DNA from: Macrostomum lignano
Lineage: Eukaryota
Length of the DNA stretch: 64,000 nucleotides
NCBI GenBank assembly: GCA_002269645.1
Contig: NIVC01002757.1
Coordinates: 79,040 to 143,039 of the forward strand
Direction of reading: 5' to 3'
Position 1 is the first letter of the stretch; every line of letters starts with the position of its first letter. The notes under the pieces are model-generated. The model did no database searches, was not told the origin of the DNA, and was given only the letters and a program-made list of their open reading frames with translations. Made by a program: the position numbers and the translations under genes. Shown here in pieces: positions 1 through 64,000 of this stretch.

Positions 1-1394
1 AAGTCTTTTTATAGAAAAAATATTCGAGAACAACAGCTTCCGCGTACGTGACAAAACGAAGATTTTTAATTTGTAGCTTAGCAAAGACAAACAAAGCAAA
101 ACGATTTAACTTTTTCCGGCGTTAACTGCGACAGAAGAACAGGTTCTGACATGCAATTAACAAGGACTGCTCAAGTAAAAGTACTTCATTATAACTCGAT
201 TGATATTCCTATAGAGCTTTTTGTTTAGAATAAAAAGGTCTCATTATATTAGGCGAGTATACGAGTATATATAGGCCATACTTATGAGAAAGCTTATACC
301 TAGTTGCTAGTTATGCCATTTTATGACTTTCCGACACAGGAAAAGTACGTAGGAGAGAAAATTAGCATAGAATCCTAATTTTCCTTAAAACAGCTCTTCG
401 AATATCAATAGAGTTATTATAAACGAAGCCACATCAGGAGATGCAGAAACATTGGGTCTGCCCTACTATCAAAGGCAATTATAAATTTTGCGCTGTAAAA
501 GATGGAAATCGCTATGATCTCCAAAATTTACTAATTGGTAATAATTGATAAAACTGATTGATTGCATCAGTAACTAAATTGAAACAATTTTGGCTAAAAA
601 AAATTAAAGTTAGCTAGAAAGCTTCAATAATGAAGACATTAAGGAGGTCAGGGAAACAACAAATCAGTTGACAACGCACATAAAACGTTTAATAAAGATG
701 AGAACGCGATATTGAGAAGGGATTTGAAAACGAAGCTCTTAAATCTCCAAAAAAATATAGAAAAAGCGTCTTCAACTGAAATTTTATCAAGTATGATCGA
801 GTGTTGAGTGCTAGCTAACTTCCTAAATCCTAACCCACAGAGGCATCAAGTCAGATTAACGCCCATCTCAAGTCTCGGGCACAATTAGCAATTCAAGACT
901 CCTCATGGGAACAGAAAAATCCTGGCGCCTAATCAGTGCGACATGAAAATCAATTCTAGATCTTATAGCTGACACTTTTTCAGGGGGGATATTTCAGCGC
1001 TTCTATAGTGGATTAAAAATTTTCATTCCAACACGAAATTAATTTGACACACAACAGACGGTTTGGTAAACGTGCGCTCGCGCTTACTACAAGTAGCATT
1101 TACAGGTAGCTAAAGTTATCTTGTATAAAAAATACAGTTTAAAGTATAAAAAATAAAGAGAATTTTATGACTCAATGGGTAAAAATTCTTAATATCCCAC
1201 TCTCCATTCAACCCGAATGCTTGGTAAGTAGTGTCGGTTTTGGGGGCGTTACAGCTTCTGTAGAAAGTATTTACATGTAACCAGGCTGATCAACAAGCCT
1301 ATAAGTTTCTATAAATCTAAATCTAAGAAGTATTAATTTAGCAACCAATTTTTCACCTATCTAAATATACCCTTTTTGCAGCATATATTGTTAT

Positions 1395-1560
1395 ACTGTA
1401 AAGAGACGAGAGAGGAGAGAGAGAGAGCAGATATGAGAGAAAAGAGATGAGATAAAAAGAAAATGGATAAAAGAGGAGAGAAGAGAGAGAATATAAGAGG
1501 ATAAATGAGATGAAAAAAGAAAATCCGAGAGGAAAGAGGAGAAAGGAGAGAAGTTTCAAA
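1395..1560. repeat. Purine-rich (GA-rich) low-complexity tract
   Basis: Near-pure A/G run; explains the spurious ORFs 1353-1586 and 1357-1569. Confidence 0.8.
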
Positions 1561-1977
1561 GAAGCCCACATGCTTAAGACAGACATTTAGAGAGATTCAT
1601 TCTGCGTGGCGGCACCCCAGCTGACCAGATCAATGCTTGGCTCAAATCTTAATTTAACACGAATTTACTCCATTTTTTTCAAACCTCTATCCTAAATATT
1701 GACAATTTTTGCTTGAGTATTAGTATGACTTCAAAATGAAGAATTTTTGCAAAAATAGGTCCGGGGATCGGAATTCTGCGGCTTCAAAATCCGCGGCTTT
1801 CAACAGCTTGTACTGTAATATGAAGCATGCACTTATTATTTATTCACCATTTTTTGTTAAACCAGGTGCCAAAACGCCCTACAATGCAAAACACTGGCTA
1901 GCTACAGCTAGCCTGGTCTAAAGCATCTCAAGTTTTATATATCGGTGCTTTTCGTTTACCGAGCTTACTTCAACGTT

Positions 1978-10021
<8,044 letters not shown>

Positions 10022-11281
10022 GACCACTGCGTCTCTGTGCGAGGTCTAATGACTTTATAGAGTGAGTGAAAGTGTCCGGAAGGAACCACTAAACCGGCTG
10101 CACGGATACTACGACAAAGGATGCGGCTTAACTTATCAGTAATAGATTTCTAGTCCTAAGAGCTCTCACCCCCTGCTCTGATCCGAATTGGCTGGCCGCA
10201 GAGCCGAAATCCCCCAGCCACTCAGCAATCATTAGTAATTGGGGGATAATTCCTGCCGTCTCCACCCCGCGTCCCCCTTCCAGTTTCCCTGCCGGGCCAC
10301 ACTCAGCAAATCAGCTTTGCAGAAAGAGAATGGCTGGTTACTATGGACGACAACAACGAATGAATGGTAAAAAAGAGACTGGAAGAGTGAATAGAGATGC
10401 GTAGAGGCAGACGCAGGGGGAGGTACTTGGCTTAGTGGAAGGACAAACCAGCTGAAGTGCCCGGGTGGCCTGCAGGTCTGACTCTCGCCCACACGCCCCA
10501 GCAGTAAGATTCTAAGCTTCTTTTGTGTCCGCGAACTGCAGCAGCTGTCTCCAGCGGCTGGGAGCAGCAGCAGTCGCTATTGTCACGGGTCGGGCCTGCA
10601 GCTGTGGAAAAAAGCATGCAGTCATACACAGCATTACATGTTTATCTGTCAGTCTTGCAGCTTTCGCCCCGCAGCGGTACCGCTATCTATTCGGCTATGG
10701 ATGCCACGCAAGGATGAACCCTTAGGCAGGGAATATCTCGATGAAAAAGTTGAGGCCCTCATGGAATCCTTGTAGAAAAGATCTTTACTATCTATAGTTT
10801 ACTTTTTTCGATTCATTCACATTGAGTCTTGAAAGGCTTTGTCAATTTTTTTGGCTTTGCGGGCTTTGTCTTCAAACATTGCTGGCTCCCATGGCAAAGA
10901 AATAACAAATAGACGACTACTTCGTTAATTCAGTATCGGAAATGTCTATTGAAATGTTCAACAACAGCATCGGCAGGGAGTAAGAGAGCATTTAAAATAA
11001 TCTATTTTTAAAATCACTCTTCAATTTGCGTTCAATTTTTCATTAAACAGAAAGCTCAATTAAGAGACCAATTTAAGTTTCGCTGGTCAGAAACAACCTT
11101 GCAAGCTCGTAAAAAAGTAGTCGATAAGTTGCTGCTCAACAAAATGACAGCATTAGGTTAGTAGTATATTTAGATTCAAATTTGTCGCTTAATTCAAATC
11201 TATAGGCGGAAGGCGTCTTGCATTGTCTAATGGAATAAAAACCTTTAAAATGCCATTACATTACAGCTGTGGAGCTATGTG

Positions 11282-11812
11282 ACTACGTAGCACGCAGAAA
11301 CTGCAGGGTTTTCAGATGTTTTGACGCAAAAAACGCAAATTATACTACTATCTGAAAATGAAGTAAGTAGTATATGAAAACGATATCCTAAGCGTGATAT
11401 ACTTTAATATGTACTCGTATATGTACATTAATCCATGTACTCATATGTGTACATTAATCCCATGTACTGCATTAATCCCTATCTATCTCAAATTGTATAT
11501 GTACATTGTCTACTTCCATGTCTATCCCAATTCTACATGTGTATTGTCAACTTGTACAGTCCTTCTATATGTACACTTGCGCATTAATCTACTTCTATGA
11601 CAATTTTTATATGTACAGTACATTATGTACATTAATCCCCAATCTACACGACGGCCCCCGCTCTGCGTATTTGAATCGTCAACCCCACAAGATTATATGT
11701 ACAACTCGAAACACTAATTGTTACGTGTACAGCACAGTATATGCGCAGAGGTGGGTCGGTGTGTGCGCGCCAACTGTACAATCTCACCTACTACCAAATG
11801 AGTCAACTAACA
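11282..11812 (+). repeat. Left terminal inverted repeat (outer ~117 bp near-perfect, inner part diverged)
   Basis: The first 77 bp are identical to the reverse complement of the right end, with few differences to ~11398. Patchy homology (GTACATTAAT sub-repeats; CTACTACCAAATGAGTCAACTAAC) continues to ~11812. Confidence 0.88.
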
Positions 11813-14605
11813 TTCAAGTTTTACAGAACACGTCATATATGCATATTTATATGTGAATTACTCAAAACCAAATGTAACTGATTACGCCATACTACCATTA
11901 GTAGAGTTTACAAGTCGAGATTCTTACTGAAAAAGATTACATTCATAATTTTACATTTTTATATTGAAAAAGCTGATATCATGTTTATTTTCAACTATTT
12001 TCAATAGTTGAAACAGAGAGCATGCAGAAGCGCCCACCCACCCAAATTATACCCAAAATTTGCAAAGCGGCCGCACATCCAAGAATTAACTCTTCATATT
12101 CCGCTGACCCTCAAAAAGCAAACAGTGTACGCAGAAACCGCCGCCCATCCCCAAAATTGGCGGAGGAGGTGCATGAGTTAGCCAAAAATTGCTGTCCACA
12201 CTGTTATATCCACTCCTTTTATACTTCATCCCTCTAGAATTCAGCCCTCGTCGCCACTCCGAGACAATTACGTCATTCCCAACCCCTCTCCCCGAGTCAA
12301 AAAAGTTTTCAAAAGACGTATATATATGATACGTATACGATTTATTTAGTCGGCCTCTAAATTCAAGACTGTGAAAGCAATGTTTTATATGCTTCGTATC
12401 ACAGTGCGGATGATACAAGACCCTTGTCGCACTTTATCCGCAAAATATGCCACTGACGCTGGTGTACACTATGGAATTAATTATGTTGCATGTTGAATCA
12501 CCCTTTATCTCCGGCCATATTCAAAATTCAACCCCAAGACTTGTTCGAAAACATCCACCCCTCAGCAGACCCCTATATAGCAAATCGAATTGAACCACTC
12601 GCCCCTGTTTCTCTCTGCACCCTTCTAAATGCCAAGGAATTTCGACCCCTCTCTCCATTTTCAGTGTACAAACAGATCTTTTCACAGCACGGACCCTATA
12701 TTAAACCTCATTCAGCAAAACCCCTCTTCTCCAATTACGTCATCCATGCCGCCCCAGTTAGCAAGAAACTAACTTTCAATGCACACATCAACCCCACGAA
12801 TCTGAGCAAATCCGAGTCAACCTCCAACTGCATCGACCCAATACCCCTGCATCTGTCAATGTACACAACCTATGAATCAGTGTATCCTCTGCATACAATT
12901 CCGAGACTGAATTCTATAGATGTGTTTTGTCAAAGAAATACTTTGGCACTATAACCAATGCGGTATACTAGAAGTAGTGAAGTCCACCCGCCCAAAAACG
13001 TGCTGCTATGTCAATTCTATCGCCTCCCCTACCTTCTCACTTCAAGCTTTCAGACTCTATGAAAGTTCGATCGCTCGAAGCAGGAATGAATCACCCACGG
13101 ACCTCTCCAAGTTGGAATTCCGTCCAAGTTTATTAAAAGCTAAATTAGTAGCTCGTAAAAAGCACATTTCATAAAAGGCGAGTTTTCTACAGTTTCTTTA
13201 ATTTTACCGTTTCAAGTTACACTTTGTTGATCAAAATCAGTAATTTCATCACTGGAAACCATAATTTCAACAGCTAATTTGCCCAAATGCCGTTTCAACT
13301 TTACTTGAGACGGCTTCGAAGCAAGAATGATCCCACACGGAAGTCCACAAGCCAGCCCAGCCTAAGAAATGGTTGATTAATGGTAAAAATTTATTAGAAA
13401 TGCAAACTTTTTCACGAAAACCACGAGTTTTCCTCATTTTTCGATTTTTAACGTTAAAATGCTTACTTTATGGATCGAAATCTGTCATTTTATCAATAGA
13501 AATCATAATTTTAGCTAATAAACCATCAAAAATGCTGTTTAATCATTCAAATAGGCATGTATATTGCCCAAGAAGCTGGGGAAATATTGTATAGACACTG
13601 TAAAAATTGGGGCTAAAAACACAGTCTGCTATTAAACTTAAAGTTTTCAGTGTTCGATTGATTTCGATTACTAAATCATGCCATTGATGCTATTTTAAAC
13701 GTTATTCTCAGTTCCGAAGCTCCCAACAGCCTCTTTTAGATGCACTGAATCCTGAATCAGTTTTGCTGCATACTTTGCATGTTGAATCACCCTTCAATTC
13801 AAAGATTCTCCACTACATACATTCTAGCCATATTCAAAATTCAACCCAGGACTATTAATGTTCGCCAATATGGAGAGAACAGCACAACACCTACCCCAGC
13901 CTCACCAAGGCAATTCTTTACTACCGCGTAAATGCCATAACTGACTCTCTGTCCCTATAACCCCAGGTCCATCCCTAAACATTACGTAAACAGAAGTAGA
14001 AAACTCTGTCTCTCTGTTTTGGCTTGTGACAGGGATCTCCGTCACTTCATTACTCTTTGTGGATATTTTAGATGATGGCAAGAGCTTTTCATCGACTATT
14101 ACTCTTCACCAAGCCTCTGTCAATCGGATGCTTTGCACACAAGCCCCATTTCACCAAGGTTATTAAATTGATACAGCGATTTTTAACAACCATTTTCTCG
14201 CAGAGACCGGCGGGCCTTAAAAACCACAGAAGTTATCTTTCATATTTTCATCTGTATTTAGCTATTATTGGTCCGCCAAGGTATTGTATTTTGAATAAAC
14301 ACCGTTTTCTATCAGATTTAAGTCGAAAAGACATGCTGCAAGAGGAAGCTGTCTTCCTAATTAAGAGACTGTACTCTGGCGGAGCAGCAGTTTCCACTCC
14401 TGCGAGAATGCTGGTTGGGTGGCTCCGCTCAGATCCAATAAAAAACCGCATGAGAAAAGAATTTATGGGGTATTTTCGACCCCAACTTTTCTATACCAAA
14501 TGCGGAACCGAGTGTACAATCGTACACTAATCTAGAAAATATAGACCCGGGAAAGAAAACCACGCACACCTCTCGTGCCCCTACCCCATCCTCCCTCTCG
14601 CGGGG

Positions 14606-14614
14606 TATATAAAG
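14606..14614 (+). promoter_or_regulatory. Candidate TATA box of the pPolB gene
   Basis: TATATAAAG in GC-rich context ~190 bp upstream of ATG 14800, followed by a CAG-rich putative 5' UTR. Confidence 0.55.
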
Positions 14615-14799
14615 CGGGTGAGAGCTGCTGCAGCCGCATCAGCAAAAGCAGCCAGCAGCAGAAGCCACAACAGCAGCATCACAGCTAGCAGCAACAGCAG
14701 AAGCAACGACAGCCACCAGCCCTCTGCCTCTAACATCAGCTGCAGCAGCATCATTAACATCACCAGCAGCATCAACAACCATCTACCTTCCCCATCGAA

Positions 14800-17700
14800 A
14801 TGGCATCGAAGCGCTCTGCTGCGGAAGCGGCTATTTCAGCCTTGTGGGGGCAGGCCGGCCCATCCAGGCAGCAACCGCAGCAACAACAGCAGCAGCATCA
14901 GCCTCCGGCAGCAAAGAGGGGACGACAGCTAGGTGAGTCTCTGCGCGCGTAAAACTATGCTTTTAGCATTTGCAAAATCTAAAATCAGAAAAATAGGGCT
15001 GTATAATTGCTTTAGCATTTGTGTGTGATTTGCAAACTTCACGCTTGTTGAAATATGGGCTTTCTTTGAAACCACAGCTTTCCATCTTTAACATTCATTT
15101 TGGCTTAAAATTTCTGTAATTGCTTTTCAGCTTTAGCATTTGTGTGATTTGCAAACTTAACGCTTGTTGAAATATGGGCTTTCTTTGAAGCCACATCTTT
15201 CCATCTTTAACATTCATTTTGGCTTAAAATTTCTGAATTTCCTCTTGACATAGATGTTGAAGTTGGATTTCTCAAATTCAGGCCTATTGAAATAACAGAG
15301 TTTTAGAGAATATCCGCAACAGCAGTATAGCCGGATAATGCCTGTAGAGGATAGTCATAAAATTTCTGGGGTTATGTGACTAGAGAAGCAAAAACAGCAA
15401 TCCTGTGGCGAGCGCGTGACTTAGCGGGGGGCGGGCAGGCGGCAGTGATAAAATCAACCCCCGATTTTTGGGCATGATTATGTAATCACCGCTGCAATTG
15501 ACAGTAGGGGTTTTGGCAGCAATAAAACTTGGCTGCTACAGTGAGGGTTATTAATCAGACAGCTTTAAAAATCCAAAAGCGGCCGCGCGGTATTGTTGCT
15601 AGGTGTCAAGGAGGTACAATGGAGGCACGTGCTGATAGGGGTTTTCTTAAATTTTACAATGGCTGCTGCGGCAGGATCAGTGTTATCAGGGTCATCAATC
15701 AAACATTTTTGACAGCCTAAAATTCGAAGCGGGGGTCAATCAACCCCACATTTCTTTTGTTGCTACGTGTCGGAACGTGCCGAGTTGGGGTTTTTACAAC
15801 TCGCCGATTTTTGTTGCTTGGGGTGGGGCGATAAAATTGCTGCTGCTGCAGGCAATCAATCAAAAGTTTTTGACAGTTGTAAAATTCCAAGCGGTCAGAA
15901 TTTTAGTCACCATGCGCATTTTTATTGCAGATTTGGCTCAATTTCAACCCCCACCCCAGCCCGACACTGTCGAAGGCGATGGTAAGGAGTTGATTTTATT
16001 TCATGAGTCATACACCCGCAGCCTCTCGCAATTCTAATTTCAAAACCCTCCATTTTTCAGGCTTTATTGCGCGTCTTGGCGGGGCAAAGGCCCTGCCAAA
16101 ATTTAAGGCAAAAGGGGTCGAATACGAGATAGTATTCACAAATTTGAGCGATATTCGCTCAACATTTGAGAAAATAATAGCAACCCTCTGCGCCGACCTG
16201 AATGCAGATGACTTCGTCGCATCTAAGCTGACGGCGGACAATATGATGCTCGCCATCAATGTCCCGCCCGTCCGCCGCAGCCGCTTCACTGCAGAGCTTG
16301 TCTTCAAGCATATCAACAAGGTGCTGCAGTCGGACTCCAGCGTCTTGGGCAACAACTTTAAATTGTTTTTGCTCAAGGCCTGGGTCCCGCGGGGCGGCTG
16401 CGGCAGCTTAGATGCGGCGGAGCGCCACATTCAGGCCAGGCATGCTATGGGCTATAATTATGTCATCATCGCCAACAGCGACAAGCGCTGTCTAATTCGA
16501 GCGCTGCTTGTCGCCAAGGCCTTTGCCGACCTGCAGGCCAAAGTCATCACGAGAACTACGTGGCAAACAATCAAGGCCGACTCCCCAATGCAGAAGAAGA
16601 TTACTGGAGAATTACAAATTACCGCCAAATTGTATTCGGTGAGTAAAAATGTTCTTGCGCATTTTAATTTGCATTTTTATTAATATACAAATGTTTTAGT
16701 CTTTATCAACCATCACACAGGCCGGGCCTTTCGGGGTTGACGTGCTCCCCCAACTGCTCGCCGCCATGAACGCTCAGTCGCCCGGCCGAGATTTCGGCGT
16801 CCGGGTGTACAGTGCCGAGGAGGGCAATACGTGCGTGTACGCCCTACCCGGCCGCGAAGTGCTGAATCTGCACCTAATTGGCGAACACTTTAACGCGGTG
16901 TGCAAGGTGCCGCCATTTTTCGGAGCCCGCCGCTATTGTGACCGCTGCCAGCAGCCGTATGATTGCAACTCTGGAGAGCACAAGTGCGCCAACACCTGCC
17001 CTCAATGCAAAGCGCCTGGCTCCAATTGCAAGAGCCTGCGGTGTGACTATAAGCGCTGCGCTGATTGTGGCCTCAAGTGCTACAATCAGCAGTGCTTCGA
17101 CAACCACCTTCGCAAGAACCGGGCTGGCCGGTCGCGCTGCAGCTCAACCCGTGTCTGCCCCAATTGCGGGTATTGCGAAGACCTGAAAGCCGGTCAAAAG
17201 GAGCCAGAGCACAAGTGCGGCCACATCAAATGCCCACTGTGTAAACAGTATGATGAGGCCGGCTCGCATTTGTGCTTCGTCAAGGCTCCTAAAGTGAAAG
17301 CATCGACTATGCCGTACGTGTTCTACGATACGGAAACATACACGGACGAGGAGAAGCAGCATCACGTGCATCTGGTGACTGCCGTCACGTGCTGCGAGAC
17401 CTGCTCCGGCCGGGCGTTTCCGCGCGAGACTTGCCGCCTCTGCAATGGCCTGCATAGCGCCGCCAATTGTCTGACTGGCCGCGATCTGGGGGAGGAATTC
17501 TCCAATTGCGTCAGCCACTCAGACTGCGCCTGCCAAATGGCCGATTTTGTGGCTGTGGGCCCGGCCTCGCTGAATGCTTTTTTCACCTGGCTGAGCACCA
17601 CATTCCGCGGCGGCGTCATTGTTGTCGCGCATAATGCATCAGGCTATGATGCGTTTCTACTGCTTGGCGCTCTGCTCAACGGCCTGGCCAAGAAGCGGCC

Positions 17701-20130
17701 CCAAGTACTGTTCCAGGGCAGCCGGCTAATGAGCATGACGGTTGACAAATTGGTATTCAAAGATTCGTTAAATTTTATACCAATCCCGCTTGCGCAATTC
17801 CCCAAAGCGCTGGGGCTCGCTGACACAAAGCTGGCCAAGGGGACGTTTCCCCACGAGTTCAACAAGCCGGCTAATTGGAACTACGTGGGCCCCTACCCGG
17901 CTATTGAATATTATGGCGGCAAAGCAAACAAGGACTATGACTCAATCTGTGCTTGGCTAGCCTCGCGACAGGGCGAGTTGTTCAACTTTAATCGGGAGTA
18001 TCTCGATTATTGTTTGAGCGACACAGTCCTGCTTCGCGAGGGCTGCATCAAGTACAGGGCAATAATTGGTGAAATTTGTGACGGCCTGGAACCATTTGTA
18101 CAGGCCAATACGATTGCCAGTTTGGCAATGGCCGTTTTCACCACCCGATTTATGGAGCCCAACTCGCTCGGCGTGATTGCCCGGCAGGCCGACCAGCAGT
18201 CATTCAAGGCGCGCAAGTGGCTGGCCTATTTGAATGCCACCGAATTTGGCGGGCGGCTGCGAACCTGCGACTCTACTGGCGGCGAGGCTGTCATTCTCGG
18301 CCGCAAGGTGGACGGCTTCGATGAGGCGAGCAACACTGTCTTGCAGTTTCATGGCTGTTTCTACCATGGCTGCGAGCAGTGCATGCCTGATCAGGATGCT
18401 GTCCACCCGCTCAAACGGCAGCCTCTGAGCCATATCCGCCACGAGACTGAGTGGTTCACTCGCGAGTTGGAGCGGCAAAACTACAGTGTTCGTACAATTT
18501 GGGAGCACGAATACGACACTGTATTGGCATCGCAGGCTGATTTCATTGCCGCAACTGCACATCTGCGCGCTCCACTCAAGATGGAAGATGCTCTCTACGG
18601 CGGCCGCGTAGAATGTTTTATCCCGCATGCTGTGGCCAGCGAGACTGAGACTCTCAAATATCGGGATGTGGTGAGTAGTGATACTACTAATATAGTAGAA
18701 TATTTTGCAAAAATACAGTTTATGAAAATAATGTTTTATTTCAACTTGCAGGTCTCTCTGTACCCGACGGTGCAGTCGAAAGACCCGTACCCGATTGGCC
18801 ACCCGGTGCAACATCCGACGCCGCAAGTGCTAGATTCTGACGCGCTGGCTAGTTACTTTGGTATTGCCAAAGTGACTGTGTTGCCGCCGTCAAATTTGCA
18901 CATTCCGCTGCTGCCCTACAGGGTGCAAAAGAAGCTCTTTTTTGGGCTTTGCCGCACCTGTATGGAGCAGCAGTGCGGCGACGATTGTGACCACTCAGAC
19001 GAGCAGCGGGCACTGACTGGTACCTGGGCAACGCCGGAGCTGCAAAAGGCCTTCCAGTTGGGCTACCGGCTGCAGGTGGTGCACGCGCTAGCCTACTGGA
19101 CAGAGAAGCGGACCGGTCTGTTCAGTGACTATGTCAGCACCTTCCTCAAATTGAAGGCTGAGTCGAGCGGCTCCCCCGGCATGTCGGATGAAGACAAGGC
19201 CGCCTATATTGCCGATTTCTTTGCAAAGGAGGGCGTCACGCTGGACAAGGTCGAGCCCAACCCCGGACTTCGCTTTGTAGCGAAAATCTTTTTGAATTCG
19301 TAAGTAATTATAAATTCTGTTTTTTAAACGATTTTCTTCTACTAATAGTAGCACTTCTTTTCACAACACACAGGCTCTGGGGCAAATTTTGTCAGCGTGA
19401 CGACCTGACATCGACAGAAATAGTATCCAGCTACGAGGACTGGCTCGCCTGGCTGACCGACCCCAACCTCAAAGTCAAGGCCTGCGAACCGATTGGCAGC
19501 GAGTTTATGCTGCTAGAGTACCGGCACCGCTACTTTAATCAGCGGCCCTTCCGGTACTCCAATGTGCCAATCGGTGTCTTTACGACCACGCAGGCCCGGC
19601 TGCGCCTGTACGAGGCATTGGAGGGGCTCGGCGAACGGGCCATTTACTGCGACACTGACTCGTAAGTAATGCATTGATAAATTATTTTAGAATTGAATAG
19701 TTGGCATGTGGAACTAATTATCTCTCTCCCCACACCCAGGGTCGTTTACCGGCATTCCGAGGGCCAATGGGAGCCGCCCCATGGCACGAGCCTCGGAATG
19801 TGGACCGACGAGGTGCCCGCAGGCAGCCGGATGACCGACTTTGTAAGTGGAGGGCCCAAGCTCTACACTTACATTGTCGAGGATGCGGCCGGAGTCCAGA
19901 GCCAAGTCCTGAAATGCAAGGGCATCCGCCTGACTCCGGAGATTCGGGAACGCAGCGACGAATTGCGCAGTGCCCTACTACACGGCGGCTCCCTGAAACT
20001 GCCGCAGTTTCAGTTCAGGCGCGACAAGGCGTCTTGCACCATACACACTGTTAGTATGGACAAGACGTTTCAGCGCGTCCTGACGAAACGCGTGTACGGG
20101 ACCTGCAGCAGGCCTTATGGCTATAAATAA
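14800..20130 (+). CDS. Protein-primed family B DNA polymerase (Polinton-type pPolB) with Cys-rich region and VSR-like insertion. Exons 14800-14932, 15931-15981, 16061-16638, 16721-18670, 18752-19299, 19374-19661, 19740-20130; about 1312 aa
   Basis: ExoI YVFYDTET, ExoII AHNASGYD, FKDSLNF..KGTFPHEFN, ExoIII YCLSD; spliced motif A DVVSLYP, motif B KIFLNSLWGKF, motif C YCDTDS; LGMWTDE, FVSGGPKLY, KCKGI. All six introns are GT-AG with matching phases; the joined CDS is 3939 nt with no internal stop. Exons 1-2 are less certain than exons 3-7. Confidence 0.9.
15009..15240 (+). repeat. Two tandem direct copies of ~112 bp in pPolB intron 1
   Basis: GCTTTAGCATTTGTG...GGCTTAAAATTTCTG at 15009-15121 and 15130-15240. 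Confidence 0.85.
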
Positions 20131-20509
20131 TGTATTCTAGTTGTGACTGACAATTCAATGTACATTTTGCAATATTAAATTAGTAAAATCTATTTATTGT
20201 ACATAATTTGCATTGTAATACTGCTGTATTTATCAGAATCTATTTGCTGTATATATATAATTCATGTACATAGAGCATTTTTGTATTGTGTGTGGCGAAA
20301 TTGCCAATGTAAAAATCTATTGTACATATTTTACATGTCAAACCTGTTTAAAATCATTTATGAAGAGAAAATTATTGAAAAAACAATGTAAAATTTTCTG
20401 TATATTCTATTTGCTGGTGATGGTGTACATGTCTCGATTCCTGTAATATGCTACTGATTAAATGTAAATATATCTTCATTGTAAATACTTATACATGATG
20501 TACGCTACA

Positions 20510-20979
20510 CTGTTAGTTGACTCATTTGGTAGTAGATGAGATTAGTAATTCTCGCCTCTGCGTACATGTAGTATTGTACATGTAATTTTGGTGCGCGCTC
20601 AGACCGTCTGGGGATGACACTGTACATGTAGAGTGTAGATTAATGCACATACTGTGTACATATAGAATTGGGGATAGACATGGACATTTGAGATATGGAT
20701 TAATGTACATGGAATTAATGTACATATCCAATTTGAGATATTTAGGGATTAATGTACATGGAATTAATGTACATATCCATTTTGAGATAGATAGGGATTA
20801 TTGAACATGGAATTAATGTACATATATGAGCACATGGATTATTACGACTACATATTGCCACATCACGCTTAGGATAGCGTTTTTGTATACTACTTACTTC
20901 ATTTTTCAGATAGTAGTATAATTTGCGTTTTTTGCGTCAAAACATCTGAAAACCCTGCAGTTTCTGCGTGCTACGTAGT
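20510..20979 (-). repeat. Right terminal inverted repeat
   Basis: Reverse complement of the left TIR; GTTAGTTGACTCATTTGGTAGTAG at ~20512-20535 marks the inner limit of visible homology. Confidence 0.88.
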
Positions 20980-20985
20980 TATGTG

Positions 20986-21252
20986 CACTCTGGCGCACTT
21001 TAAGCGACATTGTCTCACAACCGGCGAGAGGCATTACTGCCCATTCCACCGACTGCCCTTGAGCAGTCATACGCACAGGCACACACTCACACAGGAGTTT
21101 ACAGCGGCCCTGACTTTATTTATCGTTAGCTAGCCATGTACACTTTACTGTGCCTTGGGGTTGACCCCCAAGGGCGTCAATTTGCACGAGCAGAGCCAAG
21201 CCGAAATTCCAATTTAGGCCCAAATTAATGCGACTGCCACTTGGGATCGAGC
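20986..21252 (-). mobile_element. Dispersed ~280-bp repeat, copy 3, abutting the right TSD of the pPolB element
   Basis: Reverse complement of the family at 7508 and 25663. Confidence 0.8.
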
Positions 21253-21304
21253 CCGATGTTATACTTTCGGATATCCGTATCTTGTGTTATCCGCCCAGAT
21301 AGTA

Positions 21305-21487
21305 CAAGTGCTTTCTGATCTCCCCCTGGACATTGCAAGTGCTTTCTGATCTCCCCCTGGACATTGCAAGTGCTTTCTGATCTCCCCCTGGACATTGCAA
21401 GTGCTTTCTGATCTCCCCCTGGACATTGCAAGTGCTTTCTGATCTCCACCTGGACATTGCAAGTGCTTTCTGATCTCCATCTGGACA
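21305..21487. repeat. 31-bp tandem repeat, about 6 copies (CAAGTGCTTTCTGATCTCCCCCTGGACATTG)
   Basis: Units start at 21305, 21336, 21367 and onward. Confidence 0.92.
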
Positions 21488-23517
21488 CCCGGATGTTTCA
21501 AGCGTCTTAAAGTATCCGGTCCGGGTAGCTCAAGCTGCTTTACGTTCTCCGGGGTGCTTGCAGTCTCCCCGGAAGTCACAAGCTAAGTTGAAACATCCTG
21601 CCGAAAACCAAGGTTTGTTTTGAGATATGCGGATTGTGATGTCCGGGTCAAAGAACGATAATGTACTAAAACGATTAGTCTTGGAACAAAAAGACTAAGT
21701 GAAAGTGCTTCAAGGATGTGAAATTACTGAGTTAGGAAATTTTTTTAAATGTTTCTATAGACCCCATGCCTCTATCAAAGTTTAGGTTAAAAATCGATCC
21801 CCACATGAAGAATCTCGCCACCCTAAAACCCCCATTCCCCATGTCCCGGTGGGTGGCTTTAAGTAAGTTTTCGCTGTAAAATCGCACAGTAAAGAGGCCA
21901 GTGGTGCTCTTCATTCCCATTTAACATGACTCGACGTGCAGTGTTTTGAACTTTTCCCTGACTTCAACCTCCGTAAAAAGCACACGCCGCTGATGTTCTG
22001 GGCACCTTTTCTTGCAGCAGCTCCAGTTTCTCACTTTTTAGAACAATTGACCGTCTTGGAAGAAAAGCCTTTATACTTTCTCTGGAATTTTGCGCTTCAA
22101 ATTGTCCCTCACTTTTGCCGGCAAGTCTCCGGGAATTTTGACGTACTCGTTCAATACGAGCCCGTAAAGAACACTTGGTTTAGACTTGCCACGTCTGTCT
22201 CCAATTGAAACTGCAAGTACCTCAGTCACGCTTTGCAGCCTTCTAAATTCTTAATTTAACAGCTTTTAAAATACAGAGCATCAGTGAGAATGAATTGTAT
22301 ACATTGCGCAATTACACCGACAACTCATCTAGAGCTGTGTGGGCCGTGTGAGTCCCTGCACATGCAACCAGTAATTCTTTGGCAGAGTTGTAGCCTCGTG
22401 TCTGTACACCGCTCATGTACATTTTTACCCCACAGAGATCTCAAATCAAGGAAAACGCAAGGCACGACTGTTATGATATGCCTTGCGTTGTTCGGGACTA
22501 GAGATCGCAAAGCAAAGTCACATTTGTCTTGCGATCTCCGGCCGCTGGCACACCAGAGCGCCGCGCTGGACCACTAGTCTACGACACCCCACTACGTCAC
22601 GCCTAAATGTGTGTTTCTTATCCTTTTTAAGTCTCAAATTGAAGATACCAACAATGAAAAAAGCGATTTCAAACAAACTACAATATTTGCACATATTATC
22701 ATCTGATACTATAAATCGTGCCTTTCCTTTTCGCTTCTTAAAATCAAATTGATAATATGTTAGATTGAATTCTCTGTATCGCAACTTGCTACTGTAAGTA
22801 GCGGAGCAATTGCGCATTGGCGCCCTGTCTTGCAGCTGGCAGCAGAACTCAGCATGTTTCAGAAACGTTCAATAGAAGGAAGAATTGACACAGATAGAGA
22901 AGCAGTCTGTACAGCTCTACCTAACGTGAGCATCTGCTGCAGGTGGACCTGCAGGTGAGGCGATATTCCTGCATATAAAACGGTCGCATGCGGGGAAGGA
23001 AAATAGAGCGAGCTGGGCAGAGAGTGTGGAGAGAGACGAAGCAAATTAAGAGCCAAGATGAAAAAGAAGCAGCAGCGTTTTTTTTAAAATGCAGCCAGCA
23101 AGAAACTCACTCGCGTTGTCATGGAGACGCCGCGTTCGATCAATGCATTGCTGGGGGGGGGGCGGGCAGGTGAAGCCTTACTTGCCAAGCCTAGAGCGTA
23201 CTCTCTTCCTTCACCTGCCCGCGATTCCTACCAATCCTCTCTTCCCTTCACTCTGGATGCTCTCTAGCCAGGGTTGCCATGGCTTGGTAAGGTCTGCGCA
23301 CAGCACAGCCCCCTGGTGCTCATCATTCATTAGCTCCATACGAATACAGTGCGACGCTACCTTTCATAGTGAAAGCAGAAAAGAATAATAGACATAGTGG
23401 CATTGAATTCTTCGGCACAATTTTGCTGCACATTTTTCTGCGCACAACGGCCGACCTCCCCTCCTTAGCTTCTCTTGCCCAGCACTGTGCAAAGTGTCCA
23501 CGAATTAAAAATAAAAA

Positions 23518-25155
23518 ATGACTGACGACCAGCGGGTGTTCGGAGACGGCAGCGCTACAAGCCGAAGCAGAGTGTGCACATTTCACTATCTGGTGGGTAG
23601 CTCACAGCAGAAGCAGCCGCAACAATTGGAAAGTCAGCAGCAGCAGCAACAACAGCCGCAGCAGCAGCATTCTGACGCGCTAAGGATGCCTTCCAACCGA
23701 GACATGCCCTCTTTCGAGGAGTGGAAACGCCGTCGAGCCAATCGTCCGTTCGGTCAAGAAGTTGTGCTGCTTGAGCTCGATCCCAAGGAGGAGCTGGCCA
23801 GAAAAAAGCAACGAGACCAGCGCTTGATGTCGCTGATGCAACCGGAGGAGCAAGAAAGGTTCTACACCTACCTGGATCATTACGACCGACTGCAGGCTAA
23901 AGTTGAGCGCGACCGTGAAGAACGCGAGCGGGCAAAAGCCGAAGCCGCCAGGGAGGCCTCTGCAAAGGCGGCGGCGCGGAAAAAGGAGCAGCACAAACTG
24001 CACAAGCGTCTAGACAAGGTGGACCTCGCCACCGACTCGCAGTTCGTCGCCGACGTAGCCAAATCAAAGTACTACCGGCTGGTGCAGCGCGAGCAGAAAC
24101 AGCAGTTTAGATCGCGCGACGATCACGACCAATTCTGGTTGGGCGAGCTTCAAACCAAAGGACTGCTGCGGCCTACGGAGACGTCGGCGCTTGGACGACG
24201 GCAGCGCAGACACATGACTGGTGCCGCCGGTGCCGGTTCGGGTGCACACTCTGCAGCTGGAGATGATCTGCTACAAGCGGACGATCAAGAGTTGCATCCC
24301 ACGTTGCACTGGGAAAGAACGGACGATACGCTCCAGCTGGGCGCGAGCCGAAACGCTGCTGGTGCTCGCAGCGGCGGCGGCTTTCATAGCATGTCGCGCG
24401 CTCAGCAGAACCGCATGCTCGAGGAGCTATTCCCACGAGCTGAGCGGCCCAAGCTCAGCAGCTTTAACGTTGACTTCACCAAGAAAGAGGAAAAATCGGC
24501 CGACGAATTGGAACTTGAACGCCTGAAGGAGCGCCGACGCAAGCGGCTGGACGAGTGGCGCGAGCATCGGCACATGCAGCAGATGGCTGTCACGTTCGGT
24601 GTAGCCACTCGACGCATTCTGGACGAGCGACCAGTCCGCGATTCCGCCGATCGGCTCATGGACGAGGCCGAGGCGGACCTTGGCCAGCTGTTCGGCGGAG
24701 CGCTCGAGAGGGCTCGCCGTCGGGAGCAGCTCGAGTTGGAGTCACGACGAGGGGGCGACGGCGAGCTTGACCTGACAGATCCCCGCCTACTGCAATCGTG
24801 GCGTCGGAATCCGGCCGGAGAGCGACGACGAAAACAGCTGCGCGGCGTCGACGGAAGCTCGTCAACGTCGACTTTCTCCAGCGCCCAGCGCCCAGGCGAG
24901 CGGCCGCTGACAACGCCGGCAACGGAGACCTACAACGACGATGACGACTACGACGAAGCGGGCTATCACGATCGGCGAAGGACTCAACGACCGATGCTTT
25001 CGTTGGCTGACGCGCACAAAGAGCTGCCGCACATCGAGGTCAAAGGTCAGAGCACCCTGTGGAACAATTACATGGGCGCCGGCAATGTTCGCTTTGCTCC
25101 GCTCGATGATGACGCCTGGTATCGAGAGGCGACAACAGCTGCGGTCACCAGCTAG
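23518..25155 (+). CDS. Uncharacterised charged, coiled-coil-rich protein, 545 aa, single ORF
   Basis: Long GC-rich ORF with polyQ and E/R/K-rich helices and AT-rich flanks. No recognised domain; the true start may lie in an upstream exon. Confidence 0.75.
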   Translation: MTDDQRVFGDGSATSRSRVCTFHYLVGSSQQKQPQQLESQQQQQQQPQQQHSDALRMPSNRDMPSFEEWKRRRANRPFGQEVVLLELDPKEELARKKQRDQRLMSLMQPEEQERFYTYLDHYDRLQAKVERDREERERAKAEAAREASAKAAARKKEQHKLHKRLDKVDLATDSQFVADVAKSKYYRLVQREQKQQFRSRDDHDQFWLGELQTKGLLRPTETSALGRRQRRHMTGAAGAGSGAHSAAGDDLLQADDQELHPTLHWERTDDTLQLGASRNAAGARSGGGFHSMSRAQQNRMLEELFPRAERPKLSSFNVDFTKKEEKSADELELERLKERRRKRLDEWREHRHMQQMAVTFGVATRRILDERPVRDSADRLMDEAEADLGQLFGGALERARRREQLELESRRGGDGELDLTDPRLLQSWRRNPAGERRRKQLRGVDGSSSTSTFSSAQRPGERPLTTPATETYNDDDDYDEAGYHDRRRTQRPMLSLADAHKELPHIEVKGQSTLWNNYMGAGNVRFAPLDDDAWYREATTAAVTS

Positions 25156-25662
25156 ACCTTTTATACTGCAGCATTCCGAATTCTGAGTCTTTGCTTGTGA
25201 ATTGCCGGTTTCGTTATGCTATGATCGTTTCTAATATTTTTCTACTTTACAGCTGATTGCAACATGACGATATTGTTCAGAACTGTAACGCTTATTTATC
25301 TTTTATGTAAATTAAATTTCGGAAAATTATATTAACTTACATAACTAAGTTTTGTGTTTATGAGTATTTATATCGGCTTAAGATTATGGATTTAACAAAA
25401 TAATTAATGTTGCTCTTTTCAATAAAAAAGAAAAAGAAGAGCAAATTTGTAGCAAATCAAAAATTTATTTTTTTTATTTTTATAACAAAATAAATTAGCA
25501 ATGCTCATAAGTTTCCAGCGATTCTTGGTGGAAATTTTGACAAAACAGGGCTCAGTGTGTGATACGCGAAGAACGCGCAGTGCTAAATTATAACAAACAA
25601 ATGATTTTTTTGATCCAAGGCATAAGCGTCTAGCGAACATCAAAACAGGTACATCACGTATA

Positions 25663-25870
25663 GCTCGATTCCAAGTGCAGTCGCGTTAATTTGGGGCACA
25701 ATTGGAATCTCGTGCAATTAATGGTCTTGAGGACCAACCCCCAAGGCGCAGTGAAGTGTACATGCCTAACGATAAATTAAGTCCGGGCCTCTGTACATTC
25801 CTGTGTGAGTGTGTGCCTGTGCGTATGTCTGCTCAGGGGGAGTCGGCGGGATGGGCAGTAATGCCTCTCG
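25663..25870 (+). mobile_element. Dispersed ~280-bp repeat, copy 2 (3'-truncated)
   Basis: Homologous to 7508-7790. Confidence 0.8.
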
Positions 25871-25967
25871 ACGCGCGGTTTTATAACAATGCTTGACAGC
25901 TTGACAATGAGCTTTATTAAGAAAATAGAGTGCTAATTCGAATTCGAATTTACATGATAAAGAGGGC

Positions 25968-27026
25968 TCAAGGCAAAGCGCTGAAAAAGTTGTTAATCTG
26001 TTTCTCATTCATGCTGAAATTGGCGATAGCCACAGCAGAAACAACGCCTATTAAATGGGCAGTGTGTCCAGCATAGAAGCGACGGCCGATCGAAACAGCA
26101 AAACACGAAGGAGATCCGCCGAGAACTGCCGACCCAACTGCAGAGGGTACAATAAACCCTTTGTTATAAAATAGGGCAGATTCTGCAGTGTAAGAAACGG
26201 TAGCAGAAAACGCCACGTCCATCCAGGTGTTTTCATCTAAAGATAGCAGTCCGACTGCAGATTTTACGTAGTAATAGTTCCTTGCATTAAAATAGAGTTG
26301 GCCTGCTTGACTGTATTCCCACAGATGAGGACCGAAAGTTATGCTGACAGGATCGGAGCAAGACACCGCCTCTATGAACGGCTGGACCCTTGGCTTTCTC
26401 TTCAGCCGCATCAGCCAAGTGAACCCGCCAGCAAAGGCGGCTCCAGAGAAGCGACTGTCGTTGAGCAGCGCATATGAGGACACCCCGTCGAACACGGCGC
26501 CCTCTTCGGTCCACTGCAGGTTCCCACTTTCCAGTCGATGGCTGCTGCCGCTGCTTCCCGGAGCATCGCCCTGGCACGCCAGGTTGCCAAATCGGTGTCC
26601 GCCTCCAGCCAGCCACAGACCCAGTAGTCGGTCGTGCACCGAGGTATCGCAGTTTGTCAACGATTTGGTTCGAAACACATAACACTGCGCCGCTTCTTGC
26701 TTGCTGCTCAGCACCTGGTCAGTGCCAATTAGCTGGGCTTCAACTGACTGCAGGACGCGGCACACGCGCTGGTAGTGGAAGAGCGAGCACGCACCTGTCT
26801 GCCTGTCCCACTGCAGGACGAGGTCGTCATCAGAATGGCCGGTGCTCGACGCTTTGAGCATGCAGCTTTGCAGGTTTTGGGATTGCCACGAACTCAGAGA
26901 GGAGCTCTCGTTGATGCACAGCGGTGAGAAGTATTTGCACCACTGTTTAGCGCAGTCAACAGCCGATAGTAACGGCCATGCGCTAACTAGCAGCATGGCG
27001 AATCGAATTCTGGCTATTAGACACAT
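25968..27026 (-). CDS. Putative secreted protein with a Cys-containing N-terminal region and a C-terminal LamG-like (concanavalin A-like) domain
   Basis: Hydrophobic leader (M)LLVSAWPLLSAVDC; GAVFDGVSSY...FTWLMRL...NTWMDVAFS...GVVSAVAIANFSMNEKQI resembles a LamG_3/pentraxin-type pattern. Start is uncertain (ATG at 27074, 27026 or 26996). Confidence 0.7.
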   Translation of the reverse strand: MCLIARIRFAMLLVSAWPLLSAVDCAKQWCKYFSPLCINESSSLSSWQSQNLQSCMLKASSTGHSDDDLVLQWDRQTGACSLFHYQRVCRVLQSVEAQLIGTDQVLSSKQEAAQCYVFRTKSLTNCDTSVHDRLLGLWLAGGGHRFGNLACQGDAPGSSGSSHRLESGNLQWTEEGAVFDGVSSYALLNDSRFSGAAFAGGFTWLMRLKRKPRVQPFIEAVSCSDPVSITFGPHLWEYSQAGQLYFNARNYYYVKSAVGLLSLDENTWMDVAFSATVSYTAESALFYNKGFIVPSAVGSAVLGGSPSCFAVSIGRRFYAGHTAHLIGVVSAVAIANFSMNEKQINNFFSALP

Positions 27027-27574
27027 TGTCGTCGAACTTGACAACCGTTCTATAGCTTTGAGATGTCGTATCATGCAAATTTTCTCTTTAATTTTTTTGC
27101 TGTTTTTCACGCTATTAAAGATAATTGGGAATCAGCGTGACTGACAAGCATTTTTTATTTGCAGATGCCAGCTGTGACAATTCCCAAGCCATTATCAAAC
27201 TGAAAGCTCTTATGTGTTTCTGGCTTCTGAATTTTAATCAAAAGAAAAAGAGAAGAGAAGAGATGTCTTCAACAAGAGGCATGCTATTTGAATTCTCATG
27301 AATTGGCGTGAATTAAGCCAGCTGACAGGCTGTTTCGAAGCATATGCATATTGATGAAGCTTTTCTTTATCCATTCAAATATAATTTACCTTAGGAAATG
27401 CTTTCGTTCGTTCAAATTAAAAGCTAGATACAGTATAATGGTTTTACTTAGGAAATGTACATTGTTTAGCGCAGGGGTCGGCACTCCGGCCCGCGAAGCC
27501 TCTCTATCCGGCCCTCGGGTTCTTTGAAACTTCAAAATAGCAATTCGGCCCGCTAAAGGTTTGTGGCTCTCACA

Positions 27575-27830
27575 CCTCTCTCTTCTCCTGTCCCCTCTCC
27601 CTTCCTCTCCCTCACTCTCTTCTCCCCCTCTACACTCTCCTTTCTCCTCTCTCTTTTCCCCTTCTCTCTTTTCCCCTCTCCGGTCTTTTCCTCTCTCCTC
27701 TCTCTCCCTCTTTTCCTTTCTCTTTTCTCCCTTTCCTCTCTCTTCCCCCTCTTCTCTCTTCCCTCCTCTCCCTCACTCTCTTCTCCCCCTTACCTTTCTT
27801 CTCTCTTCTGTATTCTCACTCTCTGATCTT
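27575..27830. repeat. Pyrimidine-rich (CT) low-complexity tract
   Basis: Near-pure C/T run; explains the spurious ORFs 27561-27842 and 27563-27826. Confidence 0.85.
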
Positions 27831-28549
27831 CCTAGATTCTAGCATTGCTTTTAATTGCTTTATGAATTGTAGCCTTAATGACTCATTGCTTAACCTATCT
27901 TGGCCTCACCTGATAATAGATACAGAAGTGTTAATAACGTCAGTGAATTAGATCAGGCCAACGGCCAAGAGCAATTGCATTTTTTTAAAACAACAACACA
28001 GAACGAAAAATAAGATATATTTTGTAAACAATTAAATGCTTACAAGCAATAACACACATAAACTGTAAATGAACACACATAAAAGCCACGAATAGGAAGA
28101 CCTTAAACTTGGAAAATTTTAGAAATTATAAGAAGCCCAGTAAAACATCAACTGCTTTGTGGGTTAAGAAAAACATTAAACGAAATGTACGAAAATGCAC
28201 CAAACGTCTAACAAAAAAACCCGCAAAATAAAAACAAAAACAAAAAAATGCGACTCGAATTGAGCCTTAAATGTGATAAAAACTGAGTAAACATGGGACA
28301 TTTTGGACTGCAGGACAATTGGGTAACTGCGTTTAAGCACAAATGTAGTAAGTAGACTGGTGGAATTATTGAAATGACCAACACTTTAACCGAATTTTAG
28401 TGTTTTACTATTTTACGGGATCGTAAATTCTGGAGTCTAACTAAAAAGAAAACAAACAAATTTCAGACTAATTAAGATATAAGCCTAAGCCAATGAAACG
28501 CTTGCTAAGTGACAAGTCAAATGAAGCATCATGGAAATGTTAAATCGTG

Positions 28550-30193
28550 CTAATTATAAGCCAACTTCAGAAGGACCAACCGGTTTCTATTAGAAGTGAA
28601 GGCCAACCACCTCGCGTTGTCTTTTTCAACCAGCTCCAGACGTTCAATATGGCCACAAAGTCCAGTCTCCTTGACAGGAAGCTCAAACGAGTCAACAAAA
28701 ACATCATCGCCAGTTGAGATGACAATTTCATTGCCGGTCAATTTAACAATGAAGCCTTTGCTATCAATGGCCAGCCTCCTAACTCTCGCTGCCGCGTCAA
28801 CGGGTTCGTCGTCATCGTCGGAGTCTTTGTCCGGCAGCGAACTGATGGCTTGGCCAGTGATGCCGCAGATTTTCAGCACAGATTCAAGAACGCCCCAGTT
28901 AAACAGCAGCAATTTGCTGCCGACAAGAGCTAGATCGGTGAAGAAAATTCCTTTATCGTGAAGAGGCCACAAGTCAATCACTGACAGCAATTCAGAAGAG
29001 TCTTTGTCGATAGAAAAAACGCACTGCTTTGCCAAATCAAGGAAGCAAAGCTTGTCAGAATTGCCCGCAATGGCGTCGAACGATCTACTGACGCCGTCAA
29101 AGCTGCTGCCACTGATCACTTTGACCAAACCGCCGCTAAGGTCAGTCACAGTTACAGTGCTGCGATGCGCCACAAACAACTGCTGACGGTTGCTGTCACA
29201 GTGCAGCCCAGTGACTTTACCTGACGTCGAGCTGAAATTGCACCCGACATTGAAAACTTTTTTATGCTCCGCTGAAAACGCCACAATGTTCAGCTTGTCG
29301 TCGTTTTGTCTTTCGAAAAATACGCACGGTGCGCCAAGAGGTTTAATGTTGCCGCGGCCAGTGCAATCAGCTGATCGCTTTACAAAACCGACCGAATTGA
29401 CTACAAAGCCAGCTGTGTTGCTACAGGCTGCCAAGAACTTCGGCTCAGACTGAAGATTCACCTGAAACACTTGATTGGATGAAACAGGCGTGATATCAAG
29501 ATCATCGTTATCGTCACCGCTATCGTCCAAATCAAGCCAGCAGTCGGTCATCACGCTGGTCATATGGTCGTCAATTGTAGACTGGAACTGTTGTACTCCA
29601 GCGGCCACGTCGCCAAACGACCTTAGCCGCATCTCGGCTCTAGGACCAGCGTCGATGTAGTCACGCTGAAACCCTCGAAGTTCGTTTCGCTTGTTATTAA
29701 AATCTTTGCATCGTTTAGAAGCGTCTACAAGCCAGGCGCTGTTTTTCTTGGATAGCTCCGCCAACTTTTTCATCTCCTGGGCGGCCAGGGCGAGCGAGGC
29801 CTCCTTCTCGCGTGACTCAGCTTCGTCAGCGTCTGTCAGCCTCTCTGCCACCGATTGGTGCACCAACTGCAGTCGGTCCACCGTTTTCTGGCGCCACTGC
29901 TGCAATTTTTCCTGTACAGCGTTGAACATTTCGTTGACTTCCTGCACCTCGACGGTAAGAGCCTGCAGTTCCTTCGTCATCTTTGCTCGTTGTTTTGCTA
30001 CGGGAACTAGCTGTCTCATTTTCCACGATACATCAGCTGCTTGCTTGCGCACTGTCTCGGACTCCTTATCCAGGTGCTCCTGGCAAAGAACTTTATTGTT
30101 ACCGAGTAAGCCAACTTCTACTGATGGATTGTCGCAAGATTTGACGCTGCAAGTTTCGCGTAGTTTTTTTATTGCTTCTCCACGGCGTGGCAT
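28550..30193 (-). CDS. Degenerate B-box-like Zn motif + coiled coil + probable beta-propeller (TRIM/NHL-like architecture, no RING), 547 aa, intronless
   Basis: CSVKSC...LCQEHL, then a heptad-rich helical region, an acidic linker and repeated beta-strand motifs (GLHCDSNRQQLFVA, RLAIDSKGFIV). The ORF is solid; the domain call is inferred. Confidence 0.7.
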   Translation of the reverse strand: MPRRGEAIKKLRETCSVKSCDNPSVEVGLLGNNKVLCQEHLDKESETVRKQAADVSWKMRQLVPVAKQRAKMTKELQALTVEVQEVNEMFNAVQEKLQQWRQKTVDRLQLVHQSVAERLTDADEAESREKEASLALAAQEMKKLAELSKKNSAWLVDASKRCKDFNNKRNELRGFQRDYIDAGPRAEMRLRSFGDVAAGVQQFQSTIDDHMTSVMTDCWLDLDDSGDDNDDLDITPVSSNQVFQVNLQSEPKFLAACSNTAGFVVNSVGFVKRSADCTGRGNIKPLGAPCVFFERQNDDKLNIVAFSAEHKKVFNVGCNFSSTSGKVTGLHCDSNRQQLFVAHRSTVTVTDLSGGLVKVISGSSFDGVSRSFDAIAGNSDKLCFLDLAKQCVFSIDKDSSELLSVIDLWPLHDKGIFFTDLALVGSKLLLFNWGVLESVLKICGITGQAISSLPDKDSDDDDEPVDAAARVRRLAIDSKGFIVKLTGNEIVISTGDDVFVDSFELPVKETGLCGHIERLELVEKDNARWLAFTSNRNRLVLLKLAYN

Positions 30194-31879
30194 AGTAGTG
30201 AAGTGTAGTTTGGCTGAAAATTAGATTTCAAAAATGAGAACCTGTGTTTCGTCAAATTGATAATAGGGTATAACTTGGCTGTTACGGTTGCTTATGTATT
30301 AAGAAATGCTTGAGTGGCCTAAAGTGACTTGGACTTATAGTAAGCGTCATTTAAATGTACATAGTATCTACTATTTGAGACTGTAATTTATAAAATTGAT
30401 AAGATTGTACTTTTACGACTAGTGCGAGCGACAAGCTCTCATCTCATTCCCCGCCTCTCCTCTCTTCTCTCATCTTTCGTCTTCTATTCCCTTTCCTTTC
30501 CACTCTCATCTGGTCAGCAGACAAGAGCTGAATTACCTTTCTGGCCCCTGAGGCACCCTTATAGCGCTGCAGCATTCCCAGCCGGTTCTCATTCTTAACT
30601 ATATCATCGGTAGTAATACTTAGTAATTAATACCGTTAACTATGGAATTTTATAGGCTTTTAATAATTTCGATATCTTAGATATCTGGGACTTCCAACCT
30701 CTAAATCCTACTAAACACACTGTATTCAGAAATTAATTAACGTCAAGTCTCACAAATAAATTTGAGATTTATTAAAGCAATAGTTTTAAAGCAAAGCCAG
30801 ACGCGTTGCTCTGCAAAATAAATTGTTAAATCTATTTTCTTTGAAACACACCAGGTAGGTCTGTCCAGGTAATAACTGACTTAGGTAACATTATATAGAC
30901 TTTGAAGCTCAGATTCACAGACTGACAGAATAAAGCGAAAGCAAAGCTGTAGCCAACGCAGACTCTTGCGGTACAATTCGGAAAAAGACGATCTATAAAC
31001 TTTTGATATTACTACTTTAATAATAAAGTAAGTAGTGCAGTGTGAGTGTTGCGGAAAATACCAACTATAGCTGACGTATTGCAAAAAGTGGCAGAAACAT
31101 TAATAATAATAATAATAATAACAATTTTATTAATACAAATGAGTGAGACTTGGGTTAGAGAGATAAGCAAAATGCTATATCAATATACATAACCTTTGAG
31201 TATTCAATCCCATCGCGCTAATTGAAGTACTTTATATTAAAGTAACACTTATTTTTGAAAAAAAATACAAAAATATTTAAAGCCTAATTGCAAAATTCAT
31301 TCGATACCCTTGCAATTGCGAAATTGCAAAGGTACTCGTATCGAGCTATTTCAACTATTCAATAGTTGAAAGTGGAAAATATGAAAAATAATAGATTCTT
31401 TTTTCTAAGTGCAATTGCAACTTAAATTAAAGAAAAAAGGTCACCACATTTATTAACAACATTAAAGCGACTAGCATTATGAAAGTACAAAAATTATGAT
31501 AACAGGATAATTAATACTTTATTCTGTAGGCATAAAATAAAAAGTTGTCTCTTCACTTCAAGCAAAAAATTGATTGCAGCTTGAATAAGTTTTTTATTGA
31601 GGTATAACAGTCGAATTCCGATGACATGAATATAATGATTATCAAGACAAAGAGATTGTTAGTTTATTTTGGCCAAATTCATATTGTCAATTTATGGACT
31701 ATCGGAAAATAGAAAATAGCTGTATGCTTATTAATATATAAAATTATCTATATTTATTCTTTTAAATGAGTAAGGAACACCTCGACCTGCTAAACTTAAC
31801 TTGAGAAACAAAATAAGTAAATAAATATATTGCAAAGAATGACTAATGGCATATTTTAATAGTGTGTTTTAGATTTACT

Positions 31880-32165
31880 CAGTAGTTAAGTTTAAGTTAA
31901 GTTTAAAAGGGGTACAATATGCTTCTGGCTAACTAGAGCGCTTTAACCATAACCTTATGTACGGCTGTTCAGTCCAAGGACTGGGGGGTCGCCACACACC
32001 CTCAATTACCCCAGCTAATGCTGGCACCCATTTTACAGCTGGGTGAACTGAAGCAATGCAGAGTTAAGTATCTTGTGCTCAAGGATACAAATTGGTCCAG
32101 TGGGATCGGGAATCGAACTCCCAACCTTCAAGTTGTGAGTCCGACGCTCTGACTACTAGGCTACA
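31880..32165 (-). mobile_element. tRNA-derived SINE with a CORE(MIR)-like central domain
   Basis: Minus strand: TAGCCTAGTAGTCAGAGCG (A-box-like)...GAGTTCGATTCCC (B-box), then CCTTGAGCACAAGATACTTAACTC...CAGCTGTAAAATGGGT and a short (AAACTT)n tail. Confidence 0.75.
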
Positions 32166-32358
32166 ACCCGCACGCTCACACAGGGTGTACACAGGCAAGA
32201 GTCAGAGATGCGCCCAACCCTGCGATGTAGATATGCAAAATGAAACAAAAACATTGATTGGAAACAAGCGATTTATAGTATAAAAAATGAAGGACGAGAA
32301 CAAGAATCGAACAGAGTTTTATCGACAGTCTAACTGTTAAACAAACCAAAAAAGCTGC

Positions 32359-35300
32359 TCAATGATCGTCATTAAGCATCTGCTTCATCAGCAACTGCTG
32401 GTCCTGGTAACAGCGAGAACACAGGAAATTGGTCTCCTCTCGAGCGAACATGTCGCAGTTCGGGCCGACACACTGCATCAGAGCCGAACGGCGCATTTGT
32501 TGGTCGATAATTTCGGCAGACCGGCGCTTCTGTAATTCGTCTAATTGTGAGAACCGAGCCATAGCCGAGGTCAGGTAGCTGCTAACTGCGTCAGTGAAAT
32601 GTGGCGGTCGATTAGTAACGCCCAGGTGGGCGCATAGCAACCCGGTTGAGGCGCTATCCAGTAGCGCCTGGTCCGCCACCGAGGAGGCATCAGCTGGTGA
32701 AGTTGGCGTTGCAACCGACGGCCATTTACTAGATTTACCTGTTCGCCTAATTGGTAGACGCTGCTGCATGGCTTTGAGCAGTTGATGGCCAAGAGATCGG
32801 CTCGGGTTCTGTTGGCCCTGCGACTGGGAAACAAGGACGGGAGGGGTAGGTGTTAGTACGATAAACTAGTACTAGTATAACATGATCCACTACGTTACAC
32901 TGTTACACTACATGTTACAGTAGATGTTACACTATACTTTACAGTAGCTCTTACACTATATGTTACAGTAGCTGTTACACTATATGTTACAGTAGCTGTT
33001 GCACTGTATGTTACAGTAGCTGTTACACTATATGTTACAGTAGCTGTTGCACTGTATGTTACAGTAGCTGTTACACTATATGTTACAGTAGCTGTTACAC
33101 TGTATGTTACAGTAGCTGTTACACTGTATGTTACAGTAGCTGTTACACTGTATGTTACAGTAGCTGTTACACTACATGTTACAGTAGCTGTTACACTACA
33201 TGTTACAGTAGCTGTTACACTATATGTTACAGTAGCTGTTACACTACATGTTACAGTAGCTGTTACACTACATGTTACAGTAGCTGTTACACTACATGTT
33301 ACAGTAGCTGTTACACTACATGTTACAGTAGCTGTTACACTATATGTTACAGTAGCTGTTACACTACATGTTACAGCAGCTGTTACAGCATCTGTTACAC
33401 TATATGTTACAGTAGCTGTTACACTACATGTTACAGTAGCTGTTACACTACATGTTACAGTAGCTGTTACACTACATGTTACAGTAGATGTTACACTACA
33501 TGTTACAGTAGCTGTTACACTACATGTTACAGTAGCTGTTACACTATATGTTACAGTAGCTGTTACACTACATGTTACAGTAGCTGTTACACTACATGTT
33601 ACAGTAGCTGTTACACTACATGTTACAGCATCTGTTACACTACATGTTACAGCATCTGTTACACTACATGTTACAGCATCTGTTACACTACATGTTACAG
33701 CATCTGTTACACTACATGTTACAGCATCTGTTACACTACATGTTACAGCATCTGTTACACTATACTTTACAGTAGCTGTTACACTACATGTTACAGCATC
33801 TGTTACACTACATGTTACAGCATCTGTTACACAACATGTTACAGCAGCTCACCATGCCCCCTGGATACAATCCATCAACACCGCCGCGCATTCTACGACA
33901 GTCGAGAGTAGCAGATCTCTGCTGCAACTGCGAATGCAACTGTTGTTGCTGCTGCTGCTGTTGATACTCAACAAAGCCGCTATCGTCTGCTGAAACAGCA
34001 CCGACTGTTGCCATAGACAACTGCGCCGCATTGCCAACTGAACTACCCGAACGAGTTAGTCCAACTACTACTGGGCGTTGAGTAACAGCAGCAACGGCAG
34101 CCTGAGCGACAGCCGCCGGAAGCGGCTGCGGCGGAGCCACAGGCAATCTCAGAGTTGAGCATCTCAGATAAGAAGCCAGCAGTTTAGCTCGAAGCCTGCC
34201 GCCCATTTCTGTATCGGGCGTCGCCACTGGAGCGTCGTTAACAACAGCCGCAGCGGCAGATTTCGACGACCATTTCCAGTGCGGCCCGGGATCGGCACTA
34301 AAGTGCAGAGGCAGCGGGGTGTGCAGATCGCAGCAGCACAATGGAACAGCGTAGGGCAAGTTTACAGCAGTTTCCATGGGAACCAATGCGGAGAAATGAG
34401 CTGCATCGTAGGCTAGCAATACCGGATGCTTAGAACAATGCTCTGGTTTCTCTAACAGCGGCAGATAGATTCCGGCAAACGGTATTGGAGCTAAATTGTC
34501 ACCTTCGGAGTCTTTGACAAACTGATCGGCTATCACTATGATGGGCCGGCGGAATACATTGGCGGCTACGAATACGTGGATTTCTTCTAGAGAATCCAGC
34601 TGATGCTGATGCTGCTGACCGATCTGCTGCTGTTGTTGCTGCTTAGGCTGGGCGCTAGCCAGTTGTAGCAACGATTTCCATTCCGATTGCCATTCCGACT
34701 CGCTTAATCTCAGGCCCGTGGCTCGGTACAGCTCCCGGGCTGTCTGCCATCTCCAGCGCCTGTACACAGCTGCACTATGAGACAGCAAATATTCGTGCAA
34801 CGCGCTTCGGAATACCAATTGACGATCGTGGAAGCCTAGACTGCTCAGACTGATAGCATGTAGAAGGCAGTTGCCATCGCCGCTCGTTTGCAGAGGCCAC
34901 AATCGTTGGGACAGGCCAAGGTCGTGCCTAGGTATTAGTGTGAGGACTTACGCGTCAGCTGCTTGTACTCTAAGCATATTAAATCTCTAGTCTACCTTCA
35001 GGAAACTGGTAACAATGTCAGGCTACATCCCTAGTTTACATTCAGGAAACTGGTAACAATGTCAGGCTACATCCCTAGTTTACCATTAGGAAACTGGTAA
35101 CAATGTCAGGCTACATCCCTAGTTTACCATTAGGAAACTGGTAACAATGTCAGGCTATATCCCTAGTTTACCATTAGGAAACTGGTAACAATGTCAGGCT
35201 ATATCCCTAGTTTACCATTAGGAAACTGGTAACAATGTCAGGCTACATCCCTAGTTTACCATTAGGAAACTGGTAACAATGTCAGGCTACATCCCTAGTT

Positions 35301-37389
35301 TACCATTAGGAAACTGGTAACAATGTCAGGCTACATCCCTAGTTTACCATTAGGAAACTGGTAACAATGTCAGGCTACATCCCTAGTTTACCATTAGGAA
35401 ACTGGTAACAATGTCAGGCTATATCCCTAGTTTACCATTAGGAAACTGGTAACAATGTCAGGCTATATCCCTAGTTTACCATTAGGAAACTGGTAACAAT
35501 GTCAGGCTACATCCCTAGTTTACCATTAGGAAACTGGTAACAATGTCAGGCTACATCCCTAGTTTACCATTAGGAAACTGGTAACAATGTCAGGCTACAT
35601 CCCTAGTTTACCATTAGGAAACTGGTAACAATGTCAGGCTACATCCCTAGTTTACCATTAGGAAACTGGTAACAATGTCAGGCTATATCCCTAGTTTACC
35701 ATTAGGAAACTGGTAACAATGTCAGGCTATATCCCTAGTTTACCATTAGGAAACTGGTAACAATGTCAGGCTACATCCCTAGTTTACCATTAGGAAACTG
35801 GTAACAATGTCAGGCTACATCCCTAGTTTACCATTAGGAAACTGGTAACAATGTCAGGCTACATCCCTAGTTTACCCTCAGGAAACTGGTAACAATGTCA
35901 GGCTACATCCCTAGTTTACCATTAGGAAACTGGTAACAATGTCAGGCTACATCCCTAGTTTACCATTAGGAAACTGGTAACAATGTCAGGCTACATCCCT
36001 AGTTTACCATTAGGAAACTGGTAACAATGTCAGGCTACATCCCTAGTTTACCATTAGGAAACTGGTAACAATGTCAGGCTACATCCCTAGTTTACCATTA
36101 GGAAACTGGTAACAATGTCAGGCTACATCCCTAGTTTACCATTAGGAAACTGGTAACAATGTCAGACTACATCCCTAGTTTACCATTAGGAAACTGGTAA
36201 CAATGTCAGGCTATATCCCTAGTTTACCATCAGGAAACTGGTAACAATGTCAGGCTACATCCCTAGGTAGTTTACCCTCAGGAAACTGGTAACAATGTCA
36301 GGCTACATCCCTAGTTTACCATTAGGAAACTGGTAACAATGTCAGACTACATCCCTAGTTTACCATTAGGAAACTGGTAACAATGTCAGGCTATATCCCT
36401 AGTTTACCATCAGGAAACTGGTAACAATGTCAGGCTACATCCCTAGTTTACCATTAGGAAACTGGTAACAATGTCAGACTACATCCCTAGTTTACCATTA
36501 GGAAACTGGTAACAATGTCAGGCTATATCCCTAGTTTACCATCAGGAAACTGGTAACAATGTCAGGCTACATCCCTAGGTAGTTTACCCTCAGGAAACTG
36601 GTAACAATGTCAGGCTACATCCCTAGTTTACCCTCAGGAAACTGGTAACAATGTCAGGCTACATCTCTAGTTTACCCTCAGGAAACTGGTAACAATGTCA
36701 GGCTACATCCCTAGTTTACCCTCAGGAAACTGGTAACAATGTCAGGCTACCCCTTACTACTAACCAATGGTAGACAAAATTAACCCAAAGTAACCTTACC
36801 ACCAATTCAAACAACCAGCCTGCTCCAAGTTAACCAGAGTCCCCGTATCCAACAGTTCCTTCTCCAAAAAGGCTCGAAATTCCAACGGATAGGTTGACAA
36901 GTCAGGCAATATGAAGGAATAACTACCATTGGCGCCGCAAGCACTACCATTTCGTGACAGGCTGCGACCATTGCCAGAATTAGAGCAACCGCTACCAGCT
37001 GTACCGCCACATGCGCCATTGTTGTTTATCCTCCTACCCGGCACATTTTCCGCTTGCACAACAGCCCTATTCGATGCCAACACTTCGTCAAATGCGCACG
37101 AGAAGCCGCGTTGGGTGCGAGATTCTACGCCCGAAGAGGCTGAGGAAGAATTTATAGCGGCACAACGCGCCGACACCATTCTGGATGCCTCGCCTACAGC
37201 AGCTGGCATGCTTGGTGACTGCTGCATCTGTTGCTGCTGGGCCGGCGAGTCTTCGCTACTAAAAGCGCTGCTGCATGCGCTACTACTGCTACTACTGCTA
37301 GTAGCGGTGCTACTATTACTTCCGATTAAATTGGCATTGGTTTTGACAGTTAATGGCTCCGGTTTGCTATCTAAATGTACAGTGTTCAT
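32359..37389 (-). CDS. OTUD7: OTU-domain deubiquitinase, OTUD7A/B (Cezanne, A20-family)-like. Exons 37389-36800, 34927-33853, 32823-32359; about 709 aa
   Basis: Spliced LEQAGCLNWW-HDLG..RLWPLQTSGDGNCLLHA; LEEIHVFVAANVFRRPIIV; PVLLAYDAAHFSALV; C-terminal A20-type finger CVGPNCDMFAREETNFLCSRCY. Introns are GT-AG with matching phases (2,0); the CDS is 2130 nt. An acceptor-like site just 5' of the ATG suggests a possible upstream exon. Confidence 0.88.
32890..33845. repeat. 24-bp minisatellite (TGTTACAGTAGC-TGTTACACTACA, two 12-bp subunits) filling OTUD7 intron 2
   Basis: Period 24 read directly. Confidence 0.95.
34998..36750. repeat. 44-bp minisatellite (AGGAAACTGGTAACAATGTCAGGCTACATCCCTAGTTTACCATT), about 40 copies, filling OTUD7 intron 1
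   Basis: Period 44 read directly; units are near-identical with no spacers. Confidence 0.95.
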
Positions 37390-37974
37390 TGCTGCATCAA
37401 AATAAGATTGTTCATGTCATGAATTGAATTTATTGATTTGGAGTTTGGTAGTGTATTTGGTTATAAAATTGTACAATTTACAGTTTTTTTCCTAGAGCTC
37501 CACACTTATTCAAAATCATTGAAGTTTATCATTTTAGTTGGGAATCAGTTTCATTTTTACTTAGCTAGTGATATTTGGGATAGATAAATCCCTCTACATA
37601 GCTCTTTTATCTGAATTCATTCTACAACATGGCTCTAGCACTATTTGACTCTTTTTCATCTGTCTTACCAATATTTAGATTATCTTTACCTTCTTATTAG
37701 CCAAAAATTTAAACTAGCATAAGATAGAAAATAAAATCAAAGACACTGAAAGTTTAATTAGAAAATATTTAAAATATATTATTTGATATTTTCGAAATTA
37801 ATATTGTGCAAAATGAGTTAAACACAGTATACTTCTAGAAGTAGTGCAATTGATGTGTTCTACATCAAAATTTCAAGGGAATTTTTAGTTTGATAGCACT
37901 ATATAGCTATTAAATAGCCACTGCTGCAACAGTTAAGCATGGCATATTCAAGGATAGTTATTTAAGGTATTTTA

Positions 37975-38376
37975 GTGAATGGAACAAGCTGTACTTTTTG
38001 TAAAGACTTTTGTAAAGAGCATCTTCCAGAAGTTTTTGAAGCATTTGCAACTGAGTTTCCTGGCGGTAGCGAATTTACATCGCTGCTATCTCGTGGCAAG
38101 CTCCGGCACCCGCCAGAGTGGCTTTTAGTTTTCTCCAGCCTGTGCTATGCTTTTTTCTCCTCTGTCAAGATCCACTGCGTCAACTATTGTGTCCGATCTT
38201 TTATTAACGTTTTTGAAGCTTTCATGGATGTAACTGTTTCAGATCCAGCTCAGGTTAGCCGCATTTCCAGGAGGTTAGCTAACACATTTTTTAAAGGACT
38301 CGTGCGTCGTGATTCGGACCATGTACGAGAGACGCCCGGCAGTGGACGGCGTCTGCGAAAGTTAGCATCAAGTTAG
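37975..38376 (+). pseudogene. Probable C-terminal fragment of a P-element/THAP9-like transposase
   Basis: SRGKLRHPP...CYAFF...C...RRLANTFFKG resembles the C-terminus of P-like transposases; no catalytic core was seen. Confidence 0.4.
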
Positions 38377-40884
38377 TTATGAGCTGTTTGTACGCTTTTT
38401 GAGAAATCCGTGACATTCTATCAACACACCGAGTTCGTATAAAACTTGAACACCCATTGTACACTTAGACACCTCTAATTTAAACAAACGAAGTGGACAC
38501 TGGAAAATATCGAAATATCCAACCAAAAATGCAATAAGCCAAAATCGGAGGCAACATAGCTCGTAGAATTGAAGCGAACATTGTTAATTGATTGAGCATG
38601 TAATTTGACCCATAGTCCATGGTTGTCCATGTTTTATACAGACCCAATTCACATTCACGTCATTGAATATGCTTATGCTTTCATAAGTTGGTTTATGCAT
38701 CTGTTGCTGCTTTCATACGTTGGTTTAAACATTTGTTGCTGCTTTCATAAGTTGGTTTCTGCATTTTACTGCTGTTGCCTACCCAATAGTTGCCACAGTT
38801 TCTATACACTATACACTATACACAGTCTTATATTTGCAGCCTTACATACATATTTGCCTTACTGTAGCTATCAATTGAGATTAAAGTACAATGAGCTGCT
38901 GTGCAACAAGCAACCAGTTCAGTTCAACATTTTTTGTTTCCAGTCCAACAACGATACATCGATTGTTATCAGCACTGGCATTGTGCCAGTTTCTCTGCTT
39001 TTGCTCTTTGTTATTTTATTGTTGAAAAGATCAGGGATGGCTTTTGAAAAGTACAGACTGACGGGCTTCGTTCTTTGTTAATCTCATCTCATTTTAATTG
39101 GATTACATTAGCTCAATTGTCGGAATTATCCTTTAAATATCCTAGCTTTATTGTTCTATAATAAAGAAGGGGGTAACAGTACCTTGCTGTACATTTCTCG
39201 CGAATACATGTAGTTGCAGCCGAAACTGTTCACTCATCTAAAAGAGGAATAAATTCTGAGCAACCCCGTGAAAAAACTAGACCTCTACATGCAACCATTT
39301 AAAAATAACAGCATTTTGAAAAATGGCCTTCAAAAAAATCTACACCATTCGGGAGTGCAGCGTCCTTCTACTTAAGTAGTCCTTGGGTAGAAACTGCCTG
39401 CTTTAATTTTAATGCCCATTCCTTGATACAAATGCATGTTGAAATTTAGAGAAAACTAGGTATAAGTTTAACCACCTCTAAAGGGCAAATATATCTGCCT
39501 TATTAAACATTCACATTTAAATACTATACAAAAGCATCTGCAAAGGCATGACATAACAAATGAAAGCTTAGCTTCAAAGAATTGTGTTTAAACTATTCTG
39601 TACCCATGGCATGTATACAGATAAGCAAACTGGTATCATAGGCCAATAAGAATTGGCAAGATAGCAATGCAGTTACTAGGCTAGGCCCATCTACTGTCTC
39701 TTAGGTGAGCACCCCTGTATCATAGGTGGAAGGCTGAGTCTAAGTCTCAAATAGACTATTAAAAAATTAAAAAAGACCAAAAGACATGCATAACATATAT
39801 ACTATCATCAGATAGCGACTAATAAGAACTTAGTTAAATTAGTATCTCTATTTTTTCTATGACAATACAGTGGCTAAATTGTAGCAATGCAATAATTGCA
39901 AGGGAGCCAGCCATTATAGGCCATTTGTAGCTGGCACATTAGGACTATATTTAAATAATACTTGTACTTTATATTTTTAGGTTCAAAATGAAACTATATT
40001 TAGTTTGACAAATGCAAAGCTGTCTCCATATGTTAGTTTTTATGTTCTATTTAGTATATAGCACTGGTTTTTCTTTGGAAACCTCAAAGGAGCAAAGATA
40101 TATTTTAGAATCAAGCCTTATAGATAGCAATTATACAAATTGTTCTTTCTTTCTGCTACAATTATTCAACAAGCATGATTGTTATTTTTTTGTTGTACAA
40201 GAAATTTGCTAATATAAGAATATGTTGTATAATATTGTAATTATGTTTATTTTAGAAGACTTTTTGATATTGCTAAAGGAGGTAGCAAGCAGCTTTTAAT
40301 GGCTTTGTACCTTTATATCACTTGGGTATATTTTTACTGCTCCTTGATTTCAATCACCCACATTAATCTTTAGGCATGACCTTAATTAGACTCAATGATA
40401 AAGGATATTTCTAGCAATTAGACCTCTTTGTCCATTGGATGGAGTGCCAAAGGAATATAAAAGGTGAAATTTAATTATGGTATAGACTTTTATTATAAAG
40501 CTATATCCTTGCTATTTGTCAATTGCCATTGCCTGCTTCTTTTTATTTTCCTATTCCCCTTTTGTGCCCCATATTTATTCACATTTATTCATTTTGTTTA
40601 TTGTCTTGCTTATCTTGCTCCCTTTTTTGTTTACTCTGCCTATCATTGTCTTTTTTCTTGCCCCCTTCAAGACTTCCTTGCAATGCCTAACAATTTGCAA
40701 TGGGAGACATAACAACTCTCCAAGCTCCACCATGGCCCTAGAAAGCCCCAAGCCACACTGTGCAACATGAAACACCCTGGCTAATAGAGGCAAATGCAAA
40801 GTAGACCCAGTTACTTGTGGAGGCTATGTGCCAAATAACTATAGATATTATCAGTAAATAGCTAAAATGGCCTTATTCTGCATA

Positions 40885-41672
40885 TGGCTCATTCCATATA
40901 AGATAAACATATTTGGAAAATAGAAAAAAGTCAATATTTTTGCTTGCCATTGCCTAATTAGCCTATTTTTTTACCAAATGTTTATATTGTGCAATATATA
41001 CAATCTAAGAATAAAGGAATGGTAAAATGTTGGATTAGTATATTATCAATTGGCAAAAAGTCATTTTTGTAAAAATTTGGACATTTTTCGAAGCAAAAGA
41101 CATCATTAAGATTTTGTACCTTTTAAAAACAAATAGAAAGCTTTTGAAGGTTGAAACAAACTATAGATAAAAGTATAGTACTTGCATCATCAGATAAAAG
41201 CATTGGTGACCAAATAATCTATTATATTTTTAATGTATTAGTACCTCAAAGTTACTGAATTGACAGAAAAAAATATGTTACGACCATAATGTTACGACCA
41301 TAAGGCTGCCTTTTCTTTTGTATCTTTGTTGCCTTTTGAGTTTATATATTCTAATAAAAGAGTATGATTTCTAAAGATGTTCTTAGTCAAATTTTAAAAA
41401 TGTATTGCAAAATATCAAAAATGAAAAATGTTATAAGACTTTTACCTTTTAGTTTCTATATGTCAAAAATCCTGTCGTTACGACCATAAGTGTCATTTAA
41501 GGTTTAATAGCATCTATACTAATGATGATATCTATATGAAACTCTATAAATATATTCTAGACAAAATAATCTTTTATTTAAAATATTGGTTTAGTATATT
41601 CTATTATTAGATTTCATTTTATAAGTAAAAATAGCCTGTCATGTTACGACCATGCTTATATGGAATGAGCCA
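40885..41672. mobile_element. MITE with ~18-bp TIRs (TGGCTCATTCCATATAAG) and TA flanks
   Basis: Inverted repeat at both ends, each flanked by TA; internal repeated ATGTTACGACCAT motifs. Confidence 0.75.
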
Positions 41673-44264
41673 TATATGTATGGCACCTTGGCACTTTAGT
41701 ATATGTAGGAATAAGACTATTACTCATTTATGTGAACTTTTGTATAATTAATTTGTGCCCCAGGATAGGACACTGCAGGCTATTAAAAAGTTCTATATGA
41801 TATAATACTTGTTCTTTTATTGGCCTTACTTCTGGTCCTTTAGGTGGTCCTCTCTTTCTTTTTTGTGCCATGGATCCAATTGCCCTTTTTGTTTTTTTAT
41901 ATTTCTGCATTCATTTATTGAAATGCCATATATGGGATCAATATTGGATCTCCTATTTTTCTATGTTGCCTTAATGTTTTTGCTATATGCCATAGATATC
42001 CAATATACTAAAAATGAAAATCTTGCTTGTTTGTTTGTTTGTACGCAATCGATTAGAGAAAAAATGGCTGGACCGATTTTCATGAGACTTGCACTGTTCG
42101 ATCAGAAATTTTCCCGTGACAGTACATGCATTGTGGCTAAGAAATTTAACTTGCTAATTTTATTTTCTTTTTGCTTGCTCTCTTTTTCTTTTTCAAGTAA
42201 TTACTTTTACTATTAGCTATATCTAAATATACTTATTATTGTAATTATGCTTATGATATCATTATTATACATATTAGGCCTACTTATAAAAATATTGTTT
42301 TTGAATGAAGAAACTATTCATTTTTATTTTCTATATTGATTTCTAATATATCATTATATGTTCTAATAAAAATTTTTTCAATCTAATAGGTGGTCTTTTT
42401 GTTGTAGAAATTTTAGTTAATAATATAGATTATAACACTCCTATTTTAGCCATTTATGCCTGTTGCTATTAGGCCTAGACCATTTAAGTTTCATTGAAAA
42501 AAATGTTTTAAACTGCAATAGAAAACTAACTAAATATAAACTTAATTTAATAAACTTAAATATATTGTAAAATGTCATCTTTTTTGGTTTTATGCTTGGC
42601 TTAAACATAAAATAAATTAACAAGTAAGATGCCTATGTTCTGCTTGGTATTTTGGCAAATTGCCAACAATATCAAAATGAAAGCTAATAAATAACAAAAT
42701 GTTTGATTCTTCTGATTCACAAAATTTGTAAAAGCAGGCAAGCCCAAACAAATAGATTATAAAAACAAAATCATCATTTATTGTATTTAGTCCTTTTTAT
42801 CAAAAAGTAAATGCTCAAATATTCACTCCAGACCAAAGATTATTTAAGTTTCAGGCCTTTTTAAAACTTGAAAATTAAACAAACATCATACTAATATCCT
42901 CTCATATTTATTTATTTCATATCCAGCAGTAGTAACATTATATATATTTCCATAAGCCTAGCTACAATCTAGACCCATGTTATACTAGCTATTTTATTCA
43001 TACTCTAGCTTTAGGCCTAGCTATATTTGATTTTATAAATATCTTAAACTAGCCTACAGCCATACAAAAATAAATATAACTATAACTATTTGAGCTGTAT
43101 ATAGGCCTAGTTATATGTCTGTTATAGCTAGGCCTATTGATAGCCGAGTATAATAATTTTATAATGAATATTTCTATCTATCTATTAATTCTATAATTTA
43201 TCTAATTCCAACAAGCTAATCTGGTCCTAATACTCTACCTTGCTAGCCCTATTAACCACCCTTGCTAATCTAGTCTTGTTGTCTTATCCTTGCTAATCTA
43301 GCCTTAATGCCTCACCCTTTGCTAATCCAGTCCTGCTGCCTTACACCCTGCTTCCTATTCACCCACCTTGCCTTATACCTGCTTTCCTATCCACCCACTT
43401 TCCCCTCTACCTATCTTCCTATCCACCTATTTTCCCATCCACCCACTTTCCCCTCCACCTGTTTTCCTATCTACCCGCTTTCTAATCTATTAGCCTCCCT
43501 CCTTTTCAACCTCCCCCTTCTACTTGTCATGCTACATTTGTTTAATTAAGTGTGATATTACCATATCTGTATCTATCAACAAGTTAAAAAAATAATCATT
43601 GTCAAAATTGTAAAGAATGATATATATTGTCATATGAGCCCATTTTATGCATTAAGAAATTTATTTATAATTGGTTATAGCTTAATGAATATTTTTAGGG
43701 ACATCAATTAATATTGAATATAGTTAACAAAATGAAAGGCATTTGCAGTCACCACAAAAGAAAAGTCAGTGGCTAGTCTATGTTTATCAAGGCCAAGGGA
43801 GCCAATAAGTGTCACTAGTAAGATCAGCTAGTAAGATTTGCTTTAGCATTGTGAATGCTTTTGGTATGCAATAGGCTTGTATATTTATCTTTCAAATAAT
43901 TTTTCAAAGCAAAGAATAGCCTTCTTAAGTGAAGCGTTTAAGCATCTGAGTGCCAAGGAAAAACAAGCATATAAAAATGCCACTAAAGAAGCTTGTGTTC
44001 GAGGTCTGTCAGGTCTTGAATTGGAGCAAATGGTGATCTAGTAATTTTTTTAAATATTTGCAGGAGGATTATAGGCACCATGGCACAAGGCCTTTGAAAA
44101 GATCATTCCACAAACAGTGAAGAGGCAATTCTGTCTATTCCATTTACTCCTAAGCTTACTCTTCACAAACATACATGGATATGTGTGTAGGCATACACAC
44201 AACTTGTCTATCTGCTTTAGATGACTCTATCATCCTCAGGCTATTATCAGCCTCAGAATATTAA

Positions 44265-44348
44265 AGAGCCACCATGTCAAACATAGAAGAGCCACCATGT
44301 CAAACATAGAAGAGCCACCATGTCAAACATTAAAGAGCCACCATGTCA
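44265..44348. repeat. 23-bp tandem repeat, about 4 copies (AGAGCCACCATGTCAAACATAGA)
   Basis: Units at 44265, 44288, 44311 and 44334. Confidence 0.85.
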
Positions 44349-45398
44349 GCAACCTTATTTATACCCTATTTTACGCCATTCCAGCCAATAATATATTCCA
44401 GATTATTTAACTTATTTGTTACTTGACCAAGGAAGTCTTTGTACTTGATAAACATTTCTGATGATCTAGAACATAGACTATTGATATAAGAAAATAAGCT
44501 GAAGTGCAAGTTCAAGTTTTTATTATAGAAATAAGAGAAGAATAGGAACAAAAATGGTGGTAAACTGGTATATTACAATACTTGTACTACCTATCTATGA
44601 TTTGAGCTTCTTTTTAGAGAATTTGCAATGCTGTTTGATGTTTGTTAGCCTTAATAATATCTTTTCACATGCAGGCACATGCCCTATAGGAAAACATTGT
44701 AAAAAATGATTTCTAATAATCCTAAAATGTGGTAAAATAATTTGACTCCTTTTCTAAAGTGCGCATCTGCGAGTTTTCAATGTAATTGTAAAGAAGCATG
44801 ATGGCACACATTTCTGGTCATGTGTTTCTCCAGAAGTTTCTAGACCTCTCAATTCTGCCAGTAGAGTTAGTTATATAGGTACGAGTAGGCTCATAAATCT
44901 GCAAGAGTTGAGGTTATAGGCATTATTATTTATAATTTCTATTGACTTCAAGTTCAATATGAGTGATGATGTACAAGTAGGCCTACTTCTATTTGAAAAT
45001 CAAGAGTAGCATAAAATACTGTCATTTTACTATACTATCGTCATTTTTGCCAAAAATGTATTTGCTTTATCTACTTGTTGGAGAAGCATAATTAAAAAAT
45101 AGAATATACAATTAAAAGAGTAAACTAAAATCTGTCAAAAACATAACATTTTATAGAGCATGGTTTGCCTTTCAACCAGCTATTTGAAACAGAAAAAAAT
45201 ATCTCACTAAAATGGGGGAAAAATATGTTTGACCTTTTCATCCAAAAAACTGTGTTTACATAAAGCCTTCTAAACACCTGATGGCTAGCTCTGCAGCATG
45301 AATTAAGTAGTTTATTGAAACTACTATTAATTTATTGCACTAATACTTATACAAAAAGAAAAGTAGAGGAGTAAGCAGCTGTGAGTCTAGTTAGGAAC

Positions 45399-45930
45399 AA
45401 GTCAACAAATTCAACCCAAATTTGCCAAGCCAGATCAGCAGATTAGAGGCTAAATTTCTACAGGCTACTAGACCACACTGATACATGTATGATGCAGAAA
45501 TAATTGTTTAGGTAAGTCAATTGGCTTCCAAGATAAGCAAAGGTGGAGAAATAGAGCCATCTTATAGTGTATTTAGATAGGAGAAAGTCAATGAATTCAA
45601 CCCAAATTTGCCAAGCCAGATCAGCAGATTTGTGGCTAAATTTCTACAGGCTACTAGACCACACTAGTACATGTATGATGTAGAAAGAATTGTTTAAGTA
45701 AGTCAATCGGCTTCCAAGATATGCAAATGCAGAGAAATAGCCATCTTGTAGTGTATTTAGATAGGAGAAAGTCAACAAATCCAACCCAAATTTGCCAAGC
45801 TGGATCAGCAGATTAGCGGCTAAATTTCTACAGGCTACTAAACCACACTGATAAATGTATGATGCAGAAAGAATTGTTTAAGTAAGTCAATCGGCTTTCA
45901 AGATATGCAAAGGCAGAGAAATAGCCATCT
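45399..45930. repeat. About 185-bp tandem repeat, 3 copies
   Basis: GTCAA..AATTCAACCCAAATTTGCCAAGC at 45401, 45587 and 45771. Confidence 0.85.
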
Positions 45931-46715
45931 TAATAGCAGCTAGTGCATACAGCGACAGCAGTGGTTTTTTCACTGTATTTACACCGACGGACTGCCAATG
46001 AATAGAAACTCTTGCGGCGCATTCCTAGGATTCTTATTCGCTCTTTAACAATAGCGCCGGAAGTTTGTAGCGAGTATCTTTGGCTATATGTATCCAGCAA
46101 TAAGATATACTTAGTTTTTTTCTTAAACCTTCTAAACATTAAATCAACAGCATTCGAACCATTTTTGCAACTGCTAATCTGAAAGTTTTTGGAGGTCACT
46201 TCAAACATTGTTAAGTCAATTTTGCTGGCTTGTATACTTATACTCATATTTTACTTTTGCTACATTGTCAACTTAGAGTACTTTGCCTACTTAACCTAAA
46301 TAACCTACCTTTTCTCCCCAACCTACTTTGCCTACCTATGTAGACTGTCTTGCCTACTTAACATACTGTACTATTTAAATAAACTATTTTGTCTATAATT
46401 AACCAACCTTATCTACAACCTACTTTGCTTACTTAACAACCTATTCTACTTTATCTACTTTGCTTACTTAACCAACCTTGTCTACTTAACCTACTCATAC
46501 TTTGCCTATTTACAATAACTTACTGCATTATCTAAATAAACTGCTTTGACTATTTAACTAGCCTTGTCTACTAAATCTACTTTGCCTACCTAAACTGCCT
46601 ATTCTACTTTATCTACTTTGCTTACTTCTTAGCATATTTTTTCCTGTATACTTTGTCTACCTGTTAGAATTTTGTTTAAGACTAGGCTAATGGCTAAAAT
46701 CAGGTAAGATCTTGA

Positions 46716-49033
46716 GTGAAGGACCTTGATGAAGCTGTGCAGGTTGTTATTACATTCCTTGAAGCAGGTGAAAAGTTAAGTTATAGGAGCATTGTGCAGC
46801 GATTTGGTGTTTTTCATCAAATTTTGCTTTATCACATAAGGAAGGTTTCATCTAACAAACCCCAAAAGCCTTTTAATTCACAGAAACAGGTTTTCACAGT
46901 CAAAGAGGAAGCTGTCTTTGTTGAGACATTAGCAATGCAAAGGCAGCATATCCCAATGACTAGAGTACAGGTCTTGGAAATGGCCTCTCTAGCCCTAAAG
47001 AAAATTTCTGCTTTTAGTGACAACTCAGATCAGTTTAAAAACTGTAAAAAAAGTGACGCTGACAGAAGGTTGGCTAAACTGCTTCTTTGTGTGCCACCAG
47101 AGTGTCCTGTCAATCTGGACACCTCAACCGATCAACTACACCCAATTTAGTCACTAAGAAGCAGATACTTCAGCCGCTTACTTTGCTAGAAATTCCTGCA
47201 AAGTAGTTGTTAGAAAGGGATCCAAATTTGTTTACACTAAGACAGTAGAAAAGAAAATGCTACCATCATGGTTACAATCCAGGCTTGTGATCTATGCTGC
47301 CACCGCATTTTGTTTTTGCAGGAAAGAGACATAATGTTGCGGACATTTACAACTATTCCATGACAAAGAAAGGTTGGTTGACCAGGGAGTCATTTTGGAA
47401 GTGGGTCATGGAGACATTCCTATCCTACCTAGAGTAGAAAAAAATCAGAAGACCTGTGATTTTATTTTGCAATAATTACAATTTGCAACATAATGCTTAG
47501 ATGTTGGAGCTGCTAAGCAAGGAAAATGTAAACAGGCTTTAACTGTAATCTATCTAATTATATGAGTTCCTGAAAAGTAAAAAAACTAGCTAGTATATTT
47601 TGTTTCATTCTGATCTTTCTATCAGGTATTGTATATCTTGTTTTAATTGATAATCCCTTTATCTTTTTTTCTATCAGTTGACAATTCATAGATATTTATT
47701 TAATTCTGAAATTATTAAACAGGTCTACATTTTTGGCCAAGTCCCAAACACAATGCATGTAATGCAGCCTTTGGATGTTGCAGTCTTTTGATCAGTTAAG
47801 GCTGCTTGGAACAATCTCATTGCGCAGCAAGCGAGGCTAGATTCAGCTGGAGTTCTGTGTAATATGGACTTTATACAACTGTTTTTGTCTTCTTTGGCTG
47901 AGTCAGCCTCCATTACCAATGTAAAGTCTGGGTTTCGAGTGTGTGGCCTCTTTCCATTCAACCTAGAAGCCTTATTATATGACAAGTTGTATGTTGCCTC
48001 CAGTTTGGCCAGCCAGCAAGTGGGTGCAACTGCGACAATGACTGCCCAAGGCCATGGCAAGGCATCGAGCGGCAATGCCACCTTGGCTGTCCAAGGCGAT
48101 GGCGAGGTGCCAAGCAGCAATGTCACCTTAGCTGTCTAAGGTGATGGCGAGGCACCGAGCTGCTTAGTGAGCACCACTAGCATTGATTTAGATGCCGATC
48201 AAAGTGCTATCTCTCTGACTCTAAAGTCTTCACCGAATTCAACACTTGAAATTTTACGTTCAGTGGCTCGCCAATACAACCATCCTGAAATGTTGTAGCC
48301 TAAGCCAAAAGCTAATCAGCCTAAGCGACAGCGGCCTTCAATTGCGAGGGAAGCGGGCATGCCTAAATTGACCAGCCCAAAGTTTCTGGAAGTTCTTCGT
48401 CAAAGAGAAATCCAAAAGCGAGAAATCGACAATTGGCACAATTAAAATGCCAAGGAGTGCTAGCTGAAATGAAAAAAAAACAAGGCCACAGCAGCACAGC
48501 AGTGGCAGCTACAGAAGATGGCCCAGATTAGAAGTCTCAATCCAGTGGCTGAATTGCAGAATGCAAAATCTAAACTGCGCTTAATTGGCAAGAGGCTAGG
48601 GTGCATCTTGGGTGATGCTGCTGCTGATAGCAATTGCTTTTTTGACTCTATTTGCCAACTGCTTTCCCAGGAAGGCATTGTTGAAAACCCTATAAGACTC
48701 CACACTTTGGCATGCACCAAACTAATAAACCCAGAATTTTTTAAAGTTTCTAAAGACTTCAACGAATCTGGCATGAATCTGATTACCTACCTGGACAACA
48801 TGCGAAAGCCAACTTCCTACATTGAGAATATTGTAGTACTGTCTACTAGCCATATATTAAAGTGTGAAATTCATATTTTCCTACCCACTGCATTGAAAAA
48901 GTCAAGAACTTGCATGCCGCATCAAAGCCATCTATAGAGAGTTATTGAACCATTGCAGACAAAGCCAACCAGTGGTCCTCTACTGGTGGCTCACATTGCA
49001 GAACATCATTACATGCCGCTTTTGTCTATATAG
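46716..49033 (+). pseudogene. Decayed pogo/Tigger-type (HTH + DDE_1) transposase continuing in frame into an OTU-like cysteine protease domain
   Basis: N-terminal HTH-like ORF 46716-47150; KKGWLTRESF; IRRPVILF; probable intron ~47527-47722; PNTMHVMQPLDVAVF*SVKAAW; VKSGFRVCGLFPFN; LTSPKFLEVLRQRE; then in the same frame GDAAADSNCFFDSI...YLDNMRK...LVAHIAEHHYMPL. Confidence 0.75.
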
Positions 49034-49309
49034 TGCGCCAGCTTAGGTTCTGCCACAGGGCCAAGTGATTTAAGAATACATACTAATTATAAATAAATAA
49101 TTTACCGACTGACCAACTGACCTCACCGACTTGAGCTCCAGTGCATTTGCGGCTGGCGAGTCCCTTGGCTGTCTCTGGCATCTGACAGTTAACCATTGTC
49201 AGGAGATTCAATGAGCACATTCTGACATCATCGGAATTTAAGATCCGAAAAAAAATTTGGTCAAATATTTATTATGAAATCTTGTCAATAAGCATCCTAC
49301 AACTAATTG

Positions 49310-49885
49310 CACTCACTATACTTCCTGTACCATCCTGACCATCTGGATGACCATTGGGACCTTCAACAGATATGTCCATTGGACTTCTAGCAGTCTAGCA
49401 TATACTTTGGCTAGAAATTCTTGATCAAGCCTCACCAATGAGCAACATGACACTACCTGTCGCACTCACTATACTTCCTGCACCATCCCGACCATCTGAA
49501 CAACTATTGGGACCTTCAACGGATGTATCCATCGGACTTCTGGCAGTCTAGCATATACTTTGGCTAGAAATTCTTGATCAAGCCTTACCAATGAGCAATG
49601 TGAGACTCCTTGTTGCACTGACTATACTTCCTGCACCATCCCAACTGTCTAAACGACCATTGTGACTTTTAATGGATATGTCCATCGGACTTCTGGCAGT
49701 CTAGCATATACTTTGGCTAGAAATTCTTGATCAAGCCTCACCAATAAGCAACGTGAAACTCCCTGTTACACTCATTATACTTCTTGCACTATCCCGACCA
49801 TCTGAACGACTGTTGGGACTTTTAACGGAAGTGTCTATCGGACTTCTGGCAGTCTAGCATATACTTTGGCTAGAAATTCTTGATC
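49310..49885. repeat. 153-bp tandem repeat, about 4 copies
   Basis: Units start at 49310, 49463, 49616 and 49769. Confidence 0.9.
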
Positions 49886-50529
49886 AATGAGCACCCTAGC
49901 ACTCTAAGCGTGCAACTAAACTAATGAGCAACCTGCAAACCACTGCAATCACACCTAGTCATTTTGCACTGTTTTGCTTATCAATTGTTAAGAAAAATGT
50001 CCAAGGATCAATTTGAAAAAAAACAGAGTCACACAAAAGAAAGTGCTTGTGAATTGTTCTTAAAACTGGTGCAACAAAGTAAAGTAGCTTTGGAACTGTG
50101 TCATTGAATAAACAGTCTAATAAACATAGAATAAACTGTTGTAAAGGAATAAACAGTCTGCAATGATCTACAATAAACAGCATGCAATGGTGTACATAGC
50201 AAAACCAAAAGTGTACACAGCAAGGCCTCCACTTTTTTTTATTCACCGCCATGTCTTGTCCCACTGGAACTCATAAACCTGCCTTTGTGCCTGTCATTAA
50301 ATGTGCAAGTTGCACAGTAAAAGAATTGTTTCCACTGTGACAACAATCAAAATTTCAGTCTGAAATTAGACCATAACTGTTATAAGAGCATTTCGAATTT
50401 CTACTGCAAATGTTGGCAGTTTTAAGCATAAAGCATAATTTAGACAAAACTAGGTACATCTTTTAGTGTAAAAGTCTGAGTGAGTAAAAGAAAGTGACAA
50501 TAAAAGTTTATAGATTATAATGGTACTTA

Positions 50530-50680
50530 CAAGCAGTCGAAGCAAAAATAACATGTGTCATGCACTTTGCATGCCATGTGCGAGCTGCAAAGACCTTTGT
50601 CACAGACATAGCACCATCAACGTTTGCCTACATTTTGTGTAGCTTCCTTACCACAAGTCACACAAATTCATTCCCTGTCA
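50530..50680 (-). pseudogene. Cys-rich zinc-binding C-terminal remnant, probably from a transposase
   Basis: ICVTCGKE..KR*WCYVCDKGLCSSHMACKVHDTCYFCFDCL* resembles piggyBac-type Cys-rich tails. Confidence 0.35.
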
Positions 50681-51624
50681 TATCGTGGTGAACTTGTGGG
50701 GCAGGTGTGTCTGCTGCATTTCCACCCATTATGCTACGCAAGTAGCATACGCAACTACGCAAGGACTACAAAATTTCTTGTTTTTGCCAAACTGCTTTAA
50801 ATACCTTGCCTATGTAGTATATGCATCATATCTTGCTTCTTTACTGCGACAATTTCTGTATCTCTTGCACCAAGAAATAAAGTTTCTGATTTCTTTCTTG
50901 CGTACACCATTCCTGGATAAATACTCCTATAAAACGGTCTTGTCAGAGGTTGGAAAGCTCATTTTAGCGGCACAAAAATGGAAAAGAAAACTAAACATGT
51001 TAGATTGTGTCCTTTTGCTTGCATGTAGAAACTTAATAAATGATAGTGGAATTCTAAGTGACAAACTTTTAACTTTTAGTCAGTCAGTAGATGTTGTTGT
51101 TATTATTCCTTTTAACAATTTTTTGGACATTGGTGAAGTTAATTTAGTCATTAGCCAGCTTAGTCCTAGAAAAGTAACTTTGATTTAGTCAGCAGTTGTG
51201 GTTTGCCATAGACTATAGTTACCTATTACCTTACTTACTTCACTTATTGCTGTTTCTTTGCACTTTAAAAAACATAATTCGCATTTCAAGAGTTGATTGA
51301 ATCTGTTCGGATGGCTTTTTACCATAGACAGCAAGAGATACCTCCTACTTATCTGCAAAATTCATTTACTGTCTTGACTGAAAGACAGAACTTACACCAT
51401 AGACAATAAATGCTTGTGGCCAGAGGAGGACGATATAATCTAAAGAGTGAATTTAACTTGCAATTTTTCAAGTCACCCTGCCACTCTGCTGAGGATACCT
51501 CTGCACTTTGCCTTAAGATTTTGCAAAACTTTCAGTGTATAGCAGATTCAAGTTTTAGCTTATCTGCTCTGCTTTCTAGTAAAGTAAACATTGCTGACTG
51601 AGCAACCTGGACTAAAGGACGCAT

Positions 51625-52260
51625 TTGGCTATATTTCTATTTAACAACTACTCAATGGCTGATGCCAGCAGCAATATTCTGTCCGAGGATGAATTCATCC
51701 TGGATCCTGAAAACTTTGTTCAGCGAAGGGCCATTTTTCCAGTGCGTGCAGAGACTATCAATTGGACTGACATGCCACCAAGGTCAAGAAAGTGGCCAAG
51801 CGACAAGGTGCCTTGTCTGAGAGACGAATTGAACCCTTCAATCAACTGGCAAGCAATTGGTCAAACAGAACGCAATGTTGTGATAGGCTTCTTTGATTCG
51901 GAGATGACGAACAAAAATCTTTGGGAGAGCCATGAGGACAGTTTTGAACTAGTAGACAGGATTGAAATAGAAGGAATCATAGGCGTTTTGCTCTACTGCG
52001 GTTGCAACAACCTCAGTAATGTTTTGGTCCACAATTTATGGAGCATGGATGTAAAATCTGGATACCATTCTTTGCTACTGTGTGCTTTTAGCAGGGATCA
52101 ATTTGAAATGATTTGGCGCAATTTATGCTTCGACATGGCCAAAAACTAGATGCAAACTGCAGCATATGACAGTATGTATGGAGTCAGGAGACTGTGGGAC
52201 TCTTTTGTGTCTCGCCTGCAGGTTCTAGTACTCCCTAGGTTGTATCTATGTATTGATCTG
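51625..52260 (+). pseudogene. piggyBac-type (DDE_Tnp_1_7) transposase remnant
   Basis: EIEGIIGVLLYCG...NLWS...FSRDQFEMIWRNLCFD...*...YDSMYGVRRLWDSF...PRLYLCID matches the piggyBac N-terminal catalytic region. Confidence 0.7.
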
Positions 52261-54451
52261 ATTTGATTGAAAGCTCCTCATTTCTTGAGAATCGCTGAAT
52301 ATTGCTGAATCCATTGTTGGGTTCAAGAGTTATGGTGTGGATAACTTTTTGGGTATTTGAAATACCCCCCTCATTGGCATCTATGCAATGGAAAAATAGA
52401 AATGGAAAAATATTTTAAGAAAAATCTTAAAGTGCAGTAAAATAATTTGACTTTTTTTCTAAAGTGCCTATCCACAAGTTTTCCACACTCCAGATCATGT
52501 AGTATTGTAGTATATGTCTCAAAATTTGGGTGTGCATTGGCCTTGCACACCAAAATTAGGCGTGCATCACTCCTGAGAAGATAGTATACATGCACACTTG
52601 GCGTGCACTTTATAGAATCACGTGTAAGAGTTATTGTGAAGTAAAAAAAGATGAAAAAGTTTTTTTTCAAACTTTCAAGCTTTTATTTCAAGCTTTCTAG
52701 TTTTTTCAAGCTTGTGAAAGGGCCATGTGTGTAAAAATTTTCTGCTATAAATAGTATCGCCAAAAAAGCATAAAAAGCAACTGGTAATAGAGGTCTATTA
52801 TGCAATTTAAAAAAATTATTTTATTGTCACAATGTAAAAAAGGTCATTTATTGTTGCAAAACCAACATATTTTTGGAAATGGGCATGCACTACATTTTTT
52901 TCAGCATGCATTTGTAATTATTCAATTTTTGTTTGGGCATGCACCTAGCATGATCTAGACTATGGCAAGTTTTCAACATTTATTCCAATAGACAGCATGC
53001 GGAATGTTTAATGACTAGGGCCTACTATATATTAGTTATTGTAATTGTAAAGAAACCTGATGACACACATTTCTGGTCGTGTGTATCTCTAAAAGTTTCT
53101 AGACCTCTCAATTCTGCCAATTGAGATATACAGGTACAAGTAGGCCTAGGCTCATAAATTTGCAAGAGTTGAGGTTATAGACATTATGATTTATAATTTC
53201 TATTGAATATGAGTTCAATACAAATGATGGTATATAAACAAGGAAATAGGCCTACTTCTATTAGCAAATCAAAAGTATAAATTAATGTTTCTAAATAAGC
53301 TCTAAGTTCCTTCATATGGGCCAATAGCTAAGCATAAATATAATACTTATAGTTATAGTTTAGGATATTTATAAAATCGAATATAGCTAGGCCAAAAGCT
53401 AGAGTATGAATAAAATAGCTAGTATAACAGTGGTCTAGATTGTAGCTAGGCTGACTTATATACAAATAGTGGCTCCTTTCTTCTTATTAATATTTATATA
53501 TTATTAATACTTGCAACAACAATATCATGTTGCAAGTAGGGCCTAATTATTTATAGAGAAAATGTGATATCTTGAATAGTTTTGTGCTAATCCTAAATAG
53601 CTAGGCCAAATTCAGTCCAACTTCAGTATGTTTGCAGTCCAACAATAACCACTACATAAGTTTATATATCATAAATAATAACTTATACATTGCACCCTTC
53701 TATATATAAATGTAGAGAAGTAGACAGCACGGGCTCTAGTTTTGTGTTATCAATAGACTACAATAATAAATTTGAAACACGCCAAATACTGCCTAAAGGA
53801 AACTATATATTCCGCTTTTAATCGAGAGAAAATCATGTCGTGATTGCAGTCGACATGATAACTGTCGGATCTTAACGTAAGAAAGTTGTAGCTCTTCACC
53901 CGATTTCGTCAACCTCGAGGTACCATGGCTATGGCGGTACCGGTAATCTGTTTAATTTTAGCGCGCTTTTTAACAAAATTAAAAAAACTAAAATAATGTT
54001 TGACTTAATAATACTTAAATATAAAAACTTGTCTAAACATTAATAGCATAAAAAAAGTTTAAGTTATATATTTTTCAAATTCTCTTTTATTGTTTTTGTT
54101 TTAACTATTACGTACAGAGTTGTAGTTTAACCTATGAATTTCAAAGAAACCATGGCTTTTATTAGAATAAATATTTTGCTGTATTGGTACCTACCTCAAA
54201 CGCTCAAAGTATGGTATGGTATGGCCACGGACAAATTCACGGCACTATGTTACAGCACCAATTCAAACTTAAAAATGATATCAGGAAACAAACTGGAAGA
54301 TCACCATAACCACATAATAAATATCGTAGTTATAAAAAGTCATGTAATTGCAAATCTAATATACTAAAAATGAAATGCTTGGTTGCTTGCTTGTAATTGA
54401 TTCTTGTCCTAAATCTTAAGATCTCATAACCGAGATTGAAATTTCAAAAAG

Positions 54452-55411
54452 TGTCAAGATCTTGGCATTCTTTCGTTTTACGATCCCCATTCTTAGGCAC
54501 TTTCGTTATACGATCCCCGTGTAAAATACGCAGTCAAAGAATAGAAATCAGACGAAACGTTATCCATGAGTCAAAGGCACTGCATTAAGGCAGTTTCAAT
54601 TGATGTCTATTTGAAGTGGAGTTCAACCAAAAAGAGGCAAACAAAGCCTCGAAAATATTCATGGCAAGAGGGATGTCTCTATATTCACTTTGGTTATATT
54701 ATACAATCATTTAAATGGAGGAAATGTATGCAAAGGGATCGGATAACAAAACTTGGGCTTTTCATCAAATTCCCCCAAGTCGAAAATTTGTTTGCAGGGG
54801 ATTGTATATCAAAAATGAAATCAAGGTATCGCACTTTTAGGTGAAATAAAGATAGTTCATACTATCTAATAATTCCATGCTTGACCCCCCCCTGTACTTT
54901 CGTTTTACAATCCCCTTACAGTAGGCCTATAGACAACATTTTTTACGTTGTTGGGGATCATATAACAAAAGTGAGGGTGGTTTAAAAAAAGAGAAGGGAG
55001 GAACGCCAGAAAAAAATCATGGTTTACTTTTGTGGAATCTACATCAGGTAGCCTAGACAAGGGGTTAATAAATAAGGTACAATCCCTTGCAAACAATTTT
55101 TCAACTTGGGGGGATTGTATTAAGCCTACAAAATTGATGAAAAGCCCAAGTTTTGTTATCTGATCCCTTTCCATACATTTCCTCCATTTGAATGATCATA
55201 TAACAAAAGTGAATATAGATATGTCCCTACTCTTGCCAAGAATTGTGGCTTACAATTGAATAGGGTAGGCCCTAATTGAACTTCAAATATACTCTATTGA
55301 TATGCAAACAAGACTCGTATCTTTTACATAGGGGATCATATAATGAAAGTGCCATGTTCTATAGAAAAAATATAAGGGGATTGTAAACAAAAGAATGCCA
55401 AGATCTTGACA
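54452..55411. mobile_element. Foldback-like MITE (~960 bp) with long imperfect inverted arms
   Basis: TGTCAAGATCTTGGCATTCTTT at 54452 matches its reverse complement ending ~55411; the inner arms ~54650-54810 and ~55075-55250 are also inverted. Confidence 0.7.
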
Positions 55412-55760
55412 ATCAAGATTAAGACCTTGTCTGACCTTAAATTTTAATAGGAATATTATTTTGTCTTGATTGCATTGGCCAGCCTAGCTAGCCTTAGCTA
55501 AGCCTAGCTAGAGATTCAGTTAGGAATCCTTATGATGTCAAGGCTTATAGGGAATTGCTATAATGCTGTAGTGCTATAATGATTGTTACATGCCTTTTGG
55601 CTCTCTATGAAAATTCCACCATTATGCCACCAAGTTGTTACAGTGGTAATTCCTATACACTGAGAATCTCATCACTGAGACACCAAAGTTGTCCTAGAGT
55701 TTACTTCTGTCCTCCAATTATCCTACTAATTGCCACCAAAGTTATAACAGGGGTTATTTT

Positions 55761-56460
55761 TAGAGGTCGGATGGGATCCCGATCCTGAAATCTCGGGATC
55801 CCGAAAAAAATTGAATTCCCACGGGACCAGAATCCCAACCCTAAAAAACTCGGGATTCAGGAACAGGTCTTTTGATTAAAAATTTATAGAATTAGTGATT
55901 ACTTGAAGGTATTTTGATTTAACTTGTACTTGTTACATACATGCGCAACAGTCGGCCGAGTCGGCCGATCCGGCCGACTGATTTGGTGACCAACCAAGGA
56001 AGTCGCAAAAATGCCCACCCGAAAAAATACCTAAGTAGTAGTACTAAGTAGCTGACGAGGCATTTTTGGTTAATAAGACAGTCATAGTTACTCCTGCCGT
56101 TTACCCAAAGTTGCGTTAATTTTGCTTTAGGGTTTTTTTTACATGTAAGTCGCATTTCTGGCCAAAAACTATGTCGCATTTTTGTTAAAACTAAGTCGCA
56201 CGGCCGACCGAATTTTGGAGGTTGCGCATGTATGACTTGTTATATTATTTACTTTGTCTTTGTTGGTTACAAAACTTCATATCAATTTCGTTGTGTTTTA
56301 CTTCTTGATCTTGACAATATTTTCTCAATTTTGTTTAACTTTACATGGACAAAACGCTAAAAGACCTGATCCCAATTCTCGAATCCCGATCCCGATCCTG
56401 AGAAAAAAATTATTCCCAATCCCGATCCCACCCGAAGATTTCAGTCCCGTCCGACCTCTA
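55761..56460. mobile_element. hAT-like MITE (TIR TAGAGGTCGGA(C/T)GGGA)
   Basis: TIRs at both ends; the 8-bp flanks GTTATTTT and ATTATTTC match at 6 of 8 positions. Confidence 0.7.
55936..56234. mobile_element. hAT-like MITE nested in the previous element (TIR CATACATGCGCAAC)
   Basis: 14-bp perfect TIR; perfect 8-bp TSD ACTTGTTA at 55928-55935 and 56235-56242. Confidence 0.88.
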
Positions 56461-59400
56461 ATTATTTCTTCTTATTAATCTTACTGGTTATTACTTGCCT
56501 TTTACTAGTACTGCATGTACTTCTATTAGTAGCATATGTACTTTTATTGGTAGTGTATGTACTTTTATTGGTAGCATATGTACTTTTGTTGTACTTTCTG
56601 GCCTGAGCAGTCTTTAGGCACTGTCTATCCTATCCCTATATTCTAAATATATTATTCTCAGTCCTGGCCGTTCCCAGGATCAGAGGGTCATAGTGTACTT
56701 TGCTGGGTTTTCCTGCCCTGAGGTGGGTTTTTCAGACTCTGAGTCTGGACTTCTCTACCCTATAGTAGGATTCCTGCCTTCTAAAGGCAATTTCTCATAT
56801 TCTAGATCTAGATTTCTTGTTCTTCTGAGAATGGTTTGGACTCTCCCAATTTTAGGGCTTCTTAATAACTAAGTCAGTAAGTATTGAACAAGGCTTCAAT
56901 TTCGAGATACTAGAGCAATTTTAAGCTTGAAGCAAGCAGCAGACGAGTTGGTTTCCTTCTGATTCTGCTCATGTATTTATACTCCTTTTTCAGTTTGGTT
57001 TTAAACGAATAAAATTTCATAACATTCATAATATTTACAATATTACCAATATTACACTCATTAAAACAAAAATTAGCCTAGTTTCAAATACAATACTTCT
57101 AAGAAAACAAGCGGGGCTAAATAAGGCCTATCTCATGACTCTTGACAAGAATTATTAAGATGTCAATACTTTAGGGTTAGGCTAAGGTTAGTGTTTGGGC
57201 TAAAAGGCTAGGGTTAGAAGGTTGACAGATTTTTTTAAGATTTCAAGGCTTATGGGGGCATTGCTAAGTTGTCAAGGGGGGGGGGGGTTTATATGTTAAG
57301 GCTTGTGGGAGAACTGCTGATATGTCAAGGCTTACAAGGGACCCATTATGCAGATGGTAAGGTGTACGCCAGAAAGAAAAGTCTAATTGTTATAATAGCT
57401 CGTATATATGAACTTGTAATTTTAGCTTTAAAATATATTGATTGTCACCCTTTGATTGTCATCCTTCGACTATCGTCTTTCTGACTATTGCCTTTTGCTT
57501 TTTGATCTGCTATCTTTTTGACTTATAATCAAAGTACATATGCAGTTTATATTAAAATGTGCATATGGGATAAATTGTTTTAGTTAGATAGGTCTAATGA
57601 GGTTGTCATTATTTTGGTAGATATATTTGGTAGACTATTCCAATTGGTTTCAACCCACTTTGACAAGGTATTTTTGGCAAAAGTCAATAACCCCAAAATA
57701 TTTTTTGCAATGACCATTTTGTATAAACCTGGCTATTTTGGCAAACAATTTATTAAAATTGATTTAAGCTTTGTCAAAGAGTTTTTGTTATTTTAGAAAA
57801 AAAGTCAAAATGAAAAAAGACAAACTTTATGAAAATTATTTTTATTGTTATGTATTTTTATTTTATGGCAATCTTAATATTTTAATAATAAAATATTGTT
57901 TTATTAGGTGCCATTTTATTATAGTCACATTTCAAAGTATGATTCAAGAACTAGAACTGAACAACCTTAATCTAAATAAGCTATCTTTTACTTTTATCAT
58001 TATTGTATTATTCAAATTTGGACTAGTCTCAAGTATGCAACTAATAACTAGTAACTAGCTATACTTTAGATTTAGATTATATTGAATGCATACCAGAGAA
58101 TATACTAGAACTAGAACTAAAAATATATATTGCACTCCAAATACAATGTATACTAGAAAGTTCTAGCATGAATGACATCTTCTAGAGTGTGAATAGTTGC
58201 TTGTTTCATCTATAGACTGTTTTGGTCACAGATTTAATCTTTAATTAATCACTAAATTTACTTAGGCCTTAAGTTAATTTGGTCATACATTAGTTTAGCC
58301 CCTATTTATTACCAAGGCTATAAATATTAATGAAATATGTATTATGACTATTTCTTAGTAAAATACTATGAGTACATTAGATTATTGCTTTTATATTATG
58401 TAGTCACATGATAAAAAAATAATGGCTACATCCTTTTTAGAAAAAATGATTGTTAAGAATATATGCTAAGCTATCTAAAGTATTAATGTCTATTTGTTTC
58501 ATATTATAAGTAAATATATATGTAAAATATTACTTTCAATCTGTAGTAAATACTTTGTTTTAAAATGCATAATTTTGAAACAGTGAAATAATAGCTAAAC
58601 ATACTATAATGTAGTAGGGCATAATATTGGAATAGGTTATAAATATGCTTTTACACTACTGTCAGTAGTTTCAGTCAGGAAAAGTAATTATAGTGAAATA
58701 AAAAATTCAAATTTTGGGCTTCTTCATAATTACTAAGCAGTTGGAGTTCTGGGAAGAGAAACTTGCATGTATGTTATGGTTTTAGACAATTCAGCATAGG
58801 ATATAGAAGGTAAGACTGGTGATATGAGCAAGGATACATAGAACTATTAAAGGTAGTCAATGCTATAACAATGCACTACAAGGAGTCTTTGCCTAAATAA
58901 CATTGTACAACTGAGGGTTAATTATTGTATTAACTATTGCATGCTTAATTATTTTCTTTCTTTTCCAATTTTTGGAGTAAATAAATTCATTGGTGTTCTG
59001 ACTCAATTCATTAATCACTAACATAGGATTTGAGAATATCAGGAGCCTGGTGGCAACACTCTACCAAAACTCAACCTGGTTATATCCACTAAGCCATAAT
59101 AAACCAATAGCCAAACCTGCAAGGTCACACTAGTCCAATGTATACTACTGATTTTAAGTAAGATACTAGATAAAAAGCATAGTAGATAAGTACCTCTTAA
59201 GTACAATAATAAGAAGGCCATGACTCTCTTATCTAGTAATAACTTATTCCAGATAGCTAAATACCTAGATAATCTAAGATACATTTACTAGAAGAATTTA
59301 TTAAGAAATATATATGAGAATTTCTAGGTTAATAAAAGAATGAACTCTGTAGTATATAACACTATTTAAGAATGTACTTAGACTTCTCATTAGATTTATG

Positions 59401-60064
59401 TTTGAAATTTATTTAGTCATATGATAGAAAGAACAGCTATATCATAAAAATGGATCATTAAGTATATATGCTAGGCTATTCAAAATTAGTGTACAAAGTC
59501 TTTTAATCTTTAGTTTTGTTTTGTATTTTAACTTTTTATTTATTCATGTTATTTCTATATAAATTGTGATGAGTATAATCACCATAAAAATTATGTAATT
59601 GTTTGTTTATCTTTTATATATTGCTCACCTACTATAAGTAGTGTGCCTGCAATTTGCAATGGCTTGATATTACTATTTATACAAGAATTTAGTTTATTTC
59701 ATTGTTATTTTTTTCAATAAACTTTTCATGTTTTTTGCACATTGTGCATTATACTATGTTTATTTGTTGCATTAGAGTAATCATTTTCTATGTATAAAGT
59801 TATTTGCATAGGTTTATAACAGTAATAGCAATAATACAAATATTTAATTTTTGGTGTATTTGTTAGAATAAAAAGAAAGAAGCAAAAAGTATTTTTCTAA
59901 ACATTTACCAACTATGAGATTATTCATGCTGCTAAAATATGTATAAATTTGTTGTTTCAACTGTACAATTGTTAAATATTTTTGAAGAAGTGTAATATCT
60001 TTGATATGCACTGTACCAAACAGATTTCTGCATTGTATTCCCGATTCATAGCTGCAGTCCCAGT

Positions 60065-61750
60065 TTATTCTAGGAATATATCACACAGCACATCGACTAG
60101 TTCTGCATTGATCTCCTGGAAACACCACGCATCGAATGGTTTTGACTCCACCAGGAAGCTCCATCTTGCTGGCTGATAAAAATAACACAAACGGCCGCAC
60201 AGTCGAAGCACAAACGCAGTTGCAAAGTTGACTTGAATCGAGTCATCCGAGAAATAGAATACTCGATAGGTTTCGTTGCAACAAGTTGTCCATCTAGTGA
60301 GATAGTCGATTGTTTCGTTGCCTTGGCCATTGTTCTGGCTCACCCAGCTAAGTTGCTCGCCAAGCTGATTTGTCGATGAGACGTCTTGAAACTCTTCGAT
60401 AATGTCGCGTAGCATTGGTTCGTAGAATTTGTTGATCGTCTCTAAATTAGCGGAGCTCTCGGTGTGAATGCGTCGGCTTGACTGCAGGTTTAGAAAGTGG
60501 GCCTGTCCGGTTTCTCTATGGTACAGACAGCTGGTGGCATCGTTGTAGAGAGCGCAGTTGTAACCAGTTGACAACTGATAATAGAAGCCAACTGTGGAGG
60601 TCTTGTCGCGCCACCAAGTTAGCCAGCCAGCTTGAAAGTCTGTAGCACGCTTTTTCCAAGCTGGTCTATTACGAAAATACTGCAGTAGATTGGTTGTACG
60701 CCGCAGTTTTAAATCGACAACTGTGAGGCTCCGTGGTACACCGTTCAAGTTTGAAGGATGAAAAGCTTTCTGATGCTTTTCGTTTTGCTCCGGTTTTTCC
60801 TGGCTTGTCGCCTGTTTAGGCTTGCCAAACAAGTTAGTGAGGCTTTTCGACATTGTACTAATGCTTGAACTATTGCCTAGATTTGCGCATGTAGTTGCTG
60901 ATTTTTCGTCTTGCATTAACTGATGTTCGTACTGTTTTCCGTAGCGACAGAACTCGTGCTGCAGAATATCGTCGAGTTCCGGTCTCTCCTCTTGATCTAG
61001 TTGCAGCAGTCGGGCTATCAGATGCTTAAGATGATCGTCAGTGTGATACTTTGTAAATTGGTAGCTACCGGACACAATGTTTCTATATATTTCCAAGAGT
61101 TCTTCCGCTTGGAAAGGCGGTACTCCGCCAAACAACGCGTATAGTACAACTCCGCATGACCATATGTCTGACTTAACTGTGTGACCCTGTCTCAGCAGAA
61201 CTTCGGGACTTAAGTAATTCGGCGTACCACACGATAGGTGTCGTTCCAAATAGCTTCTTGTAATTGTGCAGGACAATCCAAAATCAGTTATCTTTACTAC
61301 GTCGTTTGCGTCGACAAGGATATTGCTGAGCTTCAAATCTCTGTGCAGAATTCGGCACCCGTGAATGTACTTTAGACCAGCAATTAGTTGGCAAAAGTAG
61401 TAAGCCGCCACATCGACTGGCAGAGTAGTAAAGCGGATAATGATGTCTGCCAGCGACTTCTTATTACAATATTCGAGAACAAAATAGATACTGTCGTTGC
61501 TCGAGAATGTCAGAAAAAGTTCGACGACATTTTGGTGTGCCAGCTGGCTGTGCAGCGCGATCTCGTATCTGAGGTACGGCTCCTTGGCCGCTTCTTTAAC
61601 CATCTGTTGGCTGATTTTCTTCAGAGCTACTACTCGCTCAACGGGTGCTGTTGAGGATCGCTCCACCGCCTTGTAGCAGGTGCCGAAACCGCCTTTGCCA
61701 AGGCACGGACCCAAGCTATAGACTGTATCGCCTCGAATAACTTGTGTCAT
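60065..61750 (-). CDS. PLK: Divergent polo-like kinase (kinase domain + two polo boxes), 561 aa, intronless
   Basis: GKGGFGTCY, VALK, HRDLKLSN, DFG, CGTPNYLSPE; polo box 1 GFYYQLSTG..ALYNDAT; polo box 2 YLTRW...FSDDSIQVNF. Confidence 0.9.
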   Translation of the reverse strand: MTQVIRGDTVYSLGPCLGKGGFGTCYKAVERSSTAPVERVVALKKISQQMVKEAAKEPYLRYEIALHSQLAHQNVVELFLTFSSNDSIYFVLEYCNKKSLADIIIRFTTLPVDVAAYYFCQLIAGLKYIHGCRILHRDLKLSNILVDANDVVKITDFGLSCTITRSYLERHLSCGTPNYLSPEVLLRQGHTVKSDIWSCGVVLYALFGGVPPFQAEELLEIYRNIVSGSYQFTKYHTDDHLKHLIARLLQLDQEERPELDDILQHEFCRYGKQYEHQLMQDEKSATTCANLGNSSSISTMSKSLTNLFGKPKQATSQEKPEQNEKHQKAFHPSNLNGVPRSLTVVDLKLRRTTNLLQYFRNRPAWKKRATDFQAGWLTWWRDKTSTVGFYYQLSTGYNCALYNDATSCLYHRETGQAHFLNLQSSRRIHTESSANLETINKFYEPMLRDIIEEFQDVSSTNQLGEQLSWVSQNNGQGNETIDYLTRWTTCCNETYRVFYFSDDSIQVNFATAFVLRLCGRLCYFYQPARWSFLVESKPFDAWCFQEINAELVDVLCDIFLE

Positions 61751-63876
61751 TCTGGTCTCGAACTATTGTTCTTCATTGCCTTCGTTAGAGAAATTCTCAG
61801 TTTTCATTTTTACATGTAAATTATATGCCAAATGAAAGTACTCTTCTAGCGTCAGATTCGTCCTAAAGCTAGCCAACTGTTCCCACTTATATGACTACTT
61901 CTCTCTTGCGTCCAGTGTATGCTTCGTCCAATGGCTCGATCCGTCTTGCATTATTGGTCAGCAGTATTCTAACCGCATGTACGGGGGTGAGGAAAATTAG
62001 TATTGAAAATTAAGCACCTCTTCCCTTCAGGTCCTGCTGTCAAGAGTGGGAAACTGTAGGAAACGTAAAGGCGCCTTGCTATTGCAACTTGGAAAAGTAC
62101 GATTGTTGATTGCCTACTTATTGCAATGCTGTATATTAATTGCATTGCCCAGACTGACTGCTTCTTCGCCAGCTAATATGCAAGCGTTCCATTTGTAACC
62201 AACAACCAACACCGGCCTTTAGACTAGAAAGCTCTTATATTTAGTGTCCCATTCCGAATAGTATTATTTTTGTGCGGTTTTAGTTTTTTTTTTCACTATT
62301 GCTTCTTATAGTCAAGATAATGTCATGGATCAAAATGGAACCCCTCCCCCCAGACGTGCAGTTTTAGTCCTTTAAGAAACTTTTTTACTTTCTTAGTACC
62401 CTTCTAAGGAAGTAAAAAATTACGAACAAATTCTGACACACTTCTTACAAAATGAATGTACAACACGAAATTTCTTATAAAAATGCATTTTTAATCATTT
62501 ATCCAAGTTGCATAGCAAGGGATGACCATCTGCCCTCCCTTCCTAGGGTCTTTTTGAGGGCCGTGGGGATGGTGGGGTGGGCACCCCCATTGAGGCAGTG
62601 ACCTGTGGTCACCCGGGGCAGCTGCCCCCCTGCCCCCCTGCGCCGCCACTGAGGGGGGAGGTGATTTTTCTCCGAATTCTCAAAGCCTCATATTCCATAC
62701 CTCGTCCGTTCGTGCATTTTTAATTGAAGAAAATTCTGCATTGCCTCACGCAAACGTGTATGCGCCGTTGTTCAAGATTTCAAATCGAACAGAAGTCATT
62801 GGAGTCAAAATTGTATTCGACAAAAACTTAAAGCTTCATACGCTGATTCCAGACGGGATTTTTTGTGCGGAAAAAGCCAAGAAGAATTCCAGTAATGCAT
62901 TAGCTAGAAGTGAAGATGTATTTTTCTAGAGGCTTAAATTTTCGCCCGCTAGCTGAATTCCAAAAAAACCTTTTTGCCCTATGGCTTGGGCTTACAAATC
63001 TTCAATCTTCAATTTGTAAGTCAGTTGAACATTTTATAGCTGCTTTTATAGCTAGATGTTAATCCTTAACTTCCATATGGGATCCTATAAAATACTAAAT
63101 TGTACCTAATAGCTTCGTTTTGCTTCTGTATTCACGCTTTTATAATTTAACTGTATAGTTACTCATTAAATCATTTTAAATCTATGGTTGACACTCACAC
63201 CCCATGCCCATATACATCGATGCAGCTCACACAGATACTATAACCCTAGATAGTTCGCTCTTGTTTAGATTTTTGCAACTACTCTTTGGTTAGTAGCGTG
63301 AACGAACATGGGTGCGTCGTCAAACAGCAGTGCCTTGCGTCAAAATTCATTTTTGGAGCAACTATAGCACTTTTTCTTGTCATGCGCACGCTGACGCACA
63401 CCCAATGAGTAGACACTCTTTTGAGCCATAGACTATAACACAAAAAATGGCTTACTCAATGCAGCTGAAATATCTAGTGTTTTATTATCTGTGGCAGCTC
63501 AGGCGCTTGTATAACTCTGCCACATAGTCTATGATATAATCACAATATTACCCAGGCTTTAAAAGCGATAATGAGGAAATCCCTAAAATATTATAGGTTT
63601 TTTCGTTTGATTTCATAAAATTGTCATTTGATTTCGTCCATAGAAGTTGGCAGCGCGGCCATAGAGTCTATGGCAATAAAGTGCACTGTTTTCCGATTGA
63701 ATTCATAACTTTGCTACTTCATTTCGACTTGGCGTGCGGAGTGGCTCAAACACTGCCCAGAGGGGGCTGGGATATCAGTGGGTGAATATCTATGGCCAAA
63801 CCTCTCATAGAAATGAAAAGCCTATATGAACGTGTCCTCTTCTTGGGCAACAGTCACCTTCCTTGTGTGCCTAAAA

Positions 63877-64000
63877 ATGGCTGCATACGCGTCCATTGGA
63901 AACGACAGAAGGCATCTTGTCATTGAAGCAATGAACAGGGGTGAGAAAGTGACGGACATAGCACGATGGCTCAACATCAACAAACAGACAGTGTACTCCA
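63877..64000 (+). CDS. Start of a probable Tc1/mariner-IS630-type transposase (HTH), cut by the window edge
   Basis: MAAYASIGNDRRHLVIEAMNRGEKVTDIARWLNINKQTVYS follows the paired-like HTH pattern (G.S...IA..L.I...TV). Confidence 0.5.
   Translation, partial: MAAYASIGNDRRHLVIEAMNRGEKVTDIARWLNINKQTVYS

Follow-up and report, generated by a model that had tools for sequence, protein, structure and literature searches.

The 64-kb stretch of Macrostomum lignano DNA analysed here as a whole (the window) contains a 9,698-bp element at 11282-20979 that is bounded by terminal inverted repeats (TIRs), flanked by a perfect 6-bp duplication and equipped with a single recognisable gene, an intact, spliced DNA polymerase (pPolB) whose 3′ end faces the right TIR. 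We regard the element as probably a germline-resident, non-autonomous derivative of an Alpha-class Polinton/Maverick, formed by internal deletion or replacement and served by an integrase in trans. An earlier note on this DNA had reported the TIRs, the TATGTG target site duplication (TSD) and the polymerase as the sole recognisable gene, all of which were recovered: the TIRs are perfect over 77 nt, both TATGTG copies can be read, and the polymerase (six exons, 0 stops) is accompanied by nothing else detectable. The parts of the element and its flanks are:

11276-11281, no strand: left TSD copy, TATGTG, read directly, the same letters as 20980-20985
11282-11358, + strand: left TIR, perfect 77-nt core, beginning 5′-ACTACGTAGCACGCAG
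11399-11650, + strand: left subterminal region with tandem structure, where the 14-mer ATGTACATTAATCC occurs three times in + orientation
11651-15715, no strand: spacer of ~4.1 kb, coding capacity undetected
15716-20130, + strand: pPolB gene, intact and spliced (Pfam, exon model, paralogue alignment)
20131-20902, - strand: right subterminal region, AT-rich 3′ untranslated DNA
20903-20979, - strand: right TIR, perfect 77-nt core, terminating ...CTGCGTGCTACGTAGT-3′
20980-20985, no strand: right TSD copy, TATGTG, read directly

The two TIR cores are 100% complementary over their 77 nt, and complementarity continues at 93% to ~117 nt and at ~85-90%, with gaps, to ~240 nt; the weaker homology of the left TIR runs on to ~11521, and an isolated 33-nt inverted match pairs 11780-11812 with 20511-20543. 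The TATGTG copies abut the first and last TIR base with no gap, and a 6/6 match at positions set by the TIR ends has a chance of 1/4096. A 6-bp TSD is a Polinton hallmark and Polinton/Maverick TIRs are ~100-1000 bp long, a description that covers the present TIRs (77 nt perfect, ~240 nt recognisable) and TSD. The identical outer TIRs and the intact TSD make recent, though undated, movement plausible. No second copy of the element was found within the window, and a 27-mer from the TIR had no occurrence in the viral contigs searched. Just inside the TIRs, all ten matches of the 14-mer in the 64 kb (up to 2 mismatches; 0.61 expected by chance) are confined to the two subterminal regions, where they are inverted between the left and right ends, the seven right-hand copies lying in - orientation at 20637-20823 alongside a 49-bp tandem array (20691-20825). 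These 14-mers are candidate protein-binding sites.

The polymerase gene was recognised by a Pfam DNA_pol_B_2 (PF03175) match of 9.7e-28 on the ORF at 16742-19303. Its coding exons were modelled at 15912-15981, 16061-16638, 16721-18670, 18752-19299, 19374-19661 and 19740-20130 (stop included). Every exon has an open reading phase, and the five GT-AG introns between them are 74-82 nt long. The predicted start, ATG 15912, is the first in-frame ATG and gives 1,274 codons with 0 stops, which corrects the ~1312 aa proposed previously. Three of the annotated paralogue models start at an AG acceptor (15714-15715), and homology to annotated paralogues begins at 15717 instead of the ~14.6 kb from which the pPolB region had been drawn, so that the spare DNA to the left of the gene (11399-15715) measures ~4.3 kb and not ~2.7 kb, with a further ~0.85 kb to its right. 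The 5′ end of the mRNA would probably correspond to the acceptor at 15715, possibly with trans-splicing. Of the conserved alignment columns, 42 could be mapped onto the gene, which retains every one of them. Five regions were delimited within the protein:

16400-16900 (approximate), + strand: putative OTU-like cysteine-protease domain (profile search and invariant residues)
16937-17242, + strand: Cys/His-rich zinc-finger-like cluster (invariant or near-invariant Cys/His columns; weak zinc-finger profile matches)
17321-18022, + strand: 3′-5′ exonuclease domain (FYDTET at 17321, HNASGYD at 17630, YCLSD at 18008)
18308-18514, + strand: Vsr-like endonuclease insert (GCFYHGC at 18353, WEHEY at 18500)
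18752-20127, + strand: polymerase part, palm/fingers/thumb (motifs; phi29 polymerase profile match)

When a profile of 29 homologues was compared with the PDB, the polymerase part matched phi29 polymerase (1.9e-13), the OTU-like region matched OTU1 ubiquitin thioesterase over nearly the whole domain (E=0.021), and profile positions 723-787 matched three Vsr/DNA mismatch endonuclease chains (E=0.004-0.005). The OTU-like domain is divided by intron 2; two alignments place an invariant Cys in DKRC (16480-16491) and an invariant His in GEHFN (16880-16894), while Pfam OTU gave no match on single pPolB sequences. A fold search with a model of exon 3 only, an exon without the Cys half of this domain, returned phi29 DNA polymerase (1.4e-4) and then TREX1/2; in the whole-chain fold search the signal came mostly from the exonuclease domain, and the result neither adds to nor contradicts the Vsr-like assignment. 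A weak Pfam MTES_1575 match in one relative, P0055, is in line with that assignment. Exo I-III and Pol A-C motifs are all present, motif A (SLYPT) directly after intron 3, motif B interrupted by intron 4 (KIFLNS/LWGKF) and motif C by intron 5 (YCDTD/S). An OTU domain combined with a pfam03175 PolB defines the 'Alpha' adintovirus class (PMC8502044), and a VSR endonuclease domain has been described in the pPolB2 of Polintons from the marine nematode Trissonchulus and from molluscs (Jeong et al. 2023, PMC10748475). The predicted architecture of our pPolB is that of both these previously described types; the Vsr-like insert sits between the exonuclease and polymerase domains as in pPolB2, whereas the Trissonchulus and mollusc polymerases belong to full Polintons. 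The Polinton derivation proposed earlier is upheld by the pPolB, putatively of the OTU-bearing Alpha type, together with the TIRs and the 6-bp TSD.

As far as sequence searches reach, no integrase, ATPase, protease or capsid gene is detectable in the element, as had been claimed. Pfam searches of all six frames of 11359-15722 at E<=1 returned no match, rve included, and six-frame Pfam revealed no transposase of another superfamily in the element; Rfam found no family in the spacer. ORF pieces of at least 40 aa from the left 4.3 kb had zero homologues in 5.8e9 protein clusters, a search that covers the M. lignano proteome, with its ~40 annotated pPolB copies. By tblastn, the integrase, ATPase, major capsid protein (MCP) and other genes of related loci (L002, L006, L007 and L001/L004) had no match in the spacer, and the L002 and L006 integrases had none anywhere in the window; the same approach with the L006 and L007 genes recovered their counterparts in another relative, L008, at up to 2e-112. 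Decayed remnants of lost genes are not visible in the left 4.3 kb, so deletion, replacement and independent origin are not distinguishable there.

The four relatives with enough flanking sequence (L002, L006, L007 and L008) are ordinary full Polintons, none of them polymerase-only. The earlier note had counted a lone copy whose relatives are all ordinary full Polintons (a simple deletion derivative) against its own reading, and the half of this outcome that concerns the relatives is what we found. Full-length relatives are 15-18 kb long and come from a firefly, a probable fish and metagenomes. L006 (assembly GCA_977065575.1) spans ~18 kb, with TIRs of ~1 kb, the TSD GATGCA, an A32-like ATPase, rve and pPolB; L008, from Photinus pyralis, spans ~15.6 kb, has arrays of short repeats within its ~0.9-kb TIRs, and encodes MCP, integrase, ATPase and a pPolB whose 3′ end abuts the right TIR. 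In L002 pPolB adjoins rve, and L007 has pPolB and an MCP-like gene. With Alpha Polintons/Mavericks/adintoviruses our element shares the protein-primed family-B polymerase, for which an OTU-like N-terminus is predicted here too, the 6-bp TSD and TIRs of hundreds of nt with short-repeat arrays, and with L008 also the position of the pPolB 3′ end beside the TIR. Unlike them it has no detectable gene for an integrase, ATPase, protease or capsid, and it measures 9.7 kb against 15-18 kb. Its pPolB has five spliceosomal introns, whereas the L006 polymerase is a single continuous ORF; intact vertebrate Mavericks are reported to be intronless (PMC8097293).

On the reading that we favour, derivation by internal deletion or replacement, the ancestor would have been ~15-18 kb long and organised as TIR, capsid/protease/integrase/ATPase module, pPolB, TIR. 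The whole left module would then have been lost or replaced, leaving the TIRs with their 14-mer arrays, ~4.3 kb of non-coding DNA and pPolB. Having, on this reading, lost all genes but pPolB, the element probably depends on a complete relative for movement, and a 6-bp TSD in an element with no detectable integrase gene implies an integrase acting in trans, in agreement with the earlier proposal of a borrowed enzyme. Insertion would be carried out by the rve Polinton integrase of an autonomous relative that recognises common termini, and its 6-bp staggered cut would give the TATGTG duplication. The polymerase, if expressed, could copy the element via protein priming at the TIR ends, and its intactness may reflect youth, a benefit of having the replicase in cis, or both. 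The M. lignano pPolBs fall into ~40 cluster representatives, eight of them 80-96% identical to that of the element, which points to a diverse, partly young host Polinton population and a possible source of integrase; the near-identical paralogues could instead be duplicated genome segments. Among the best 120 integrase matches listed there was no Macrostomum Polinton integrase, all being fish-like or metagenomic. Counted against this reading are the terminal dinucleotides (AC...GT), the lack of decayed remnants and the fact that no partner with the same termini was seen. In the Ac/Ds-type relationship, internal-deletion derivatives of TIR transposons are mobilised in trans; our element resembles such derivatives in keeping the termini and the TSD length of its superfamily, in having no integration enzyme and in its presumed trans mobilisation, but differs in that it retains a large intact replicase gene and is not wholly non-coding.

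A less probable, tentative alternative, the strong form of the idea in the earlier note, is that the element is one of a specialised lineage that propagates with a polymerase as its sole gene; such a semi-autonomous Polinton satellite would borrow only an integrase (and a capsid, if any) and be kept by selection because its own replicase allows amplification. That a 3.8-kb coding sequence with five introns is undamaged and keeps 42/42 mapped columns, while the rest is gone, fits this view, but a young deletion copy would be equally intact. The eight 80-96% paralogue clusters also match the 5′ leader from 15717; against this, conservation is uneven across the family, several of whose paralogue models are shorter or lose register locally. 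L001, with the closest relative outside Macrostomum, likewise has no Polinton gene in its 8.7-kb contig, but it has no TIRs and may be a mere fragment. It is correspondingly doubtful that the Macrostomum family as a whole is a self-propagating, single-gene, replicase-only Polinton satellite, which in an extreme version would integrate via its own Vsr-like nuclease. We give a similarly low chance to its copies consisting of TIRs, a spacer without genes and an OTU-Vsr-pPolB with introns, which would amplify them while only integration (and any packaging) is borrowed. If true, such a satellite would represent a new class of life-style for self-synthesizing elements of eukaryotes, and a present-day counterpart of a step that has been proposed in bidnavirus origins. 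In Bidnaviridae and 'bidnaparvoviruses' a Polinton-derived OTU-PolB is carried on a short linear genome whose termini are inverted (PMC8502044). The element is like them a short (6-9 kb) unit with inverted termini, a Polinton-type, putatively OTU-bearing PolB as main gene and the other Polinton genes gone; it is unlike them in being chromosomal with a TSD, in having introns and in having no parvovirus-like capsid, NS1 or PLA2.

It is improbable that the left 4.3 kb hides one or more unrecognised divergent or heavily spliced genes, for example for an integrase or a structural protein, in which case the element would not be polymerase-only. Host genes here consist of short exons and introns, two ORFs of 152-154 aa lie at 12490-12954 and 14072-14530 (154 aa being, as noted earlier, the largest in the spare DNA), and the patch at 14600-15000 is GC-richer. 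Set against this, 11399-15715 has a GC of only ~0.41, with a C-rich + strand, compared with 0.56 in the pPolB exons; the GC-rich patch is CAG/GCA-rich low complexity (14618-14932), near a 119-bp tandem duplication at 15009-15246; and the Pfam, homologue and tblastn searches described above, the last with the accessory genes of the relatives, were empty. The spliced integrase or capsid gene that the earlier note had allowed for left of pPolB was thus not found.

Just as little credence is given to Pack-type capture of a Polinton polymerase by an unrelated cut-and-paste TIR transposon with a 6-bp TSD, which would make the ends non-Polinton. The element begins with 5′-ACTACG and ends with CGTAGT-3′, that is AC...GT, unlike the 5′-AG...CT-3′ termini of L006, L008 and vertebrate Mavericks (PMC8097293), and it resembles many non-autonomous DNA transposons in that its interior is a long stretch without genes and arrays of short repeats lie near its ends. 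However, the place and orientation of pPolB by the right TIR and the repeat-filled TIRs match the full Polinton L008, the 6-bp TSD points to Polintons, and no transposase of another superfamily lies within the element. The AG...CT terminal motif may not be universal in the superfamily.

Very improbable is autonomy through pPolB alone, in which the Vsr-like endonuclease would make a staggered cut in the target and the polymerase would prime or join there, rendering an integrase unnecessary. The insert is present with its conserved residues kept, and the element is without an integrase; we know of no precedent for Vsr-type nucleases producing 6-bp TSDs. Moreover, Vsr or HNH inserts also occur in integrase-bearing Polintons (PMC10748475; L002), where the insert therefore has another role.

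A casposon was rejected, the spacer having no match to Cas1 or any other Pfam family, the TSD being 6 bp and the host eukaryotic; casposons carry a Cas1 integrase beside PolB and have 14-15 bp TSDs. A Bidnaviridae-like or parvovirus-hybrid element was likewise dismissed: Pfam found no capsid, NS1 or PLA2 gene in the spacer, and the PLA2-like ORF of L004 is unmatched in the element. Linear mitochondrial and cytoplasmic pPolB plasmids are extrachromosomal, have no TSD, usually also encode an RNA polymerase and use a pPolB of a different clade; the element is similarly a small TIR-bounded replicon around a protein-primed polymerase, but it is chromosomally integrated with a TSD and its pPolB belongs to another clade.

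Polintons/Mavericks are usually described as complete 15-20 kb virus-like elements or as decayed fossils. The present element, with perfect insertion hallmarks, its integration, packaging and capsid genes apparently shed and an intact replicase bearing host-style introns, would be a clean example of Polinton reduction; if more copies have the same layout, replication and integration functions would be divisible between partner elements. Macrostomum is a regeneration and germline model with a repeat-rich genome, and no description of Polintons in it was found in the literature searched. The ~40 M. lignano pPolB entries are labelled just 'DNA-directed DNA polymerase' in databases, and the locus supplies precise annotation (exons, domains and ends) for this family.

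The ends of the element are sharply defined. Its terminal inverted repeats (TIRs; 11282-11358 and 20903-20979) are 77 nt long and 100% complementary, with the terminus 5'-ACTACGTAGCACG..., and TATGTG occurs at both 11276-11281 and 20980-20985, abutting the outermost TIR bases. The TIRs and the perfect 6-bp target-site duplication (TSD) proposed in the earlier note were thus confirmed; because the TIR ends fix both positions, a 6/6 match is expected by chance with a frequency of 1/4096. Inward of the 77-nt core the next 44 nt pair at 93%, gapped homology of ~85-90% reaches ~240 nt, and an isolated 33-nt inverted match lies ~500 nt inward of both ends. The 14-mer ATGTACATTAATCC was present in 10 copies in the 64-kb window versus 0.61 expected (up to 2 mismatches), all of them subterminal; the three left copies are in + orientation, the seven right copies in - orientation. 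No second TIR or pPolB copy was found within the window, and a TIR 27-mer was not found in viral contigs. Recent insertion is suggested by the identity of the outer TIRs together with the flawless TSD. The right flank (20986-21253, ~270 bp) belongs to a dispersed repeat that recurs, in opposite orientation, at 7507-7783 and 25663-25873. These copies were considered as a paralogous 'empty site' and rejected, since their homology begins at most a few bases from the right TSD and the left flank is not repeated.

Comparison of the ORF 16742-19303 with Pfam returned DNA_pol_B_2 (9.7e-28). Mapping of Macrostomum paralogue models onto the window by tblastn, combined with inspection of the junctions, resolved the DNA polymerase, a protein-primed enzyme of family B (pPolB), into six coding exons:

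15912-15981, pPolB coding exon 1
16061-16638, pPolB coding exon 2
16721-18670, pPolB coding exon 3
18752-19299, pPolB coding exon 4
19374-19661, pPolB coding exon 5
19740-20130, pPolB coding exon 6

The exons were examined one by one, with no joined sequence constructed; all are open, each in its own phase, and they total 1,274 codons. The five introns are GT-AG, 74-82 nt long and have a GC content of 0.25-0.39 (0.56 in the exons). They appeared dissimilar when compared by eye and are not evidently copies of one intron-generating element. Introns 3, 4 and 5 (18671-18751, 19300-19373 and 19662-19739) sit at or inside polymerase motifs A, B and C, respectively. Every mappable conserved column of a 29-sequence alignment (42/42) is kept in the window copy, which, together with the open exons and the GT-AG introns, upholds the view of pPolB as an intact spliced gene; the previously estimated length of ~1312 aa is replaced by 1,274 codons counted from the ATG at 15912. 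Three annotated paralogue models start exactly at 15717, without Met and directly after an AG (15714-15715), and a fourth begins at 15912, the first in-frame ATG. We infer an acceptor for splicing or trans-splicing at 15716 and a start codon at 15912, and the gene may include an unrecognised coding exon further upstream. Four paralogue models (P0006, P0010, P0013 and P0007) are longer, and their N-terminal extensions had no counterpart in the window or among Polinton accessory genes. M. lignano proteins annotated as 'DNA-directed DNA polymerase' comprise 40 cluster representatives, eight of them 80-96% identical to the query. The M. lignano genome carries large duplicated segments, so that near-identical paralogue models need not represent separate insertions.

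Searching PDB sequences with a profile of 29 homologues retrieved phi29 DNA polymerase (1.9e-13), three Vsr/mismatch endonuclease chains (0.004-0.005) and OTU1 ubiquitin thioesterase (0.021); the OTU and Vsr domains emerged with this profile only and were not detected by single-sequence PDB or Pfam searches. A Cys and a His are invariant in the OTU-like region. The AlphaFold model of exon 3 (pLDDT 79.8) resembles the folds of phi29 polymerase and of TREX exonucleases, and a whole-chain fold search with it returned the exonuclease fold alone. Both accessory domains have published precedents: the 'Alpha' class of adintovirus/Polinton PolB has the OTU-pfam03175 arrangement (PMC8502044), and a VSR insert marks a pPolB2 subgroup in a marine nematode and in molluscs (PMC10748475). 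The window also contains, at 32359-34902 (-), a host-type OTU cysteine-protease ORF (PF02338, 6e-15) and, after it, an A20-type zinc finger ORF; a second OTU-domain ORF, 14 kb from the first, occupies 48518-48937 (+). The host OTU ORF (33808-34902) was considered as kin of the pPolB domain and proved unrelated by BLASTP.

The rest of the element consists of 11399-15715 on the left and ~0.85 kb on the right. Since pPolB homology begins at 15717, the unexplained left DNA (the spacer) amounts to 4.3 kb, not the ~2.7 kb of the earlier note. Six-frame translation of 11359-15722, with stops as X, gave zero Pfam matches at E<=1, and the spacer ORF pieces of at least 40 aa, joined by X, had no homologue among 5.8e9 protein clusters, a database in which the same host has ~40 annotated copies of the polymerase. 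Likewise, tblastn with 29 neighbour genes of five related loci (L001, L002, L004, L006 and L007) gave no match in the element, and the spacer did not match the rest of the window. Rfam returned no family for the element, only a sub-threshold histone stem-loop match. The spacer has a GC content of 0.41 and a C-rich + strand, its sole GC-rich patch is CAG/GCA low complexity, and it contains a 119-bp tandem duplication. It thus appears to be non-coding within reach of these tests, which decayed remnants at ~30% identity would escape; the empty Pfam, protein-cluster and tblastn searches agree with the original reading of pPolB as the only recognisable gene.

Outside Macrostomum, pPolB identity is ~32% at most, and the relatives with long enough flanks are ordinary Polintons. 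The related loci are:

L006 (assembly GCA_977065575.1), ~18 kb, TIRs ~1 kb, TSD GATGCA, AG...CT termini; pPolB, A32-like ATPase, MCP-like and rve genes
L008 (Photinus pyralis), ~15.6 kb, TIRs ~0.9 kb packed with short repeats; MCP, integrase and ATPase genes, pPolB end adjoining the right TIR
L002, pPolB adjoining rve
L007, pPolB with MCP-like and penton-like genes
L004 (metagenomic contig), parvovirus-type PLA2 ORF (PF08398) at 7807-8181 beside an OTU-type pPolB
L001 (JGI metagenome 3300047562), 8,667-bp contig; polymerase of 1301 aa in one ORF

The L006 integrase is 67% identical to that of a minnow adintovirus, and the pairing of PLA2 with pPolB in L004 fits the published 'bidnaparvovirus' hybrid type. 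L001 is the closest relative outside Macrostomum; its polymerase has 2.7 kb of DNA on the upstream side and 2 kb on the downstream side, and the 8.7-kb contig showed no TIR and no Polinton accessory gene. It could be another 'solo' polymerase locus or a mere fragment. With the L006 and L002 integrases as queries, no Macrostomum sequence was among the best 120 of 3,075 integrase profile matches, and the literature searched contained no relevant mention of Polintons or Mavericks in Macrostomum.

The element is probably a non-autonomous, polymerase-retaining addition to the known Polinton/Maverick/adintovirus group. It shares with the full Polinton L008 the order of the right half (pPolB, then TIR), whereas the entire left module is missing. 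With no integrase detected, it falls outside the published definition of an autonomous Polinton (pPolB plus rve integrase; PMC5499653). Most economically, it is read as a non-autonomous derivative in which the left module of an ordinary Polinton would have been lost by internal deletion or replaced, with an rve integrase supplied in trans for insertion. The Polinton descent and the lack of any other recognisable gene proposed in the earlier note stand, and its minimal self-synthesizing element is less likely than this loss or replacement. There is a small probability that an unrelated TIR transposon captured a polymerase gene, in favour of which the termini are AC...GT rather than the AG...CT of the comparators. 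TTAATCC, found in the short-repeat arrays of the firefly L008 TIRs (L008:300-1000 and 14780-15750) and inside the Macrostomum 14-mer, may coincide by chance or mark a protein-binding core common to both.

In vertebrates, intact Mavericks reportedly lack introns (PMC8097293) and the L006 polymerase is a single uninterrupted ORF, whereas the Macrostomum pPolB is intact yet carries five introns. Such host-like introns suggest that the element's lineage has long resided in the germline, and the intactness of pPolB could reflect selection for a cis-acting replicase or plain youth.

Several further features lie elsewhere in the window. Two copies of the right-flank dispersed repeat form a 108-nt inverted pair (21022-21129/25766-25873; 90%, 4.6 kb apart) that encloses a 545-aa ORF (23518-25155) without a Pfam match and may represent a further element with TIRs. 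A tandem repeat of 62 bp occupies 21282-21487. Two other ORFs, 28550-30193 (-, 547 aa) and 25968-27110 (-, 380 aa), matched no Pfam family. A large satellite array with a 16-bp unit (~100 copies detected) extends from 3809 to ~5900, and strong G-over-C skew runs across 4-7 kb. Inverted repeats of 116 nt (42936-43051/53356-53471; 89%, 10.3 kb apart) enclose a piggyBac-type transposase fragment (51625-52149; DDE_Tnp_1_7, 1.4e-5), possibly marking a further large TIR element. Finally, an intronless 561-aa ORF at 60065-61750 (-) combines a protein kinase domain (1.6e-63) with a POLO box below threshold and is a putative polo-like kinase gene or retrocopy.
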